DNA of 64,000 nucleotides from Candidatus Kerfeldbacteria bacterium (GTDB lineage: Bacteria; Patescibacteriota; Patescibacteriia; SBBC01; CAIJZX01). Of the stretch, positions 1 to 64,000 are shown one piece after another. The DNA lies in contig CAIJZX010000028.1 of assembly GCA_903825245.1 (NCBI GenBank), positions 1,106 to 65,105 of the forward strand. The letters run 5' to 3'. The notes under the pieces are model-generated. The model was given only the letters and a program-made list of their open reading frames with translations. It had not been told where the DNA came from and ran no database searches. The position numbers and the translations under genes were made by a program. Numbering within the stretch: the first letter of the stretch is position 1; each line of letters begins with the position of its first letter.

Positions 1-2
1 CC

Positions 3-1487
3 AACGTCAACCTTGAACTCTTTCATTCGCAAGATTGGACGAAGTTAACGTATTTTGGGGTAAACTTTCTGGAAAAACCGCCACTGCAGTTTTGGTTAAC
101 GTACCCGCTCTTCGGAATATTCGGCGCAAACGAATTTTCGGTTCGGTTTTGGTCGGTGGCGGCCGGGATTGGTACAGCACTGTTGATTGGTCTGTGGTCA
201 TGGCGGGCATCTCAGAAAAAAATCATTGCCTTGTTGGCGCCCGCGATGTTTATCCTCGGTCGTTTTGCCCTCATTCATGCTTTTCGCACCGGCGACCTGG
301 ACGGCTTACTGACGTTTTTTGTGACGCTGGCGATGTACGGATATTGGCGAGCTAGTGCGCTTACGCACAATGGTCGGTGGATGCTGGTGTGGGGGATGGC
401 GAGCGCCGCCGCCATTATGACAAAGTCACTCGCCGGATTGATACCGGTGATTGTCGTTGGCATCGATGTACTAATCACACGAGGCTGGAAGAAAATTGGA
501 TGGGGGAATATCGCCTGGGGTGTTGGTGCGTTTGTTGTTCTGGTAACACCGTGGCACATGGTTGAAGCACAGCGCTTCGGCAATGCCTTTTGGGATAGCT
601 ATCTTGGCCGTCACGTTCTTGATCGTACCAGCGAAGCGTTATTTAATACCACGTCGTGGACATATTACTTTGGCATTATTCGCGACCGCTTCTTTCCATT
701 CAGCTATCTATTGCCAATTGCGATAATTTCCGGCGTTTGGAGAATGTGGAAACGCGACGGCACATTGGAACGACAATTACTGTTGTGGATTATCACGGTG
801 TTCGCTATTTTCACCTACATTCAAACGCGGCGTGAGTGGTATGTATTGACCCTCTATCCTGCGGCGGTTATGTTGGTCGCATTATCTATACAACAATGGT
901 GGCACGCAACGTGGAAACCGTGGGTGTATGCTGTAGCTACAGTGTGTTGCATCGCGCTCTTCGCCTACATCCCGCAGGATCACTTCTTTTTACTACTCCT
1001 GCAACGTTTTCCCGGAGTAAACGTATTGACGAAAGGAATTTGGCAAAAGAATATTGGACAGCTGATCTTTGGAGTCGCGGCGGCATTATTTGTCTTTGTC
1101 ATTTCATGGTTATTGAGAACGAAACGATTCACACTGTCGAAACGACTGATGCTGACGACGGGCGGTGTAATGTTTTTACTGGTCGGACTTTGGACGATAC
1201 AATATCTTCGTTCGCAACCAACAACACTCCCGTTGAAAACTATCGCGGCCCGCATCGCTAAGGAAAATCCGGAGAATATCCAACTCATCGGCACGAAACT
1301 CAAAAAACAACCAGCCGGCTATTTCTATATTTTGCGGCTTGATACACATAGCATCGAATATCCGCCGCAAACCGATCCGCGCACGCCATTGGTACTCACC
1401 ACAAACGAAGCTTTGAATGCCCCTTTGAATACTGAGGGGAAAGTTCTGGTGCATGCCGGGGTATTTGATTTGATAGATATGCGGTAG
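3..1487 (+). CDS. GT39/ArnT-like (PMT_2 family) membrane glycosyltransferase, 5' end truncated by window edge
   Basis: Frame 3 is open from base 3 with no stop, so the gene extends upstream of the window. The upstream in-frame translation contains ...NFLEKPPLQFWL..., the conserved first-loop EKPPL motif of ArnT/PMT glycosyltransferases. Multiple hydrophobic TM segments follow. Confidence 0.6.
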   Translation, partial: NVNLELFHSQDWTKLTYFGVNFLEKPPLQFWLTYPLFGIFGANEFSVRFWSVAAGIGTALLIGLWSWRASQKKIIALLAPAMFILGRFALIHAFRTGDLDGLLTFFVTLAMYGYWRASALTHNGRWMLVWGMASAAAIMTKSLAGLIPVIVVGIDVLITRGWKKIGWGNIAWGVGAFVVLVTPWHMVEAQRFGNAFWDSYLGRHVLDRTSEALFNTTSWTYYFGIIRDRFFPFSYLLPIAIISGVWRMWKRDGTLERQLLLWIITVFAIFTYIQTRREWYVLTLYPAAVMLVALSIQQWWHATWKPWVYAVATVCCIALFAYIPQDHFFLLLLQRFPGVNVLTKGIWQKNIGQLIFGVAAALFVFVISWLLRTKRFTLSKRLMLTTGGVMFLLVGLWTIQYLRSQPTTLPLKTIAARIAKENPENIQLIGTKLKKQPAGYFYILRLDTHSIEYPPQTDPRTPLVLTTNEALNAPLNTEGKVLVHAGVFDLIDMR

Positions 1488-1490
1488 GTC

Positions 1491-1531
1491 AATGTAGGAA
1501 AAGAAAAACTTCATCGGCTTACGATGAAGTG
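1491..1531 (-). terminator. rho-independent terminator for minus-strand gene 1519..1893
   Basis: 8-bp stem CTTCATCG/CGATGAAG (1509-1531). On the minus strand it is followed by a T-run (plus-strand aaaagaaaaa at 1491-1508). Confidence 0.4.
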
Positions 1532-1893
1532 GTTGATCGTTCGGCAGCCTTACGCTTTTCTTTATTGTAATACGCACTGAGCGTATCGGCGACATCATAT
1601 TCGATGCAGCCGTCAGGGTACACCCGACAACGCACGGGACTGCCGCTGGCGGTGCAGATATCCCACTCTCGAGGCAGAAACTCTACCTCGATGAGCTTGA
1701 CGATAGCCGAGGGCCAAAAGAGGAAGACGAGTCCGAAACAGGTACGGTCGATTTGGACGGCGTGTTTGATCATCGCTGACCACAGGGGCAGCATAGCCAG
1801 GTTGATGATCCAGAACAGAATTGTCAGGACTAGCAGCAATGTCTCTCGTCGATCTCTTCGTCCGATCCAAGGATATTTCTCAGTTTCCTTCAT
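1519..1893 (-). CDS. hypothetical small membrane protein
   Basis: 124-aa ORF with two hydrophobic segments. Its start overlaps the stop of the upstream ORF 1890..2159 (ATGA), and its own terminator sits at its stop. Confidence 0.4.
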   Translation of the reverse strand: MKETEKYPWIGRRDRRETLLLVLTILFWIINLAMLPLWSAMIKHAVQIDRTCFGLVFLFWPSAIVKLIEVEFLPREWDICTASGSPVRCRVYPDGCIEYDVADTLSAYYNKEKRKAAERSTTSS

Positions 1894-2159
1894 GGAGTCC
1901 CTTTCGGTGCCTTTGGCAGTCGTTCACTCAGGAACTTCGTGAACATCATCGCGCTCAGCAGGATGCCAAGCGAACTGAAGACAAAGTCTTCGAGATGATC
2001 AGGGCGTGAGGGAATTTTCGCCATCCAGGAATAGGCGATCAGGACGAGAAGAAAACATCCCGAAAGTATTGCCCGACGATAGAGTGGGCTCATATTTCCT
2101 CCAATGGAAAGGGCAAACTTCGATAGGACGAGTCTACAACTGGTGCCGATTTTTGTCAA
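1890..2159 (-). CDS. hypothetical small membrane protein
   Basis: 89-aa ORF with two hydrophobic segments, translationally coupled to 1519..1893. Confidence 0.3.
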   Translation of the reverse strand: MTKIGTSCRLVLSKFALSIGGNMSPLYRRAILSGCFLLVLIAYSWMAKIPSRPDHLEDFVFSSLGILLSAMMFTKFLSERLPKAPKGTP

Positions 2160-2258
2160 AAGAAAGTAAATTCATCAAGTCGCTCCTCTCCGTCGTCCCG
2201 ACATCTGTCGGGGCTTCCTCCCCATCCCCTGAGTACAGGGGAGGCGTATCTTGACGAA

Positions 2259-2285
2259 TTAGCACTCCTTGCTGTAGACTGCTAA
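2259..2285 (+). promoter_or_regulatory. CIRCE element (HrcA operator) upstream of groES-groEL
   Basis: TTAGCACTC-N9-GACTGCTAA matches the CIRCE consensus TTAGCACTC-N9-GAGTGCTAA with one mismatch. A -35-like TTGACG sits at 2251-2256 immediately upstream. Confidence 0.6.
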
Positions 2286-2462
2286 CTGTAAATACCGATG
2301 GTATTTAGAAGATTTATCGACATTTATTTCAGATTAACTAGCACCACGTCTATGTCCCGTTAGAAATTACTCGGGACAGATACTTACGACCAATCACAAT
2401 AGAGTCTAGAGAAAAACACCACTTCATCAATTTAACTTTATTTCATTAATTTCTAACGGGAT

Positions 2463-4411
<1,949 letters not shown>

Positions 4412-4482
4412 TTGAAAATTCTCGAGTAGAAGTTTATTTGACAGCGCGGGTAGACTACCTCTACTCTGCGTGCACGCAGAGA

Positions 4483-4511
4483 CCCCTCCTCAACTAAGGA
4501 GGGGTTTTGTG
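4483..4511 (+). terminator. rho-independent terminator after groEL
   Basis: Stem CCCCTCCT/AGGAGGGG with loop caacta, followed by TTTTGTGG. A perfect 18-bp palindrome CTCTGCGTGCACGCAGAG (4464-4481) sits immediately upstream. Confidence 0.6.
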
Positions 4512-4586
4512 GCCGCGCTGTTTGTTTGCGCCACAAAAGCTTAAGAGCTATACTGTATTTGAAATATTAAACACTAATACACACCT

Positions 4587-5075
4587 ATGAACGACCTCCT
4601 GAGCATGATGAACAACTATTTAAACGTTCTTTGGTTTGTCCTGTTGATCGGTATGGTGCGCAACATAATTCAAGAACGTGAATTTGTGTTGAGTTGGTTT
4701 CACCACCCAAGAATTGGTAAACATACCGGAGTTAATAGTAAAGAACAGCAACACCGTCGAATGCGAAACCTGCTCTACACACTCGGCGGCGTCTTGATGG
4801 TGCTCATGGCGTGGGCGATGGTGATTACCCTGGCTCGATATTTCTATGGCGTGACAAACATCGCCTTTGCCGGGCATTCGCCGAGCAATATGTTTACGCC
4901 GTTCCGGAATAGTGTCGGTGACTTTGCTGTCCTGGGCGTGATCGGATTTATTATGGCCGGTACGTGTTTTACGCTTTCTGCCGGGGAGCGCTGGTTAGTG
5001 AATACCGGAAAATTATTAACCATCATCACCATTATCGGTTTAGCGTGGTTGTACGTTTTTGCGGCGCTGGGGTAG
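4587..5075 (+). CDS. hypothetical integral membrane protein
   Basis: 162-aa ORF with 4 hydrophobic helices, flanked by terminators. Confidence 0.5.
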   Translation: MNDLLSMMNNYLNVLWFVLLIGMVRNIIQEREFVLSWFHHPRIGKHTGVNSKEQQHRRMRNLLYTLGGVLMVLMAWAMVITLARYFYGVTNIAFAGHSPSNMFTPFRNSVGDFAVLGVIGFIMAGTCFTLSAGERWLVNTGKLLTIITIIGLAWLYVFAALG

Positions 5076-5089
5076 GAAAATAATTACAA

Positions 5090-5122
5090 CAGCGCCGGTT
5101 TCGAAACCGGCGCTGTTTTGTG
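5090..5122 (+). terminator. rho-independent terminator
   Basis: Stem CAGCGCCGGTT/AACCGGCGCTG with loop tcga, followed by TTTTGTG. Confidence 0.6.
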
Positions 5123-5145
5123 AAAACAAAAAACAAGAAAAGAAC

Positions 5146-5174
5146 TTGATTTTTTCCTAAAAATATGCTATACT
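5146..5174 (+). promoter_or_regulatory. sigma70-like promoter
   Basis: TTGATT (5146-5151), 17-nt spacer, TATACT (5169-5174). The predicted TSS falls at the start of the 20-bp inverted repeat leader. Confidence 0.4.
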
Positions 5175-5287
5175 CCACCCATGCCCAGCACTACAATAAC
5201 TACCATAGCTTCATGCGGTGATTCTCGAAGTAGTACTGAGCTTCAACAGGTGATGGTCTTTCTTATTTCTTTATTGTAGTGCTGGGC

Positions 5288-5701
5288 ATGTCGGATTATC
5301 AAACGTTGCCGCCGACCCGAGCGATGATCGGGAAGTGGAGCGTTGATCGGTACATGGCGCTGATACGGCGTTGGATGTATGTCGGTGGCGGAATGGTCGC
5401 CATCCTGACACTAACATCGCAGGCGCGATGGATGACCATCGTCGTTGAAGCAGTTATTCTGCTGGCTATCGGTTGGATTGTTGTTCAACGGAGCGGCGGA
5501 AAGACGGAAAGCTTAGCCGCCGGTGCATTTGTCGGAATATTTCTCGGTCTCGCTAGTTCATTGTGTCATTACATTGTCGCACCGAACGTGGCCAACGGCA
5601 TCAGCATCATTATCGAAACACTCGTGACGGGATTGGCGGCGCCGCTCGTGGCCGTGACCGGAACGCTCATCGCAACAATTATTCATCAACAAAAAAACTA
5701 A
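5288..5701 (+). CDS. hypothetical membrane protein
   Basis: ~137-aa ORF with 4 TM helices. ATG at 5288 lies inside the 3' arm of a 20-bp perfect inverted repeat; a GTG at 5279 is also in frame. Confidence 0.5.
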   Translation: MSDYQTLPPTRAMIGKWSVDRYMALIRRWMYVGGGMVAILTLTSQARWMTIVVEAVILLAIGWIVVQRSGGKTESLAAGAFVGIFLGLASSLCHYIVAPNVANGISIIIETLVTGLAAPLVAVTGTLIATIIHQQKN

Positions 5702-5712
5702 CGCCTTACGCT

Positions 5713-8109
5713 ATGCCTACACCGCGCAGTAAACAGTTCGTCTTGTGGTTCAATGAGCTTGGAATTAAGGATGTGCCGCTCGTCGGCGGAAAGAACGCCT
5801 CGTTAGGCGAAATGTATCGGACGCTGACGCAGAAAGGCGTACGCATTCCGAACGGCTTCGCGGTTACCGCCGCATCGTATTTTTATTTCCTGAAAACGAC
5901 GGGCATCAAGCAGGAAATAAAGAAAATATTAAAAGATCTCGATACCTCAGACATGAAAAATTTGTCTGAGCGCGGTGAAAAAGTGCGGCAAACGATCCTT
6001 GATGCGGAACTACCGGCGGATTTGAAGCGCACGATCGTCACCAATTACCGAAAATTGGAAAAAGAGTTTTTCAAAGGCGTTGATGTCGCCGTTCGCTCGT
6101 CAGCGACGGCCGAAGACTTACCCGATGCATCGTTTGCTGGCCAACAGGAAACGTATTTGAATATTCGTGGGGAAGCGGATTTACTGCTGGCCGTAAAAAA
6201 GTGTTTCTCGTCGCTGTTTACGAATCGCGCTATTTCCTACCGCCACGACAAAGGATTTGATCATTTCTCGATCGGTCTCAGCGCGGCGGTGCAGAAAATG
6301 GTGCGTTCGGATAAAGCCTGTTCCGGCGTCATGTTCTCGATTGATACCGAATCTGGTTTCCGCGACGCCGTACTGTTAACCGGCTCCTATGGACTCGGTG
6401 AAAACATCGTCCTCGGCCGCGTTAATCCGGACGAGTTCTATGTCTTTAAGCCGACCTTAGCCGAAGGCAAGCAGGCGATTCTGACGCACAAGCTCGGCGA
6501 TAAGTTGATTAAGATGGTCTACACCGGCGACCATACGCATCCGACGAAAAATATTCCGGTGCCGCCGTCCGATCGCACGAAATTTATTTTGAATGATAAA
6601 GAAATCGAGCAATTAGCCAAGTGGGCGGTGGTTATCGAACAGCACTACGGTAAGCCGATGGATATGGAATGGGCGAAGGACGGCCGTTCGAAGCACCTGT
6701 TCATCGTTCAGGCTCGTCCGGAAACCGTGCACTCGCATGAAAAGAAAGACGTGCTCGAAGAGTACATTCTTGCGCCGCACAAAGCCAAGACGCTCGTAAC
6801 CGGCGCGCCGGTCGGTTCGAAAATCGGCGGCGGAAAAGCACATATCATTCTCGAAGCGGCGCAAATCAACCAATTTAAAGCCGGCGAAGTCCTGGTGACG
6901 GACATGACCGACCCGGATTGGGAGCCGATCATGAAAATCGCTTCGGCGATTGTCACTAACCGCGGCGGTCGCACCTGCCACGCCGCGATCATCGCCCGCG
7001 AGCTCGGTATTCCGGCGATGGTTGGAACGAAAAACGCCACGAAAGCCATCAAGACCGGACAAGACGTGACGGTCAGTTGTGCTGAAGGCGCAAGCGGCGC
7101 GGTCTACGAAGGACTGTTGAAGTACAAGGTCGTCACGCACAACTTGAAAGCGTTGAAGCGCCCGCCGGTGAAGATTATGATGAACATTGGTAATCCGGAT
7201 CAAGCCTTTGCCCAAAGCCTTATTCCGAACGATGGCGTCGGATTAGCCCGAGAAGAGTTCATCACGGCGTCGTGGATCGGCATTCACCCAATGGCGCTCA
7301 TTAAGTATCCGCGCTTGAAAGATAAAAAAGCCAAGAAACTGATTGATGAAAAAACAATCGGCTACAAAGACAAGACGAAATTCTACGTCGATACAATGGC
7401 GTCAGGTGTGGCCATGATTGCTGCGGCGTTCTACCCGAAAGATGTGATTTTACGCTTAGCTGACTTTAAATCGAATGAATATTCGACGCTCATTGGCGGT
7501 AAAGAATTTGAACCGGTGGAAAGTAACCCGATGATGGGTTGGCGTGGCGCAGCTCGCTACTATAGCGATGCCTATCTCGAAGCGTTTAAACTTGAATTGA
7601 AGGCGATGGTCAAGGTGCGGGAGAAAATGGGACTGACAAACTTAAAGTTGATGATTCCGATGTGCCGCACGACCGACGAAGCGCACAAGGTGCTGAAAAT
7701 TATGGCGGAGAACGGTTTAGTACAGGGAAAAAATGGACTGCAAGTTTACGTCATGGTCGAAGTTCCGTCGAATGTTATTCTGATTGAAGAATTCGCCAAA
7801 ATTTTCGACGGTTTCTCGATTGGTTCGAATGATTTAACGCAATTCACCTTAGCCGCCGACCGCGATTCGGAGCTTGTCAGTCATGTCTACAATGAACACA
7901 ATCCAGCAGCGATGTGGATGTTCTCGCACGCGATTCAAGGCGCCAAAACCGCTAAGCGAAAAATCGGATTCTGCGGCCAAGCGCCGTCTGATTATCCGGA
8001 CATTGCGCTCTTCCTGGCCGAACAAGGCATTGATTCCATCTCGCTCAACCCGGATACGGTCTTGAAGACGACGATGATGTTGAACGAGAAACTGCACCAC
8101 AAGAAATAA
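5713..8109 (+). CDS. ppsA: phosphoenolpyruvate synthase (pyruvate, water dikinase)
   Basis: N-terminus MPTPRSKQFVLWFNELGIKDVPLVGGKNASLGEM, a TNRGGRTCHAAIIARELGIPAMVG phosphohistidine domain, and a C-terminal PEP-utilising domain. The ORF track start at 5563 is an upstream in-frame extension overlapping the previous gene; ATG at 5713 is the likely start. Confidence 0.9.
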   Translation: MPTPRSKQFVLWFNELGIKDVPLVGGKNASLGEMYRTLTQKGVRIPNGFAVTAASYFYFLKTTGIKQEIKKILKDLDTSDMKNLSERGEKVRQTILDAELPADLKRTIVTNYRKLEKEFFKGVDVAVRSSATAEDLPDASFAGQQETYLNIRGEADLLLAVKKCFSSLFTNRAISYRHDKGFDHFSIGLSAAVQKMVRSDKACSGVMFSIDTESGFRDAVLLTGSYGLGENIVLGRVNPDEFYVFKPTLAEGKQAILTHKLGDKLIKMVYTGDHTHPTKNIPVPPSDRTKFILNDKEIEQLAKWAVVIEQHYGKPMDMEWAKDGRSKHLFIVQARPETVHSHEKKDVLEEYILAPHKAKTLVTGAPVGSKIGGGKAHIILEAAQINQFKAGEVLVTDMTDPDWEPIMKIASAIVTNRGGRTCHAAIIARELGIPAMVGTKNATKAIKTGQDVTVSCAEGASGAVYEGLLKYKVVTHNLKALKRPPVKIMMNIGNPDQAFAQSLIPNDGVGLAREEFITASWIGIHPMALIKYPRLKDKKAKKLIDEKTIGYKDKTKFYVDTMASGVAMIAAAFYPKDVILRLADFKSNEYSTLIGGKEFEPVESNPMMGWRGAARYYSDAYLEAFKLELKAMVKVREKMGLTNLKLMIPMCRTTDEAHKVLKIMAENGLVQGKNGLQVYVMVEVPSNVILIEEFAKIFDGFSIGSNDLTQFTLAADRDSELVSHVYNEHNPAAMWMFSHAIQGAKTAKRKIGFCGQAPSDYPDIALFLAEQGIDSISLNPDTVLKTTMMLNEKLHHKK

Positions 8110-8115
8110 CGACTA

Positions 8116-10263
8116 ATGTCGGAACCACGAACAACGTATATTGGCCTGGCGATCATCATCGCCGGGCTCGTGGTATACGGCGGACTTCAGATTCAACAGC
8201 TTACTCCGGTAGCCCATAGTGCTGCTGTCCAGACGGTTCCGCCGTCGAACAATTGGGCGTTCCCGCACACGACGTTGTATGGCGGGGGTTCTTCATCGGG
8301 TTGGCCGTTCACCGGAAATGAAAGCGATCTCCAGGCACCAATCGGTGCACCGTTGAATCCGACGGTGATCGCCGACTATGCCCGTTTTCCAATGATCATC
8401 ATCCCGATCACGCCATCAGGGGATACGCGTCCGGATATTCTTGCCGCTCTGCGTCAACAAAATCCGCAACAGAAAATATTCGCCTATGTCCATGCGACGG
8501 GAATATGGTGTCCAGCTGATTCGAGCAATAACAACTCCTATCCAATGAACGGATTTTATCGTCAAGAATATCTCGACGCGACGTTTGGTGATCCGAGTTG
8601 TGCCTCAAAAAGTAGTGGTCTTCTTTGGATGCAGGATGGAACATCAGCCACTAATAATCTGAATGGCGCTGGAATGAATATGAACTTGGCGCATCGTATC
8701 GATCTCGGCGGCGGTAATTACCAATACGATGTGGCCGATGCGTTGGCGACTACAGCAGCTACATATGCTATTCAATCCCATAACTACGATGGGTTGTTTC
8801 TCGATGTCTTTTGCCCGGACATACAGTGGATGGATCCGATTGATCCAAATCAACCTTACGTTTCGCCGACGAATTTCGACTATGTTAAAGCTGGGTATGG
8901 CGTAGATAAAGATGCCAATGGAAAGTATATTAACGACCAGGCAAGCCATGATGCGTTTCACGCTGGTTGGCAAGCGGGTCAGCAAGCATATACTGAGAAG
9001 CTTCGTGCGTTAGCAATTGCCAACGGACAACCAAACTACCCGATAAGCGGAAACTGTGCTCAGGCGCCGACTCGGCTCCAGCCATATCTGAACGGGTGGA
9101 TGCGCGAAGGCTTTCCGTTCCAAAACTGGTACGCCGGTGCGGCAAATTTCTACTCGAATATGCTGGCTTGGCCATGGGGGTACCTGCACCAAGATCAAGA
9201 TTTTCTCTCGCCGCAATATAATTTTATCTTTACGCCAGCTACCTCGGACTATAAAGACAGTAATGGGATTCCAGTCTACAGTCCATATAGCGTTACCAAT
9301 CAACGGAAAATGCGCTACGGCCTGGGAAGCGCCTCTCTAGGGAATGGCTCAGCTGAATTCCATGACAGCAGTGGTAATCCGGCCTACGGACTATGGTACC
9401 AATGGTGGTATGACGAATATGGTGTACGTACCGATCTGCCGCAAACTAATCCCGCCTTTGCCCAGGCGGTCAAGGATAGCCAACATACAACATGGCTCGG
9501 TATGCCGCTCGGCTCCGCCTACGCACAACCGTCGAATACATTCGCTACCATACCGAATATCCTCATCACCAATACAGGATTTGAAACGGCTGGCGCAGAC
9601 CCGTCGTCGATTCCCGCTTGGACATCGGTTATCAATTCTCAGTTTACGTCGAATACCATACACCGTGACTCCTCATCTGCGGGCGAAGGATTGGCCTCTG
9701 CACGAATTGATGTGGTAACCGTCGATCCGACGAACGCAAATCAGACCGCTTTGGAGACCGGTTCGTTTGCAATTGCCAATGGCCAAACATATACCATAAG
9801 TTTTAAAGCCAAAGCTTCAGCTTCGTTGCCGATCAATGTCAACCTCGGTTCGTACGTGGGTCAAACACTTCGAGCCGACACCGAGTGGCGGGAGTACCAA
9901 GCGGTGGTTACGACTGTGGTCGGTGAGCCAGCGGCGAGCGTAGAATTTGGATTCGCCCTTCAAGCGGGAACCTATTGGCTTGATGATGTACACGTCCAGG
10001 TCGGAGCATTGGGAGTTTGGCGTCGTGATTTTGAGCATGGCACGGTTCTGGTAAATCCAACGAATACGGCTCAGACGATACTTTTAGAAAAACCTTTCCA
10101 ACATATCCGCGGTACAGTTAACCCGACAGTAAATGATGGCTCGATAACCAGCCAAGTAACGATTGCCGGAACGGATTCCGGCGGCGGTGTCGGTGATGCA
10201 ATATTTCTCGTAGCCCGCGACCAAGTTGCACCAGCTGCAGTTACCAACCTTCAGGCGCCGTAA
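8116..10263 (+). CDS. membrane-anchored secreted glycoside-hydrolase-like TIM-barrel protein with C-terminal CBM4/9-like carbohydrate-binding module
   Basis: N-terminal TM anchor. The central region has GH-like motifs (FAYVHATGIW, GLFLDVFCPD). The C-terminal ~150 aa (NTGFETAG...YTISFKAKAS...YWLDDVHVQ) match the CBM_4_9 pattern. Confidence 0.45.
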   Translation: MSEPRTTYIGLAIIIAGLVVYGGLQIQQLTPVAHSAAVQTVPPSNNWAFPHTTLYGGGSSSGWPFTGNESDLQAPIGAPLNPTVIADYARFPMIIIPITPSGDTRPDILAALRQQNPQQKIFAYVHATGIWCPADSSNNNSYPMNGFYRQEYLDATFGDPSCASKSSGLLWMQDGTSATNNLNGAGMNMNLAHRIDLGGGNYQYDVADALATTAATYAIQSHNYDGLFLDVFCPDIQWMDPIDPNQPYVSPTNFDYVKAGYGVDKDANGKYINDQASHDAFHAGWQAGQQAYTEKLRALAIANGQPNYPISGNCAQAPTRLQPYLNGWMREGFPFQNWYAGAANFYSNMLAWPWGYLHQDQDFLSPQYNFIFTPATSDYKDSNGIPVYSPYSVTNQRKMRYGLGSASLGNGSAEFHDSSGNPAYGLWYQWWYDEYGVRTDLPQTNPAFAQAVKDSQHTTWLGMPLGSAYAQPSNTFATIPNILITNTGFETAGADPSSIPAWTSVINSQFTSNTIHRDSSSAGEGLASARIDVVTVDPTNANQTALETGSFAIANGQTYTISFKAKASASLPINVNLGSYVGQTLRADTEWREYQAVVTTVVGEPAASVEFGFALQAGTYWLDDVHVQVGALGVWRRDFEHGTVLVNPTNTAQTILLEKPFQHIRGTVNPTVNDGSITSQVTIAGTDSGGGVGDAIFLVARDQVAPAAVTNLQAP

Positions 10264-10271
10264 GAGTTGAC

Positions 10272-10727
10272 ATGCCATCATCGGAGGAGTATGTTGCTCC
10301 TACGCACTTTTTGGTTTTAACTGCAGGTCGCTTACCACCCGTGGAGGATCAGACTTCGTCTGCTGTCACTTTGATCACGATGATCAACGATTGGCCTACG
10401 AGGAATTGTCCAATGGATCAGTCGCCGCAGATTCGGACGCTGGATGAAGCCGTGACGGTTGCCAACCTTCGTCTGGTACTCAACGAGCATCTGTCGCTCA
10501 CGAGCGCTCAGCTGGAAGAGCTGAGCTCGAACGAAGCGTTCATCAGTCTGGCCATGTCCAAGCTGGACGGCGCAGACGTGAATCAGGCCGAATTGGCCGA
10601 GACGAAGAAGCGCTGTATCACACTCGTGTCCAGCCGCAATCTGGCCAAGTCCGGATCTGCCTGCTGTGCGATCAAGAAGATTGAAGCCGATCTGACTACC
10701 TACGCCGAGGTCCTGCTCTCGAGCTAA
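10272..10727 (+). CDS. hypothetical protein
   Basis: Helical-looking ORF with a plus-strand terminator directly downstream. It is somewhat GC-richer than its flanks. The overlapping minus-strand ORF translates to Arg-rich junk. The true start may be the internal M (MDQSPQIR...). Confidence 0.3.
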   Translation: MPSSEEYVAPTHFLVLTAGRLPPVEDQTSSAVTLITMINDWPTRNCPMDQSPQIRTLDEAVTVANLRLVLNEHLSLTSAQLEELSSNEAFISLAMSKLDGADVNQAELAETKKRCITLVSSRNLAKSGSACCAIKKIEADLTTYAEVLLSS

Positions 10728-10737
10728 CCTCACCGCA

Positions 10738-10766
10738 CTCCCGCTATTTCTGAACGGGAGTTTTTC
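10738..10766 (+). terminator. rho-independent terminator
   Basis: Stem CTCCCG/CGGGAG with an 11-nt loop, followed by TTTTTCTTATT. Confidence 0.5.
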
Positions 10767-11330
10767 TTATTCCGCGTTCATCAATTCCACTAACTTCCTA
10801 ACCGTATTAATATTCCGCGCAGTCATGTGTTTGTAGACCCGCGTGCCGATGAACTTGTGCATGCCGCTTTTGTTGTAAAACTTGCGATCAACGTGCCACA
10901 CGATTGCTCCGGGGCAGTATGAGAGTTCGTCGACGTCCGGATTCTGGATGATTTCTTTGAGTGTTTCCTTCCTATCAACTTCATCCCACAGAAATAGCAC
11001 ATCGGTTTTCTGATCGGCGTCGTTTTGCCACTTACTGGGAACCGCTTTCACAATCGCGGCGATGCTTTGTTCATCACGAATCACCACCGGAATCACAAAG
11101 GAAAAAGCCTTATCCAATCCGGTGCGAATGAGTGTGAGAATGGTTTCTGTTTTTTTATCTGTAGTAAACAACACATTGCCAGAATTGATATAAGTTGAGA
11201 TCTGGCTAAAACCGAGCGACAGAAATAGCTCCCGAAGTTTTTTCATTTCCACTCGGCTATTTCCACCGACGTTAATTCCGCGTAGAAGGGCGACGTAGGT
11301 CGTTTGTTGTTTCACTGTTTTGGTTGGCAT
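10767..11330 (-). CDS. DUF1697 family protein
   Basis: N-terminus TYVALLRGINVGGNSRVEMKKLRELFLSLGF is the signature of DUF1697. Confidence 0.7.
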   Translation of the reverse strand: MPTKTVKQQTTYVALLRGINVGGNSRVEMKKLRELFLSLGFSQISTYINSGNVLFTTDKKTETILTLIRTGLDKAFSFVIPVVIRDEQSIAAIVKAVPSKWQNDADQKTDVLFLWDEVDRKETLKEIIQNPDVDELSYCPGAIVWHVDRKFYNKSGMHKFIGTRVYKHMTARNINTVRKLVELMNAE

Positions 11331-11399
11331 GAAGCGCAGTATAGCAAGGAGCTCTCTCTTTTCAAAATCACGTCAATCTGGTAGGGTAAGTCCTGCATT

Positions 11400-11487
11400 G
11401 GAGGGTTCGCATAGTGGCCTAGTGCATACGCTTGGAAAGCGTACATACCGCAAGGTATCGAGAGTTCGAATCTCTCACCCTCCGCCA
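11400..11487 (+). tRNA. tRNA-Ser (anticodon GGA), CCA encoded
   Basis: Acceptor stem GGAGGGT/ACCCTCC. Anticodon stem-loop TACGC-TTGGAAA-GCGTA gives anticodon GGA. Long variable arm (ATACC/GGTAT). T-arm GAGAG-TTCGAAT-CTCTC, discriminator G, then CCA. Confidence 0.85.
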
Positions 11488-11558
11488 ATACAATCTTTTA
11501 TCGGAGCCGACCCACGTGGCTCAAGCGGTAGCAGGTTGCATTGGCACATATATACCCA

Positions 11559-11598
11559 ACCCCTTGTCGGAGTACCCGACGAGGGGTTCTATGTTTTT
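11559..11598 (+). terminator. terminator after tRNA-Ser
   Basis: 12-bp stem ACCCCTTGTCGG/CCGACGAGGGGT (one G-U pair) with loop agtac, followed by tctatgttttt. Confidence 0.5.
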
Positions 11599-11654
11599 AC
11601 TTCATTTAGATAAAAGGTGACCACTGCGCCTAAAGTGGAGTGGCGTCAATGTTC

Positions 11655-11697
11655 GAATAAGAAAAATACCCCACGAGCTAATTGCTCTTGTGGGGTA
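11655..11697 (-). terminator. minus-strand rho-independent terminator
   Basis: 11-bp stem TACCCCACGAG/CTCTTGTGGGGTA (one G-U pair), followed on the minus strand by TTTTTCTTATTC. It sits ~190 nt downstream of the kinase gene stop at 11885. Confidence 0.4.
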
Positions 11698-11884
11698 TGA
11701 GGGAACCGACTGTTGGAGACCTGTTAAGCTCAGATGCAAGGTCCTTCGCTGATGATGCCACATCGCTTGCAGGGTAGCCGTGCGACATTGAGCTTCACCG
11801 TTCCTGAGGCAGGATCCCAGTCGTGGCCGAGTACTGCGCAGACGAAGCTGCGCCACAACTGCCTGAGAAAGTGCATTGCGCCTC

Positions 11885-12496
11885 CTATCCTTGACTCTCA
11901 AGTGGAAGAGCTGCGACGACCTCAGCGATGGTGTGCCAGACCTCATCGAGATCGGCGTAGCGGGAGTAATCCTTGCCGCGCCGGTCGATCGTGAGAACTG
12001 GGTAGTGTCTCGCAAGCGATTGGATCTCCTCCTGAACGCTGATCATCCGACTCACGACCATCTCGTGTTGTTCGAACTCGCGCGCACGACGGGCAATAAC
12101 CGACCGTAGCTCGGCTTCATCCGTCAGCAGGACGACACAGAGATCGGGCGTCACAGAGCGCAACCGATCTGCCTGAAGATGTACTTCAGGCGAATCGTGC
12201 CGTGCTGCGTCAACACGCAAGTATGCTTCGTGGGTGAGTGGACCGGAGTCGATGAAGCAGTGAATACCAGGTGTACCCAGCCGCATCGCGCACTCGCCTG
12301 CGCGAACACATCGTTCGGTGAACCAGGTATTCCGCTTGGATACGAGTGTGTGCGAGGCGAACGAATTAGTGACCCATTCCGGGAAGACCCCTACTTCACC
12401 TTCGGGGATGACGGGACATCGTGTGAGTGCTGCGAGTTGCGCTGACAGAAACGACTTACCAACGCCGCCGGTACCGTCGATTGCAACGATGGCCAT
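11885..12496 (-). CDS. P-loop nucleoside/nucleotide kinase (dNK/TMK-like fold)
   Basis: Walker A at the N-terminus (AIDGTGGVGKSF) and an Arg-rich LID-like segment (IARRAREFEQ). Clearly GC-richer than the surrounding genome. Confidence 0.55.
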   Translation of the reverse strand: MAIVAIDGTGGVGKSFLSAQLAALTRCPVIPEGEVGVFPEWVTNSFASHTLVSKRNTWFTERCVRAGECAMRLGTPGIHCFIDSGPLTHEAYLRVDAARHDSPEVHLQADRLRSVTPDLCVVLLTDEAELRSVIARRAREFEQHEMVVSRMISVQEEIQSLARHYPVLTIDRRGKDYSRYADLDEVWHTIAEVVAALPLESQG

Positions 12497-12693
12497 GGTG
12501 TCTCCTCTAAAGGGTTAACCTGCGCTAATAGACAATGTGTTGGACAAAGTAGAAGCCACAGCACTGTGGCTGGGTTTTTGTGCATGTAATGAACGTCTTA
12601 CTAAGACCCTAGCAAGCTGGCGCGTAGTGTCAATGGCACACCGTTGGAGGTTGGCTGTTTAAGTGTCCTGCAATAAGTTACAATGCAGGAACC

Positions 12694-13605
12694 ATGGAGC
12701 TTCCGGAAAACATCAAAACCCTCTACCGCCACTGGTCATATCACATCCAAGAGGAATTGTCTCCAATTGGTGATCGACCCTTGATTGATGAGTCTCTTTT
12801 TCGTGACATGTGTTCTTTTATTGATGAGAGAATGTTAATTTGGCAGAAAAAAGTTTCCCTCCAACCTGAACCCTATTCGACGGATCCTATTCTTGCTAAA
12901 TACCGCTTCTGCAATATCTTCCGTGAGCTGGATAAACAAACCATCTTTTTTCATACTCTCCTCAACCCATTGCGAGATGATTTTTCGCTGTGGCTGTTGA
13001 ATATGTTTTATTGCCGGATGGTGGCACGTCCAGAAACTATTGAATCCGTAGGGCTACTCTCTTTTGACACAATGAAGAATGAGGAAGTATTTGGACGCTT
13101 GATATCTTCGTCCCGGCCTCGATTCGGCACCCCGTATGTTTTCCCTATTAGCGTCATCCAGAAAAGCCCAACGCCGACCCGCGAACGATTTATTGCCGAA
13201 TACCTGCCGTCGGTGATGAAGGTGATAGCGGCAGAAATACAAACGTGGAAGAAAAAATCCGTATACGATGGCCTACAAAGGATCATTCCGCTGTTTGGTA
13301 AAAACCTCTACTTCCTCTGGACAGAAGTGCTGATAGATACGGCCTACCAGTTTCCAACATACATCAATCTCTTTGAGCGTTTTCCTATTGGTCCGGGATC
13401 AGCTCCAACATTAAAAAGACTGAACCCTGCTATAGATCTGTCCATTCTTGTACAGCAGCTGACTGATGTGCCCGTGAATACGGCTCTACAGTTTAATAGC
13501 TTGCCGCTTAAACTGTCTGCAGAAAACTGGGAAGGAGTCGGTTGTGAGTTTCGGAAATACACCAACCTAAGATCGGGTATTGGTCGGAAACGCCTGTACC
13601 GTTAG
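12694..13605 (+). CDS. hypothetical protein; possibly alpha-glutamyl/putrescinyl-thymine pyrophosphorylase (aGPT-Pplase)-like (unverified)
   Basis: 303-aa soluble ORF, divergently paired with the P-loop kinase. Contains ...DPILAKYRFCNIFRELDKQT.... The assignment comes from recalled family patterns and gene context only, not from a search. Confidence 0.3.
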   Translation: MELPENIKTLYRHWSYHIQEELSPIGDRPLIDESLFRDMCSFIDERMLIWQKKVSLQPEPYSTDPILAKYRFCNIFRELDKQTIFFHTLLNPLRDDFSLWLLNMFYCRMVARPETIESVGLLSFDTMKNEEVFGRLISSSRPRFGTPYVFPISVIQKSPTPTRERFIAEYLPSVMKVIAAEIQTWKKKSVYDGLQRIIPLFGKNLYFLWTEVLIDTAYQFPTYINLFERFPIGPGSAPTLKRLNPAIDLSILVQQLTDVPVNTALQFNSLPLKLSAENWEGVGCEFRKYTNLRSGIGRKRLYR

Positions 13606-13639
13606 TTTCTTATTAATGAGAATATAAAAAAGAGCAGTT

Positions 13640-13951
13640 TCACGACATGCTCAGGTCAATGTTCTTGGGTTGCAGCACCAAGCGTTTCGGTGCCATGGTT
13701 TCGATTTTCTGCAGCCGCTCACGCAGTTGCGCGAGTGCGATCTGAATGTTGTCGAGATGGCCAGCCGCTTCACTCAAGCGGCGGCGCCACTCGGCCGGAT
13801 CATCGAACAGTCTGGCATTGAACACCAACTTGGCAGCAGTCTCAAGATCTTCGATCGGTCCAGTGCGCGCTGTCACCGAATTCCCAGCATGCATTGGCGA
13901 GTTCTTTCGAGACGCTCGGCGGGACATCGCGGTAGCGAGTCTCATCCTCAT
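13640..13951 (-). CDS. hypothetical protein (doubtful)
   Basis: 103-aa ORF in a GC-rich ~500-bp gap. No RBS and an RS-rich N-terminus. The region may be non-coding. Confidence 0.2.
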   Translation of the reverse strand: MRMRLATAMSRRASRKNSPMHAGNSVTARTGPIEDLETAAKLVFNARLFDDPAEWRRRLSEAAGHLDNIQIALAQLRERLQKIETMAPKRLVLQPKNIDLSMS

Positions 13952-14103
13952 CGGGTTCAGCCATGGAAGAAGTACCCCCCTTTCTTACTCGACATCGAAA
14001 TCGCCACCACCGACCTTCATCCCAGGCTCGACAAGCTCCTTATGGATATAAACCGGATCAATACGAATGCACCGTGGCGCTTTTGGATCGTGGCCATGTC
14101 CTC

Positions 14104-14222
14104 AGACCCCGACCCACATGCCTCAAATCGCCCTCTAGAAAAATCGTCAGAAAACCCTTATAATGCTTGTGTGAGTGTGGTACCTAACCCATGTGTCCCG
14201 CCAATAGAACTAAGTATCGGAC
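14104..14222 (+). repeat. promoter-bearing repeat, copy A
   Basis: gaccccgacccacatgcctcaaatcgccctctagaaaaatcgtcagaaaacccttataatgcttgtgtgagtgtggtacctaac... is near-identical to copy B (15914-16032). It embeds TAGAAA-N17-TATAAT (14136-14164). Confidence 0.6.
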
Positions 14223-14308
14223 AAATCACTTTCCTATGAGCATGAAGCAACCCGGGTGCCTTGTCCCCATCGCATTATAAAACGAATAATGAAGCTTTCG
14301 GATATCAG

Positions 14309-14953
14309 ATGATTATGATGATTATCTTTTCCTACAACATTGACAAGGATATAGAGAATATTATTAATGGAACACATGCGATCAACAGTAAAAAACCAAC
14401 AAAGTTTCAGCTTTCATTTAGCGACAACTACGGTAACAACTTTGAACCAGAAAAAGTAAAAACATACATCCAACAACAAGATAAGATAAATAATTTTGAT
14501 GCGAACAAAGAAACTGTCACCATGGAAGCAAAGTGGAAAAATGCCGAGTCTATTTTTATCGAGCGTGCGGAAAAAATATTCAGTCTTACTTACCCATCAC
14601 CGATAACTATATATTTGACCCACAATGAGCGCTGTACTTACAACATTGAAAAAAACTATTTTTTTGTCAAAATCGGATCGGAATTTTCAAACAACGCAAT
14701 CATGCATGAACTGTTACATTTTTATACGTGGCAAGCCTTTGGCAAAAAACTATTGGAAGAAGGAGTTGCAAAGTCAACATATAATGACGTCAAAGAATCT
14801 CTGACGGAACTTCTCAATCTTGAGTTTTCTGACCTTATGAGTGGAAAACCAGATAGTGGATATCCGCAGCATCAGGGGATGAGACGAATAATCCACGATA
14901 CATGGCTACCGCAAAAAGATCTTTTTTCCATAGTTCAAAAATTGATCTCATAG
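14309..14953 (+). CDS. YgjP/DUF45-like HExxH zincin (putative metal-dependent hydrolase)
   Basis: AT-rich ORF. IMHELLHFYTW is an HExxH motif, preceded by THNERCTY; this resembles the YgjP/WLM/SprT-like layout. First in-frame ATG is at 14309; the ORF track used TTG at 14261. Confidence 0.4.
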   Translation: MIMMIIFSYNIDKDIENIINGTHAINSKKPTKFQLSFSDNYGNNFEPEKVKTYIQQQDKINNFDANKETVTMEAKWKNAESIFIERAEKIFSLTYPSPITIYLTHNERCTYNIEKNYFFVKIGSEFSNNAIMHELLHFYTWQAFGKKLLEEGVAKSTYNDVKESLTELLNLEFSDLMSGKPDSGYPQHQGMRRIIHDTWLPQKDLFSIVQKLIS

Positions 14954-15054
14954 GTATTGGCGATGTAGTTGCAGGCACAAAACAAATTTATAGAAATAAT
15001 CTTCGAGGGATCGTCTTCTACGTCTCAGCTACCGACCTACTCTCCTTAACATCC

Positions 15055-15148
15055 TCCCTAGGGCGAACCTCATAAAACCCTTATAATGCTTACGCGGGTA
15101 GGATACCTAACTCGAGTGTCTCGCCAAGAGAACTTAGTATCGGGTGAC
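15055..15148 (+). repeat. promoter-bearing repeat, copy C (diverged)
   Basis: cataaaacccttataatgcttacgcgggtaggatacctaactcgagtgtctcgccaagagaacttagtatcgg aligns with copies A and B (TATAAT at 15082-15087; conserved ACCTAAC...GCCAA...TTAGTATCG). Confidence 0.5.
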
Positions 15149-15205
15149 CCATATGCCTAGAATCAAAGTCAAAATGTGGGAGGCACAAATAGGCAGAATT
15201 TGACT

Positions 15206-15856
15206 ATGCAAGTAGCCCAACTCCACAAAAAATTCGATGCTCTACAGAAAACATTCGGCCACGGTGAACTAAATCCGATATACGGCGCTGGATGTGTACA
15301 ACATCCAAGGTTAATGTTGGTATTTATGAATCCAACTGGAAAGAATGTTGCATCAAATACCAATTGGTCTGGACTTCGTGCCCCGTGGCTCGGAACAAAA
15401 AACATCTGGAAACTTTTACACGAGATAAAAGTTGTGTCAGAAGAAAGTTTTTCTGCAACCCAGACAAAAAAGTCAAACGAGTGGACACCCTTGTTTTGTT
15501 CTAATTTGTATAAGGAAATTGATTCGCACGAGGTGTACATTACAAACTTAGCCAAATGTACTCAATTGGACGCACGACCATTATCAAATTTGGTCTTCCA
15601 AAAATATCTAGAGTTATTCAAACAGGAAACACTCCTGATCCATCCAAAGAAGATAATTACCTTTGGCAACCAAGTAAGTTCGATTATTGTTGGAGAAAAT
15701 ATCTCAGTGGGAAAGTATGCTGGTAATCGGCATGAAGATGTGAAAATTGGGAGCAAGATTTTCCCAGTTTATCCGACGTGGTATCCAGTTGGGCAGGGCA
15801 TGAGAAACCTCCCATTAGCTGCGAAACGAATTAAGAAAGTTCTCTCCACCAAATAA
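15206..15856 (+). CDS. uracil-DNA glycosylase superfamily protein (family-4-like layout, divergent motif A)
   Basis: EVYITNLAKCTQ matches UDG motif EVYITNxVKCRP. LLIHPKKIITFGNQV and KIFPVYPTWYP correspond to the family-4 UDG C-terminal motifs. Motif A is FMNPTG instead of GEAPG. Confidence 0.55.
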   Translation: MQVAQLHKKFDALQKTFGHGELNPIYGAGCVQHPRLMLVFMNPTGKNVASNTNWSGLRAPWLGTKNIWKLLHEIKVVSEESFSATQTKKSNEWTPLFCSNLYKEIDSHEVYITNLAKCTQLDARPLSNLVFQKYLELFKQETLLIHPKKIITFGNQVSSIIVGENISVGKYAGNRHEDVKIGSKIFPVYPTWYPVGQGMRNLPLAAKRIKKVLSTK

Positions 15857-15913
15857 TCTAAAAAGGGTACCGAACAATTGAGACATCCTTAAGAAGTGCC
15901 TCATTTTGGTTTT

Positions 15914-16032
15914 AGACCCCGACCCACATGCCTCAAATCGCCCCCTAGAAAAATCGTCAGAAAACCCTTATAATGCTTGTGTGAGTGTGGTACCTAACTC
16001 GAATGTCCCGCCAATAAAATTTAGTATCGCGC
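15914..16032 (+). repeat. promoter-bearing repeat, copy B
   Basis: Near-identical to copy A over ~95 bp (TAGAAA 15946-15951, TATAAT 15969-15974), then diverges. It is preceded by the tail motif gagacatccttaagaagtgcctca that is shared with copy D. Confidence 0.6.
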
Positions 16033-16058
16033 AACTCATCCAGGCAGTTACTTTATCC

Positions 16059-16742
16059 ATGAATCCAGAAAACACGAAAATCGAATCTCGCGAAATCCCG
16101 GAGATTGGTTTGCGTATCGAATTTTCACCACAACATGATGCCGAAATGGTTCGTGATAATCTCGATCCGGAAGAAATAGAATGGAATCGTACAATGGGAT
16201 ATCCATGCAGATTACCGAATAAAGTTGAAGAAGCTGTTTCGCGCGGAACCATTCCAACAGTTGAAGAAATTATTGAAGCGGTGACAGCCGAGTACCAGTC
16301 GGCGAGATACGAGCAACAATCTCTGGTCTTTACCGAGGCGTGGAATGAACAACGGGATGGATTCATAAAAAACCTATCGACCCTTGGTGTACCATTGCCA
16401 AACGAATATATCCTCCGATTGACCAGGTATGGTACCGGCGGAATGTACAAACTCCCGAATGAGATTGAGGTGATTGTGAACGACCCGATTACGACCGATT
16501 TCCACACACCCTTTCATGAGATGGTTCATTTGACCATCGAAGATCTGATTGTCGAGCACCATATTGGTCACTGGACCAAGGAACGATTGGTTGATCTTAT
16601 TCTCAATATGTTCGTTCCGGAAAAGAAATATCTCCAACAAGACCCGCCACACACAAAGCAAATCGATCAACTTTTCGAGCAGTATTTTCCTGACGTGAAG
16701 CGCATTATTGAAGAAATAACTACATTGGGGAGAGGTGCTTGA
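16059..16742 (+). CDS. YgjP/DUF45-like zincin (putative nucleotide pyrophosphatase/metal-dependent hydrolase)
   Basis: TRYGTGGMY...FHEMVHLTIEDLIVEHHIGHW matches the DUF45/YgjP pattern (RWGSC...HELxHLxExNHSxxFW). ATG at 16059; the upstream in-frame extension in the ORF track is a translation of repeat B. Confidence 0.5.
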   Translation: MNPENTKIESREIPEIGLRIEFSPQHDAEMVRDNLDPEEIEWNRTMGYPCRLPNKVEEAVSRGTIPTVEEIIEAVTAEYQSARYEQQSLVFTEAWNEQRDGFIKNLSTLGVPLPNEYILRLTRYGTGGMYKLPNEIEVIVNDPITTDFHTPFHEMVHLTIEDLIVEHHIGHWTKERLVDLILNMFVPEKKYLQQDPPHTKQIDQLFEQYFPDVKRIIEEITTLGRGA

Positions 16743-16757
16743 TTATACTACAGTTCT

Positions 16758-16823
16758 ATGGCCGAACTCCCACTACAACCCACCCTCGTCGATTTCCAAG
16801 CCCAACTTCTTAAATCTCGTTAA
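16758..16823 (+). pseudogene. relic 5' fragment of a mazG-like gene (22 codons then stop)
   Basis: ATG at 16758 encodes MAELPLQPTLVDFQAQLLKSR*. It is ~80% nt-identical over ~48 nt to the start of the intact mazG at 17202 (MPELSPQPTLADFQAH...). Confidence 0.5.
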
Positions 16824-16842
16824 TTCCATTATTTTCTTTGGT

Positions 16843-17193
16843 ATGAAAATCACTCGAAAAGAATCTCATATTGAGGATAAGCATGGAATTAAACTTTGGG
16901 TTTATCCTGTTGGTCGGAAAGAGGCTGGGGTGGTTTATGTTGAAGTTGAGGAAGGACACTTCCAAGAGTTTTTTGATAAGAAAAGTACTTTTATTTACTA
17001 CATTATTGAAGGCCAAGGAACTTTTTTTCTTGATGGCAAAGAAACTACCGTTAAAGAGGCGGATTTGGTCGTTATTCCGCCCATGACAAAAATTTACTAT
17101 TTTGGGAAAATGAGAATGACCCTAACGACGGTTCCCGCCTGGGAGCCGGAAAATGAAGTTCACGTCAGGTTCATTGAAAAACCAAGCAACTAA
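16843..17193 (+). CDS. cupin domain protein
   Basis: 116 aa. GVVYVEVEEGHFQEF...YIIEGQGTFFLDGKETTVKEADLVVIPP is a typical cupin two-motif beta-barrel. Confidence 0.55.
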   Translation: MKITRKESHIEDKHGIKLWVYPVGRKEAGVVYVEVEEGHFQEFFDKKSTFIYYIIEGQGTFFLDGKETTVKEADLVVIPPMTKIYYFGKMRMTLTTVPAWEPENEVHVRFIEKPSN

Positions 17194-17201
17194 TACTTTT
17201 T

Positions 17202-17534
17202 ATGCCCGAACTTTCGCCACAGCCAACCCTCGCCGATTTCCAAGCCCACATCAAGGCAGTTTGCACTGAACGCGGTTGGGACAAAAATTCCTATTCGGAA
17301 ATATTTTTATTGTTTACCGAAGAAGTTGGAGAACTCGCGAAATCAATTCGAAATGAAGCGAAATTACATGCCCAAGTCGATCCGAAGAAACGCTTTGAGC
17401 TGGAAGAAGAGTTCGCTGATGTTTTTAACTACCTTCTGGACTTAGCCAATTACTTTAACGTTGATCTCGAAGCGGCATATCGGAAGAAACATGAGCATAA
17501 TACAACAAGAGCTTGGAAAGCGAAAGGGGAATAA
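17202..17534 (+). CDS. MazG-like nucleotide pyrophosphohydrolase
   Basis: 110 aa. TLADFQAHIKAVCTERGWDKNS...EEVGELAKSIRNE...EEEFADVFNYLLDLANYF is the MazG/NTP-PPase EExxE helical-bundle pattern. Confidence 0.7.
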   Translation: MPELSPQPTLADFQAHIKAVCTERGWDKNSYSEIFLLFTEEVGELAKSIRNEAKLHAQVDPKKRFELEEEFADVFNYLLDLANYFNVDLEAAYRKKHEHNTTRAWKAKGE

Positions 17535-17540
17535 CACTCT

Positions 17541-18320
17541 ATGAGCACACAGCGTCGAACCGTCGTTTCCTACAATCGTTATGCAGGATCATGGGCCTCG
17601 TTGATGCGGTCCGGCGGTAATACTTCGCATCGGTACCTCGAGAAACCGGCGATGTTCCGTGCCTTGCCGAGCCTTCGCGGTAAAACGGTGTTGTGTGTCG
17701 GTTGCGGGACTGGCGAAGAGTGCGAATTATTGATGAAGCTCGGCGCTAAGCGCGTCGTTGGTACAGATATTTCCAAAAACCTCATTCGCGAAGCGAAACG
17801 CGCTTTTCCCGCGATCGAATTTTACACGAGGGATATGGAGCGACTGCGATTGCCGGCGCATGCATTCGACGTGGTCTACTCGAGTTTGACCATGCACTAC
17901 GTGCCGAGCTGGAAGCAAACCCTGGCCCAAGTCAAGAAGGTGCTGAAACCCGGCGGACAGTTTGTTTTTTCAACGCACCATCCAGTCCGTTGGGGCGCTG
18001 AGACGAAAGAAACGAAGCACCACAAGTCACACATTCTCGGGTATGAAAAAATAGACAAGGGCAAGGCAATTGTGTACGGCGATTATCTGAATGGCCACTG
18101 GATTCACGATCGTTGGTTCGGCGATTTCGATGTCACGTATTATCATCGGCCGTTATCGCTCTTGATACGCGATATTTTGGAAAGCGGACTTGAGCTTATC
18201 GATTTTCAAGAGCCAAAACCGCTAGCAACTGTCCGCCGCGAGAACCCGCAATACTGGAAGATCCATCAGAAAATCCCGCTCTTCATGATCTTCGTCTTGC
18301 GAAAAAAGGAGTCAAAATAA
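17541..18320 (+). CDS. class I SAM-dependent methyltransferase
   Basis: Motif I VLCVGCGTGEE, post-I acidic residue (VVGTDIS), and motif LKPGGQFVFS. Confidence 0.75.
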   Translation: MSTQRRTVVSYNRYAGSWASLMRSGGNTSHRYLEKPAMFRALPSLRGKTVLCVGCGTGEECELLMKLGAKRVVGTDISKNLIREAKRAFPAIEFYTRDMERLRLPAHAFDVVYSSLTMHYVPSWKQTLAQVKKVLKPGGQFVFSTHHPVRWGAETKETKHHKSHILGYEKIDKGKAIVYGDYLNGHWIHDRWFGDFDVTYYHRPLSLLIRDILESGLELIDFQEPKPLATVRRENPQYWKIHQKIPLFMIFVLRKKESK

Positions 18321-18387
18321 ATAGTCTTAATCGACTTCGCATTTTGTTCGGTTTTTGGTATACTGCAGAAATAACGCACAATAAATT

Positions 18388-18852
18388 ATGAAACTACGCA
18401 ACCACGCCGTCCCGGCGGTGTACCTCGTGATGCGAAAGGATAACAAGATTCTCTTTATGCGCCGGCAAGGCAGCGGTTTTTATGACGGTTGGTATTCGCT
18501 TCCGGCCGGCCACGTTGAAGCCGGTGAATTGCCAAAGGTGGGATTAGCGCGAGAAATGGAAGAAGAACTGGGGATAGGTATCGACGTGAACGCGCTCCGG
18601 CTCGTACATACGCTGTACCGGACGAAGAGCGATGAATCCGGCGATCGGGTGGACATGTTTTTTGACGTCCCGTCGTGGCAGGGCGAGCCAACGATTATGG
18701 AGCCGCACAAGTGTGATGATTTGCAGTGGTGCTCGATGCAAGAATTACCGGACAAAGTGATGCCGCACGTACGGCGAATATTGGAGGCCATCGATCGAGG
18801 CGAGACGTTCTCCGAGTTCGATTTGCCGACAATGTTGTCGTTTCCGAAATAA
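18388..18852 (+). CDS. Nudix hydrolase
   Basis: Nudix box GHVEAGELPKVGLAREMEEELGI. Confidence 0.8.
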   Translation: MKLRNHAVPAVYLVMRKDNKILFMRRQGSGFYDGWYSLPAGHVEAGELPKVGLAREMEEELGIGIDVNALRLVHTLYRTKSDESGDRVDMFFDVPSWQGEPTIMEPHKCDDLQWCSMQELPDKVMPHVRRILEAIDRGETFSEFDLPTMLSFPK

Positions 18853-18887
18853 TTCGCTTATTTAATTGTTTGTGGTAGGCTAGAACC

Positions 18888-19358
18888 ATGGCACACCTTC
18901 ACGACAAAATAGATTTCACGACCGAAGTCTTCATTGTTTTTCAGGGCAAAGTATTGTTGCGGAAGCACGATAAATACAAGATTTGGCTGAGTGTGGGTGG
19001 GCATATTGAACTTGATGAAGACCCGATACAGGCCGCACTGCGTGAAGTGAAAGAAGAAGTTGGGCTTGATGTTCAACTCTTTGGTCAACCGATCAGTGTC
19101 AGCAATGAAGGAGAAAACGGCTATCACGAGCTACTCCCGCCGATGTTTATGAACCGACACCATATTTCTGATACGCATGATCATATAACACTGACGTATT
19201 TTGCCAAAGCGACAACTAGTACTATTCGAAATCAAGAAGACGAGCATAGCGACGAGCTGAGATGGTTTACTGCGGAAGAACTTTCAGATTCGAAGTTTGG
19301 CATTCGGGATAGTGTTCAGAAATACGCATTGGCCGCCTTACAAACAATTCAAGGATAA
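18888..19358 (+). CDS. Nudix hydrolase
   Basis: Nudix box GGHIELDEDPIQAALREVKEEVGL. Confidence 0.75.
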   Translation: MAHLHDKIDFTTEVFIVFQGKVLLRKHDKYKIWLSVGGHIELDEDPIQAALREVKEEVGLDVQLFGQPISVSNEGENGYHELLPPMFMNRHHISDTHDHITLTYFAKATTSTIRNQEDEHSDELRWFTAEELSDSKFGIRDSVQKYALAALQTIQG

Positions 19359-19361
19359 ACC

Positions 19362-19910
19362 ATGTCAGAAGAAATGATCGACGTGCTCGATACACAGGGG
19401 GAAAAAACCGGACAAATATTGGAATTAAAAGAAGTCCATCGGCAAGGACTTTGGCATCGTACGGCGCATATTTGGGTTGTGACCTCAAAAGGTAATATAC
19501 TTTTTCAACAGCGCTCGCCGATCCTTGATGTCTACCCTAACTGTTGGGATATTTCCGCGTCCGGCCACATTCGAACTGGTCAAACGAGCCTTGAAGGGGC
19601 TATAGCAGAAACACAAGAAGAAATCGGATTATCCTTAAAACCCAACTCGTTAGAATTTCTGACTACACTGCAGCATGAAAGCGAACATAATCAAGGCACA
19701 AACATTAATAGAGAATTTCAGGATGTGTATTTGGTAACACAAGACGTGTCATTGAATGAATTAACAATACTCAATACCGAGGTCAGCAATCTGCAATTTA
19801 TACATTGGTCGAAATTACGTCGACTAGTTGACAATCATGACCAGGGGTTTGCCCCACGTGGTCAAGAATACCAACTACTATTCTCAATATTGCAGCAACG
19901 TTATCCATAA
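19362..19910 (+). CDS. Nudix hydrolase (IDI-like clade)
   Basis: Nudix box SGHIRTGQTSLEGAIAETQEEIGL. The N-terminal LWHRTAHIWV...LFQQRS...YPNCWD resembles the isopentenyl-diphosphate-isomerase-like Nudix subfamily. Confidence 0.7.
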   Translation: MSEEMIDVLDTQGEKTGQILELKEVHRQGLWHRTAHIWVVTSKGNILFQQRSPILDVYPNCWDISASGHIRTGQTSLEGAIAETQEEIGLSLKPNSLEFLTTLQHESEHNQGTNINREFQDVYLVTQDVSLNELTILNTEVSNLQFIHWSKLRRLVDNHDQGFAPRGQEYQLLFSILQQRYP

Positions 19911-19990
19911 TGCCCACCCCCGTCGAAGACATCATGGTTCGACAGGCTCACCATTCAGTGATCAATAACCTGCCGTTATATAACATTTAG
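19910..19990 (+). other. uORF / duplicated dnaG start fragment (26 codons)
   Basis: ATG overlaps the Nudix stop (taATG). It encodes [12 protein letters not shown]..., whose first 8 codons duplicate the dnaG N-terminus MPTPVEDI at 19999 (23 of 28 nt identical). Confidence 0.35.
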
Positions 19991-19998
19991 TTTATTTC

Positions 19999-21822
19999 AT
20001 GCCGACACCCGTAGAAGACATAAAGGCTCGCATCGATATCGTCGATTTTATCGGCGAGTCGTTGCCGTTGAAGCAAGCGGGCAATAATTGGAAAGGGAAG
20101 TGCCCGTTCCATAACGAAAAGTCGCCGTCGTTTATGGTGTCGCGCGAGCGCGGCTCGTGGCACTGTTTCGGGTGCGGTGAAGGCGGAGATATTTTTACCT
20201 TTGTCGAAAAACAGGAAGGGTTGGATTTTCCGGAGGCATTGCGATTGCTGGCCAAGCGTGCCGGTGTCCAACTCCGCGAGTACAACGCCGAAGAGCAGAC
20301 GCAACGCACGAAAGTGCTTGATGTCTTGCGCTGGGTGAGCCGATATTACCAGGAAGTGTTCCGCAAAGCCGCTGATGCTGAGCCGGCGCGCGAATATTTA
20401 CAGAAGCGCCAAGTGAATGAAACATCGCTGGAAGATTTTGGTGTTGGTTATGCGCCGGCGGCTTGGGATAGTACGTTTCAAGCATTGAAGAAAAAAGGAT
20501 TTAGCGACGATGATATTTTCCAAGCCGGTTTAACGATTCGCAAAGATCGCGGCGCGGGTTTTTATGATCGTTTCCGCAATCGGATTATGTTCCCGATTCA
20601 GGATGTGCACGGTACAGTTGTCGGATTCAGCGGTCGTGTTCTCGATGCGCTCGTTGATCCGAAAGGACCGGTGCCGGCGAAGTACATCAACTCACCGCAA
20701 ACCATCGTTTATGACAAAGGAAATATCTTGTATGGTTTAGATAAAGCCAAGCAGGCGATAAAAAAAGCAGACAAGGCGGTCATCGTCGAAGGACAGATGG
20801 ATTGCCTCATGTCGCATCAAGCGGGCGTGAACAACGTCGTAGCGTCGTCGGGCACGGCATTGACCGCCGAGCACGTTAGTTTACTCAAACGGTTTACGAC
20901 GAACTTGGTACTGTCGTTCGATCAAGATGCGGCGGGGGCGCAAGCGGCGCTTCGCGGAGTTGACCAAGCCTTGATGGCAAAGATGAGCGTGCGCATCGTC
21001 CGGCTCACGCAAGGCAAAGATCCGGATGAGCTGATAAAAAACGATCTGCCGGCGTGGCAGAAGGCGATTGATAGCGCCCAGCCGTTGATGGAGTATTACG
21101 TCCAAGAGGCGACGGCGGGAAAAGATTTACAGAGCGTTGATGATAAAAAAGCAGTAGTGAAGTTCCTGTTACCGATTATCGGCAAGCTCGGCGATCCAGT
21201 TGAACGATCGCACTATCTCCAACAATTGGCCGACATGGTGCACGTCGAACGCGATGCTCTTCAGCAATCGCTTGATGCACAGGCACCGAAACGCCAAGCA
21301 TCGACCACCCAACCGGTGCCTGTCAAACAGAAAACCGAAGCCATCGCCGACCTCCGCGTTGACCGTTTTCGTGCGGTTTCGGAGCGATTGGTGGCCTTAT
21401 TTGTTCATGAGCCTTCATTGCTTGACCGATTTGCCAGCGGGTTTGACCCGGCTGTGCTTGTGGGGCAGGATCTTCAGACCCTATACAAGACGCTCATCAT
21501 CTGGTATAGTGTAAATCACTTTTCTACCCGCCATGCCTTGGCGGATGCAGCCTCGTCACTCGACCCGGAACAACAGGAGTTATTTACCCTCCTCACCCTC
21601 CTCGGAGATCATGAGTATCCCGATGGAATTACACCGAGCGTCGAACACGATATTTTAACGATGATCGTCGCCATGAAGCGTCGGTCACTCTCTCTCGAAT
21701 TACATCGGCTCGAAGCCGATATTCGCCGTCTCGAGCAATCGGGTGGCGCCAATGCCAGCCAACTCTCGGAGTTGTTGGCCAATGTGCAAACCGTGACCGA
21801 TCAACTTCGGACACTCGAGTAG
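19999..21822 (+). CDS. dnaG: DNA primase DnaG
   Basis: CHC2 zinc finger ([14 protein letters not shown]...[11 protein letters not shown]), Toprim region ([11 protein letters not shown]...FDQDAAG), 607 aa. Confidence 0.9.
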
Positions 21823-21941
21823 ATGTTCCTTCGCAGTATCAACGTTCCAGAATACTTCACAGCTCGTCGCCTTGTCGACCGCTGAAGCTTCAGGACGAAG
21901 ATAACTTTTTTATCCATTGTTATAGAGAGGATTTTTTCACC

Positions 21942-23162
21942 ATGCCAAAAAAAGTAGTCAAGAGCAGTAAGCATCCAGCGCCGAAAAAGCACCCGGCAGC
22001 GAAACGAAACAAATCGAATAAGCGATACGTCGCAAAAACAGCGCCGCGTGCTCCGCGACCACCACGACCGGTGATCACGCCGGAAACTATTGCCGATCTT
22101 GTGCGAAAAGGACGCCAACGCGGTTTCTTAACCGAGACCGAGTTATTGTATGCCTTTCCGGATCTTGAGAATTATATTGACCAGTATGAAGGCGCGCTCG
22201 ATGAGTTTGAAAAGAACGGCGTCCAAATCGTAGAAAATGCCGGCAGCATTCTCGAGCCGGTCAAGCCGTCATTTCTCGAACCAGCACACGCCAAGAAACA
22301 TTTGCCGACTGATGAGCGCCATTTTGATTTAGGTGATATTTCTGGCGACTCGATTCAAATGTACTTACGAGAAATTGGTAAAGTCCCATTGCTCACCGGT
22401 GAAGAAGAGGTCTCGTTAGCCAAGCGCAAAGAAGCTGGAGATGTTGAAGCTTCGAAGCGTCTCGTTGAGGCTAACCTTCGACTCGTTGTTTCGATCGCTA
22501 AGAAGTTTACCGGACGATCACTGTCACTACTTGATCTTATTCAAGAAGGGAATATTGGGTTGTTTCGGGCAGTTGAAAAATTTGATTATCGTAAAGGGTA
22601 TAAGTTTTCAACGTATGCCACCTGGTGGATTCGACAAGCGATCACTCGCGCCCTTGCCGATCAATCCCGCACCATCCGTATTCCGGTGCACATGGTTGAA
22701 ACGATCAATAAGTTCCAGCAGATCCAGCGCCAACTCATTCAGGACCTCGGTCGTGAACCGCTGCCGGAAGAAATTGCCGCGGAAATGGGCGAGCCAATCG
22801 ACAAGATCCGCCACGTCATGAAAATTTCTCAAGACACGGTATCGTTGGAAACATCGGTTGGTGAGGACGATGAAGACTCGACACTCGGTGACTTCATCGA
22901 AGACGTTAAAACAGTGTCGCCGGATAAAGTGGCCGCTCTGCAACTGTTGCGCGATGATGTTCGCACGATTATCGAATCGCTCAGTCCGCGTGAACAGAAA
23001 ATTCTGGAAATGCGCTTTGGATTAAATGACGGTGTGGCACACACACTTGAAGAAGTCGGTCAGGAGTTCGGCGTCACGAGAGAGCGTATTCGCCAAATCG
23101 AATCGAAAGCGCTGGAGAAAATCCAACAGCATCAGCACATGCGGAAACTTAAAGACTATTAG
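21942..23162 (+). CDS. rpoD: RNA polymerase sigma-70 factor RpoD
   Basis: Region 2 ([40 protein letters not shown]), region 3, and region 4.2 ([27 protein letters not shown]). Confidence 0.9.
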
Positions 23163-23222
23163 AACACCCCCAGTCCTACGGACAACCCCCTCCCACGACT
23201 ACCCCATACTCACTTCGCTCGA

Positions 23223-23250
23223 CCCCTCCTCGCAAAGGAGGGGTTTGGGG
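23223..23250 (+). terminator. terminator after rpoD
   Basis: Stem CCCCTCCT/AGGAGGGG (same stem sequence as the groEL terminator), followed by TTTGGGG. Confidence 0.45.
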
Positions 23251-23324
23251 GGCGCTGAAAAGACTGACCGTTGACGAGAATAGCATTTTTCCTTATACTC
23301 CTCCTGTTCTTGAACACTGTTGAT

Positions 23325-23396
23325 TCCCAGGTAGCTCAATGGTAGAGCAATCGGCTGTTAACCGATTGGTTCTCGGTTCGAATCCGAGCCTGGGAG
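23325..23396 (+). tRNA. tRNA-Asn (anticodon GTT), copy 1
   Basis: Acceptor TCCCAGG/CCTGGGA, D-arm GCTC-AATGGTA-GAGC, anticodon arm ATCGG-CTGTTAA-CCGAT (GTT), T-arm CTCGG-TTCGAAT-CCGAG. No encoded CCA. Confidence 0.85.
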
Positions 23397-23586
23397 GTTA
23401 GAGGAGAAGTTGCCCGGCGACCGACCCCTATCCAAACCGCCCCACTGCCTTAGCCAAATTCTCTCGTCCCTCACATCGTCGAATTTTCCAAAAGCGTCAA
23501 AGATGAGGAGACTAGGCACGATATTCGAACCAGTCCATTTCCTGTAGAATAGTAGAATCTTTGAAAACATTTTGAGCGCTATTGAT

Positions 23587-23661
23587 TCCCAGGTAGCTCA
23601 GCGGTAGAGCAATCGGCTGTTAACCGATTGGTCGTCGGTTCGAATCCGACCCTGGGAGCCA
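23587..23661 (+). tRNA. tRNA-Asn (anticodon GTT), copy 2, CCA encoded
   Basis: Same acceptor and anticodon arms as copy 1 with diverged D-loop (agcgg) and T-stem (GTCGG/CCGAC). It shares the 12-nt leader ttgattcccagg. Confidence 0.85.
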
Positions 23662-23709
23662 AGAGCGTTTGAGGTGAGTTTACACGGAAAATCACAGGTT
23701 CGAATCCTG

Positions 23710-23737
23710 TCCCCGGGTACGGTGGGGATTTTGGTTT
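23710..23737 (+). terminator. possible terminator after the tRNA-Asn pair
   Basis: Stem TCCCC/GGGGA with a 9-nt loop, followed by TTTTGGTTT. Confidence 0.3.
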
Positions 23738-23759
23738 ACAAAAGTGATACAATTGAACC

Positions 23760-24338
23760 ATGACACTCATTAAGTACCAGGAGTTCCTACTTCACTTTCC
23801 GACATCAGAACAAAGGATCTTCCATCTCGGTACAATTACGGAAAGATATTTTTACATGTCTGAAGATCAGGTTGAGGAGTTTCAAAAAGAGCTTGCCGCA
23901 GTATTTGACCCATCAAGAAGATTCACTAAACCCGCTGATAGGCTGTACTCGTTCTGTTTTGGTTTCTATTCCCTGATAAGGGTTACTCTAGAAGCAACGT
24001 ACAAACTGAATCAATACTTTGACAAGAAGTATAGTAACCAGGAATTACAGCAATACCGTGAAGATTGGTTTACACGGATTGACGCAATAAGGCAGATAGC
24101 AAATGATATCGTCAAACATCCCCTCGATGATGAGACAAGAAAGAAAGATTACTTTTTTGAACCAGGAGGCTCAGATAGCATGGGGTCTGTTACCATCTAC
24201 AAATGGTGGATCGACCCCCAAAAAGAGATGGATTTCTCCAAAGAGATAAAACCAGCAATAGATTTGCAAACCGTCTTTGATTATCTAGAAGGGCTTGCCG
24301 AAAAGTACTCAGCCGTTCTGGGTGCAGTGGTAAAATAA
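23760..24338 (+). CDS. hypothetical protein (AT-rich island)
   Basis: 192-aa ORF in DNA markedly AT-richer than the core genes, immediately downstream of the tRNA-Asn pair. Confidence 0.4.
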   Translation: MTLIKYQEFLLHFPTSEQRIFHLGTITERYFYMSEDQVEEFQKELAAVFDPSRRFTKPADRLYSFCFGFYSLIRVTLEATYKLNQYFDKKYSNQELQQYREDWFTRIDAIRQIANDIVKHPLDDETRKKDYFFEPGGSDSMGSVTIYKWWIDPQKEMDFSKEIKPAIDLQTVFDYLEGLAEKYSAVLGAVVK

Positions 24339-24396
24339 GTTCCAAGGTACAAAATAGAACCGAAGTCTCTTTCAAGTATTACCTACATAAGCCAGT

Positions 24397-25305
24397 ATGA
24401 AAATAGTAAAACCTATAAAGGCAGACATTGTTTGGCATACTTGGCTTCAAAGCGAGTGGTTTAGAATTGAGCAAGATAATCACGAAATTTCTCATCTAAT
24501 ACCCCTTGTTCTCAATCCAAACTTTGGAGATGAGAACGAAAACAAAATAAGGTTAGAAACCCTAAGATTACGCAGGGGTCTTATAATTGATAAAATGCCT
24601 GATGGGACTAATTGGTTTGAAGTAGAAATTGAAGAAAAAGATATAAATAACTTATTTATTATCCCTTCTCCCGATTGGTTTATGGATACGAATGGGACAT
24701 TCAAATTATCTGCGCTTGGAGAGAACCTAAAGCCTGGTCGTGGTTCACGAATTCATGGTATGGAAAATATTGATCACTTCCAAGAAGTTCAGCGAAAGGT
24801 TAAGTATCTTTCTGAACATTCAGAAATCGAATCTCAGGAGTTGCCCATTATTATTGCTACTCAAAACTCCGGACCATACACAATTATTGATGGCACTCAT
24901 CGAGTGGGTGCCTGGCTTCAAACCAATAAGGCTTTTCACTGGAAGATGTACTTGGCCGTGAACTCGGCCTTTGATAATTACGTTTTTAATGCTGATGGTA
25001 ATCAAGTCCACAATACAATCACTGAGCTACAGAAAAATCCTACAATTTCTGTCATTCTTGTAACAATTATCGACTTTGTTGCCTTCCTCCCCACATATCG
25101 AAAAAGCTATGAGGAGCCACACACCGAGACCATCACGACCTATTTCCTGAGTGGAGCATCCAGTCTTGTCGCCCTATTCGCACTCGCTGAGTATTCAGTC
25201 GCTACATCGCTTTACGTATCTAGTCTAGTAATAACAAACGCCGTAGTTGTAGTGATTCTAGTGATACGAAGAAAGAGCGTTAAACAATCAACGGGCATCA
25301 TTTAG
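24397..25305 (+). CDS. ParB/Srx-like nuclease-domain protein fused to a C-terminal 3-TM membrane half-module
   Basis: N-terminal soluble domain with ATQNSGPYTIIDGTHRVGAW (ParB-like DGxHR). The C-terminal ~80 aa (ISVILVTIIDFVAFLPTYRKSYEEP...VILVIRRKS) are paralogous to the second half of the membrane protein at 45673..46260. Confidence 0.45.
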   Translation: MKIVKPIKADIVWHTWLQSEWFRIEQDNHEISHLIPLVLNPNFGDENENKIRLETLRLRRGLIIDKMPDGTNWFEVEIEEKDINNLFIIPSPDWFMDTNGTFKLSALGENLKPGRGSRIHGMENIDHFQEVQRKVKYLSEHSEIESQELPIIIATQNSGPYTIIDGTHRVGAWLQTNKAFHWKMYLAVNSAFDNYVFNADGNQVHNTITELQKNPTISVILVTIIDFVAFLPTYRKSYEEPHTETITTYFLSGASSLVALFALAEYSVATSLYVSSLVITNAVVVVILVIRRKSVKQSTGII

Positions 25306-25307
25306 CG

Positions 25308-25420
25308 ATCCACGACCCACCCGCTTCAACTCCTCTCTTGAAAAATCGTCCGAAAAACCCTTAAAAGTCTATTTTGAGACAGTCCTGAAACAGCCTTAAG
25401 AAGTGTCTCAAGTTTCTCAA
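25308..25420 (+). repeat. promoter-bearing repeat, copy D (permuted core/tail order)
   Basis: gatccacgacccacccgcttcaactcctctcttgaaaaatcgtccgaaaaacccttaaaagtct aligns with copies A and B (~75% identity). It embeds TTGAAA-N17-TTAAAA (25338-25366) and is followed by the tail motif gagaca...ccttaagaagtgtctca. Confidence 0.5.
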
Positions 25421-25542
25421 AATCTGCTACAATAGCCGAAAGACCGCCTAATTCCTTGTAAGGCTCCAAATCCAGACCGGAGTGGCGAGCCAACAGTGTT
25501 TTTAGTATCAACAACCAGGCGCCTGGAATGATTGCGATGCGA

Positions 25543-26076
25543 TTACGAGCTGGTTGTACTGGTGGTGTCTGATGTCGTCGGAGCTGTTTCAGCACCGCCG
25601 TGTCCGCCGCCCATGCCGGTGTCCGTGCCGGTCACTTTGTAGTTAGCGTCGAACTTCACGGTAATCTGTGTACCGTCGGCCTTAGTCATATGCGCCTCGT
25701 AGGTCGCGCCTTCGGCGTCGGTTTCAACGCGTTGGATTGTTCCGCCCGGATAGGCGGCGAGTGCAGCGGCTGTCACCTTCGTGGCTGTGTCACCAGTCAG
25801 AAGTGTCTCAGTAATGCCGTTGGCGGTGTGGCCGCCTTTACTGGGGTCGTGTTGTTCAGGAGGCGATGGTGTGGTTGCGGCAGTGGTTGTAGCGGTAGTT
25901 GTTGAATCATCAGTAGTACTTGCGGCATTGGCAGTTACAGTGCGGATGAGTGATCCGCCGAGTCCGCCTATGAGCAAGGCGGTAGCGGCAATTCCGGTGA
26001 CCATCAGATTTTTCTTGGAAGCCATAGAGCTGTGTCCTTTCGTGTTAGTCACTAAGAAAACCAGCATAACAGTCAC
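25543..26076 (-). CDS. secreted PepSY-like domain protein with Thr/Ala-rich low-complexity regions
   Basis: Signal peptide/TM at the N-terminus. TKVTAAALAAYPGGTIQRVETDAEGATYEAHMTKADGTQITVKFDANYKVTG fits the PepSY pattern and is flanked by T/S-rich tracts. Confidence 0.45.
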   Translation of the reverse strand: MTVMLVFLVTNTKGHSSMASKKNLMVTGIAATALLIGGLGGSLIRTVTANAASTTDDSTTTATTTAATTPSPPEQHDPSKGGHTANGITETLLTGDTATKVTAAALAAYPGGTIQRVETDAEGATYEAHMTKADGTQITVKFDANYKVTGTDTGMGGGHGGAETAPTTSDTTSTTSS

Positions 26077-26130
26077 AACTGAAATATTGCTTACACTCCT
26101 TCTGGCCAGCGTTAAGAGTATATTTTTTCC

Positions 26131-26634
26131 GTGTACACAACAGGGTCATGTTATACTTGTGGTATGTTTCGAACAGTCTTTATTACGACATCAAAGAAAA
26201 CATCAGAAGTAGTTTTGGGTACAGGGTTGTTTATCGCGAGTGAATCGCTGTTTATTTTTACTGTCCATAAACTCGGTTGGGCGGTTGCGGCTACACTGTA
26301 TTCCGTTTTTTACAGTGCATTATGCCTGATGATATTTCGCTGGTTTCATCACGAAGCGACTACAGTTTCACGTGTTGGAAATGTCACTCGCTGGATTATT
26401 GCCAAAGGTGCCGCAGTAAAAACAAAATACCACAAACTTTTTAAAACCAGCGCACCGTTAGCAATATTTCTGTTATCGCCGCTCGTGGGCGTGTTTGTGG
26501 TGACGGTCGTTATTGGCTTGCTCGGCTATACGGGAAAACGAGCATATATGATGCTGATTATCCAGACGATTGAATGCGAAATACTTTGGGCGCTGATCTA
26601 TGCCGGCGCTCTGCATCTCGTGATTGGAAAATAA
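26131..26634 (+). CDS. hypothetical small multi-pass membrane protein
   Basis: 167 aa, 4-5 hydrophobic helices. Confidence 0.4.
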   Translation: MYTTGSCYTCGMFRTVFITTSKKTSEVVLGTGLFIASESLFIFTVHKLGWAVAATLYSVFYSALCLMIFRWFHHEATTVSRVGNVTRWIIAKGAAVKTKYHKLFKTSAPLAIFLLSPLVGVFVVTVVIGLLGYTGKRAYMMLIIQTIECEILWALIYAGALHLVIGK

Positions 26635-26727
26635 CAACGCGTATATTTAGCCATTAGGTCTCTAGCGGAGTCATTGACTTTATTGGTATACTATGGTTTA
26701 CAACTCTGTTTCATCACCGTAAACCAC

Positions 26728-29112
26728 ATGTCGGATCGATATATTCCCTCAACTATTTTACACGAACTCAAGTCTCACGAATTGGAGGATCGTGATCGAG
26801 CCATGGTTGAAGTTGCCCCGGAGGTTGAGCGGCCAACAGGTGCGTCACTCACACTAGCGGAGCATTTTCGGTTAATCCGAGACACAATCCAGGATGTCGT
26901 GGAGCCGGTACCGGAATTAATTCCGGATAAAGTGACGGAAGACACCCCCGAGGTGAAAGAATTACGTGAGTTATTGACGCCGGAATTGAGCGCGGAACAC
27001 GGCAAAATTCTACGGACATTAGTACGAAAAACACAAGTAAGCGATCAGCATGTAACCAGGGAAATTGTCGATATTGAAGCGTCAGCCACTATCGATATAT
27101 TGGAGCACTGGATTAACGGTGTACTTGCCAATGTTGCTGATCGACGGCCGGATTGGAGTGCCGCTGATCGCGAAGAACTTGAGGCTACGTGCTGGATGTA
27201 CTTCGACGCATTGGGTGTGACGTTGAATACACGCTCGGTCGAGGAAGACGTTCGTCAATTCAAGACGGATCGTCATTTTGAAACAACCGATGGAAAAGAC
27301 CGAACCGCCCTTCGCCAGGAACTACAATCCACCGTTCAGGAACGGTATCAATTATCTGAAGTTGACGCGGCAGCCATGGTCGATCTTGTTGAGGCGCAAG
27401 ACAAGGGTAAGCCATACAATCTTCGCGTGCTGATCGATACCTGTGCGAGATTGTGGAAGGATTACGACCTAGACTCTCAGAAGGGACAATTAGGAAAAAT
27501 TTCATTGGGGTACTTGATCGGCAAAAGTGCTGAGAGTTTTGCGCCATATGTCATGAAGGATCTGTATAAAGAAGGAGGTTTTAATTTTGCAGCCTTTGCT
27601 GAGTTTTGGGGTCTCAACTGGAGCTCGGAAATAATTCAGGCCAAGGCCGGGATTGAATTAGAAAAGGTACTGCAAGATATCGGACAGCGGATTAACGAAC
27701 GGATTGTTAATTCACTTTTTTACGAACAGTTCGAATTTGTTCACGAACGATCGCTTGGTGAAGTGTATACAAAACTTCAGCGCGGCAAGAATGCTGTCAA
27801 AGGGATGGTAGGAGAAGTTACCGGTCGGTTCATTCCAACCTTAGCGGGTACAGGGATGTCGATCGGTTTTCTGACGAAGATTAATCCGGTGTTGGGCGGT
27901 GTTGGTCTTGCCGGCTTACCGATTATGTACCATATTGCCCGTCGTCAAAATGAAGCTCAGCGGCGAATGCAAGATCGATTGGAAAAGCAGGATGAGGCGA
28001 TCATGGGATCCTTAGACAAGGCTATACATGGAATTGAAGAAATTCGTACCTCGGCCGAAGCGCCGACCATTGCCGGTGAGGTGCAAAGTACGATGGATGA
28101 ATCGGAACGTTTGAGTTATACCTGGAACGTCGAATCAACGAAACGGATGATGGCGCGGATGATTCCCTACAACGTTACGAGTCTTGCGGCGGGTGGCATC
28201 GGAACCCTACTGCAACGGATGGGGAAGATCGAACCGGGAGCGGTTTTTTCCAATATTATTTATACGAACCAACTTAATCGACCGCTACAGGAATTGGTAC
28301 GAATTTATTTTGATGATCTCTCGCGCTATGTTCAGGATATCGATCGTATGAACGGCATCCTCAGTGATATTGAATCGCAAGACTTGCCGGACGGTGAACG
28401 CGAACAAGGGCGGACTGCGGTTTCATCCTTGCCGAATGTCGATATTTCTCTCCACGGTGTGGGGTATAAAGATATTTTACGCGATGTTGATATCGATGTT
28501 CATCAGGGTGAATTTGTGACTATCGCTGGTCCATCTGGGGCGGGAAAATCAACACTCTTGAGGACGCTGGTTGGTTTGTACAAACCTACACAAGGGACTA
28601 TTACGATGGGCGGTACGCCGGTCGATGATATTAAACGGTATGGCGCGGACTCGCTCTATGGAGCGATGTCCTATGCCAATCAACGGCCGCAGTATTTCGA
28701 AGACATGACACTGCGACAGAATCTGTTGCTGTGGGCCCGGGAATCGGTTGATGATGGACAAATCAACACAACGCTGAAAGAGCTCCACCTCGATCACTTA
28801 GTGGCACGACTTGATGAAAAAATGAGTAATGCTTCTGGCGGAGAACTGGTGCGAATTGGGGTTGCCCGAACATTGCTTAAAAAACCGCGAATCATGTTAC
28901 TCGATGAACCAACATCCAGCCTCGACTCACAATCTGCCGACGAAGTCCGACGGGTTATTCAGGAGCTGCGCGTCAAACACCCAACAACAACAATTATTTG
29001 TGTCTCACATGACCCGACGTTGATTGCCATGGGAGAGCGAACGATCGAAATCCAAAAAGGAACCGGCATCACCGCTGCTGAACAGCAACCGCTAGAGACC
29101 GTTTCGGTGTAA
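26728..29112 (+). CDS. atypical ABC-exporter-type protein: C-terminal ABC ATPase with a largely hydrophilic, degenerate N-terminal 'TMD'
   Basis: Walker A GPSGAGKST, signature ASGGELVRIGVARTL, Walker B IMLLDEPTSSLD. The segment preceding the NBD (AVFSNIIYTNQLNRPLQELVRIYFDDLSRYVQDIDRMNGIL) resembles the end of exporter TM6 and the coupling region. Only 2-3 hydrophobic stretches are visible in the first ~550 aa. Start taken at ATG 26728; the ORF track TTG is at 26674. Confidence 0.6.
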   Translation: MSDRYIPSTILHELKSHELEDRDRAMVEVAPEVERPTGASLTLAEHFRLIRDTIQDVVEPVPELIPDKVTEDTPEVKELRELLTPELSAEHGKILRTLVRKTQVSDQHVTREIVDIEASATIDILEHWINGVLANVADRRPDWSAADREELEATCWMYFDALGVTLNTRSVEEDVRQFKTDRHFETTDGKDRTALRQELQSTVQERYQLSEVDAAAMVDLVEAQDKGKPYNLRVLIDTCARLWKDYDLDSQKGQLGKISLGYLIGKSAESFAPYVMKDLYKEGGFNFAAFAEFWGLNWSSEIIQAKAGIELEKVLQDIGQRINERIVNSLFYEQFEFVHERSLGEVYTKLQRGKNAVKGMVGEVTGRFIPTLAGTGMSIGFLTKINPVLGGVGLAGLPIMYHIARRQNEAQRRMQDRLEKQDEAIMGSLDKAIHGIEEIRTSAEAPTIAGEVQSTMDESERLSYTWNVESTKRMMARMIPYNVTSLAAGGIGTLLQRMGKIEPGAVFSNIIYTNQLNRPLQELVRIYFDDLSRYVQDIDRMNGILSDIESQDLPDGEREQGRTAVSSLPNVDISLHGVGYKDILRDVDIDVHQGEFVTIAGPSGAGKSTLLRTLVGLYKPTQGTITMGGTPVDDIKRYGADSLYGAMSYANQRPQYFEDMTLRQNLLLWARESVDDGQINTTLKELHLDHLVARLDEKMSNASGGELVRIGVARTLLKKPRIMLLDEPTSSLDSQSADEVRRVIQELRVKHPTTTIICVSHDPTLIAMGERTIEIQKGTGITAAEQQPLETVSV

Positions 29113-29862
29113 CCACGCGATCGGATCATCCCACGCCGAAAGCTCGCCTTTGGTTTGGACGTAGCCCTTGTAATTGATATTTGCTCCCTTGATAATTCCG
29201 AAGTGGAGGTGCTTTCGTTCGCCGTCAGTTTCGCTTGAGTAACCGGTGCCGAGGACGGCAATTTTTTGTCCCGTCGTGGCTTTGTCGCCTTTCTTAACGG
29301 TGAACGATGTGATGCGTAAATGGCCGAAGAGCGCGGTCACAGTTTCGCCGTTGATGGTGTATTGAATCATCATCACGCCACCATATCCGTTGACATGCCC
29401 AGCGAAAACAACCGTACCATCGGCGATAGAATAAATCGGAACATCCGTTGTCGCCTCAGACGCCGTGGTTTCTGCATCAGCTCCGGTGTGGTAGCCGGTG
29501 AATTTTTCCGGTTGAACTGGCGATGTTTTTGGCGTAATATAGATGCCGAAGGGTTTTTTTGTGACGCGGGAAAAGAAATTCTCGATCGGGACTACTATCT
29601 TTGGAGTAACCGTTGGTTGAGTAACTGGCGGGATTATAGTGGTATTTGAGTTTACTGAGGAGTTCATGTTGGCTGTTGTACTTGTCGTGTTGTCAACAGC
29701 ACTATTTGATATTGGTATAGTAGTATTGTTATTTTCGGTAACATGAGTGTTGATTGTGGTGGAGGCCGGCGTGGTTGTTGATTGTGGACGCGTAAATACA
29801 TAGACACCAGTGCCGACGACAAGCAGGACAATGGCGATCATCAACCATGTTTTTTGTACCAT
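29092..29862 (-). CDS. M23 family metallopeptidase (LytM-like), membrane anchored
   Basis: YHTGADAE...DGTVVFAGHVNGYGGVMMIQY...HLHFGIIK are the M23 HxxxD and HxH motifs. N-terminal TM and a T/S/N-rich linker. Confidence 0.8.
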   Translation of the reverse strand: MVQKTWLMIAIVLLVVGTGVYVFTRPQSTTTPASTTINTHVTENNNTTIPISNSAVDNTTSTTANMNSSVNSNTTIIPPVTQPTVTPKIVVPIENFFSRVTKKPFGIYITPKTSPVQPEKFTGYHTGADAETTASEATTDVPIYSIADGTVVFAGHVNGYGGVMMIQYTINGETVTALFGHLRITSFTVKKGDKATTGQKIAVLGTGYSSETDGERKHLHFGIIKGANINYKGYVQTKGELSAWDDPIAWLHRNGL

Positions 29863-29959
29863 GTGGATACTATACCAGTCGTCTCCTTGGTTGTATACTG
29901 ACCACGAAAAGCATCAAATATTCAGGAAACCTTCAGATGCTCATAGTTTACTATATCTC

Positions 29960-30385
29960 ATGAAGAAGATTGTCATATCATCGCTTGTGGTTCTCGCGTT
30001 CGTGGCGTACGTCTTGCGTAGTCGTTTTGGCGGCGATCAGACAGCGACGCCAACCTCAAACGCAGCAGCAACGAATGTCGTCCTTGGTACGCCGCCGGTG
30101 ACCTACAAAGATGGCACGTATACGGGATCAGTGGCTGATGCGTTTTATGGCAATATCCAGGTAAAAGCTATTATTACTGGAGCGAAAATTACTGACGTTC
30201 AATTCTTGCAATATCCGAGTGATCGTAGTAATTCGGTGCGTATTAATACTGTAGCCATGCCACTGCTACGACAAGAGGCGCTGCAGGTGCAGACGGCCAA
30301 TGTCCAAACCATCACCGGCGCGACCGCAAGTAGCGGAGCATTCGTTCAGTCGTTGCAGTCCGCACTCAGCCAGGCACAAGTGTAA
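29960..30385 (+). CDS. extracytoplasmic FMN-binding domain protein (flavinylation substrate)
   Basis: N-terminal signal anchor. FMN_bind pattern DGTYTG...GNIQVKAIITGAKITDV...TITGATASSGAF, with the [S/T]GA[S/T] flavinylation motif TGAT. Confidence 0.65.
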   Translation: MKKIVISSLVVLAFVAYVLRSRFGGDQTATPTSNAAATNVVLGTPPVTYKDGTYTGSVADAFYGNIQVKAIITGAKITDVQFLQYPSDRSNSVRINTVAMPLLRQEALQVQTANVQTITGATASSGAFVQSLQSALSQAQV

Positions 30386-30397
30386 TACAAATTTCAC

Positions 30398-31144
30398 ATG
30401 AAAGAATCACGATCGATGATGGGTATGCCGATCACGATTGAAGGTGTCGACAACAATGCTTGTTTTTCCGACATCGATCAGGCGTTTGCCTACTTTGACT
30501 ATGTTGATCATACGTTCAGCACCTACAAACCGCAAAGCGAAATTTCTTGTATCAATCGCGGTGAACTGAAGTTGGAAGATGCGGGTGATGATATGCAAAC
30601 GATTTTTCGTTTAGCCGAGCAGACGAAACAAGCAACACATGGTTTCTTTGATATCCACCATGGTGATAGTGTTGATCCGTCGGGGATTGTCAAAGGTTGG
30701 GCAATTGAGCAAGTATCGCAACTATTGCAACGGCTGGAATGGAAAAACTTCACGGTTGAAGCGGGTGGTGATATTGCCGTCGTTGGCCACTTCAGCGGGA
30801 CGACGCCGTGGAAAGTTGGTGTTCGTCATCCATTCGAAATCGAGAAAATTGTTAAAGTACTGTCAATTTCCAATCTCGGTGTCGCAACGTCGGGTACATA
30901 TCTGCGTGGACATCATATTTATAATCCACGAAATGGCGACGTTGTCGTCGCTGACATAGCGAGTTTAACCGTCATTGGCCCGAATATTTATGAGGCCGAT
31001 CGTTTTGCCACCGCTGCATTTGCCATGGGCAGTCAGGGGATTCAGTTTATCGAAAACCTAGCGGGATTCGAAGGATACATGATTGATTCGCACGGAACTG
31101 CTACACTGACCACCGGGTTTGACCACTATTGCCTACCGTCATGA
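30398..31144 (+). CDS. apbE: FAD:protein FMN transferase (ApbE/Ftp)
   Basis: GMPITIEG...HTFSTYKPQSEISCINRG...GFFDI...VKGWA...AGGDIAV...GVATSGTY is the ApbE family pattern. Confidence 0.8.
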   Translation: MKESRSMMGMPITIEGVDNNACFSDIDQAFAYFDYVDHTFSTYKPQSEISCINRGELKLEDAGDDMQTIFRLAEQTKQATHGFFDIHHGDSVDPSGIVKGWAIEQVSQLLQRLEWKNFTVEAGGDIAVVGHFSGTTPWKVGVRHPFEIEKIVKVLSISNLGVATSGTYLRGHHIYNPRNGDVVVADIASLTVIGPNIYEADRFATAAFAMGSQGIQFIENLAGFEGYMIDSHGTATLTTGFDHYCLPS

Positions 31145-32661
31145 TGAAATTTGTCGACAACATTCTAAATCGGACGACGATGTATCGTTTGTTGCTCTAT
31201 GTTTTAGGTGCATACCTGGCGATTGGAATGATGTTGAGTTTTGCCGGAAAGTTGCCGTATAACGGTTGGATGGTTCTCCTTTCGACCACGATAGTACTTT
31301 TCGGTTGTTGGTTTTCGAATCTCGTTATGGCCTGGGCGTATGATGCACCGCGACATAATCCATCAGCCTACATCACCGCACTTATATTAGCGCTCATTAT
31401 TTCTCCAATCCGCACGGTCGGCGACCTACCACTGTATTTCTGGGCGCCGATTTTAGCTATGGCTGGAAAATATATCCTGGCATCAGGAAAGCAGCACCTA
31501 TTCAATCCCGCGGCTTTCGCGGTAGCGCTGACAGCGATCGCCATCAATGGTTCGGCGACGTGGTGGGTGGGAAATGTCTGGATGTTGCCGGCGGTGGCGA
31601 TTGGCGGATTTCTCATTGTTCGTAAGATTCGACGCTGGGATGTGGTTGGCGCTTTCCTTGGTATGGCGGCGATTTCCGTCACCGTGTTAGCACTATTCCG
31701 GCACACGCCGATTCTTAACACTTGGAAAGTATTGATTCTTGATGCCCCACTCGTTTTTTTTGCGACCGTCATGTTGACCGAACCCTTCACCATGCCACCG
31801 ACACATCGTTATCGCTTGTTCTATGGCGCTACGATCGGATTGCTCTTTGCACCGCAGTTGCATATTGGTTCCTTGTACTCAACACCAGAATTAGCCTTGG
31901 TCATAGGTAATTTTATATTTTGGTTAATTGCCAGTCGAGATCGTTATGTCTTGAAATTGATTCAACGCGTTCAGTTGTCGGATACGACGTATGATTTTAT
32001 TTTTTCTTCTGATCGACCGATACGCTTTCGGGCTGGACAATACTTAGAGTGGGCGTTGCCGCACGCTAGCAGTGATCAACGCGGCTCACGTCGATATTTC
32101 ACGATTGCTTCCGCGCCGACAGAATCGACTATCCGGATGGGCGTTAAATTCTATCCCCAATCGAGTAGCTATAAACAGACGCTGCGTAAACTTCATCCCG
32201 GGCAAACGATTGTGGCCGGGCAACTCGATGGAGATTTCACACTGCCAAAAGATGTTCATCAGAAGCTCGTGTTTCTCGCGGGTGGTATTGGTGTCACGCC
32301 ATTTCGAAGTATGATTCAGCAACTCATCAACACACAGGAACAACGGGACGTCGTTTTGTTGTTTGCTAATCAACGACCATCAGATATCGTCTACCAAGAT
32401 ATTTTTGATCAAGCTAGCCAGCACAATGGAGTACGCGTCGTACACGTTATTGCCGACGAAGCATCACTACCGCCAATGTGGGGCGGTGAGCGCGGATATG
32501 TCACGGCCGAAATGATCCAACGCCAGGTCCCGGATTATGCGGAACGACTTTTTTACATTAGCGGTCCGCAGGGAATGGTTCAGGCGTATAAAAAAACACT
32601 CCGATCGCTCGGTGTACCGAATCAGCACATAAAGACCGATTATTTCCCCGGATTTTCTTGA
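31141..32661 (+). CDS. membrane oxidoreductase: NqrB/RnfD-like polytopic domain fused to NqrF/FNR-like FAD and NAD(P)-binding domain
   Basis: N-terminal ~270 aa with ~8 TM helices, containing GKQHLFNPAAFAVALTAIAINGSATWW (RnfD/NqrB-like FNPA plus a GSAT site). The C-terminal RFRAGQYLEWALP...RRYFTIASAP...FLAGGIGVTPFRSMI is a ferredoxin-NADP-reductase-type fold. ATG overlaps the apbE stop (ATGA). Confidence 0.6.
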   Translation: MMKFVDNILNRTTMYRLLLYVLGAYLAIGMMLSFAGKLPYNGWMVLLSTTIVLFGCWFSNLVMAWAYDAPRHNPSAYITALILALIISPIRTVGDLPLYFWAPILAMAGKYILASGKQHLFNPAAFAVALTAIAINGSATWWVGNVWMLPAVAIGGFLIVRKIRRWDVVGAFLGMAAISVTVLALFRHTPILNTWKVLILDAPLVFFATVMLTEPFTMPPTHRYRLFYGATIGLLFAPQLHIGSLYSTPELALVIGNFIFWLIASRDRYVLKLIQRVQLSDTTYDFIFSSDRPIRFRAGQYLEWALPHASSDQRGSRRYFTIASAPTESTIRMGVKFYPQSSSYKQTLRKLHPGQTIVAGQLDGDFTLPKDVHQKLVFLAGGIGVTPFRSMIQQLINTQEQRDVVLLFANQRPSDIVYQDIFDQASQHNGVRVVHVIADEASLPPMWGGERGYVTAEMIQRQVPDYAERLFYISGPQGMVQAYKKTLRSLGVPNQHIKTDYFPGFS

Positions 32662-32680
32662 TGCGGTATACTGTGCACCT

Positions 32681-34135
32681 GTGCGACTGATACCACCAAA
32701 ATTCAATCCAAAAACCGTTGTGGTGCTTGCCACAATAGTGTTTATTGTATTCTTTTCCGCCTCGAATTGGTTTCGGCAGGTAAATCTTGTGACCTCGCAG
32801 TTTGACATGGGCAACATGGATCAAGTACTTTGGCACAGTCTCCACGGACAATGGTTCATGATGGCCGATCCGATTGCTGGAGCTCTAGAATCCAGAGCCG
32901 CTATTCACACCGATTTTTTATTGCTGGCCTATATGCCGTTCTATGCACTCTGGCCAGATCCGCGGACACCATTACTCTTGCAAGTCCTGGCGGTAGCTAG
33001 CGGCGTGATACCGTTGTGGTGGTTAGCCAGAAAAAAACTATCACCGCGCCTGAGTGCAATGGTGGCCGTAACATACCTGGCATTTCCGGCACTGGAGTGG
33101 TCGATTATCTTTGATGTTCACGCTGTCGTCTTGGTCACACCACTGTTCTTGTGGGCGTGGTGGGCGGCATCAGAAAAACGATGGTGGCTGTACGGATTGA
33201 CGGTTGGATTAGCGCTGCTCGGCAAAGAAGAAGTTGGTTTGGTGGTGGCAGCCATGGGCGTGTATTGGTTGTGGCGTCGCGGGTATCGCACGATGGGTAT
33301 TGCCAGTGTTGTGGCGGGATTAAGTTGGACGATTGCTATGGTGGAATGGGTAATTCCACATGCTCGCCAATTACCGGGGCACTTCGCACTCAATTATTTT
33401 TCCGATTACGGTTCGTCATACGAAGCGATAATAAAGGGTATTATTCAACATCCGCTAAAAGTTCTTGGCGACGTGTTTGGCAAAACGCAGCTTGAATTGA
33501 TGTTGATGATGCTTGCTCCGGTTGGTTTTGTGGCGCTACTGGGTTGGCCGATCTTGTTGGTGGCGCTACCCGATCTCGGTATTAATCTGCTGAGCAATAA
33601 TGCCAATCAACACACCATCTTTTTTCAATACATGGCGGTCACGACGCCATTTATTTTTTTAGCTGCAATTGATGGTTTAACGAAAGTCGTACGGTGGCAT
33701 GATCGTGGACGAAAAACCCTGTCTGGTTATCGACGGCGTACCGCGATTCTTGGTTTGGCGGCTGGTGTGGCCGTAGCTACCGTGTGGTGGCTTAGTCCAT
33801 TGCCGTTTTTTCACCATGGCGGTGATGCGCTGACGCCGTTCAAAGCATCGCCCTATCTGCAAGACGTGAAAACCGTTCAACGGCAACTGCTCGCTACCGA
33901 TAAAGTCGCGGTGACGAATAATCTTGGACCGCAATTCTCCCGTCGGGAATATATCTGGGCATTTCCGAATTCATTGGATCGGGCCGATGCGGTGATCGTC
34001 CTAACCGGAGGCGCATACGACGTCTTACCGAAAGAGCAAATCATCGCCAAAGTTGCACAGCTGGCGAACGACAGTCGTTTTACGCTCGTTTTGCACGATC
34101 AAGACTTTTGGTATTTCCGACGAGTAGCAAAATAA
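32681..34135 (+). CDS. DUF2079 family polytopic membrane protein
   Basis: 484 aa with many TM helices. The N-terminal DMGNMDQVLWHSLHGQWFMMADPIAG matches the DUF2079 (COG3463) pattern. GTG start. Confidence 0.5.
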   Translation: MRLIPPKFNPKTVVVLATIVFIVFFSASNWFRQVNLVTSQFDMGNMDQVLWHSLHGQWFMMADPIAGALESRAAIHTDFLLLAYMPFYALWPDPRTPLLLQVLAVASGVIPLWWLARKKLSPRLSAMVAVTYLAFPALEWSIIFDVHAVVLVTPLFLWAWWAASEKRWWLYGLTVGLALLGKEEVGLVVAAMGVYWLWRRGYRTMGIASVVAGLSWTIAMVEWVIPHARQLPGHFALNYFSDYGSSYEAIIKGIIQHPLKVLGDVFGKTQLELMLMMLAPVGFVALLGWPILLVALPDLGINLLSNNANQHTIFFQYMAVTTPFIFLAAIDGLTKVVRWHDRGRKTLSGYRRRTAILGLAAGVAVATVWWLSPLPFFHHGGDALTPFKASPYLQDVKTVQRQLLATDKVAVTNNLGPQFSRREYIWAFPNSLDRADAVIVLTGGAYDVLPKEQIIAKVAQLANDSRFTLVLHDQDFWYFRRVAK

Positions 34136-34152
34136 TCATCGTTTTGTAGGTA

Positions 34153-36187
34153 GTGTACATAGCCGCGTGGTATACTGTCTCCATGGTACGAAAAACCATT
34201 ATTATTACGATCGGGATACTCCTTGGACTGGCCTCATGGCGGCTTTTCCCATTATTAACATCGGCGCAAAGCGTTATTAGTATTATCGGTTGCGATCAGA
34301 TCACAAGCCCAGGTACGTATCGTATTGCCAATAATCTGACCACGGTAGGGCCCATTTGTCTTGATATTAAAGGCAACGATATTACGATCGATGGAAACGG
34401 GAAAACCATAACCATGCAAAACGGCGGATCGGCATTGAAAGTAATGATGAACGATCCGAGCGTACCAGCGCAGCGATGGCATAACATTACTGTTAGTAAT
34501 TTCGTTTCCAAGCGGCGATTTTCAAGCGTATGCTGATGTCCATAATATTAGCTTGGATAATCTCACCATAACTGGTGTGAGTGTGCTTGGTTCGCATTTT
34601 GTCAGTATCACAAATTCCACAATTAACGGTGATGTTGGTATTTCTCTCTTGAATCAGGTGGATTCAACAAACATTACCTTTACCGGAAACACGGTAACCG
34701 GTAGTAGCAACCGACTAGCAGTATTCGCTGGTGATGCACACACGATAGGGAATTGCGATACGACCGGTTATACGATTAACAACAATACATTCACAAACAC
34801 GATTCCTGTGGTCGGAGATAATGCGGTCAATGTTTTCCTTTCCTGCACAGAAAATGGTTCGTTCAGTAATAACACGGTGAACTCACCGGGGCAGGCAACC
34901 GGTCTGCTTATCCGCGACGGCTATTCGCATAATACCATGTCCGGAAACACCATCCACGTTAACCAGGCGGTCAATGACTCCAGAGGGGCAATTGCTTTTG
35001 TTTCCGGATCAACGACCGTCGGACCGGCTACCTTCAATACCTTGAGTGGGAACACTGTCATAGCCGATAATGGTAAAGCTTTATTCATGTATGATGCGAC
35101 AGGGACCTCGAACACGGGTACTCTTTTTCAAAACAACCTTTTTGTCTCGAACAGCGGAGCGGGAAGCCAGGAATTCTACACCACCACCGATGCCAGTAAT
35201 CCGAATGTTTTTTCACATAACACTTTTATTGAACATGGGACTGGATATGCCTTTGGTTTTCCTGATGATGGAATGGTCGATGGAATGGAAAACACTGTTC
35301 TTCATGACAATATTTTTGTTGCTGCATCCGGTCCGGTGATTGGCGGAGATACCGCGCCCCGCGCAGGATTCGTTGCCAATCATAATCTCTACTACAATCG
35401 TTCTGGGGCGGCGAGTTTTACTGGTATTGGCAATTTCAATGCTTGGAAAACAGCTACCGGAGATACGTCCTCACTTGAAGCCAATCCGTTGTTCGTTGAT
35501 TACACGAACGGTAATTACCATCTCCAAGCGACCTCGCCGGCGGTTGGTGCTGGCACGGGTGGATCGGATATTGGGGCATATGGAGCGAGCGGATCGTGTA
35601 CCGAATCCTGGTCATGTGGTTCTTGGTCAACCTGCACGAACAACACGCAATCGCGCACCTGCGCGGACGCTAATAGTTGTAATACCTTCGTCAACCAACC
35701 GGCTTTGACCCAAAGCTGTGACAGCACCGCGCCGACGGTGTCTCTTACCGCTCCGACGAACGGCACAACCGTTTCAGCCACGGTTTCCGTAACAGCGACG
35801 GCCAGCGATAACGTCGGCGTCGTCGGCGTACAATTTAAGCTGGATGGCGTAAATCTCGGCAGTGAAGATGCGTCATCGCCCTACAGTGTTAGCTGGAATA
35901 CGACCGGAGCAACCAATGCATCACACACGCTGACTGCAGTAGCGCGGGATGCGGCCGGACTTACGACAACAGCGACGACAGTCATCGTGACCGTCAACAA
36001 CGTCGTTGCTTGTACCGAGTCGTGGTCCTATAGTGCCTGGTCAACATGTGTCAATGGAACACAAACCCGAACCGCGACAGACGCCAACCATTGCGGTACG
36101 ACGGTTAATCGTCAACCGCTGACGCAAAGTTGCAGTTCGCCGGATTTGACGCCGCCGTCTGCGGTTGATAATCTGCAGGTGAGGTAA
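34153..36187 (+). CDS. secreted right-handed beta-helix (pectate-lyase-like) repeat protein with Ig-like and Cys-rich modules; interrupted by a +1 frameshift near 34505-34512
   Basis: Two consecutive ORFs (34153..34536 in frame 1; 34553..36187 in frame 2) both encode parallel beta-helix repeats (NITVSNF / HNISLDNLTITG...NSTINGDVGI...). Frame 2 is open back to 34451, so a single-nt indel joins them. The C-terminus has two copies of the module C(T)ESWSxxxWSTCxNxTQxRTxxDANxC. Confidence 0.5.
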
Positions 36188-36224
36188 ACAGTACTCATTA
36201 ATTCACATCAACTTCCACGCGAAG

Positions 36225-36695
36225 TTGATAGTATTAAGTAATTATTTCATTAATCACCAGGCTATGCAACAAACAACATCGTTTCGAAAACTTATTACGC
36301 TGACATCGGCCATGCTGGGATTATTGTCGGCAGAATTTCTTCTGGGCATGCTGAGCAATCTCTATGTCGAATTTCCTACTACCACAGACCAGCAGACGTT
36401 GATGGATGCAACCTGGAAACATTGGCAAACTGCCAGCCACGCAATTTTGGGTATTCTGATCGTGTTGATAGGATTGTGGCTCGTCATTTTGTCGATCAAA
36501 GCGAAGGTTCGGAGTGTGACTGTTATCAGTGTATTGGCGTTTCTGTCACTTGTTCTGGCCGCGGTTGGCGGCGATCGTTTTGTTCGCACGCAGCATAATG
36601 TCTGGTCGTTGACGATGGCTGTTGGCTTCATTGTGGCTATGGGATTATACGGACGTTTATTAGCGCTCGTGCAATCTGCTACAAACGGTTCATGA
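36225..36695 (+). CDS. hypothetical membrane protein
   Basis: 156 aa, 4 TM helices. Confidence 0.4.
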   Translation: MIVLSNYFINHQAMQQTTSFRKLITLTSAMLGLLSAEFLLGMLSNLYVEFPTTTDQQTLMDATWKHWQTASHAILGILIVLIGLWLVILSIKAKVRSVTVISVLAFLSLVLAAVGGDRFVRTQHNVWSLTMAVGFIVAMGLYGRLLALVQSATNGS

Positions 36696-37048
36696 ATAAA
36701 CACACATCGTTTTATATTTCAGGATTGATTGGCATGGTACTTGGCTTCATATCAGCCAAAACATTTTTTGCTCACTCGTGGACGGCACTGATTCCGTGGG
36801 GTATTGCCGGACTGGCCGTTGGTTTGGCTTCGAAAAATAGAAAATCAGCACTGTGGAATGGTGCGATCTATGGTTTTTTCCTACCAATGAGTTTTACCAT
36901 TTTCGGTTTCCAAGGAAATAACGGCTCAGTACCGGCACTGCTGTTGCTGGCGATCATTCTGGGGGTAATCGGCGCAGGATGTGGGATGGTATTGTCGTTG
37001 ACTGGCAAGAGTGTACGGCGAGAGCGCATGCGGCGTTTTGATATCTAA
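36692..37048 (+). CDS. hypothetical membrane protein
   Basis: 118 aa, 3-4 TM helices. Its start overlaps the upstream stop (ATGA). Confidence 0.4.
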   Translation: MNKHTSFYISGLIGMVLGFISAKTFFAHSWTALIPWGIAGLAVGLASKNRKSALWNGAIYGFFLPMSFTIFGFQGNNGSVPALLLLAIILGVIGAGCGMVLSLTGKSVRRERMRRFDI

Positions 37049-37084
37049 AGAAAAAGCCAGTCGCATGTGCGCTGGCTAGAATCG

Positions 37085-37408
37085 CTAATTGAGCGAGGGC
37101 TTGTCGCTCTGCCACGGAAACACGTCGTGCCACTTGGCCTTGTCGAGATCCTCGAGTTCGCCGGTGGGGACAATGAATTTCGTCTTCGTGGAGATTTGTG
37201 CCGACTCGATGACTGCCGTGAAGTACACGCCGCTGATGCAGCCCATGTTGGCGCTCTCACCCTTGGTGTAGACCGCGCCTTCAAAATCGTCAGTTCTGAA
37301 CGCTCGCTTGCTTGTGCCATTGGCTACCATCTCACGGGCGACAGTGAACAGATGATCCCGCATGATCTTGGTCAACGGGGTACCGCTAGTCATGAGACAG
37401 TAAATCAT
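37085..37408 (-). CDS. hypothetical protein
   Basis: 107-aa ORF starting MIYCLMTSGTPL..., with RBS GGAGGG 5 nt upstream. No family recognised. Confidence 0.4.
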   Translation of the reverse strand: MIYCLMTSGTPLTKIMRDHLFTVAREMVANGTSKRAFRTDDFEGAVYTKGESANMGCISGVYFTAVIESAQISTKTKFIVPTGELEDLDKAKWHDVFPWQSDKPSLN

Positions 37409-37663
37409 CGTAGCCCTCCGTGGAAGTATTGTGGGTATTGAAGGTGCCACTTCGTTGCGGCAACGCTAGCGTACAAACTGATTGTTGTCAAGACGGACTT
37501 TGTTGCTGATGCATGAGGTGTGGGCTTTGGTGTATACTCTTTACATGCCATACCTGATCGCGTTTTTCATCGGTGCATTCGGCGCGAATGGACTGCCGTC
37601 TGTTATGCAACGAAGAACCAGGACAGTGCGGCTTACGCCTTTGACTCGTTCTCACCAACCACA

Positions 37664-38278
37664 ATGACTACACCGACATACACGCGCTCTGATTTTGGGC
37701 CGCGCATTTCTTGGGCAGAGTACGGAATAATTGTAGATCGGTTGGCTAAGAAAGTTGCGTTGTATCTCAAACAGCACCGGATAAACATTGACGCTGTCGT
37801 CCCAATCGGCCGTGCGGGGTACATTCCTGGTACGATTATCGCGTACAAATTGACAACACTTCGCATTGTACCGGTGCAGTATAAATATCTTGACGGTCCC
37901 GGCGGAATCAAGCTGCGAAAGTTGTTTTGGCCATCGCCGGGAAAATTCTCCAAAAAACCCCGCCCGATATTTCTCGTTGTCGAAAATAACCATTGTTTCG
38001 GCACGACGTCGCGGGCGGTCATCGCCGAACTGAAGAAAAGAAATCCTCATTGCCGGATAATCTATGTCGCTGTATTGGCTGACTATTCATATCAGCGCAT
38101 GGAACAAGCGGACGCGGTGCTGTATGGTGAACTAACGAATGAAACAAAAACGTTATTGCCGAAACAAGCAAAAAAATTACGCATCCGCACGTTGTTGTCA
38201 CTCTATCCTTGGGAAAACATCACAGAAGAGATGGCCGCGGTGCAGGGAAAAAAGTACACGTATAGCGCGCCCGTGTAA
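37664..38278 (+). CDS. type I phosphoribosyltransferase-fold protein (Prs/PRTase-like) in NrtR regulon context
   Basis: IFLVVENNHCFGTTSRAVIAELKK resembles a PRPP-binding loop (VLIVDDVxxTGGT) with the acidic pair replaced. It sits next to nrtR-nadM-nadV. Confidence 0.5.
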   Translation: MTTPTYTRSDFGPRISWAEYGIIVDRLAKKVALYLKQHRINIDAVVPIGRAGYIPGTIIAYKLTTLRIVPVQYKYLDGPGGIKLRKLFWPSPGKFSKKPRPIFLVVENNHCFGTTSRAVIAELKKRNPHCRIIYVAVLADYSYQRMEQADAVLYGELTNETKTLLPKQAKKLRIRTLLSLYPWENITEEMAAVQGKKYTYSAPV

Positions 38279-38358
38279 AATCACCGACAGTATGGTGGTG
38301 CGGGGGACGATGTTACGATAAGAGTTATCCACAGGAGGGGACTTGACGTTCTTTATAC

Positions 38359-38379
38359 TTAGTGTAGTATATACACCAT
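38359..38379 (+). promoter_or_regulatory. candidate NrtR operator 1
   Basis: TTAGTGTA-gtata-TACACCAT, overlapping the nrtR start codon. Half-sites are identical to the site at 39087. Confidence 0.45.
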
Positions 38380-39070
38380 GAAGCACTCAAGCCCTGTCCC
38401 GCATGAACTCCGATTCGCCGTTCTAGCCGCTGATGCGGTTATGTTCACGGTCTTTGATGGCCGTTTACACGTTCGGCTGATTCCAGTGCACCTACCGCCG
38501 TACTTCAGCCATCTTGCTGGTATCCCCGGTGGTTTACTGGCGCCAACGGAAACGGCCGATCAAGCTGCAGTGCGGCACGCCACGACCAAGGGCGGCGTAC
38601 TTCACGAACATTTATATCTGGAACAATTGTATACCTTCAGCGCTATCAACCGTGATCCTCGTAATCGTGTGGTGGCAGTGGCCTATCTCGGCCTTGTGCC
38701 GTGGGAAGTGTTAACGAAAACCGCAGAACGGGATACCGCCGCGGCGACCTGGGTTCGTATCGACAAGTTACCGAAACTTGCCTATGACCATCGAGAAATT
38801 ATTCGCGTCGGCCTCGAACGTTTGCGGTCGCGGGTAACCTATACCACAATTATCAAACAGTTGATGCCGAAAGAGTTCACACTGACCGACCTTGAAGTAA
38901 TGTATGAAACCGTATTGGGTCAAGATATTGATAAACGGAACTTCCGCAAAAAAGTATTGAAGACCGGCGTCCTGCAAGTGTTACCTCGTGAACGGACAGG
39001 GGAGCAACACCGCCCGGCAAAGCTCTATCGGTTTCTCAATCGTGACATCGAACCAATCGCGATCATCTAA
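38378..39070 (+). CDS. nrtR: NrtR-family Nudix-related transcriptional regulator
   Basis: N-terminal Nudix fold with a degenerate Nudix box (GIPGGLLAPTETADQAAVRHATTKGGV, catalytic Glu residues lost). The C-terminal winged-helix (TLTDLEVMYETVLGQDIDKRNFRKKVL...RPAKLYRF) is typical of NrtR. Confidence 0.75.
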   Translation: MKHSSPVPHELRFAVLAADAVMFTVFDGRLHVRLIPVHLPPYFSHLAGIPGGLLAPTETADQAAVRHATTKGGVLHEHLYLEQLYTFSAINRDPRNRVVAVAYLGLVPWEVLTKTAERDTAAATWVRIDKLPKLAYDHREIIRVGLERLRSRVTYTTIIKQLMPKEFTLTDLEVMYETVLGQDIDKRNFRKKVLKTGVLQVLPRERTGEQHRPAKLYRFLNRDIEPIAII

Positions 39071-39086
39071 ATTTTTTTATGTTTAG

Positions 39087-39107
39087 TTAGTGTAAGATTT
39101 ACACCAT
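39087..39107 (+). promoter_or_regulatory. candidate NrtR operator 2
   Basis: TTAGTGTA-agatt-TACACCAT, ~70 nt upstream of nadM-Nudix. Confidence 0.45.
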
Positions 39108-39175
39108 TCAAACCAAGCTGGGTCGTCACCGCAACGATACACCTTGGCTGGAGTCAAGGACTTGTCCTTTACAAC

Positions 39176-40120
39176 ATGGAGAATATCATGGACTCGAAGA
39201 ATATCGGTGTCATCGTGGCACGGTTTCAAGTGCCGGAGTTGCACGACGGCCATCGGTACCTGATTGATCACGTTCGTGAGCGCCATGCCCGCGTCCTGAT
39301 CGTTCTCGGGTATTCCGAAGCCCACCTGACCACGCGGAATCCGCTCGATGTAGCAACGCGATTGATGATGGTACAGGCAGCGTATCCCGACGTACGGGTG
39401 GCCAGTCTGCCCGATATGCGCTGCGATCAACTATGGTCGAAGACTCTGGATCATGTAATCAACCAGGAATTCCCCGGATGCTCGGCAGTGCTCTACGGAT
39501 CGCGATCGAGTTTTCTCAGCCAGTATCACGGCCGACATCAATGCCAGGAAATACCGCCGCTGCCGTGTCCGGCAGCAACGGAGGTGCGGGAAACAATTAC
39601 CGCTCCGCTGGATTCGATGGAGTTTCGCCAGGGCGTCATCTATGCCGCTCGTCAAAAGTACCCGACGTCATACCAAACGGTCGATGTCGCGGTGCTGAAC
39701 GGCGATCGAACGAAGGTGCTGATGGCGATGAAGGTCGACGACAACAATCGTTGGCGGTTCATCGGTGGCTTTGTTGATCCGGCTGACGCTTCGCTCGAAG
39801 CAGCGGCCAAGCGGGAAGTAACGGAAGAAACGTCGATGATCGAGACGGATGATTATATCTATCTCGGTTCCTCGCGGGTGTTCGATTACCGTTACCCGCG
39901 CGGCGACGTCGACGCGATCATGACGGCGTTGTTTGCTGCCACGTACATATTTGGTGCGCCCACTCCCAAGGACGACATTGTCCGTTTGGAATGGAGACCA
40001 ATCGATGAGCTGGAGAACACGCTGGTCCCGGAACATCAAGCCTTGGGCGCACAGCTGCGCGCCTATCTCGCCACTGTCAATCACGGAAGGAGCGATCACC
40101 ATGCGACGAAATCGTTCTAA
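39176..40120 (+). CDS. nadM: bifunctional NMN adenylyltransferase / Nudix (ADP-ribose pyrophosphatase), NadM-Nudix
   Basis: N-terminus GVIVARFQVPELHDGH is the archaeal-type NadM (H/T)xGH motif. The C-terminal Nudix box is GGFVDPADASLEAAAKREVTEETSM. Confidence 0.8.
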   Translation: MENIMDSKNIGVIVARFQVPELHDGHRYLIDHVRERHARVLIVLGYSEAHLTTRNPLDVATRLMMVQAAYPDVRVASLPDMRCDQLWSKTLDHVINQEFPGCSAVLYGSRSSFLSQYHGRHQCQEIPPLPCPAATEVRETITAPLDSMEFRQGVIYAARQKYPTSYQTVDVAVLNGDRTKVLMAMKVDDNNRWRFIGGFVDPADASLEAAAKREVTEETSMIETDDYIYLGSSRVFDYRYPRGDVDAIMTALFAATYIFGAPTPKDDIVRLEWRPIDELENTLVPEHQALGAQLRAYLATVNHGRSDHHATKSF

Positions 40121-41501
40121 CATCATCGAGATGTCGGACAGCTACAAGATTTCGCATTGGCGGCAGTACCCGCCGGGTACGACGCGTGTCTTCTCGTTTC
40201 TCGAGAGCCGTGGCGGTGCCTTCTCGCACGTGACATTGTTCGGTCTGCAGTACATCATCAAGCAGTATCTCGAAGGCGTCGTCGTGACCAAGGAGATGAT
40301 CGACGAGGCGAGCGAGGATTTCGCACTCCACTTCGGTAATGCAACATTGTTCAACGAAGCCGGCTGGCGGCACATCCTCAATGTTCACGGCGGACGTTTG
40401 CCGGTGCGCATTTCGGCGATTCCCGAAGGCACACCGGTGCCGATTTCGAACGTCATGCTGACGATCGAAAACACCGATCCTGCCGTGCCATGGCTGACGA
40501 GCTACCTCGAGACGCTGCTGTGCGAAGTTTGGTACCCGACGACTGTCTGTACGCAAAGCCGGGTCATGCGGCAAGTGATTCTTGAGGCGCTTGAGAAGTC
40601 CGGTGATCCGGCGGGCGTGGATTTCAAGCTCCACGACTTCGGTTTTCGCGGCAGTACATCAGTCGAATCCTCGGGAATTGGCGGCGCTGCGCATCTGGTC
40701 AATTTCAACGGAACGGACACGATGTCAGCGCTGAAGGTGGCTCGCGAATTTTACGGCGAACGCATGGCCGGGTTTTCCATCCCGGCCGCCGAACACAGCA
40801 CGATCACGTCGTGGGGTCGTGAGCATGAAGGCGACGCCTATGCCAACATGTTGCGGTCGTTTCCGACCGGGCCGGTGGCGGTTGTCAGCGATAGCTACGA
40901 CATCTTCCACGCCTGCCGCCAACTATGGGGCGCCGAACTGAAGGTCGAAGTGATTGAGCGCGACGGTGTGCTCATCGTTCGTCCGGACAGCGGCGATCCG
41001 CCGACGGTTGTCCTGCGCGTGCTCGACATTCTCGGCGAAGCTTTCGGCACAACGATCAACAGCAAAGGCTACCGCCTGCTTCATCCCAAGGTGCGAGTCA
41101 TTCAGGGCGACGGTATCGACCTGGCGATGATTCAGAACATCTTGGGGGCGATCATAGCGGCTGGTTGGTCGGCAGACAATATCGCCTTCGGTTCAGGCGG
41201 CGGATTGCTCCAGAAAGTTGATCGCGACACCTGTAAGTTCGCATTCAAGTGCAGTGCCATCGAGATCAATGGTGCCTGGCACGACGTGTCCAAGGATCCG
41301 ATCACCGATCACGGCAAAAAGTCGAAGGCCGGCCGGCTGAAGCTCGTCCGTCGTGGCGACTCTGTGGCAACCGTGACGGAAGAACAGTCTGTCGAAGTCA
41401 ATCTCCTCGTGCCGGTATTCGAGAACGGTCAACTACTCGTCGACCAGTCATTCTCAGACATCCGCTCTCGTGCGCGCGCTGTCGCTCCGATTCTCGTTTG
41501 A
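40101..41501 (+). CDS. nadV: nicotinamide phosphoribosyltransferase (NadV/NAMPT)
   Basis: N-terminus MRRNRSNIIEMSDSYKISHW (NadV xTDSYKxSH motif), full-length ~466 aa. Its start overlaps the 3' end of nadM by 20 nt. Confidence 0.85.
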   Translation: MRRNRSNIIEMSDSYKISHWRQYPPGTTRVFSFLESRGGAFSHVTLFGLQYIIKQYLEGVVVTKEMIDEASEDFALHFGNATLFNEAGWRHILNVHGGRLPVRISAIPEGTPVPISNVMLTIENTDPAVPWLTSYLETLLCEVWYPTTVCTQSRVMRQVILEALEKSGDPAGVDFKLHDFGFRGSTSVESSGIGGAAHLVNFNGTDTMSALKVAREFYGERMAGFSIPAAEHSTITSWGREHEGDAYANMLRSFPTGPVAVVSDSYDIFHACRQLWGAELKVEVIERDGVLIVRPDSGDPPTVVLRVLDILGEAFGTTINSKGYRLLHPKVRVIQGDGIDLAMIQNILGAIIAAGWSADNIAFGSGGGLLQKVDRDTCKFAFKCSAIEINGAWHDVSKDPITDHGKKSKAGRLKLVRRGDSVATVTEEQSVEVNLLVPVFENGQLLVDQSFSDIRSRARAVAPILV

Positions 41502-41511
41502 TCTTTGTACC

Positions 41512-41553
41512 CGTTACTTGCTTCCTCATGGAAGTCGGTAGCGGGTTTTTTCT
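41512..41553 (+). terminator. terminator after nadV
   Basis: Outer stem CCCGTTAC/GTAGCGGG enclosing inner hairpin CTTCC-tcat-GGAAG, followed by TTTTTT. Confidence 0.5.
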
Positions 41554-41565
41554 TTGGCTGGGATT

Positions 41566-41594
41566 GACAACAACATCGTTTTTTGCTAGTATCA
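41566..41594 (+). promoter_or_regulatory. sigma70 promoter (GGGATTGACA type)
   Basis: TTGACA-N17-TAGTAT, preceded by GGGA. Confidence 0.45.
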
Positions 41595-41662
41595 TCGGTC
41601 ATTAGAAGGGTCTGATGATTCGATCTTTTACATACACCATCTTCAAACATAGGAGGTGATTT

Positions 41663-42433
41663 GTGATTCCCATGAACGCCAAGACGGTCGGTGAGTGGGG
41701 ATGTAATTCCTTCACTGTCGTGGAGGGCTTAGGCTTGTTTTCGCAGATTCGTAAGATCTGGCAGAAACGATCCGGAGCATCGGTGTCAGTCGGAATGTCG
41801 TTGTTCCTAATGGCGCTGTCCATTTCGGCGATTACTTACGGCTGGCCGAACCAGATGTGGCCGCTCGTCATCAACGGTGCGGTGCTCGGACTGGGTTTCG
41901 GCGTAATCGCCCTCAGTCTGCGGAAGTTCAAGGGCTACAATCGGCGGGAAGAAGAATTTTTCTTTGCGCTGTTGTTATCTCTGCTGTCGATGCTCCTTTC
42001 ACATCACCTTGATCGGTGGTACTTCGTCTTCAGTGTCGGTTCGGTCGTTGCGCTTCTGCTACAGCCGATCGAGATCTGGAAGCGGAAGAGTTCCGGCGTG
42101 GTCGATGTTCGACTGCTTTGGCTCTTCCTCGCCAGTAATACGTTCTGGGTAATCTACGCGTACGCTATCCAGAATTGGGTGCTGATGGCGCTCTGCCCGT
42201 TTTACGTGGCGGTGTTGATCCTGACCATCGTGATGTGGCGGATCTATCGTCCGCGAGCCGTTCCGGAAATCTTTGACATCGACACGTCATGTCCGGCGAT
42301 GACCGACGACGGACAGGAATACTACTGTGTCGATTGCGATCATCCACTAGTTCGGACAGAAGGTGGTCGTCTCTTCTGCGCCACCTGCAACTACCAACCG
42401 TCGAAGCAGGACGTCTACCTGGTGAGGAGGTGA
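41663..42433 (+). CDS. membrane protein with C-terminal zinc-ribbon
   Basis: GTG start with RBS AGGAGGTGA 5 nt upstream. 5-6 TM helices. C-terminal YCVDCDHP...CATCNY (CxxC...CxxC). Confidence 0.45.
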   Translation: MIPMNAKTVGEWGCNSFTVVEGLGLFSQIRKIWQKRSGASVSVGMSLFLMALSISAITYGWPNQMWPLVINGAVLGLGFGVIALSLRKFKGYNRREEEFFFALLLSLLSMLLSHHLDRWYFVFSVGSVVALLLQPIEIWKRKSSGVVDVRLLWLFLASNTFWVIYAYAIQNWVLMALCPFYVAVLILTIVMWRIYRPRAVPEIFDIDTSCPAMTDDGQEYYCVDCDHPLVRTEGGRLFCATCNYQPSKQDVYLVRR

Positions 42434-42440
42434 ACGAACA

Positions 42441-42728
42441 ATGCACGAGGAAGAATTCCTCGGTGATCCGACACAATTCAGCGATGTCGATTGGCAACAG
42501 CTGGCCGATGTCGTGAAAGAGCACGGCGAGGTGACGATCTACTTCGTCGTCGGTATGCCGCCGCTTGGCCATGAGTACAGTCGACGCGTCGACGCTATGA
42601 CCAGCGCGCTTCGCATGAATCTCAACCGCCTCATCGAGGGCACCGTACTCGTGGCCGAAGCCACGCGAGACGGCGGGCCCAACGCGCATGTCGGTTACGA
42701 CATCGAGGTACAGCACCTTAACGAGTGA
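42441..42728 (+). CDS. hypothetical protein
   Basis: 95-aa ORF 8 nt after the upstream stop. Confidence 0.35.
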   Translation: MHEEEFLGDPTQFSDVDWQQLADVVKEHGEVTIYFVVGMPPLGHEYSRRVDAMTSALRMNLNRLIEGTVLVAEATRDGGPNAHVGYDIEVQHLNE

Positions 42729-42781
42729 GTCAGCACTGACCACTCGTTTTTTCTTATCTCCACACCAATTGGCGAGGGGAA

Positions 42782-42810
42782 TTGACAGAAGTAAATACTT
42801 GATATATACT
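42782..42810 (+). promoter_or_regulatory. sigma70 promoter
   Basis: TTGACA-N17-TATACT. Confidence 0.45.
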
Positions 42811-42836
42811 TGAGTAGTCAAGTAATTAATATCTCT

Positions 42837-43268
42837 ATGCACAAACTCTCGCCATCAACATCATTTTTCATTCAACTAGCGAAGTCGCAAGCCATACTGT
42901 CGTATCGTTTTGACCGCGCCCTCGGCGGTCTTGGGTTTACTGAGTTCCTTATTCTTCTTCAACTCGATCAGGCGCCCGGTGGTCAACTAAGCCGCATTGC
43001 CCTGGCTGAGAATATCGGTTTAACTGCGTCCGGTATTACTCGCGTTCTTTTACCGATGGCGAAAGTCCACCTGGTGAAAGACGGGAAAGCGTCGGATGAC
43101 GCGCGGGTTCGGAGTGTGGAAGCGACTGCCGCTGGTAAACAAAAACTTGCCGATGAAATTGCGCGATTGAAATTTTTGACTGATGACCTGGTGCTAAAGA
43201 ATACGCACAAAGAGCTCGAGCGCATCGCCGATGTGCTTCGCGACATTGCCGGCCGGGCGAAGACATAG
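42837..43268 (+). CDS. MarR family transcriptional regulator
   Basis: FTEFLILLQLDQAPGGQLSRIALAENIGLTASGITRVLLPMAKVHLVKDGKASDDARVRSVEATAAGKQK is a MarR wHTH pattern. Confidence 0.65.
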   Translation: MHKLSPSTSFFIQLAKSQAILSYRFDRALGGLGFTEFLILLQLDQAPGGQLSRIALAENIGLTASGITRVLLPMAKVHLVKDGKASDDARVRSVEATAAGKQKLADEIARLKFLTDDLVLKNTHKELERIADVLRDIAGRAKT

Positions 43269-43354
43269 CGCATCTAGACGACCAGGGCAAAGGTATGGTA
43301 GGTTTTTTACATCGTCCTTTGTTGCTTGCCCAGGTCGTTACCGAGGAGGGAGTC

Positions 43355-43501
43355 ATGAAGTGTGCCTACTGTCCCACCCAGGACGAAGAGCTTCACTGGC
43401 CGACCAATACGGAAACCGGTAAACGCGAACCCGTCTGTGCCGCCTGCCTCATCACGGCACCGCCCGGCAAGTTCGATGTTGCCGTTTCTCACGCCGCCTA
43501 G
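43355..43501 (+). CDS. small zinc-ribbon protein (hypothetical)
   Basis: MKCAYCP...CAAC gives a CxxC...CxxC pair in 48 aa. Terminator immediately downstream. Confidence 0.3.
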   Translation: MKCAYCPTQDEELHWPTNTETGKREPVCAACLITAPPGKFDVAVSHAA

Positions 43502-43525
43502 CACCACCAGGCGGTTTTTTATTTT
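43494..43525 (+). terminator. rho-independent terminator
   Basis: Stem CCGCCT/AGGCGG followed by TTTTTTATTTTC. Confidence 0.5.
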
Positions 43526-43539
43526 CTCACAGCTAGGGA

Positions 43540-43568
43540 TTGACAAAAAGTCATTCCCGTGCTAGTTT
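43540..43568 (+). promoter_or_regulatory. sigma70 promoter (GGGATTGACA type)
   Basis: TAGGGATTGACA-N17-TAGTTT. Confidence 0.4.
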
Positions 43569-43654
43569 TTCCCGTTCCGTTAGCACCCAACTAAGCGATA
43601 GCGTTCATTACAACTTTGCTCGACAAAACGACAAACCCCTACTCCGGAGGAATC

Positions 43655-44683
43655 ATGAAGATCGCACACTTGCTACTCTGTCTCGCCGTCCTGCTGTGTG
43701 TCCCGTTCGTCGCGTCTGCGCAGATCAACTCGTACTTCCACTTGGCTGGACCGCCTGGGGAGCCTGTTTCCGGTGGGCAGGATATTGTTTTAACGCCTGC
43801 CGACGGTACGTTCCAAGTCAACCACGACCCCACGACCAATCAACTCCAGTTAGTGTGCTACACCCCGACACGTAGCCAGGATTGGCAGTTGTTGATCATG
43901 AACGCCAGAGAAACTCGCCTACAGGTAGGAACCTATAACAACACTAAGGCCCCTACCTGTGACGATCGGGCGCACCCGCTTCTCTACATCTTCGGTAGTG
44001 GTGAAGTAGGCGGTGAATCAGGTGGTTGTCCGACTGGAGCATTCATTGTACACCAGGTCAGCTATGCTCCGAACGGCGATGTGCTCACACTGTGGGTAAC
44101 ATTTACTCAGACCACCCATGGCGGGCACGGCTCACTGGTTGGTGAACTGGTGTTTAACCTCGACCATCAGGTTACGCCCCTTCCCGTTGCGCCACCAAAT
44201 CTGAACAGTTTTACGATGACTAGCGATCCAGGGGATTTCGTTGGACAGGGCGTGCAGTACTCTTTCACTCCCGCCTATGGCTCAGGTAGTTCCTGGCGCC
44301 TAGATCGCAGTAATGGAGTACAGTTTGGTTATCGTCCTTCGACGACGACTGACTTCTGGAGTGTCTTAATCAATACTCCATCCAGCATTCCTCTAACGAC
44401 CGGAGCATACACGAACATCCCGCGGACGAGCGATGCAACCCACTACGGTTTCAGTGTCTCCGGTGAATATCGTGCTTGTGGCTTGTCGATAAGTAACATC
44501 GACGTCCGGTATATGCAATATGATGCCGAGGGTTACCCGCTGTCACTTTGGCTGACCTTCGACCAGTTTTGCAGTGGTGCGACAGCCGGACTTCACGGTG
44601 AGTTGAAGTTCAACGTGCCGCCAAATCTTCCGGTCCCGATTCGACGCACGAGTTGGGGTTATCTGAAGTCGATGTACCGGTAG
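43655..44683 (+). CDS. secreted hypothetical protein with internal two-domain repeat
   Basis: RBS GGAGG and signal peptide MKIAHLLLCLAVLLCVPFVASAQ. Two similar halves (LWVTFTQTTHGGHGSLVGELVFNLD / LWLTFDQFCSGATAGLHGELKFNVP). Confidence 0.5.
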   Translation: MKIAHLLLCLAVLLCVPFVASAQINSYFHLAGPPGEPVSGGQDIVLTPADGTFQVNHDPTTNQLQLVCYTPTRSQDWQLLIMNARETRLQVGTYNNTKAPTCDDRAHPLLYIFGSGEVGGESGGCPTGAFIVHQVSYAPNGDVLTLWVTFTQTTHGGHGSLVGELVFNLDHQVTPLPVAPPNLNSFTMTSDPGDFVGQGVQYSFTPAYGSGSSWRLDRSNGVQFGYRPSTTTDFWSVLINTPSSIPLTTGAYTNIPRTSDATHYGFSVSGEYRACGLSISNIDVRYMQYDAEGYPLSLWLTFDQFCSGATAGLHGELKFNVPPNLPVPIRRTSWGYLKSMYR

Positions 44684-44776
44684 TTGTCCTCAGCGATAAT
44701 GATGTAGCGCCCACGATGAAATATTTCGTGGGCTTTTTCTTTACGTTGCTAACACCTTTTGTGATATACTATAGCT

Positions 44777-45676
44777 ATGCCGGAACCAGTCGTTTCTATC
44801 AAGAATTTCACAAAAACGTTTGGGAATAATCAGGTCGTGAAGGACTTGTCATTTGACGTCTATCAAGGCGAAACATTTGCCTTTTTAGGTGCGAACGGTT
44901 CTGGTAAGACAACGACCATCCGTTGTTTGCTTGATATTCTCCAACCGACCAGCGGCGAACTTCTGATTCACGGCCAACGGTATAGCGTTGCCATGGCCAA
45001 GGATCTCGGGTATATGCCGGAGGAACGGGGATTGTATGTTGACGCGAATGTACTCGAGACGATGGTGTACTTCGGGACACTGAAGGGCGTCAACCCGATG
45101 GCGGCGAAACAATGGTCTATTGATTATCTGCAGCGCGTTGGTCTTGGTGACAAGATTAACCAGAAGATAAAAACCATGTCGTCGGGGCAACAACAGAAGA
45201 TTCAACTTGGCATTACTATCATTAATAAACCAGCACTACTAATTCTTGATGAACCGACGAAAGGCCTCGATCCGCTGAATCGCGAAGTATTGTTGTCCTC
45301 GTTAGAGGAAATGCGGAAAAACGGATCGACCATTATTTTTATTACTCACCAAATGGATGAAGTGGAGAAGTTAGCCGACCGACTGATCATGATCAAGGAT
45401 GGGAAGCGGGTGTTGTATGGGGAATTACAGGATGTTCGTGAAAGTTTTGGCGAAAATCGCGTACATGTTGAATTTGATGGTTTGTTTCCGGTCAACGAGA
45501 AACTGTATCGCATCGTCACGGCGGAAAATAATGTAGCGGAACTTGTGCCGGTCGATGGGGTAAAAGCCCCAGCCATATTCAAATACCTCGCCGGGTCGGA
45601 TATTGAAATTACGAAGTTTGACTTAGCCCTGCCGTCGCTGCAAGAAATGTTTGTGGCTATTCAACAACGTCCATGA
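44777..45676 (+). CDS. ABC transporter ATP-binding protein (ABC-2 type)
   Basis: Walker A GANGSGKTT, Q-loop, signature MSSGQQQK, Walker B LLILDEPTKGLD. Confidence 0.85.
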   Translation: MPEPVVSIKNFTKTFGNNQVVKDLSFDVYQGETFAFLGANGSGKTTTIRCLLDILQPTSGELLIHGQRYSVAMAKDLGYMPEERGLYVDANVLETMVYFGTLKGVNPMAAKQWSIDYLQRVGLGDKINQKIKTMSSGQQQKIQLGITIINKPALLILDEPTKGLDPLNREVLLSSLEEMRKNGSTIIFITHQMDEVEKLADRLIMIKDGKRVLYGELQDVRESFGENRVHVEFDGLFPVNEKLYRIVTAENNVAELVPVDGVKAPAIFKYLAGSDIEITKFDLALPSLQEMFVAIQQRP

Positions 45677-46260
45677 GCTTGAAACTCTTATTCGGCATAA
45701 TCGCGACTATCCTAGCAATAGTTTGTTTTCTGCCATATCTGAGAGATATTGTTGCCAAGAAAACTACGCCGCATATTTACTCGTGGCTTGTTTGGAGTAT
45801 CCTCCAAACAGTTGGGGTAATCGCAATTTTTCAAGGTGGCGGACAGTTCGGATCTTTAGGTTTGGCAGTTGGTTTACTTTTCTGTATCAGCATATTCTTA
45901 TTATCGTTTAAATACGGAACTAAAAACATTACAAAATTTGATACCCTCTGCCTGATTGGCTCAATGATCGCCATAGTGATCTGGTTAATACAGCGTGACC
46001 ACACGCTTTCCGTTATTCTGATCACAATAATAGACTTCGTTGCCTTTCTTCCGACCTATCGCAAAGGGTATGCCGAGCCGCGAAGTGAGACTTCCACCAC
46101 GTACCTCCTGAGCGCAATTTCAAATGTTTTTGCATTGTTAGCACTAGCTCAGTATTCCTTGACTACTTCTTTGTATATAGTCAGCCTGGTGGCATCGAAC
46201 AGTGGCATAGTATTGATTCTTCTTATTCGCCGAAAAACTTTACGTGTGCACCATGCGTAA
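45673..46260 (+). CDS. 6-TM membrane protein built from two 3-TM repeats (PQ-loop/SemiSWEET-like topology), embedded in the ABC operon
   Basis: Internal repeat FLPYLRDIVAKKTTPHIYS / FLPTYRKGYAEPRSETSTTY after TM1 and TM4. The second half is paralogous to the C-terminus of 24397..25305. Start overlaps the upstream stop (ATGA). Confidence 0.45.
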   Translation: MSLKLLFGIIATILAIVCFLPYLRDIVAKKTTPHIYSWLVWSILQTVGVIAIFQGGGQFGSLGLAVGLLFCISIFLLSFKYGTKNITKFDTLCLIGSMIAIVIWLIQRDHTLSVILITIIDFVAFLPTYRKGYAEPRSETSTTYLLSAISNVFALLALAQYSLTTSLYIVSLVASNSGIVLILLIRRKTLRVHHA

Positions 46261-47467
46261 TCCTCTACTCCTCATCGCCAAGCGTGAGTATTTAAAGGTC
46301 GTTCGTAAGAAATCATTTTGGGTGATCATATTATTGATTCCGACATTTACCGCCATCGTCTCGGTCATTTCCGGTAATTCAGCTAACACGATTCAAAAGC
46401 ACATTGAACAGCAAGTCAAAGGTGCCAAGCGGATTATCATTGTAGATAAGTCGGGCTTAATTGCTCCAGCTTTCATAAAAACACCACTGGAGGCGATGGC
46501 TGATGCCCAAGCGGCACAAACGGCTGTACAACAGGGGAAAGCGGACGCGGCCTTAGTCTATCCGGCGGACATCGCCAGCTCGCACGTGATGCAATCGTAT
46601 GTCGTCGATACCGGCCTGATTAGCCGCGGTCGTTTTGATGCACTGGGGCAATCACTGTTACAGCAGAGTATTTTGGCGAAACTGCCAAATCCGAGTGATG
46701 CGGCGCTGATTGCCACGCCGCCGAAAGTACAAGCCACCGTCTATGCCAAGGGGCAAAAAATCATCACGTCGATTGAAGCCTACATTCTGCCGATTCTCGC
46801 GGTGGTTATTTATTTTCTGCTGACCGTGACCTCGGTGAACTACATGCTGATGGCTATGTCCGAGGAAAAGGAGAATCGCATGATCGAAACGATTCGTTCG
46901 ATGGTCACGCCGCAACAACTGATCTGGGGAAAGTTGTTAGCTATGATCGGTTTAGCCTTCACTCAGGTGATGACCCTAGCAATCTACGGCGTGATTGCCT
47001 ACCAAGTTTCGACGAAAATTTTACCAGTTCATATCGACTGGTCGCTTGTGCATTTTGGTGTGTGGCAATTGATCTTGACGATCTACTTTATTGTTTCCGG
47101 TTTTGCGGTCATGGCGGCGATGATGGTCGGGATCGGCGCGGCTATGCCGAGCTACCGCGATGCGCAACAAGTTTCGCCGTTGTTCCTCCTGACCTCAATT
47201 CTGCCGATCTACTTTTTCTCGATCTTGCTTGCCGATCCAAGTGGTTCGGTGGCACGGATTACAAGTTACGTGCCGTTCATGTCGCCGTTAGTACTGACGT
47301 TCCGTGCGTCGGTCGGCGCCTTGCCGGTGATCGAACAAATCATCGGGATTATTGTTTCGGCGCTCTATGTCGTCATCAGTTTCTATGTGGCCTTCAAATT
47401 ATTTGAAGTCGGGAGTCTTGAATTCGGGAAGAAAGTTAGCCTGAAGAACATCTTGAGACGATCGTAG
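46253..47467 (+). CDS. ABC-2 family transporter permease
   Basis: N-terminal TM, a large extracytoplasmic domain, then 5 C-terminal TM helices. Directly follows the ATPase and small membrane protein. Confidence 0.65.
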   Translation: MRNPLLLIAKREYLKVVRKKSFWVIILLIPTFTAIVSVISGNSANTIQKHIEQQVKGAKRIIIVDKSGLIAPAFIKTPLEAMADAQAAQTAVQQGKADAALVYPADIASSHVMQSYVVDTGLISRGRFDALGQSLLQQSILAKLPNPSDAALIATPPKVQATVYAKGQKIITSIEAYILPILAVVIYFLLTVTSVNYMLMAMSEEKENRMIETIRSMVTPQQLIWGKLLAMIGLAFTQVMTLAIYGVIAYQVSTKILPVHIDWSLVHFGVWQLILTIYFIVSGFAVMAAMMVGIGAAMPSYRDAQQVSPLFLLTSILPIYFFSILLADPSGSVARITSYVPFMSPLVLTFRASVGALPVIEQIIGIIVSALYVVISFYVAFKLFEVGSLEFGKKVSLKNILRRS

Positions 47468-47559
47468 TTCCGGTAATACTGTGTTTCACCGAATCTGCTC
47501 AACGCAGGCGGGATTAGTGCTGTTGTTGCTACGCGAGTAATGGTGGGCGGAGGTAGGGG

Positions 47560-47588
47560 TTGACAAAATACCTATTTTGCGCTACAGT
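47560..47588 (+). promoter_or_regulatory. sigma70 promoter (GGGGTTGACA type)
   Basis: TTGACA-N17-TACAGT. Confidence 0.4.
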
Positions 47589-47689
47589 GTTCGGTCTCTT
47601 TCGCAAATCGCGATCGGGACGATACCACTTCACTCGCCCGCTCATGACCGGCAAGATCCGGCAGAGGATACACGGGCAGGAGGTACATC

Positions 47690-48142
47690 ATGAGTATTCA
47701 CGTGTTCTTTGACCCGTCGAAGCTGGACGAAGCCGCCCGAGTCGCTATCAGTGATCCTGATAGGAGCCACCTCACGATCACTATCGGCGGTCGACCGGTT
47801 TTGGTCGAAGCTCGCGATGGGGAAGTGTCCACCAAGATCGAACGCGAACGCCAGCTGAACCCCGAAGCCTGGGCTGCGGTCGGCCACGTCTCGATTCGGG
47901 ACACCGTCACCGATTCGAAGATGGTCGCGCAGATGGCGTCCGGCGAATACGACGTCGAGGGCAGTTCGGCGACGGTGCAGATTTGGGAGAAAGCGCAAAC
48001 TGGTTACGGCATGATCGCGGCAGACATCGAAATCATCGCCCCGACCTGGGCCGCCGCTACCACGCTGCACCGCGACATCCTGTTTGGCAAGTTGCCGGAT
48101 CGTCCGTACGTGCGCACAGTTCTTTCGGTCGACGAGTCGTAA
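47690..48142 (+). CDS. hypothetical protein
   Basis: 150-aa ORF with strong RBS AGGAGG. GC-rich. The overlapping minus-strand ORF is Arg-rich junk. Confidence 0.45.
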   Translation: MSIHVFFDPSKLDEAARVAISDPDRSHLTITIGGRPVLVEARDGEVSTKIERERQLNPEAWAAVGHVSIRDTVTDSKMVAQMASGEYDVEGSSATVQIWEKAQTGYGMIAADIEIIAPTWAAATTLHRDILFGKLPDRPYVRTVLSVDES

Positions 48143-48312
48143 AGCATTTTGCCGGCCGCTGCTATCCACGCTTTTGCGAGGATGACAGTGGCCGGTTCTT
48201 CATTTCTTTTGATTGCTCGGCGCGCCTCTGTGTGCTCGTCTCAGCGTAAACCGGGCGTTTTGATTTTGTTGAAAAAAGCGCTACAATAGAGCAGCTAGAT
48301 AATCTTGATGAA

Positions 48313-50703
48313 ATGGGTTCCGTTACGGAAATAATACACATGAACGACACGACAACCAATACAAAGATTTCGCAACGAACGAGAGTCGTCGCCCTTGGTC
48401 TCATCGCCGCAGGCACTATTTTTGCTGCCGCGGCAATTATCTTCGGTTTCTCCAAGTCGTCATCAAACACCAGCACCACGGAAATTCGCCTCAGTGGTGT
48501 CGTTCGCGACGTGGTTATCGACACCATCGATCGACCGTCGGGTGACCAATATTACCTGGAGACGCCCGATGGACAGCACATTCTCCTTTCTCTGCCTACG
48601 ACCCTGCCAGCCCCCGGTAGTGGCGACAACATCACCGTTACCGGTAGCCGACATGGCGACACGTTCTCCGTCACGTCCGTCATGCCAACGAACAACACAA
48701 CCGCGGAAGTTCACGCAGCGTCCTTGGGTTCAGTCAGTGCACTATCGGCCACGCCGACCGAGTACCATGTTCTCGTCGTGATGGGTTATTATTCCGGGCA
48801 AGCCGTTCCAACGACGCCGACTCAGAGCGATGTACAGACGGTCATGTTTGGTTCTTCGCCGAGTGTGGCTGACTTCTATCAGGACAATTCGTTCGGCCAT
48901 GTGCACGTGACGGGAATCGTCACGCCGTGGATTCCCGTGACCGGCTCGGAGTCGGGGAACATTAATACTTCGGCGAGCATGGCTCTCCAGGCGGCAAAAA
49001 CCGCGGATCCGACGCTCGACTTAAAACAGTTCCAACACGTCGTTTTCATCTCACCCTATACGAGTAATACACTTCCGGACGCCTATTCGGTCGTCGGACC
49101 GCTATCGGTATCGTCTCCGGACGGCCCGCTCACTATCTCGGTAGAGATGGTGCGCTCGACCATCAATCAACTTCCGCGGACGACACTCCTGCTACCATAT
49201 ATCCTCATCCACGAGTTCGGCCATGGACTCGGCCTCGGTCACGCCGGATTACTCGGTTGCACCGACGTCCCGATTGCAACGACATGCCGGGTCATGGAAT
49301 ACGCGGATCGGTTCGATGTCATGGGTGGTGCCTACGAGCTTTCGTACGCCGAGGATTTGAATGCAGCACACCTCGACAAACTCGGCTGGCTCGATTCCTC
49401 CAACCTGCAGCTCGTCGATGTGAATCCCGGACAGGGCGGCACGTATACCCTCGAGCCGATCGAGAATCGGACGACCGGTCTTAAGGCACTCAAGATACCG
49501 CGTGGTAACGACGATTACTTCTACGTCGAATACCGTCAGCCGATCGGGTACGATACAGCTATCGACGATCCGCTACTGTTCACCGGTGCACTTCTGCATG
49601 TGTTGAATTTTGGCAGTTATCCTAACTCGCTTGGTTCCGATACGCTGGTTATTGATCCGAACCAACATCCTTCGGCTTTCAAGAATGACAGCCTGAAAGT
49701 TGGGTCATCGCTTACCGATCCGATTACCGGTGTCGTTATCACGACTACCGCGCAGGATGCGAACGGCGTTACCGTCCGCGTCGACCCGGCCACGAAACCG
49801 ATTGTCACTGACCTTCCGCCTACCGTTACGATCACCGCCCCGCAAAGCGGTTCGACCGTCACTTCCCCCGTCACCTTTTCGGCAACTATCGACGATGACC
49901 ACGGCGTCTCGACATCGCGATTTTACGTCGATTGTCCGGCGACAAGCTCCCTCGCGTCGTGCTCGTATACGTACCAAGGGTATCCGTATCAGATGAGCAA
50001 GGTGCTCGCGACCGGCGCGCACTCTATTCAAGTTACCGCCGACGACTACACCGGTCATCGGACTTCAAGCCCGCGCGTCGTATTCACCGTGGGAACTGCG
50101 CCAGCTACGGTCCCGGCTACTACTGTCACACCGCCGACTGTTCCCCCGCCGACAACCACTATCGCCCCGCCGATTGTTGCGGTGTCCGGTCTCGTCAATG
50201 GGAAGACGGCTGTCGGCCAGAAGACCACGCTCGTCGTCAAGGGCACAACAAGTACGATCTCTTCGGCAGTATTGAAGGTCGATGGAAAAAATGTCTATAA
50301 GCGGACGACTGCTCCATTCTCCTTCTATGTCGATTCGCCCGCCTATCCAAATGGTGCCCATACCGTCAGCCTTGTTGTCACCCAGACGAATGGTGTTATC
50401 ACGACAAAGAACGTTACGGTAGTCACCAGCAACTCGTTATCGGTGTCGATTAGTGCACCCGCCAAGAACGCGAAGGTGAAAAAGTCTGTGATCATTAGCC
50501 CGACGGTCCGCGGTGGCTATGGCACGAAAAGCATCGCCTATACGCTCGATGGAAAAAAACTCGCCACGACAACGAAAACACCATTTAGTTATTCATGGAA
50601 TACAACCAAAACGAAAATCGGCACGCATACGATCACGGTCAAGGTCACGGACAAGAAGGGCAAGACGGCATCCGCATCCGTCAAGGTTAAAGTGACGCGT
50701 TAA
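48313..50703 (+). CDS. secreted zinc metalloprotease (metzincin-type HExxHxxGxxH) with multiple C-terminal Ig-like domains
   Basis: N-terminal TM/signal. Catalytic ILIHEFGHGLGLGHAG. The C-terminal ~300 aa have repeated beta-sandwich modules (TVTITAPQSGSTVTSPVTFSAT..., SVSISAPAKNAKVKKSVIISPTV...). Confidence 0.6.
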   Translation: MGSVTEIIHMNDTTTNTKISQRTRVVALGLIAAGTIFAAAAIIFGFSKSSSNTSTTEIRLSGVVRDVVIDTIDRPSGDQYYLETPDGQHILLSLPTTLPAPGSGDNITVTGSRHGDTFSVTSVMPTNNTTAEVHAASLGSVSALSATPTEYHVLVVMGYYSGQAVPTTPTQSDVQTVMFGSSPSVADFYQDNSFGHVHVTGIVTPWIPVTGSESGNINTSASMALQAAKTADPTLDLKQFQHVVFISPYTSNTLPDAYSVVGPLSVSSPDGPLTISVEMVRSTINQLPRTTLLLPYILIHEFGHGLGLGHAGLLGCTDVPIATTCRVMEYADRFDVMGGAYELSYAEDLNAAHLDKLGWLDSSNLQLVDVNPGQGGTYTLEPIENRTTGLKALKIPRGNDDYFYVEYRQPIGYDTAIDDPLLFTGALLHVLNFGSYPNSLGSDTLVIDPNQHPSAFKNDSLKVGSSLTDPITGVVITTTAQDANGVTVRVDPATKPIVTDLPPTVTITAPQSGSTVTSPVTFSATIDDDHGVSTSRFYVDCPATSSLASCSYTYQGYPYQMSKVLATGAHSIQVTADDYTGHRTSSPRVVFTVGTAPATVPATTVTPPTVPPPTTTIAPPIVAVSGLVNGKTAVGQKTTLVVKGTTSTISSAVLKVDGKNVYKRTTAPFSFYVDSPAYPNGAHTVSLVVTQTNGVITTKNVTVVTSNSLSVSISAPAKNAKVKKSVIISPTVRGGYGTKSIAYTLDGKKLATTTKTPFSYSWNTTKTKIGTHTITVKVTDKKGKTASASVKVKVTR

Positions 50704-50815
50704 TCCGAGGTTAACCGGATTCGCATCTTACCTCCACAACCTCTCCTGCCTGAGGAGGGGTGGCATTATGCACTAAAGGTGGAGGAGATTTTTGTTTTGG
50801 CATGATGTAAAGGGA

Positions 50816-50844
50816 TTGACAAATTTTCTAAAAGAAGATAACCT
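50816..50844 (+). promoter_or_regulatory. sigma70 promoter (GGGATTGACA type)
   Basis: AGGGATTGACA-N17-TAACCT. Confidence 0.4.
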
Positions 50845-50891
50845 CGGCTCACAAAAAACTGCTCGTCGCACTTTTCCAACGGAGGGAGTAC

Positions 50892-51314
50892 ATGACTGAA
50901 TCGGTAGTGGGTAAGATCCGTATTCGGCCGACGGGTAAGAAGTTGTTCTTCGGATGCAACCAGCTCGTCCGCAGTACGTATGGGATCTTTGCCACCTGCG
51001 AGAAGAAAGAGGAAGTGTTTGAAGTGTCCCTCGACATCAGCGTCGCCAAGCGATTTTACAAGGGCATGACGGAAGTACTCGAAGCATATGCGCAGACCCA
51101 TGGCATGGTCTACCGCAATCGCGGTACATGGTGCGGTTCGTACGAGTACACCCTGTCCCAGGAACATGAGCACATCAAGCCCGCTCGACAATCAGTTCGG
51201 GAGCACGTGCTCAACTTGATCAAGCAAGTGCAAGGCGTGATCATTGTCCAGGGGCGCGGAGAACTCCTGAATAGACGGATCCGAGCCAAGCGCAAGCGTT
51301 ACCAGAACGGCTAG
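50892..51314 (+). CDS. hypothetical protein
   Basis: 140-aa ORF with RBS GGAGGG, its own promoter and terminator. Confidence 0.4.
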   Translation: MTESVVGKIRIRPTGKKLFFGCNQLVRSTYGIFATCEKKEEVFEVSLDISVAKRFYKGMTEVLEAYAQTHGMVYRNRGTWCGSYEYTLSQEHEHIKPARQSVREHVLNLIKQVQGVIIVQGRGELLNRRIRAKRKRYQNG

Positions 51315-51338
51315 CGGTTATCACCGCCAACATTACTA

Positions 51339-51376
51339 CCCCACCCATTCCTTCGGGAATCGGTGGGGCTTTTTTC
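51339..51376 (+). terminator. rho-independent terminator (module ...CATTCCTTCGGGAATCGGTGGGG-T-run)
   Basis: 13-bp stem CCCCACCCATTCC/GGAATCGGTGGGG (one mismatch) with loop TTCG, followed by TTTTTTCTG. Confidence 0.55.
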
Positions 51377-51395
51377 TGTTTGTTGCGCGCGAATA

Positions 51396-51424
51396 TTGAC
51401 AAAGAGACCCATTTGTGATAACTT
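51396..51424 (+). promoter_or_regulatory. sigma70 promoter
   Basis: TTGACA-N17-TAACTT. Confidence 0.4.
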
Positions 51425-51471
51425 CTGCTGTTCGTTCTAGGCAGTTCATTCAACAAACCCGGAGGCACACC

Positions 51472-52032
51472 ATGCCCGAACCGAAACAAGGAACCAGTAG
51501 TATCGGCCTACCGATGCATTATTCGGCCGGCGCAGTTATTCAGGATGATCACGGCAGGTATCTGCTGATCGATCGGGTCAAGCCGCCGTTCGGGTGGGCT
51601 GGACCGGCCGGTCATGTCGACGAAGGCGAAGACGCGCTGACGGCGGTCCAGCGCGAAGTGCTCGAGGAAACCGGCCTGACGGTCGTCGAGTCCGAACTGC
51701 TCTTCGCTGAGGAAATCGTCGGCAACTACTGCCGCCGCGGTACCACGATTCATCATTGGTCGCTCTACCGCTGTCGCGTGACGGGCGAACTCAAGACGAA
51801 GCCCGACGAGGTCAAGAGCTTCCGCTGGATTTCGGCGGAGGAACTGACGACGCTCCAGCTCGAGCCGGTCTGGATGTACTGGTTCGACAAACTCGGCATC
51901 TGCAATGTCGACCAGTGTGAAGGGGAGAACATCCTTCGCTGCGCGGAGTGTTCAGCTCCAATCGTCGACGGTTTCTGCCCACGATGCGGATTCGCACCGT
52001 CGGCACAGGATATGTACATCGGTATCAAGTAA
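51472..52032 (+). CDS. Nudix hydrolase with C-terminal zinc-ribbon
   Basis: RBS GGAGG. Nudix box GHVDEGEDALTAVQREVLEETGL. C-terminal CEGENILRCAEC...CPRCGF. Confidence 0.75.
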   Translation: MPEPKQGTSSIGLPMHYSAGAVIQDDHGRYLLIDRVKPPFGWAGPAGHVDEGEDALTAVQREVLEETGLTVVESELLFAEEIVGNYCRRGTTIHHWSLYRCRVTGELKTKPDEVKSFRWISAEELTTLQLEPVWMYWFDKLGICNVDQCEGENILRCAECSAPIVDGFCPRCGFAPSAQDMYIGIK

Positions 52033-52036
52033 CACG

Positions 52037-52075
52037 CTCCACTCATTCCTCCGGGAATCGGTGGGGTTTTTCTTT
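52037..52075 (+). terminator. rho-independent terminator (same module as 51339)
   Basis: ...CATTCCTCCGGGAATCGGTGGGG followed by TTTTTCTTTT. Confidence 0.5.
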
Positions 52076-52253
52076 TCTCCCATCTTGACACGCTTCATTT
52101 TTTCTGGTAAGAACATGCTGGCTACAAAGCGTAGCTCACTCAGTCGTGCTGATAGTCAGCGGCGCTAACCTGCTGACGGATCGATTGAGGACAATCGTGA
52201 TGCGAGTACCATCGCGGTGACAGCACCTTTCAACTACTTCGACGGGGGAACAC

Positions 52254-52778
52254 ATGTCTGCGAAAACCGGACTTCCCGACACGCTCAACGTTTTGGCCGG
52301 TAAACTGGTTCTGTTGTTCACCAGTGCCATTTCGTTGATTGCCGACAACCATCGCGACAACGACCAGATTCGTTTGCTCATGAAGGCGCTCCAGTTGTTC
52401 AAGGAGAACAAGCTGATCGGCGTCATGTCTCGTGATGATAAGCCGGGAGACGCCCTGGTGTCGTTTCGCGCCGACTTGCGCGAGTTCGATCGCCAGCTGG
52501 TGACGAATCGCGTGTTCGTTCATTTCGGGAATCGCGTGCACAGAATGTTAGTTGTCGCCAAGATCACGACGCTGGCGCAGTTGCTGTCGGCGACCCGAGA
52601 CGAATTGATGTTGTATCGCGTGGCCGGGGCGACGGCGCTCGATACCCTTGAGTCCGACTTGCGCGAGTTCGATCTCCATCTCGGCATGACGCCGGAAGAG
52701 ATTCAGGCGAAGTTGCCGGAACTTAGGGAGGAAGCGCTCGATCTGTTGGCTCATCCCAGGCCTCGCCGCCGTTGGTAA
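52254..52778 (+). CDS. hypothetical protein with two HhH-like repeats (RNA polymerase alpha-CTD-like?)
   Basis: Internal repeat ...SFRADLREFDRQL / ...LESDLREFDLHLG. AKITTLAQLLSATRDELMLYRVAGATALDTLE resembles an alpha-CTD helix-hairpin-helix. GC-rich. Confidence 0.3.
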   Translation: MSAKTGLPDTLNVLAGKLVLLFTSAISLIADNHRDNDQIRLLMKALQLFKENKLIGVMSRDDKPGDALVSFRADLREFDRQLVTNRVFVHFGNRVHRMLVVAKITTLAQLLSATRDELMLYRVAGATALDTLESDLREFDLHLGMTPEEIQAKLPELREEALDLLAHPRPRRRW

Positions 52779-52793
52779 CACGATCGTTCATTT

Positions 52794-52826
52794 CCGCCAC
52801 GTCTTTGGACCTGGCGGTTTTTTCTT
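52794..52826 (+). terminator. rho-independent terminator
   Basis: Stem CCGCCA/TGGCGG followed by TTTTTTC. Confidence 0.5.
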
Positions 52827-52926
52827 TCCTTCGTTTAATCCCCAATTGGTGTGAGGGTCTTTACGTCGGCCATAGCGGGGTGTAAAAGAAAAAAGCAGGG
52901 AACGTGATGTCTCCCTGCTCGTAGAG

Positions 52927-53235
52927 CTAATCCTCCTCGTCGAGTTCATACCCGTAGTTCGAGTAGAACGCCCCTTCGACGAGCCGGTCGATCTCGGCTT
53001 TTCCGACTCTCCATCCGAGGTTGAACGAGGCGGAGTAGTTCCGCCATTGTCCATCGCGGATAGTGTTGTCGTCGAAACCGTAGGCATAGCCGCGGTCCCA
53101 CGACGCCATGTTCTCGCCAGTCGGGTCGAGAACCGGACAACCGTTGTTGTGTCCGCCGATCGAATGCGGACGGTGACAGAAGTAGCAACGGGTGCTGCTG
53201 ACCGATCCGGCCATGGCCATCCCCCTGTTACTCAC
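52927..53235 (-). CDS. small Cys/His-containing hypothetical protein
   Basis: 102 aa with CYFCHRPHSIGGHNNGCP. It is driven by a minus-strand GGGATTGACA promoter: RC of 53296-53330 reads CAGGGATTGACA-N17-TAACCT. Confidence 0.4.
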   Translation of the reverse strand: MSNRGMAMAGSVSSTRCYFCHRPHSIGGHNNGCPVLDPTGENMASWDRGYAYGFDDNTIRDGQWRNYSASFNLGWRVGKAEIDRLVEGAFYSNYGYELDEED

Positions 53236-53452
53236 AGAGAGATAGACCCGACGGGTTTCGGGTATTCCTATCCATCTATGAGAGTAAGTGGCGACAGGTT
53301 AGCACGGATTTTGGTTTTTGTCAATCCCTGACGGCCGCGCCTCCGTCCCTGCCCCAGCCCGCGCGGAGCCTGTGCCCGCGCAGGCGGGCATTGCATTTCA
53401 CTATGGCGGGGTGTAGGCTATGGTGGTTCAAGTATTGCCCTACTAACATACT

Positions 53453-54268
53453 ATGCAGTTAAGAGAAATTTATTCTAATTTGGGACTTACGGCCGACCTG
53501 CGTTCTGAAATAAAGAAAATGAACGTTAGGTTAAATCGTATTGTTGGCTGGATAATAGAAGATCCAGATTTTTTTACAGTTGAAGAACAGGAGTCATCAA
53601 TTCTAGATATATTGAATTATGAACTTGGAGCGGACCATAGTGGACTGGATGATTTTATTAGATATGGCGACACCGAAGAGTCTCTAAAAGATAATCTTCT
53701 TGCCATTCAATTAATTTTAGAATCAATAAAAAGCAATTCAGATTGGAATCGTTCACATGAAAGGTATTCAAAAGCTATCGAAATTGCATTAAATAAATCC
53801 CTTGTAGATTCAGGCTATATCGTTAAAGATGGTGTTTTACTAAAGTCAGGAGCTAAAGAATTGGACGAGCAACTTATTATTGCCAACTTAGTCTGGTTAG
53901 AAAAATACCCTCAAATTAAGGAACCGTTTAGCAATTCTTTACAGCATTATTTACAAAAGAAGTACAAAGACTCAATAACAAATTCATATAGTGCTTTAGA
54001 AGCTAGTGTCAAAATGTTACTAAAAACGAAATCGGGTTTAGATAACGATAAAACGATTGGTTTGTTTATTGCAAGATTGGGCCTGGAGAAGGAATGGGAA
54101 GCTGTCCTTACAAAATATTGTAAAGCCGCACACGAGTTTTCATCAAGGCATGGGAAGATTGAGGAAGGTCTAAAAGACAAGCAACTTCCTGAAAAGGCTG
54201 AGTTTTTTATTTATATGACCGGGACTTTTTTAAGACTAATTAGTCGTTTATCTTCGGAAGTTAAATAA
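53453..54268 (+). CDS. hypothetical protein (AT-rich island)
   Basis: 271-aa helical ORF in strongly AT-rich DNA. No recognised family. Confidence 0.4.
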   Translation: MQLREIYSNLGLTADLRSEIKKMNVRLNRIVGWIIEDPDFFTVEEQESSILDILNYELGADHSGLDDFIRYGDTEESLKDNLLAIQLILESIKSNSDWNRSHERYSKAIEIALNKSLVDSGYIVKDGVLLKSGAKELDEQLIIANLVWLEKYPQIKEPFSNSLQHYLQKKYKDSITNSYSALEASVKMLLKTKSGLDNDKTIGLFIARLGLEKEWEAVLTKYCKAAHEFSSRHGKIEEGLKDKQLPEKAEFFIYMTGTFLRLISRLSSEVK

Positions 54269-54273
54269 ACCTC

Positions 54274-54429
54274 ATGGCCAAAGAAGTTGTAAAATTTATC
54301 GCCACAAAGTATAAAAATAAGCCAGTAAAAATTAGTTTTTATACAAAAACCGGAGAAGAGGTTAACTTTAGGGCAACGCATAAAGTAGCTTCAAAAGTTG
54401 TTGTTAAGTTTCAATCAAAGAAAAAATAG
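54274..54429 (+). CDS. small hypothetical protein (51 aa), not in ORF track
   Basis: ATG 54274 to TAG 54427-54429: MAKEVVKFIATKYKNKPVKISFYTKTGEEVNFRATHKVASKVVVKFQSKKK. It sits 5 nt after the upstream stop and 3 nt before the RusA-like gene. Confidence 0.3.
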   Translation: MAKEVVKFIATKYKNKPVKISFYTKTGEEVNFRATHKVASKVVVKFQSKKK

Positions 54430-54432
54430 TCC

Positions 54433-54876
54433 GTGTCCAGCCATTACTTGGATTATCAATTCGGATTTCCAGAGATAATTCCGTCGAGCAATCGTCATAA
54501 ACAGTCGTTTCATGCTTTTAATGGACTAATATCAAAGGCGATTAATAGTGGATTGCCAGATGTTGATCTATTTCCTACTACAAACCCAGTTTTAATTATT
54601 ATTTTGCAATTTTTTAAGTTTCAAACAGAATACGATCGCAGAGACGTTGATAACATGAGTAAGACAATGCTCGATACCCTTAAAGGAAAATTATTTAATG
54701 ACGATGTTCAAGTGAAAACTTTAATAGTTAGTAAACATGTTGAAAGAAGAATTCCTGAAAATTTTATATTTGTCGGTATAAAAATCACGACAACTGACCA
54801 GGATACTGGAATGATACAAGCTAACAAGGCGGAAGCAATAGCATTATATAAACAGTCGAAACCAACCGAAGCCTGA
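54433..54876 (+). CDS. rusA: RusA-family crossover junction endodeoxyribonuclease
   Basis: RRDVDNMSKTMLDTLKGKLFNDDVQVKTLIVSK matches E. coli RusA [28 protein letters not shown] (catalytic D-x-DN...K...D). Confidence 0.6.
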   Translation: MSSHYLDYQFGFPEIIPSSNRHKQSFHAFNGLISKAINSGLPDVDLFPTTNPVLIIILQFFKFQTEYDRRDVDNMSKTMLDTLKGKLFNDDVQVKTLIVSKHVERRIPENFIFVGIKITTTDQDTGMIQANKAEAIALYKQSKPTEA

Positions 54877-54901
54877 TACATATTCTAGTTGCAAATTAAA
54901 A

Positions 54902-54928
54902 CCACCCTCTTTCGAGGGCGGTTTTTTA
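54902..54928 (+). terminator. rho-independent terminator
   Basis: Stem CCACCCTC/GAGGGCGG with loop tttc, followed by TTTTTT. Confidence 0.5.
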
Positions 54929-54936
54929 ACCCGAGT

Positions 54937-55038
54937 TACGCTCGCATTCCCGCATCCATCGGTTTCATCATAGGCTTTTGTGGTTGAGGGAGTTCCTCAA
55001 TCAGCGGAGCCGTAAATTGTGAGTTGTACAGACTCGCC
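54937..55038 (-). pseudogene. relic 3' fragment of an ABC exporter gene (C-terminal ~33 codons)
   Basis: The minus-strand translation ASLYNSQFTAPLIEELPQPQKPMMKPMDAGMRA* parallels the true C-terminus of the adjacent exporter (FYASLYNSQFTAPLIEEAPMPIKPMRPAMAGGKA*). It forms a ~65-bp imperfect direct repeat with 55122-55190. Confidence 0.5.
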
Positions 55039-55090
55039 CCGCATCACTCGCTTGCGCGAGCGTGCGGGGTAAACTCCGAACCCATTCGCC

Positions 55091-57172
55091 TTAGGCTTTT
55101 CCTCCTGCCATTGCCGGTCGCATAGGCTTGATTGGCATCGGTGCTTCTTCAATAAGCGGGGCAGTAAATTGAGAGTTATATAGTGAAGCGTAGAAACCTT
55201 TGGCGGCTAGCAATTCGTCGTGCTTGCCTTGTTCGACGATGTTGCCGTCTTTCATGACGAGGATCAGGTCGGCGTTCTTGATCGTGGACAGGCGGTGGGC
55301 GATGACGAAGCTCGTCTTATCGTGCATCAGGCGGTCCATCGCTTGTTGGATCAGGATTTCCGTGCGCGTGTCGACCGAGCTCGTGGCTTCGTCGAGGATG
55401 AGCATCGGCGTCTTGATCAACATCGCGCGGGCGATCGTCAGCAACTGCTTTTCACCTTGCGAGATGTTGTTCGCTTCTTCGTCGAGGACCATGTCGTAGC
55501 CCTTCGGGAGGGAATGGACGAAGTGGTCGACGTGAGCGGCTTTGGCCGCTTCGATGACCTCGGCTTCCGTGGCTTCCGGGTGGCCGTAGGCGATGTTATC
55601 GCGGATGGTGCCGTTGAAGAGCCAGGTGTCTTGGAGAACCATGCCGAAGAGTTTGCGGACATCAGCGCGAGCCATGGTGCGCGTATCGACGCCATCGACT
55701 TTGATCGAACCGCTGGTCACGTCGTAGAAGCGCATCAACAGGTTGACCATGGTGGTCTTGCCGGCGCCGGTCGGACCGACGATGGCCACGCGTTGTCCGG
55801 GTTCGATCTTGGCCGTAAAGCCGTGGATGATTTCCTTATCAGGGGAGTAGCCGAAGTGGACGTTATCGAATTCGACTTCACCTTTGACATTGGAAATGTC
55901 TTTCGCGCCGACGGCATCTTTCGACTCTTCTTCCTCAGCCAGGAATTCGAATACGCGTTCCGCGGCGGCGGCTGTCGATTGCATGACGTTGGCCACGTTG
56001 GCGGTCTGGACGACCGGTTGGTTGAACTGCTGGACGTAGGAAATGAAGGCCTGAATGTCGCCGATGTTGATCTTGCCGTTGATGGCGAGCCAACCGCCGA
56101 CAATCGCGACGCCGACGTAACCGATGTTACCGATCACGGTCATCATCGGGAACATCAGGCCGGAGAGGAATTGCGATTTCCAAGCCGTGCCGAAGAGTTC
56201 CTTGTTGAAACCGGTGAAGGTTTTGATCGAGCGTTCCTGGCCGTTGAAGACTTTCATGACTGTGTGGCCGCCGAACATTTCTTCGATGTGGCCATTCAAG
56301 TGGCCGAGGGTTTCTTGCTGTTTCACGAAGAAGGCTTGCGATTTCTTGACCACCAAGGCGAGCAGGCCGAAGCTCATCGGGAGAGTAACGAGTGCGACCA
56401 GCGTCATTTGCCAACTGATGGAGAGCATCATGCCGAGAATGCCGAGTATCATCGTGACGGAGGTGATGATCTGCGTCATCGATTGGTTGAGCGTCTGGCC
56501 GACGGTGTCGATATCGTTCGTGACGCGGCTTAAGACTTCGCCGTAGGTCGTCTTATCGAAGTACCGGAGCGGCATGCGGCCGATTTTTTCCGCCAGGTCT
56601 TTGCGGAACTGGTAGGTGATTTTCTGCGTGACGTTGGTCATGATCAACCCTTGGATGAAGTTGAAGACCATGCTAATCACATACAGAATGAGCAACTCGA
56701 TAGCGATCTTACGCAAGATGTCGTAGTGGAAAATCGGACGGACAGAGAGATCGAGCGAGCTCAGCGTCTTCTGAATGCTCGACGGAATATTCTTTGTGGC
56801 CGCGGCCGGAAGTCTGGCTAAGAATTGCGCGCCGGTGGTGCCGGCCGGGATTTTTGTACCTTTTGGTAACTGCGCGGTAAATTGATTGTAGGCCGTGCGG
56901 TTGATGAAATCGGTGACGATGTGATTCGTCATATTCCCGAGAATCTTCGGGCTGGCGATGGCGAAGCCGGTGCTGGCAATCGTGAAGACAAAGACGAGGA
57001 TGATGTGCCACTTATACGGCGACATGTATTTCACGAGCTGTTTGATTGTGCCCTTGAAGTTCTTCGCTTTCTGCCCCGGCATCATCATCATCGGACCGCC
57101 GCGACCCATCGGACCCATCGGTCGCGGTGGCGTTACTGGCGCTTTTTCTTTCATTGGTGGTTGGTTGCTCAT
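55091..57172 (-). CDS. ABC exporter permease/ATPase fusion (type I exporter), subunit B of a heterodimeric pair
   Basis: 6-TM domain plus NBD with Walker A GPTGAGKTT, signature ISQGEKQLLTIARAM, Walker B ILDEATSSVD. Proline/Met/Gly-rich N- and C-terminal tails (PMGPMGRGGPMMMMPG). Confidence 0.85.
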   Translation of the reverse strand: MSNQPPMKEKAPVTPPRPMGPMGRGGPMMMMPGQKAKNFKGTIKQLVKYMSPYKWHIILVFVFTIASTGFAIASPKILGNMTNHIVTDFINRTAYNQFTAQLPKGTKIPAGTTGAQFLARLPAAATKNIPSSIQKTLSSLDLSVRPIFHYDILRKIAIELLILYVISMVFNFIQGLIMTNVTQKITYQFRKDLAEKIGRMPLRYFDKTTYGEVLSRVTNDIDTVGQTLNQSMTQIITSVTMILGILGMMLSISWQMTLVALVTLPMSFGLLALVVKKSQAFFVKQQETLGHLNGHIEEMFGGHTVMKVFNGQERSIKTFTGFNKELFGTAWKSQFLSGLMFPMMTVIGNIGYVGVAIVGGWLAINGKINIGDIQAFISYVQQFNQPVVQTANVANVMQSTAAAAERVFEFLAEEEESKDAVGAKDISNVKGEVEFDNVHFGYSPDKEIIHGFTAKIEPGQRVAIVGPTGAGKTTMVNLLMRFYDVTSGSIKVDGVDTRTMARADVRKLFGMVLQDTWLFNGTIRDNIAYGHPEATEAEVIEAAKAAHVDHFVHSLPKGYDMVLDEEANNISQGEKQLLTIARAMLIKTPMLILDEATSSVDTRTEILIQQAMDRLMHDKTSFVIAHRLSTIKNADLILVMKDGNIVEQGKHDELLAAKGFYASLYNSQFTAPLIEEAPMPIKPMRPAMAGGKA

Positions 57173-58944
57173 ACAGCGGCTCCTTTCATGGCTAGCTCCG
57201 GAACATTGGTGGGTATATCCAATTCAGTTTCTGAAAGTTGTGATAAGGCGATTTCGCGATAGACTTGGCAGTTCTTCAGCAGTTCTTGGTGCGTGCCTTG
57301 CCCGACGATGCGGCCTTCATCGAGAACGATGATGTTATCGGCATTTCGGATTGTGCCGATGCGTTGGGCAACAATGAGAACAGTCTTGCCCTTCGTTTCG
57401 GTTTCTAAGGCTTTGCGGAGATTCGCGTCAGTAGTGAAGTCGAGCGCCGAGAAGCTATCATCGAAAATGTAGATTTCCGGTTTGCGAGCAACGGCGCGGG
57501 CGATAGACAGGCGTTGCTTCTGACCGCCAGAGACATTGGTGCCACCTTGGGCGATTGGGGCGTTATATGCGCCGTCGAGTTTTTCCACGAAGTCTTTTGC
57601 TTGAGCGATTTCGGTCGCATGTTTGACCGCCGCCTCATCCGCGTTTGGTTCTCCGTACTTCACGTTCGATTCAACCGTGCCGGAGAAGAGGACGCCCTTT
57701 TGTGGAACGTAACCAATCTTGTGATAGACATCTTCCATGCGCATCTGCTTGATATCGACGCCGTCGATTTTCACGGTGCCGGACGTCGGGTCGTAGAAGC
57801 GGGGAATGAGATTAATCAAGGTTGACTTACCGCTGCCGGTGCTGCCGACGAAGGCGGTCGTTTGTCCGGGAATCGCGGTAAAGGAAACATCATGGAGGAC
57901 AGGCGTATCCGCACCGGTGTACGAGAAGGTGACGTGGTCGAATTCGACTTTCCCGCCTTTCTTCTCCGTGACGTCAACCGGATCCTTCGGATCAACGATC
58001 GTCGGATCTGTGTCGAGGACTTCGGCCAGACGTTGCATCGACACCCAAGCGCGTGGCACCATGATGAAGACCATAGTAATCATCAAGAAGGCGAAGATGG
58101 CTTGCATGGCGTATTGCATGAAGGCGATCATGCCGCCGATTTGCAAACTGCCGGCGTCGATTTTATGGGCGCCGAACCAGATGACGGCGAGCATCGTCAG
58201 GTTGACGATGAAGAACATCATCGGTTGCATAATGACCATGACGCGGTTGACGAACAAGTTGATCTTCGTCAGATCGTTGTTGGCCACGTCGAATTTCTGC
58301 TCTTCATACGGTACGCGATTGAAAGCGCGGATGACGCGCAGGCCGGTCAGGATTTCCCGGGTGACGAGGTTGAGGCGGTCGACAAGTTTCTGGAGTTTTT
58401 GGAACCTCGGAATAACAATGATGAAGACCGTCACAATCATGGTAATAACTGCGCCGATAGCTAAGCCCATAATCCAGGTCATCGATGGAGCGTTACGATA
58501 GGCGAGGAAAATTGCCCAGATACCCATGATCGGCGCCATCAAGGCCATACGCAGGACCATCACCATCACGGTCTGAATTTGGGTGATGTCGTTGGTCGTG
58601 CGAGTAATCAGCGACGAGGTCGAGAATTTATTAAATTCAGCAAGTGAAAAACTTTCCACCTTGGTAAAAGCACGCGCCCGAATATCGCGGGCATAACCGG
58701 CGGCAATACGCGAGGCGAGCCAGCTGGTGATAATACTGGCGGCGCCTCCACCGAGGGAGACGAGTAACATGAGTAGTCCGGTCGTCCAAACAATGTGGAG
58801 ATCGGCACCGACAATGCCTTTGTTGATGATGGTGGCCATGTAGTCGGGGAGCGACAACGAAGCCGCCACGCTACCGGTTACCGATCCGATGAGGATGATG
58901 AGGTACCAGGTGTATGGCTTAAATAATGCGAGAAGTTTCTTCAT
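57169..58944 (-). CDS. ABC exporter permease/ATPase fusion, subunit A
   Basis: 6-TM domain plus NBD with Walker A GSTGSGKST, signature VSGGQKQRLSIARAV, Walker B IFDDSFSALD. Its stop overlaps the downstream start (ATGA). Confidence 0.85.
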   Translation of the reverse strand: MKKLLALFKPYTWYLIILIGSVTGSVAASLSLPDYMATIINKGIVGADLHIVWTTGLLMLLVSLGGGAASIITSWLASRIAAGYARDIRARAFTKVESFSLAEFNKFSTSSLITRTTNDITQIQTVMVMVLRMALMAPIMGIWAIFLAYRNAPSMTWIMGLAIGAVITMIVTVFIIVIPRFQKLQKLVDRLNLVTREILTGLRVIRAFNRVPYEEQKFDVANNDLTKINLFVNRVMVIMQPMMFFIVNLTMLAVIWFGAHKIDAGSLQIGGMIAFMQYAMQAIFAFLMITMVFIMVPRAWVSMQRLAEVLDTDPTIVDPKDPVDVTEKKGGKVEFDHVTFSYTGADTPVLHDVSFTAIPGQTTAFVGSTGSGKSTLINLIPRFYDPTSGTVKIDGVDIKQMRMEDVYHKIGYVPQKGVLFSGTVESNVKYGEPNADEAAVKHATEIAQAKDFVEKLDGAYNAPIAQGGTNVSGGQKQRLSIARAVARKPEIYIFDDSFSALDFTTDANLRKALETETKGKTVLIVAQRIGTIRNADNIIVLDEGRIVGQGTHQELLKNCQVYREIALSQLSETELDIPTNVPELAMKGAAV

Positions 58945-58948
58945 AGGC

Positions 58949-59191
58949 TTAGGATTTTTTTAACATTTCGCGGATGCTCTCAACCTTATTACTCATCATG
59001 TCGGCCATTTTCTCTAGTTGGTCGAACTTGGCCAGGGCGACCATGTTCTTGCCCATGCCGAAAACGAGCAGTTTATCGCCGCTCTTTAATCCCATAGCTT
59101 TGCGAGCCTCGGCTGGTATAACGACCTGACCCTTCTCGCCGATGGTCGTCGTGCCGTGGAAATGACGGTGATCGTGAAATCCTGGTTTCAT
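58949..59191 (-). CDS. AbrB/MazE (SpoVT-AbrB) family DNA-binding protein
   Basis: TTIGEKGQVVIPAEARKAMGLKSGDKLLV is the swapped-hairpin AbrB motif. Sits 4 nt upstream of the ABC exporter pair. Confidence 0.55.
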   Translation of the reverse strand: MKPGFHDHRHFHGTTTIGEKGQVVIPAEARKAMGLKSGDKLLVFGMGKNMVALAKFDQLEKMADMMSNKVESIREMLKKS

Positions 59192-59343
59192 AATTATACG
59201 TATTATCCTACATGTAGGAAAAGTAGGTTATTGGTAGTATAGTCGATGGTGTGGATTATGTCAACCCCAGGGATCGTCAGAAATGAAAAACCCCGCCCAC
59301 ATCCGAAATGTTTGGATGTGGAACGGGGCGTATGGGGAACCTC

Positions 59344-60501
59344 CTACTGGGTGGGCGTTTCTTCGGGGATGAGCTGCTCAGCGATGGCGACGCTGGCGAC
59401 GATGCTGGCCATCTCCTCAGCCGTCAGTGCCGGTGTCGGCTTGTAGCCGAGCGTCTTGAAGATACTGACGGCGAACGAGCTGAAATCCTGGTTCGAATAC
59501 TCCGGCCAGGCCTCGATGACGGCCGCAATAACCTTATTCGACTCGACCAGGACGCGATCGAGGTGGTTGATGATATTGTCCTGGCCGCGGATGATGCCAC
59601 CGTGTTCGAAGACGATGGTGTTGACGGACAGGTCGTTGACCACGTTGATCAGCCAGTTGACGTTCAAGGCCATCTGTGCGAAGTGTCCCTCGGGCAGTGG
59701 CATCGGCGTCAGCAATCGGCGCTCGGTGTCGGTCAGGTCGATGAGGTCTGAGGACAGGACGATCGCTTCTTCGTTACGGTTGTCGGGCACAGCCACGAAG
59801 GTCAGTTCGCCCGGCGAGTGTCCACCGAGCTTGAAGACCCGCAGGTAGTAGCCGTTGAAGCGAAAGACTTTACCATCGTCGAGGGGACTGAACCGATAGC
59901 GATCGATGCCGCAGGCGCCGGATCCAAAAATGTTCCAGGCGTAGACGGGGTAAATCCAGTACATCGTGTTCAGCGGCCAGCCCAGGTAGCGGGCGCCGAC
60001 CTTGTTCATGATCGCGTTCATACGTTCCGGCAGGTTCGGGGAACCGCAGGGATCGGTCAGATGCCACGAGTCCTCACTCGAGGTGAAGATGCGCGAGAAC
60101 TGCGTTCCGAGTTTCAGTAGTTCGGGTAGCCCGCCGATGTGATCAGGGTGCGGGTGACCCATGATGAAGTCGGATAGCTGATCAACCTTTTCTTCGCGCA
60201 TCAGTTTCTGTATGGCGCGAATACGACTCGGTGACCAAACGCCGGCGTCGCCACAGTACAACTTGATGTGGAGATCGTCGTTGGGCCGAGTGCCGTACAT
60301 GTTCGTTCCGGGGTTGTAGCCGCCGGGACTGGTGATGATCCACAGGCCGTCGCGGAGCTTGGTGATCTTGTCTCTGCCGAACAGCGCGTGCAGTAGGTAC
60401 TTCCACCCGCCGAAGTAGACGACCTTCTCGTTCCACAGTCCGGCTTCGATAATGACGACCAGGAGAACAACAATCGCCAGACAAATCTGGACGATGGTCA
60501 T
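59344..60501 (-). CDS. membrane-anchored MBL-fold metallo-hydrolase
   Basis: N-terminal TM. GHPHPDHIGG is the HxHxDH motif of the metallo-beta-lactamase fold. Confidence 0.75.
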   Translation of the reverse strand: MTIVQICLAIVVLLVVIIEAGLWNEKVVYFGGWKYLLHALFGRDKITKLRDGLWIITSPGGYNPGTNMYGTRPNDDLHIKLYCGDAGVWSPSRIRAIQKLMREEKVDQLSDFIMGHPHPDHIGGLPELLKLGTQFSRIFTSSEDSWHLTDPCGSPNLPERMNAIMNKVGARYLGWPLNTMYWIYPVYAWNIFGSGACGIDRYRFSPLDDGKVFRFNGYYLRVFKLGGHSPGELTFVAVPDNRNEEAIVLSSDLIDLTDTERRLLTPMPLPEGHFAQMALNVNWLINVVNDLSVNTIVFEHGGIIRGQDNIINHLDRVLVESNKVIAAVIEAWPEYSNQDFSSFAVSIFKTLGYKPTPALTAEEMASIVASVAIAEQLIPEETPTQ

Positions 60502-60639
60502 GGGAGACCCTCACTTTCGTATGGTAGGAGGTTTGTAAAAGAGCCGTGATAATAGCAAGTTCAGGAGCATCAAAAACGTATGAGTATACTGGAAGTATTC
60601 CTATTTGTCAAGACCATGATTGTTCAGTACACTATCGCT

Positions 60640-61059
60640 ATGCAACGACGACATATACTCAACATTACGGCGATGGTCGTTCTTGTTTTGGGAGCCGGAT
60701 TTTGGTTGTGGCAACGATCGGTGCAACAACAGAAGGATGTTGTAACCAAGACCAAACAAGCAGCGATTGTGCATCCTGTGCCATACATCTACATTCTGTT
60801 GATGAATAACGGACAACCGCTCGTTACTACGTTAGCAGCCGTTTCTTATCCGGTCACACCATGCATCCATCAACCCTGTTCATTGTCGCCAGTTCTTCAT
60901 CAGCGGCGTTCCAATGCGCACGGAGTATTTGGTTTACCGGTTGGAGTTGACGTTGGACGGACGACCATTCGAGTTGATGGCTTTACGCCAGTAGTTTTGG
61001 GTACCGCCGGAGTGAAGCAAAAAAATGGTCAGTGGCTGGTGTCGCTGAAGGCAAAATGA
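60640..61059 (+). CDS. hypothetical membrane-anchored protein
   Basis: ORF with signal-anchor MQRRHILNITAMVVLVLGAGFWLW. The upstream extension in the ORF track is less likely. Confidence 0.35.
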   Translation: MQRRHILNITAMVVLVLGAGFWLWQRSVQQQKDVVTKTKQAAIVHPVPYIYILLMNNGQPLVTTLAAVSYPVTPCIHQPCSLSPVLHQRRSNAHGVFGLPVGVDVGRTTIRVDGFTPVVLGTAGVKQKNGQWLVSLKAK

Positions 61060-61101
61060 ATAACCCTGGTGGGTGAGGGTTGATAGCTTAGTACCGTCGC
61101 G

Positions 61102-61464
61102 TTAATCCTGCAACGGTTGAGTCTGGCGTAACTTCGTGCGCTCTCGCGCATCGGCACTGGCATGACGAGCCACAGCATTGACGAACCCGAGAATAGTACC
61201 GAGACCGAGGAAAATATAGACAATGGTGAAGATTTTTCCGGTCGTTGTGACGGGAACGAGATTGCCATACCCAACGGTCGTCAACGTGGTGACACTAAAG
61301 AAGAGCGAATCAAGCCAATGCCAATGTTCGGCGTTGTGATAAAAAACGGTGCCGGTCACTAAAATAATAACCACTACATACAGTAACCCGCGAAACTCGG
61401 CATCTTTTATACCGCTAGCGAGCGACCGCAGGAAACGGTAGATCGTAATAATGAAGGGAAACAT
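61102..61464 (-). CDS. two-TM potassium channel (KcsA/Ion_trans_2-like)
   Basis: Selectivity filter TTVGYGN between two hydrophobic helices. ATG at 61464 chosen because the longer ORF overlaps the upstream gene's 3' end. Confidence 0.7.
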   Translation of the reverse strand: MFPFIITIYRFLRSLASGIKDAEFRGLLYVVVIILVTGTVFYHNAEHWHWLDSLFFSVTTLTTVGYGNLVPVTTTGKIFTIVYIFLGLGTILGFVNAVARHASADARERTKLRQTQPLQD

Positions 61465-61519
61465 GATAGTAGGATACCAAGAACGCCTCGCTCTACGCAA
61501 GGCGTTCGAAAAAGCGAAA

Positions 61520-63907
61520 TTATTTCTTTGGTCGACGCTTGATTGGAGATTTCTTGACCGGCGATATTTGTGCCGCGTGGCCGCCGAATTGTTCGCGAAG
61601 TGCTGAGAGAATTTTTCCGGTGTACGACGGTTTCTGCTCTGATGTTTTGCGGAAGGCAAGTGCGTCAGCAATAACTTTGGCTTGTACTTTCAGTTCCGTC
61701 GCGGTTTTTACTGTCCACAATCCTTCGCCGGTATGGGCGACGGTGCCGGTAATATCGTTGAGTTGCTGTCCGTGCAGCACAAAGGCGTGATGCAACCATT
61801 CCATCAATCGAGACTCAATGACACTGCCGTTGTTGTATATTTCCGATACGGTAGTAAGGTCGAGATCGTATGCGGACTTGTCGAGAATAGCGAAACCTTC
61901 GGCAATCGCCTGCATCATGCCATACTCGATGCCATTGTGCACCATTTTGACAAAGTGGCCGGCGCCGTGACCGGGGAAGAAGCGGTAGCCATCGTGTTGC
62001 GCCAAGTCGTAGAACAAGGTTTCAATCGAATGGACGACGGTTTTTTCACCGCCGACCATCAGCGCCGGACCACTCCGCGCGCCGCCAGGTCCGCCGGAAA
62101 CGCCGATGTCAATGTACGAAATACCGTGACTTGATAATTTTTTCGCGCGAGCGATGGAATCTTTGTAGAATGAATTGCCGCCGTCGATAATAATGTCACC
62201 GCGGTTTAGTAGGGCGGCTAATCCAGTTCGACCGAAGAGTACATCGTCGACTGCGTTATTCGGCACCATCACCCAAATAATTTTTTGGCCGGGAATTGCG
62301 TTGACGAGTGATGGTAGAGATTCGACGGTCTGCATACCGGCAATGGAAATCGATTGCGGATCGAAGCCGATAACGTTCCAGCCCTTGTCTTTCAAACGCA
62401 AGCTAAGATTGGCGCCCATTTTTCCTAAACCGACCATGCCAATCGTTTTCACCGCTGATGTTGGTGTGGTATTTGTCGCGGTGGTTGCCGGTAATGATCC
62501 TGGCGTATACGTAGCAATCGAACCTTGTTTTTTCCAAGCGGCCATAATCGGATCAACGAAGCGCCACGCCGCTAAAGCTTCGCGGCCGGAGACGAACAGG
62601 AGTTGATTGCCAGCGATGGCTTCGGTCAGCAATTGCGAGTATTCGGCTAAGTAGCGGACGCCTTCCTCGGTCGGATAATCAAACGTCATCCAGCGTTCTT
62701 GCAGTTCGGTATCCGAACCGGGCTTTCGCGAGTAGAACTGGACGGCCATGCCGGCATGCGGTTGGATGCGAAACTCGACGCGCGATTGGGCATGATGTCC
62801 GGGCGGACACAGGCATGGCTCAGGGTGTTTGAAGGTGATGATGACGCGTTTGTCGTCATCCGGCATCGCCTTGCCCGCTTCCAATGTTATCGGTACGCCT
62901 TGCCAGTGCGGATGATTGAGCGTCGTGGTTAAGCGGAAGAATGTTTCGGTCGTGGAGTCGGGACGAACGCCAGCCTCGTTTTTATAACCGTCATACTGTG
63001 CGCGGAACGTTTGGCGATCGATATCGTGGATCGGTTCAAGGCTGGTTAATATTTCTTCGCGCTTTTGCCAGATGATGGCCGGCGATACACTGAGCGGATG
63101 ATCCATCGTTACTAAGGCTAACACTTCCAGCAAGTGATTGTGGCCGACATCGAGTAAAGCCCCGACGTTATCATAAAATGCGCCGCGACCTTTGGCGGTC
63201 AGGGTTTCGTGGAGGCGTAATTCAATACTTTCGATATGATCGCGATCCCAGGCTGGTTCGAGGAAGCTATTGGCAAAACGGAAAGAAAGAATATTCTGAA
63301 TCGCTTGTTTCCCGAGGTAGTGGTCGATGCGGTAGATCTGCTCAGCCTTAAAATGTGTGGTTAGTAATTGCTCGGTCCGTTCCGCTTCGGCTAAGTTTGA
63401 GCCGTACGGTTTTTCGATGAGTATTCTGGTCCAGCCAGTGGTTGTACTGCACGGTTCATTCAAATGCACAGCTGCCAGTTGGTGAATGATTGGCGGATAG
63501 GCTGACGGCGGAACGGCCAGGTAAAACAATTTGTTCGTGCACATGCCCCAAGCCAAATCGAGTTCATCGAGCTTCGCTACTAAAGTACGGTAGAATGTTG
63601 GCGTGCCGAAGTCGCCACTGACCGCGTGAAATGCCGATAGGAAGGAATCATCGGCTGGTGGTAAATCGTGACCGAAAGTCGCAACTGCGGTGCGAACGTG
63701 TTCGCGAAACTCGCCGTCGGTACCGATACTGCGGGAAAGTCCGAGGACGGAGAATCGTTGCGGCCATTTTCCGTCGACCTGCATATGCCGTAAGGCAGGA
63801 ATAAGTTTGCGTGCCATCAAGTCACCGGTAGCACCAAACACGACGAGAATCGTCGGTGGTCGATGGTGGTCGTCGGGGATTGGTGGCGGAAGTGGTGTTG
63901 TTGGCAT
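61520..63907 (-). CDS. zwf-gnd: fused glucose-6-phosphate dehydrogenase / 6-phosphogluconate dehydrogenase (Zwf-Gnd)
   Basis: N-terminal ~500 aa has G6PD motifs (ILVVFGATGDLMARKLIPAL; RIDHYLGKQ). A Thr-rich linker (LPATTATNTTPTSAVK) precedes a YqeC-type 6PGDH (MVGLGKMGANLSLRL...GGNSFYKDS...). Single continuous 795-codon frame. Confidence 0.8.
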   Translation of the reverse strand: MPTTPLPPPIPDDHHRPPTILVVFGATGDLMARKLIPALRHMQVDGKWPQRFSVLGLSRSIGTDGEFREHVRTAVATFGHDLPPADDSFLSAFHAVSGDFGTPTFYRTLVAKLDELDLAWGMCTNKLFYLAVPPSAYPPIIHQLAAVHLNEPCSTTTGWTRILIEKPYGSNLAEAERTEQLLTTHFKAEQIYRIDHYLGKQAIQNILSFRFANSFLEPAWDRDHIESIELRLHETLTAKGRGAFYDNVGALLDVGHNHLLEVLALVTMDHPLSVSPAIIWQKREEILTSLEPIHDIDRQTFRAQYDGYKNEAGVRPDSTTETFFRLTTTLNHPHWQGVPITLEAGKAMPDDDKRVIITFKHPEPCLCPPGHHAQSRVEFRIQPHAGMAVQFYSRKPGSDTELQERWMTFDYPTEEGVRYLAEYSQLLTEAIAGNQLLFVSGREALAAWRFVDPIMAAWKKQGSIATYTPGSLPATTATNTTPTSAVKTIGMVGLGKMGANLSLRLKDKGWNVIGFDPQSISIAGMQTVESLPSLVNAIPGQKIIWVMVPNNAVDDVLFGRTGLAALLNRGDIIIDGGNSFYKDSIARAKKLSSHGISYIDIGVSGGPGGARSGPALMVGGEKTVVHSIETLFYDLAQHDGYRFFPGHGAGHFVKMVHNGIEYGMMQAIAEGFAILDKSAYDLDLTTVSEIYNNGSVIESRLMEWLHHAFVLHGQQLNDITGTVAHTGEGLWTVKTATELKVQAKVIADALAFRKTSEQKPSYTGKILSALREQFGGHAAQISPVKKSPIKRRPKK

Positions 63908-64000
63908 TGGATTTTTGATAAGGACTTAAGTAAGTAGAGCGTAACACTCTCATGTCAATCTGAAAACAGACTGATTGTTTGCTTATAGCAAAAAAGCGTT

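Follow-up and report, generated by a model that had tools for sequence, protein, structure and literature searches.

A stranded mazG 5' end beside a cupin gene: a likely homology-anchored recombination scar bordering an accessory-gene array

Why does the start of a mazG gene occur twice at one locus, once as a very short open reading frame and again as the head of a complete gene, with a cupin gene in between? We analyzed this arrangement in the window, which is the whole 64-kb stretch of DNA under study (Table 1). A preliminary description had interpreted it as the footprint of an insertion, or of a recombinational cassette swap, at a gene start. This class of event stands, but a simple insertion footprint or target-site duplication does not, because the differences between the two copies in a sister genome with the same architecture (L006) are biased towards synonymous changes. 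We consider it likely, though well short of certain, that the locus is a recombination scar, anchored by homology, where a variable array of accessory genes ends.

Table 1. Features of the mazG relic locus and its upstream neighbours.
Feature	Position	Strand	Basis or remark
Three-cassette array, each cassette after a ~125-nt repeat D1	14104..16038	+	D1 at 14104-14228, 15027-15151, 15914-16038
Upstream cassette gene with HEMVH motif; stop 15 nt before relic ATG	16062..16742	+	ORF list
TATACT, -10-like box 8 nt 5' of relic ATG; probably native leaderless-type mazG promoter	16744..16749	+	Read from sequence
Repeat copy 1, stranded mazG start, -4 to codon 16	16754..16804	+	Alignment, self-BLAST
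Relic ORF, 21 codons and stop; first 16 codons mazG-derived, last 5 from cargo leader	16758..16823	+	
Cargo leader; junction with relic at 16804/16805	16805..16842	+	Alignment
Predicted RNA hairpin (inverted repeat I3)	16820..16892	+	Base holds relic stop 16821-16823; upper stem pairs cupin AUG 16843-16845
Cupin gene, 116 aa, cargo between repeats	16843..17193	+	Pfam Cupin_3, Cupin_2, AraC_binding
Repeat copy 2, start of intact mazG	17198..17248	+	Repeat search, alignment
Intact mazG, 110 aa, RS21-C6-like NTP pyrophosphohydrolase	17202..17534	+	PF03819

The repeat search found two direct repeats of 51 nt, identical at 42 of 51 positions (82%), and both copies include the mazG ATG and run through codon 16. 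It agrees with the earlier claim of about 80% nucleotide identity over about 48 nt to the intact mazG start. Pairwise alignment showed that the similarity is sharp-edged, running from 4 nt 5' of the ATG to GCCCA in codon 16, and contains no indels despite the 18% divergence. In self-BLAST of the whole window, this pair had E = 1e-6 and was among only about a dozen repeats. The short ORF, described before as a 22-codon mazG relic, is a genuine mazG 5' end, with 21 codons plus the stop. Its peptide is MAELPLQPTLVDFQAQLLKSR, followed by the stop, and 11 of 16 residues are identical to the mazG start MPELSPQPTLADFQAH. The family-invariant residues L4, P8, L10, D12 and Q14 are retained, while A11V, at a nearly invariant family position, and H16Q are changed; the ATG and the reading frame are intact. 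In-frame N-terminal similarity together with the kept invariant residues places this ORF in the class of mazG 5' relics. There are 8 nt differences between relic and intact mazG, in three synonymous and four non-synonymous codons, too few to be informative.

Chance similarity or an assembly chimera has negligible probability: both are ruled out by the E value, by the in-frame match with invariant residues and by two identical independent assemblies, since contigs L001 and L002, from different samples and different assemblers, cross both copies at 100% identity. The 21-codon ORF is a mazG remnant and not a gene, and annotation should flag it accordingly.

The start-to-start spacing of 444 nt around the cupin gene is as described before, and the segment between the copies (16805-17197, 393 nt) has a leader of 38 nt, then the cupin gene and a further 4 nt, and encodes the cupin alone. 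The cupin protein passed the Pfam model Cupin_3 (25.2 bits against a cut-off of 23.5), while Cupin_2 stayed under its cut-off. We identified 62 cupin homologues with 50-99% identity, with lower values for shorter matches; the best full-length ones are 76% identical, the higher values coming from shorter matches as well, and all the taxon-named ones belong to Patescibacteria. None of these homologues elsewhere has mazG beside it, and their neighbours are same-strand arrays of unrelated small enzyme genes. The cargo leader was not significantly similar to those of cupin homologues; an apparent likeness to the leader of one of them (L010) was rejected, as 3581 of 5000 shuffles scored equally well.

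The intact mazG protein passed PF03819 (25 bits against a cut-off of 22), matched PHROG pyrophosphatase families as well, and is full length, with 100% coverage against more than 500 homologues. The best mazG relatives have about 77% nucleotide identity. Four relatives (L007, L008, L009 and L174) carry mazG with neither cupin nor relic, and dnaG lies downstream in all four. A Nudix gene is linked with mazG in three relatives' loci, standing between mazG and dnaG in L007 and L008, and rpoD follows where the contig extends; in L174, dnaG comes directly after mazG and a tRNA-Ser gene lies about 100 nt from mazG. Each relative has a different gene upstream of mazG. The preliminary description had suggested looking for relatives in which a ygjP-like gene adjoins mazG without the cupin. 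No relative has the upstream gene next to mazG. Because relatives' mazG genes lack cupin and relic, and cupin homologues lack a mazG neighbour, the adjacency of cupin and mazG is derived and lineage-specific. No close relative in an empty or donor state was found, with amino acid identities of at most 63% in the genome scan and 70% in the metagenome scan. There was also no mosaic breakpoint between lineages inside mazG, where identity is flat at 70-80% along the gene.

The base composition was also compared. The cupin gene has a GC3 of 0.38 and the window mazG of 0.42, against 0.61 for the methyltransferase and 0.58 for dnaG. In relatives having both genes, mazG GC3 lies 1 to 8 points under dnaG. 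The window mazG resembles in GC3 the low-GC variable block on its left and not dnaG. This block, which holds the D1 array, ends at mazG, and is low in GC over its entire 14.0-17.5 kb. The last gene before the relic starts at ATG 16062, not 16071. It was formerly labelled ygjP-like, and we could not keep this label: no Pfam or PHROG model matched, so that a YgjP-like (DUF45 / M48-type) metallopeptidase is not confirmed and the HEMVH motif is all that recalls it. Its one homologue has 43% identity, lies in an unrelated context and forms an ImmA/IrrE-like pair with an HTH_3 gene. A phage origin of the 12.6-17.6 kb block was rejected, as none of 50,697 phage records matched it at the DNA level; PHROG matches in the block were limited to mazG and an HMUDK-like protein. 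Four single matches of the D1 motif in viral contigs were not D1-like by nhmmer and were taken as chance, and Rfam models detected only tRNAs at 10-24 kb.

Nine Nanosynbacter species and the sister genome L006 show the same architecture of mazG 5' relic, small cargo gene and intact mazG, with other cargo. In L006 the relic has 29 codons and precedes the intact mazG by 736 nt, and an unrelated 174-aa gene stands between them. In the Nanosynbacter species the relic is 59 nt long and lies about 800 nt 5' of mazG, with a small membrane-protein gene between. The repeats extend over -4..+47 in the window (to codon 16), 0..+89 in L006 (codon 29) and -27..+32 in Nanosynbacter (codon 11). In all three cases the left edge of similarity is at or just before the gene start, which is expected if donor and recipient differ in their upstream contexts. 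Among 80 genome loci, relics were confined to the nine Nanosynbacter loci, and none was found in 81 metagenome loci. Orthology of the window and L006 relics was rejected, as they match at 35 of 48 positions, no closer than other pairs. In one Nanosynbacter genome (L068), a relic-type 5' end (ACG, CTA) is joined straight to the mazG body and the cargo is absent; the repeats are recombinogenic, and from its sequence L068 looks like a product of cargo deletion. The Nanosynbacter island also holds relics of flanking-gene ends, namely a lepA-N 3' end and a lepA-C fragment. The relic there carries destructive changes (ATG to ACG, Pro to Leu), and the ATG is lost in eight of the nine species. Special conservation of this relic was rejected, since identity among the nine species is 98-100% over the entire cassette and the relic adds no signal of its own.

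In L006, relic and mazG differ at 13 nt, with 3, 0 and 10 differences at first, second and third codon positions, giving eight synonymous and three non-synonymous codons, a pattern as in pairs of functional orthologues. The probability of this synonymous bias is 5e-5 if all changes are random, and about 0.007 if a neutral relic took 80% of them. The mostly synonymous differences fit two diverged functional alleles and not a decayed target-site duplication. By analogy, the two window copies were probably not identical already at the time of the event. From this analogy with L006 together with the base composition we infer an origin from two lineages.

According to the favoured explanation, the 51-nt element would come from a mazG allele whose 5' end was stranded with its own -10 box still attached. 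This stub would have been left at a recombination junction, at the right-hand edge of the small-accessory-gene array where it abuts the conserved block running from mazG through Nudix and dnaG to rpoD. DNA of a related but diverged lineage would have been joined in two steps, a homologous exchange in or beyond mazG serving as the anchor and an illegitimate join at mazG codon 16/17, with relic, 38-nt leader, cupin and complete mazG as the product. It would equal homology-facilitated illegitimate recombination, or a Campbell-type insertion-duplication via short mazG 5' homology. Insertion of the cupin into a resident mazG, and joining of an upstream block with a mazG stub before an older cupin-mazG pair, are topologically equivalent. 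The scar may also have been imported ready-made, given the low GC of the whole block. Since Saccharibacteria are naturally competent (PMC10633639), natural transformation would be the likeliest route of DNA entry; the window was placed taxonomically by its nearest homologues.

Other origins were weighed against this recombination scar. An in-situ duplicative insertion, with a staggered break or a local tandem duplication of -4..+47, capture of the cupin between the copies and neutral decay of the left copy to 82%, seems quite unlikely. It would give exactly one gene bracketed by direct repeats and would suit the near balance of non-synonymous and synonymous changes in the window relic, its A11V change and the destructive changes in Nanosynbacter; but it conflicts with the strong synonymous bias in L006, with the indel-free alignment at such divergence, with a left edge at the gene start in three cases, where a random staggered cut predicts otherwise, and with the lack of a transposase and of terminal inverted repeats. 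A target-site duplication of a transposon or IS was rejected, as identical repeats of 2-15 bp are expected there against 51 nt at 82% identity in the window, and neither inverted repeats at the insert ends nor a transposase among the neighbouring proteins was found. Decay of a paralogue, in which two complete mazG genes stood around the cupin and the upstream one was later cut to 16 codons, is very improbable: it would likewise yield synonymous-biased divergence, yet two full mazG copies at one locus, the case named beforehand as the one that would point to decay, occurred in none of 88 protein-searched loci and none of the 81 metagenome loci. This decay would also need three occurrences with different cargo each time, and the cupin homologues without adjoining mazG speak against it.

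A site-specific system, with the mazG 5' end as attachment site (compare attI/attC, or att sites that restore the target gene) and the cupin as mobile cassette, is more improbable still, and we regard it as largely refuted. The mazG start was used repeatedly, in three lineages, and the neighbours form a same-strand array split by the conserved 125-nt repeat, both of which fit such a system; on the other side, the extents of the repeats vary, the cargo ends have no common motif, neither strand of the relic region or of the three D1 copies was more stably folded than its shuffles (z from -0.6 to +1.8), and no integrase or recombinase domain was detected in any of 20 neighbouring proteins (2.7-25.3 kb). 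Integron gene cassettes (attI/attC, IntI) are also small, mostly promoterless same-strand genes added by a resident promoter, with older cassettes pushed along; the window differs in having no IntI, no attC-like hairpin at the relic or D1, no conserved core sites, and variable junctions, and an integron cassette was rejected. Integrative elements that insert at a gene end carry a replacement end, as known for tRNA 3' ends and some protein genes; such elements bring an integrase of their own and have att repeats of fixed extent that hardly differ in sequence. Like them, the window insert is flanked by a duplicated gene end and leaves the target gene intact. Unlike them, it has 393 nt with the cupin alone and no mobility gene, its repeats are only 82% identical and the extents differ in three lineages, so that this candidate was rejected too.

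The recombination event that we favour is ordinary and of a known kind, and the locus is a tidy example. The nearest parallel is in T6SS effector-immunity and Rhs/CDI arrays, where effector displacement, 'akin to' homology-facilitated illegitimate recombination, was put forward as the origin of orphan gene ends (Kirchberger et al. 2017, PMC5361080). There too, a conserved flanking gene anchors incoming DNA with an illegitimate join at the other end, older material is shifted, truncated gene ends lie in a growing same-strand array without integrase, and arrays vary between close relatives. In those arrays, however, the conserved 5' portion of a toxin gene serves as anchor, and what is left behind is 3' ends together with immunity genes that selection retains, whereas in the window the anchor is a housekeeping-type mazG, the relic a 5' end with a promoter and the cargo an unrelated enzyme gene, in a Patescibacteria-like lineage. 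Homology-facilitated illegitimate recombination is described for bacteria capable of natural transformation (de Vries & Wackernagel 2002; Prudhomme et al. 2002; Meier & Wackernagel 2003, as cited in PMC5361080) and also in E. coli (PMC3240628). It shares with the window the one-sided homologous anchor and the illegitimate join, and short linear DNA is sufficient for it; in experiments the recipient usually loses DNA next to the anchor, while in the window a short stretch of the anchor is duplicated. Campbell-type insertion-duplication, a single crossover of a circular molecule at short homology, has the same topology, with repeats bracketing the insert and later deletion possible (compare L068). 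It differs in requiring a circular donor with a mazG 5' fragment, of which none is known, and the window homology of 51 nt at 82% is very short for RecA-dependent exchange.

The relic may have gained a present role whatever its origin, and this is compatible with the recombination scar. The TATACT box kept with the relic is probably the native promoter of mazG. Strong -10 boxes whose end lies 4-11 nt 5' of the start codon were found for 7 of 54 window genes against 50 of 1500 random ATGs, an enrichment of about 4-fold. Almost no gene here has a Shine-Dalgarno motif, and successive ORFs follow each other at distances of 15, 19, 8 and 6 nt. The hairpin at the relic stop was predicted at -20.8 kcal/mol, with z = -3.05 and none of 200 shuffles as stable, a significance that is overstated because several features were inspected at the same spot; no comparable hairpin was present in the cupin homologues L010, L011 and L013. 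The cupin ATG is its own start, 20 nt past the relic stop and in another frame, so that, taken literally, the earlier statement of the inserted gene taking over the old translation-initiation context is wrong. Indirectly, the old context may still be used, through the retained leaderless-type -10 box and a coupling uORF. What the sequence offers for translational coupling is an intact putative promoter and start, a stop near the cupin start and a predicted structure masking this start.

By this proposal a transcript with a 5'-terminal AUG would start from the leaderless-type promoter, and termination on the uORF would open the hairpin and allow re-initiation 20 nt on. The box geometry, the near absence of Shine-Dalgarno motifs in closely chained ORFs, the hairpin with its paired AUG and the unbroken relic frame are in its favour, but we judge such a function possible and rather doubtful. 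The arrangement is seen in a single genome, the peptide shows no sign of purifying selection, the L006 relic has no structure comparable to the window hairpin, the relic ATG is gone in most Nanosynbacter species, and the D1 promoter upstream (15946-15974) could drive the entire operon. A wider proposal makes the starts of conserved genes, mazG among them, integrase-free docking and expression points, where homology-anchored recombination driven by transformation would place cargo just within the gene, the stub being kept for its promoter and AUG with the hairpin as a termination-reinitiation relay, similar in function to an integron Pc/attI; this we hold to be fairly unlikely. Its setting would be Patescibacteria-like genomes with few Shine-Dalgarno motifs and several leaderless-type promoters.

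As a recombination scar, the locus would be a dated molecular record of small accessory genes entering streamlined genomes of Patescibacteria type without mobile-element machinery. Entry would take place at the boundary of a variable array and a conserved block, with conserved genes as recombination anchors. Three lineages carry the signature at mazG, and oral Nanosynbacter carry it at the two halves of the split lepA as well; therefore gene-end relics could be used systematically to map and orient past acquisitions in metagenome-assembled genomes. The intact mazG would be left without the -10 box that stayed with the relic. If the relic does act as a leaderless entry uORF, it would account for which insertions survive where Shine-Dalgarno-led initiation is largely missing.

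In a comparison of the regions at -25..-1 upstream of the mazG starts, on which our explanation does not draw, both relics matched L174 best and the two intact copies matched each other best, with weak scores (9, 6 and 9).

The preliminary description had a cupin gene inserted into the 5' end of mazG with a short relic of mazG left upstream, and this observation as a whole was confirmed. The relic opens an ORF of 21 codons, and alignment of the two mazG-start segments gave direct repeats (repeat family D4) with 42 of 51 bases identical at a spacing of 444 nt. The pairwise similarity begins 4 nt 5' of the ATG and ends abruptly within codon 16. When the 64-kb window was compared with itself, the pair (E = 1e-6) was among only a dozen repeats. 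The relic retains L4, P8, L10, D12 and Q14, which are invariant positions among close mazG homologues. The cupin gene product scores above the Pfam cut-off of Cupin_3. Two contigs, obtained from separate samples with different assemblers, read through both copies at 100% identity, so the structure is not a chimera. Five short contigs from five metagenome assemblies (L001-L005) end at window positions 16702, 16706, 17116, 17150 and 17150, just 5' of the relic or within the cupin 3' end and two at the same base; the breaks may reflect strain variants differing in content upstream of mazG.

Positions of features, in window coordinates unless a contig is named
Feature	Position	Description or basis
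tRNA-Ser	11400-11487	
Nucleotide-handling gene cluster	12694-13605, 15176-15856, 17202-19910	
D1 copies, window	14104-14228, 15027-15151, 15914-16038; partial copy 25310-25376	
D1 copies, contig L010	1475-1607, 2409-2500, 3177-3280, 4283-4397	
Direct repeat, two copies	16754-16804, 17198-17248	relic and mazG start
Relic ORF	ATG 16758, stop TAA 16821-16823	
Inter-repeat segment	cupin gene 16843-17193	38-nt leader, then 116-aa cupin gene, then 4 nt; sequence reading
Intact mazG	17202-17534	full-length MazG/RS21-C6-type pyrophosphohydrolase; Pfam and homologue alignment
Tandem tRNA-Asn(GTT) pair	23310-23403, 23572-23665	88% identical over 94 nt
Intrinsic terminators	51341-51380, 52039-52076	87.5% identical over 40 nt
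Nudix gene between terminators	51473-52032	
lepA island, contig L073	3372-6933	equivalents in L053-L080

The region from 14.0 to 17.5 kb has a GC content of 0.35-0.45 against ~0.52 in its flanks, and all its genes lie on a single strand. A repeat of ~125 nt, D1, precedes each of three genes, which encode an unknown 230-aa protein, a UDG-superfamily protein and a HEMVH-motif protein; the label "ygjP-like" given earlier to the last of these was without Pfam support. Two of the three D1 copies contain a promoter-like site, TAGAAA-17-TATAAT. These genes are followed by the relic, cupin and mazG, then by a methyltransferase gene, three Nudix genes, dnaG and rpoD. A domain scan of 20 proteins encoded from 2.7 to 25.3 kb found no integrase, no transposase and no recombinase of another type, and a comparison of the block with phage DNA gave no match. 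The nucleotide-handling cluster, also without phage DNA similarity, comprises a 5-hmdU DNA kinase helical-domain protein (PF18723), the UDG-superfamily protein, MazG, the methyltransferase and three Nudix hydrolases.

The nearest mazG homologues (L006-L009 and L174) share 84-89% amino-acid and ~70-77% nucleotide identity, and are linked always with dnaG, usually with a Nudix gene and, on contigs that extend far enough, with rpoD. The gene 5' of mazG differs in every relative and is a cupin in none; in L174, mazG lies ~100 nt from tRNA-Ser, directly 5' of dnaG. Because the upstream gene changes each time while the downstream linkage is kept, mazG is the first conserved gene beside a hypervariable region. 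All cupin homologues with a taxon name belong to Patescibacteria, and those on contigs L010-L013 belong to arrays of small enzyme genes, unrelated and all on the same strand, and in no case adjoin mazG. It means that the cupin-mazG adjacency is derived.

The same architecture was found in other genomes. L006 carries a 35-codon ORF, of which the first 29 codons correspond to mazG, 736 nt 5' of the intact gene, and the two bracket an unrelated 174-aa gene. In nine Nanosynbacter species, a 59-nt copy of mazG -27 to +32 lies ~800 nt 5' of mazG, and the cargo is a small membrane-protein gene with its own promoter. The right edge of the repeat varies among the three cases (codon 16 in the window, 29 in L006 and 11 in Nanosynbacter), and the left edge is at or just before the gene start in all. 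The nine Nanosynbacter loci were the only ones with relics among 80 genome loci, and none was found among 81 metagenome loci from other bacteria. In one Nanosynbacter species (L068, 4958-5014), where mazG starts with ACG in place of ATG, relic-type 5' sequence (ACG, CTA) is joined straight to the mazG body and the cargo is absent. This fusion is the product expected of recombination between the two repeats, and probably arose by a deletion that took out the cargo and cost mazG its start codon.

The Nanosynbacter mazG island sits inside a split lepA (EF4), whose 276-aa N-terminal and 320-aa C-terminal ORFs are separated by 0.8-5.6 kb of variable content; we found no description of this island of Nanosynbacter and oral Saccharibacteria in the literature searched. 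Stranded in it, between cassettes that vary with the species, are copies of the final 48 nt of lepA-N and of a fragment of lepA-C.

Target-site or local duplication predicts copies identical at first, of which the stranded one then decays at random. The L006 relic and mazG have 13 differences, at codon positions 3/0/10 (first/second/third), with eight codons synonymous and three non-synonymous, indistinguishable from comparisons of functional orthologues. The probability of this pattern under decay is 5e-5 if all changes are random and ~0.007 if 80% fell on a neutral relic. Because the differences are mostly synonymous and improbable under decay, the L006 copies appear to have diverged while both were working genes, and would be alleles of two lineages recently brought together. 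The window pair, with eight differences (three synonymous and four non-synonymous codons), is too short for the same test. Base composition is in line with the two-lineage reading: the window mazG has a GC3 of 0.42, like the cupin gene (0.38) and the low-GC block and unlike the methyltransferase gene (0.61) or dnaG (0.58). Where relatives carry both genes, GC3 of mazG is lower than that of dnaG by 1 to 8 points. Paralogue decay was rejected since no genome has two mazG copies: complete mazG genes on both sides of the cupin, which the preliminary description had named as the sign of such decay, were seen in none of 88 loci by protein search and none of 81 further metagenome loci. Integron-type cassettes do not fit, as no integrase is present and the relic region and D1 do not fold (z from -0.6 to +1.8). 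A transposon footprint is at odds with the length of the repeat, its imperfect identity and the lack of terminal inverted repeats; an integrative element is at odds with a 393-nt insert that lacks a mobility gene and with the varying repeat extents.

From the sequence comparisons we conclude that the window structure is probably the scar of homology-anchored recombination. The kind of event suggested before, a recombinational insertion or a cassette swap at the start of a gene, was broadly right, but a simple insertion footprint is probably wrong. If donor and recipient share mazG but not the preceding sequence, the left edge should lie at the gene start; a right edge that varies is to be expected from an illegitimate join or from the end of a random fragment. 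The route could be homology-facilitated illegitimate recombination, or insertion-duplication via short mazG homology; the incoming piece would be cupin plus mazG, or an upstream block ending in a mazG stub, and the scar may have formed in this genome or been imported ready-made. The event is a fresh example of an already known kind: a similar homology-anchored process was put forward for orphan gene ends of T6SS and Rhs arrays (PMC5361080). Saccharibacteria are documented to be naturally competent (PMC10633639), and competence genes are widespread in Patescibacteria (PMC12455944), the group to which the nearest homologues suggest the window belongs.

It is possible that the relic now works as a promoter or uORF for the cupin gene. 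A TATACT box lies 8 nt 5' of its ATG. Among the 54 ATG-started ORFs of at least 120 aa in the whole window, seven have a strong -10 box ending 4-11 nt 5' of the ATG (3.3% for random ATGs) and Shine-Dalgarno motifs are nearly absent, which suggests that leaderless transcripts are frequent. The ORFs follow one another closely, at gaps of 15, 19, 8 and 6 nt. In a predicted RNA hairpin at 16820-16892 (-20.8 kcal/mol, z = -3.05, none of 200 shuffles equally stable) the relic stop codon lies in the base and the cupin AUG is paired, so that translation of the relic could unmask the cupin start. No comparable hairpin was found at cupin homologues elsewhere. The claim that the cupin gene takes over the old translation-initiation context may hold in this indirect way, but not literally, since it has its own ATG in another frame. 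Against such a role, the arrangement is in one genome only, the relic peptide shows no selection, L006 is without such structure, and most Nanosynbacter relics have lost the ATG. Two parts deserve further work: the repeated occurrence of gene-end relics at mazG and lepA in Patescibacteria-type genomes, and the promoter and uORF that may have been captured.

D1 is intergenic and sits before consecutive unrelated accessory genes; L010, an unrelated contig, has four copies, one directly 5' of an 82%-identical cupin homologue. The blocks conserved in it are CGACCCACATGCCTCAAA, ACCCTTATAAT and TAACyCGAGTGnCCCGCCA. The repeat is unstructured, promoter-like and not attC-like, had no match in Rfam, and may serve cassette arrays as a portable promoter or homology module. 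Window 11480-11524 (the tRNA-Ser end and 3' flank) aligns colinearly with the D1 3' end and then the D1 5' end, a score reached by none of 20,000 shuffles, and resembles an "empty", uninterrupted join of the sequences flanking each cassette gene. On the 3' side of the tRNA-Asn(GTT) pair, a low-GC patch (23750-25250) with two low-GC genes without family match is followed by the partial D1, and may be a second cassette patch. The two terminators bracket exactly one Nudix gene, another single gene between direct repeats in the same window. Self-comparison also gave a perfect 30-nt palindrome (5088-5117) just 3' of ORF 4587-5075, and two distant direct repeats of 69% identity, 25046-25225 with 46007-46182 (180 nt) and 55684-55786 with 57753-57855 (103 nt). 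The second pair falls in two adjoining ORFs of the minus strand (55091-57172 and 57169-58944) and could be a trace of paralogy between these ORFs.

Follow-up and report, generated by a model that had tools for sequence, protein, structure and literature searches.

How, and to what use, would a bacterium of the candidate phyla radiation (CPR) carry electrons from cytoplasmic NAD(P)H to a flavoprotein outside the cell? CPR bacteria lack respiratory chains, and the locus described here raises this question directly. The original prediction, made by reading the DNA alone, had proposed that an FMN-binding-domain protein with a TGAT motif, an ApbE flavin transferase and a polytopic membrane protein fused to a reductase sit in one operon and form a minimal, unusual electron transfer chain. 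We examined this locus within its window, i.e., the whole 64 kb stretch of DNA that was analysed, which derives from a Kerfeldbacteria-like member of the CPR, and the features discussed below are the following.

29960..30385, + strand: FMN_bind protein gene, 141 aa, NqrC/RnfG-like FMN_bind subunit
30314..30325, + strand: TGAT flavinylation motif, residues 119-122 of the FMN_bind protein (read directly)
30398..31144, + strand: ApbE-type FAD:protein FMN transferase gene, 248 aa
31141-32661, + strand: fusion gene, RnfD/NqrB-fold membrane domain plus FNR-type FAD/NAD(P)H domain, 506 aa
31141..31144, + strand: ATGA overlap, the fusion start lying on the ApbE stop codon (31142-31144; read directly)
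31141..31950, + strand: RnfD/NqrB-fold polytopic membrane domain of the fusion, about residues 1-268 (PF03116, hhalign, AF2, Foldseek)
31549..31560, + strand: 'GSAT', residues 137-140 of the fusion, in a predicted outer loop just before an invariant WW
31951..32661, + strand: FNR-type FAD-binding and NAD(P)H-binding domain, about residues 271-506 (PF00970, PF00175)
32681..34135, + strand: DUF2079 membrane protein gene (Pfam PF09852, E 2.4e-66)

All three predicted genes are present and co-directional, and the overlap of the apbE and reductase genes was read as predicted. The open reading frame of the fusion as listed spans 31129-32661, and its likely start, judged from the sequence, is the ATG at 31141; the resulting overlap suggests translational coupling of apbE and the fusion gene. 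The DUF2079 gene follows on the same strand 19 bp 3' of the fusion gene, a terminator scan between the two gave no convincing terminator, and the fusion gene also adjoins DUF2079 in two related loci (L046 and L048). The DUF2079 gene may be co-transcribed with the three-gene operon, its membership of the system not being established. We noticed that the FMN_bind and ApbE reading frames lie in the same frame in the window, separated by a TAA and 12 nt. Stop-codon readthrough or an FMN_bind-ApbE fusion was considered and rejected, as the frames differ in L001 and L002, showing that the shared frame is due to chance.

Méheust et al. 2021 (PMC8238504) define the NQR/RNF-like flavinylation system by an N-terminal PF03116 and a C-terminal PF00175 domain in one protein, encoded at most five genes from an ApbE or FMN_bind gene. 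In the window, PF03116 and PF00175 occur in one product, and FMN_bind and ApbE are encoded by the two genes immediately upstream. We conclude that the three-gene locus is an ordinary member of this published system, with an architecture that is already known. The system has been reported mainly from Actinobacteria and the CPR (PMC8238504, PMC10979944), and the fusion, far from being unusual, has thousands of homologues in a database search. An FMN_bind homologue lay directly beside the fusion gene in 39 of the 45 loci that we fetched, and an ApbE in 32. The identical co-directional operon was found in CPR loci (L001, L002, L047 and L048) and in Chloroflexota (L049 and L050), while in most of the other CPR loci fetched FMN_bind and ApbE are divergently paired, the motif is GGAS and the ApbE measures about 290 aa. 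Overall, the published figure of 127 clusters makes the NQR/RNF-like system look much rarer in the CPR than it is, although the window locus itself adds no new architecture. Genes connected with iron occur in some of these neighbourhoods: FTR1 lies near L048, a SUF operon lies beside L050, and VIT1 is present in six published NQR/RNF-like clusters.

The C-terminus of the fusion protein is an FNR-type FAD/NAD(P) reductase, as had been read from the sequence. Both PF00970 (22 bits, cut-off 21.1) and PF00175 (72.5 bits) score above their cut-offs, and the domain matches cytochrome b5 reductase and the FAD domain of NqrF in the PDB. The motifs RRYFTIAS (nt 32089-32112) and GGIGVTPF (nt 32281-32304) are both invariant in the family. 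Of NADH and NADPH, the former is the more likely donor, since the cytochrome-b5-reductase-like 'ANQxxxD' position is filled by an acidic residue.

The membrane domain is more divergent at the sequence level: plain phmmer against the PDB returned no match, and a profile search reached RnfD with no better than E 0.008. Nevertheless, PF03116 (NQR2_RnfD_RnfE) matched at 37.4 bits (cut-off 27.7), and hhalign aligned the domain to E. coli RsxD with a probability of 96% (E 2.9e-9). The AF2 models reached a pLDDT of 92 for the full-length fusion and 93 for the membrane domain, which was modelled separately because the Foldseek search with the full-length protein was swamped by FNR matches. The membrane-domain model gave TM-scores of 0.69-0.75 to RnfD and 0.59-0.65 to NqrB and nothing else comparable, the matches below these being urea transporters. 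On a positive-inside reading, the basic loops RKIRRW, THRYR and SRDRY would lie with the FNR domain on one membrane face. The predicted likeness of the N-terminus to RnfD/NqrB holds for the fold and for FNPAA (residues 121-125), which corresponds by homology to FNPAM in RnfD.

The likeness fails at GSAT. In RsxD and NqrB, T187 and T236, respectively, are covalently flavinylated in an S-(G/Q)-A-T periplasmic loop, whereas in the fusion this loop is deleted: residues about 134-213 of RsxD, including GISQAT187, have no counterpart in the hhalign alignment, a missing segment of ~80 residues. We therefore rejected GSAT as the canonical RnfD/NqrB flavinylation site, given that T140 aligns to G219 of RsxD and that CPR homologues vary at this column. 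The segment also fits D-x-x-[S/T]-G-A-[S/T] poorly, and conservation of A-[S/T]-WW is limited to the subfamily and does not extend across the CPR. As gap placement in the alignment is ambiguous, there is a small chance that GSAT is a vestigial flavinylation site. Loss of the canonical NqrB/RnfD flavinylation Thr is likewise reported for the published system (PMC10979944).

A flavinylation site is readily recognised in the partner subunit. The FMN_bind protein matches PF04205 (29.8 bits, cut-off 22 bits, E 9.8e-7), gives weak RnfG matches in NCBIfam, and aligns with a solved FMN-binding domain (PDB 8p2a, E 6.8e-12), its TGAT falling on the SGAT of that structure. Thr122 is the predicted site of FMN attachment. 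The ApbE target motif is D-x-x-[S/T]-G-A-[S/T], and a D-to-A change has been reported to have only a minor effect; the window reads Q-T-I-T-G-A-T122, with the T-G-A-T core present and the Asp at -6 replaced by Gln. Across the partner FMN_bind proteins of related loci, the predicted flavinylation Ser/Thr is strictly conserved, within (T/S)GAT or GGAS. The protein begins with a hydrophobic anchor (residues 1-19), which a linker rich in Thr and Pro joins to the FMN-binding domain (residues 53-139). The hydrophobic segment, preceded by MKK and with a maximum KD19 hydrophobicity of 2.05 at residue 1, looks like an uncleaved anchor.

On which side of the membrane this domain lies is less evident. 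The charges around the anchor in the window are ambiguous for topology (N-flank +2, C-flank +2/-1). In the Chloroflexota homologues of this operon the N-flanks are strongly basic (RKRR...RK), and because of these a positive-inside reading predicts the FMN domain to be outside (N-in/C-out). The type-B FMN_bind proteins of the CPR begin with 'MP(Y)IIAV...' and have no basic N-region, with K/R totalling 4 in the N-flanks vs 40 in the C-flanks (n = 46). The linkers that follow the anchor are acidic and rich in Thr, Pro and Ser, as in surface proteins.

The ApbE identification is secure, with 146 bits to PF02424 and matches to solved ApbEs in the PDB at E about 1e-13. The HHI.NP and EAD..T segments align to these structures; for instance, S. 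enterica ApbE (3pnd) has 'VSHVIDP' opposite 'GHHIYNP' and 'EADGWDT' opposite 'EADRFAT', and we take these segments to be the catalytic His and metal-binding ones. A signal peptide, a lipobox and a transmembrane segment were looked for in the window ApbE and none was found (maximum KD19 hydrophobicity 1.27). The conserved MGM/LGT motif begins after only seven residues, and an N-terminal extension is impossible because a TAA stop lies four codons upstream of the ATG. The same holds across the family, as neither an export signal nor an anchor was found in any of the 32 related loci with an ApbE or in the 120 closest database homologues (241-260 aa). The signal-less ApbE is the single odd feature of the locus.

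This finding bears on where the flavin is attached. For ApbEs acting on secreted targets, a periplasmic location has been reported to be essential, and known ApbEs without a signal serve cytosolic enzymes. The presumption that this ApbE acts outside the cytosol is accordingly not secure, either for the window protein or for its cluster-associated relatives. Neither Méheust et al. 2021 (PMC8238504) nor Huang et al. 2024 (PMC10979944) addresses, in the text that can be searched, the matter of a signal-less ApbE in the NQR/RNF-like system. Because the ApbE lacks an export signal, we hypothesize, as the most economical reading, that an outward-facing domain would be flavinylated while still in the cytoplasm, with translocation of this C-terminal domain to follow. 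For the CPR and Chloroflexota version in general we advance only a tentative proposal, namely that its ApbE might be truly cytoplasmic, with the partner receiving FMN on its short C-terminal motif ahead of the passage of that domain through the membrane, or with the flavinylated subunit working on the cytoplasmic face.

Taken as a whole, the locus probably encodes a transmembrane electron exporter of the NQR/RNF-like kind, made of two subunits and accompanied by a flavin transferase of its own. On the cytoplasmic side, the FNR-type FAD domain of the fusion would oxidise NAD(P)H, and one or more non-covalent flavins, which we infer for the RnfD/NqrB-fold domain, would carry the electrons across the membrane to FMN held covalently by Thr122 of the membrane-anchored FMN_bind subunit on the outer face. 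ApbE would install this FMN, using FAD as its source. The reduced Thr122-FMN would then pass electrons to an extracytosolic acceptor, for which Fe(III), in the service of iron uptake, is the best-precedented guess. The original prediction of a minimal chain from NAD(P)H to an extracytosolic flavoprotein coincides with what has been proposed for such gene clusters in the literature (PMC8238504, PMC10979944), where the same order of NAD(P)H, flavin and extracytosolic FMN protein is given. For the Ktedonobacter complex, a published AlphaFold-multimer model of high confidence places the flavinylation site of the partner at the RnfD-like flavin pocket (PMC10979944). A search of the 64 kb window for partner quinone or haem genes, or another acceptor gene, found none. 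Respiratory-chain genes, which the original prediction took the organism to lack, were likewise not found, a result that covers the 64 kb only.

The same components could be arranged differently. All redox chemistry might take place on the cytoplasmic face, with the FMN_bind domain oriented N-out/C-in, flavinylated there by a cytosolic ApbE and serving as a tethered one-electron carrier from the FNR FAD to the RnfD-like domain or to a membrane or cytoplasmic acceptor, such that no extracytosolic flavoprotein would exist. The signal-less ApbEs throughout the family, the cytosolic targets of the characterised ones and the non-basic N-flanks of the 46 type-B proteins would all suit this arrangement, but it conflicts with the basic N-flanks of the Chloroflexota homologues, with the surface-protein character of the post-anchor linkers and with the published multimer model, which docks the partner on the outer face (PMC10979944), and it leaves a transmembrane RnfD-like domain without an obvious role. 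We consider it unlikely. Alternatively, the membrane domain might be a bis-haem ferric reductase of the NOX/FRE type fused to FNR, as the original prediction had itself envisaged. A polytopic N-terminus followed by a C-terminal FNR is indeed a similar layout, full-length Foldseek lists S. pneumoniae NOX (via the dehydrogenase domain), and PF08030 gives a weak match below its cut-off. The membrane-domain model, in contrast, folds as RnfD/NqrB and finds no ferric reductase even after the urea transporters, PF03116 and hhalign point the same way, and there is no bis-His helix pair: among the histidines of the domain, H119 alone is conserved family-wide, H241 being conserved within the subfamily. 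These tests of fold and histidine pattern rule out a ferric-reductase domain, to which we attach a very small probability.

NqrB itself has been proposed to form the ion path of Na+-NQR, and the exporter might be, or might also be, ion-motive, coupling electron flow to Na+ or H+ translocation and so giving a CPR cell that has no respiratory chain a membrane potential, or using one when run in reverse. The NqrB/RnfD fold, shared with subunits of the ion-translocating Nqr/Rnf complexes, argues for this, as does an F-type ATP synthase operon adjoining the fusion gene in 17 type-B Paceibacteria-type loci. However, UDG and Fpg neighbour the fusion gene about as often, and we therefore read the ATP synthase adjacency as a gene order that was inherited; in the window, ATP synthase genes are absent. 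None of the other NQR/RNF membrane subunits (A/E or D/E) was found among the reading frames scanned in the window, and the literature proposes a simple unidirectional flow of electrons. Ion-motive function is thus rather improbable.

The preferred exporter reading can be placed among known systems. With the NQR/RNF-like system (PMC8238504, PMC10979944) we see no essential difference: the same PF03116-PF00175 fusion is clustered with FMN_bind and ApbE in the same taxonomic home, the CPR and also Chloroflexota, and the window represents the co-directional FMN_bind-ApbE-fusion variant with the short, 248 aa ApbE, as in Chloroflexota. Na+-NQR and Rnf share the RnfD/NqrB fold, an ApbE-flavinylated NqrC/RnfG-type partner and an NqrF-like FAD/NADH domain, whereas the window has two of the six subunits, no NqrA/D/E or RnfA/B/C/E and no Fe-S domains. 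Among the open reading frames of at least 150 aa scanned in the 64 kb, and in the related operons, none encodes RnfA/B/C/E/G or NqrA/C/D/E/F as a separate complex gene. In the window system the electrons would presumably move outward in one direction only, as opposed to along a semicircular path, and probably without ion pumping. Flavin-based extracellular electron transfer of the Listeria type (Ndh2, EetA/B, PplA, FmnB) likewise passes electrons from cytosolic NADH to an ApbE-flavinylated, membrane-tethered extracytosolic FMN protein and on to external acceptors, in an organism not needing a classical respiratory chain. It does so through a type-II NADH dehydrogenase and quinone, where the window would have an RnfD-fold flavin wire, and its FmnB is a lipoprotein that is exported and receives FAD through a dedicated ECF exporter, whereas the window ApbE lacks an export signal. 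NOX/FRE proteins such as S. pneumoniae NOX resemble the fusion in combining a polytopic domain with a C-terminal FNR-type NAD(P)H/FAD domain and in sending electrons outward, although theirs is a six-helix bis-haem domain and the window domain lacks haem-ligand His. Finally, the cytosolic ApbE of Klebsiella pneumoniae also has no N-terminal lipoprotein signal, but its target is a soluble cytosolic fumarate reductase, whereas the only evident target in the window is membrane-anchored and predicted to face outward.

How an ApbE without an export signal serves an apparently outward-facing substrate is a testable gap. If a 'modify, then export' route is true, there would be no need to export FAD. 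A cytoplasmic ApbE, if true, would mean that the published, purely extracytosolic picture of flavinylation needs revising for the NQR/RNF-like family, and that surveys filtered by signal peptides give too low a count of flavin-based electron export in the CPR. For CPR bacteria, a very common flavin wire from NADH to the outside could be among the few means of getting rid of reducing equivalents, obtaining iron, or trading electrons with a host.

Three closely packed genes occupy 29960-32661 on the + strand, and the original prediction was right in every structural particular concerning them: an FMN_bind protein with a TGAT motif, an ApbE flavin transferase, and a membrane protein-reductase fusion whose gene overlaps apbE at ATGA.

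29960-30385, + strand: gene 1, FMN_bind protein of 141 aa, start MKKIVISSLVVLAFVAYVL, then a Thr/Pro-rich linker
30314-30325, + strand: TGAT of gene 1 (residues 119-122), aligned with SGAT of 8p2a
30398-31144, + strand: gene 2, ApbE of 248 aa (Pfam, 146 bits)
31141 (ATG, likely start; listed from TTG 31129) to 32661, + strand: gene 3, the fusion, 506-aa product from the ATG

The FMN_bind domain (PF04205) of gene 1 scores 29.8 bits in Pfam (cut-off 22), and residues 53-139 align with 8p2a, an FMN-binding domain of known structure (E = 6.8e-12). Gene 2 matches solved ApbEs at E ~1e-13, with its HHI.NP and EAD..T segments aligned. Started at ATG 31141, gene 3 overlaps the stop codon of apbE at ATGA and agrees with homologue starts; its product contains PF03116 (NQR2_RnfD_RnfE; 37.4 bits, cut-off 27.7), PF00970 and PF00175. 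The FMN_bind and ApbE ORFs share a reading frame in the window (30383-30400, a gap of TAA plus 12 nt). In L001 and L002, two related loci carrying fusion homologues, the two ORFs lie in different frames, so we regard the shared frame as coincidental and not as a sign of readthrough.

AF2 modelled the whole fusion at pLDDT 92 and pTM 0.87, and residues 1-270 alone at pLDDT 93 and pTM 0.91. A Foldseek search of the membrane-domain model against the PDB returned RnfD (TM-scores: 8rbq_D 0.75, 9eri_D 0.72, 8ahx_D 0.71, 7zc6_D 0.69) and NqrB (0.59-0.65), beyond which urea transporters appeared at far weaker scores, and a 39-homologue profile aligned to E. coli RsxD (hhalign, 96% probability, 229 columns). 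The membrane domain is RnfD/NqrB-like, as had been proposed for the N-terminus. The competing assignment considered at that time, a bis-haem ferric-reductase domain, is so improbable on fold and histidine pattern that we treat it as excluded: the same search gave no ferric-reductase fold, and H119 is the only membrane-domain His conserved family-wide, H241 being conserved just in the close subfamily. For the C-terminal half the matches are FNR-family proteins, among them cytochrome b5 reductase and the NqrF FAD domain, and its RRYFTIAS and GGIGVTPF motifs are invariant, in keeping with the predicted FNR-type FAD/NAD(P) reductase. Its LLFANQRPSD segment resembles one in cytochrome b5 reductase whose Asp favours NADH; a preference for NADH is tentative.

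The FNPAAF...GSAT pattern had also been read as RnfD/NqrB-like. Its first part holds, FNPAA being homologous to RsxD FNPAM, but GSAT does not: hhalign sets window INGSATW-WV opposite RsxD ILAGAGWQWV, with T140 opposite G219, and the fusion lacks RsxD residues ~134-213, the periplasmic insert bearing GISQAT187. The GSAT column is not conserved across diverse candidate phyla radiation (CPR) homologues; among the closest 119 sequences S138 is kept in 103, A139 in 118 and S/T140 in 105, and 79 of 140 representative clusters have A-[S/T]-WW at constant spacing from NPAA. A-I-N-G-S-A-T agrees with the ApbE motif D-x-x-[S/T]-G-A-[S/T] at the last two positions only. We conclude that the canonical RnfD/NqrB flavinylation site is lost in the fusion, as Huang et al. 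2024 (PMC10979944) reported for the NQR/RNF-like class. T140 falls in a predicted outer loop (residues 136-148), and its covalent flavinylation is doubtful.

The fusion had been called unusual, yet this architecture defines a published class. Méheust et al. 2021 (PMC8238504) named flavinylation gene clusters with a PF03116-PF00175 fusion, the same fusion as in the window operon, 'NQR/RNF-like systems' and proposed one-way electron flow from NAD(P)H to extracytosolic FMN, which is in essence the minimal chain originally predicted. In the AlphaFold-multimer model of the Ktedonobacter racemifer pair (Huang et al. 2024, PMC10979944), the NqrC/RnfG-like subunit docks on the NqrB/RnfD-like subunit, its flavinylation site adjoining the latter's non-covalent flavin pocket. 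The window operon is therefore an ordinary member of this class, which is known from genes and models rather than experiments.

Among genomes, the fusion has its best match (64%) in a Kerfeldbacteria MAG that shares the order M23 peptidase / FMN_bind / ApbE / fusion, and the window GroEL is 89-91% identical to GroELs labelled Patescibacteria or Candidatus Kerfeldbacteria. The fusion was recovered at 44 genome loci, each of them in a Patescibacteria-type MAG. At E <= 1e-5 the fusion matched >7,500 90%-identity clusters, some of which may match the FNR half only; with the membrane domain alone as query, 1,263 clusters of 50% identity were hit at E <= 1e-3, of which 292 reached E <= 1e-30, and the best 150 listed are mostly ~490-515 aa. 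By iterated profile searches of the 45 fetched loci, the fusion gene has a neighbouring FMN_bind homologue in 39 and a neighbouring ApbE in 32, and loci missing either neighbour were mostly contig ends. The co-directional layout FMN_bind -> ApbE -> fusion (window, L001, L002, L047, L048) comes with a short ApbE (237-248 aa) and a (T/S)GAT motif, whereas in the majority of the remaining CPR loci FMN_bind and ApbE form a divergent pair, ApbE measures ~290-305 aa and the motif is an invariant SRVGGAS. Chloroflexota share the co-directional operon with equal gene lengths (L049, a 3.7-Mb contig, and L050, GCA_016195815.1), and several named Chloroflexi are among the closest ApbE homologues (57-66% identity). 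Tandem FMN_bind paralogues (~145 and ~200 aa), both with GGAS, lie between ApbE and fusion in L006, L009, L012, L014, L016 and L019. At L045 (JGI contig, 979,532 bp), from a close relative, FMN_bind and ApbE are absent next to a fusion homologue just 53% identical to that of the window, while the contig's GroEL shares 91% identity with the window GroEL, indicating that divergence or exchange of the fusion is far more rapid than that of housekeeping genes.

Quinone, haem, cytochrome, Fe-S and other Rnf/Nqr genes were absent from a Pfam scan of ORFs of at least 150 aa that covered the majority of such ORFs in the window. The operon neighbours are a divergent M23 peptidase, an ABC transporter and a DUF2079 membrane protein, the last found next to the fusion at three loci of the subfamily.

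32681-34135 of the window: DUF2079 (PMT_2-like) membrane protein, 19 bp downstream of the fusion; recurs at L046:1880-3328 and L048:1342-2799

We know of no redox link for DUF2079. A gene for a VTT/DedA-domain protein likewise turns up at L045, L047 and L048. Proximity to iron genes gives indirect hints of an iron link: FTR1 permease lies near the L048 fusion locus, a SUF operon adjoins the L050 operon, and VIT1 occurs in six published NQR/RNF-like clusters (PMC8238504). In 17 divergent-type CPR loci (L005-L044; e.g. L005:8975-12864) the fusion is closely followed by an F-type ATP synthase operon; since UDG (16 loci) and Fpg (14 loci) are similarly common neighbours, this probably reflects conserved gene order, not a functional link.

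Elsewhere in the window, a 795-aa ORF (61520-63907, - strand) with G6PD_N, G6PD_C, NAD_binding_2 and 6PGD domains apparently fuses glucose-6-phosphate dehydrogenase with 6-phosphogluconate dehydrogenase and may supply NADPH; an ion-channel ORF (61102-61671) overlaps it at the 5' end. NUDIX hydrolase genes are unusually dense (18388-19910, 38378-41501, 51415-52032; three in tandem, one NrtR-type with a winged-helix domain, and two more) and adjoin a NAMPT/NAPRTase gene, which suggests an NAD salvage and regulation cluster. An ORF at 12694-13605 carries a 5-hmdU DNA kinase helical domain (HMUDK_hel, E = 1.2e-16), normally of a phage DNA-hypermodification enzyme, and adjoins the lowest-GC stretch (14001-16000, GC 0.406); the two may form an island of mobile or phage origin. 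Big_7 Ig-like domains are carried by two large predicted surface proteins, at 34553-36187, after a 127-aa ORF with a signal-like N-terminus, and at 48313-50703.

The operon has one misfit with the published picture, namely an ApbE without an export signal and a substrate that appears to face outward. The conserved MGM(P) that opens the catalytic domain comes after only seven residues, a TAA stop four codons upstream makes a longer form impossible, and the highest KD hydrophobicity over 19 residues is 1.27. Even as longest possible ORFs, all 32 related ApbEs likewise lack a signal: 7-11 residues precede the LGT motif in 27, 22 in one, and 43-72 without a hydrophobic segment in the remaining four. 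The best 120 database homologues are all 241-260 aa. ApbEs with secreted targets reportedly need to be periplasmic, and known ApbEs without a signal act on cytosolic enzymes. An outward orientation of the substrate is suggested by the strongly basic N-flanks ahead of the anchor in Chloroflexota FMN_bind homologues, the acidic, Thr/Pro-rich linkers after it, and the published complex model with its FMN_bind-type subunit outside (Huang et al. 2024, PMC10979944). We found no discussion of this conflict in the searchable text of PMC8238504 or PMC10979944. The 2021 survey (PMC8238504) calls CPR 'strikingly underrepresented' for extracytosolic flavinylation, which may partly be a product of its signal-peptide filter.

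Of three conceivable resolutions we favour the one in which the seven-residue motif near the C-terminus would be flavinylated in the cytoplasm ahead of translocation, seven residues being enough for a flavinylation motif according to a review; the other two are a cytoplasmic FMN_bind domain and an unrecognised export route. The best mechanism, which we consider reasonably probable, is that NAD(P)H would give electrons to the FAD of the fusion, which would pass them to flavin(s) in the RnfD-fold domain and on to FMN-Thr122 of the anchored partner, there reducing a putative external acceptor. A complex working at the cytoplasmic face seems unlikely, and ion coupling by the complex slightly more so. 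The interest of the operon lies mainly in the puzzle of its signal-less ApbE and in how very common the system is among CPR bacteria.
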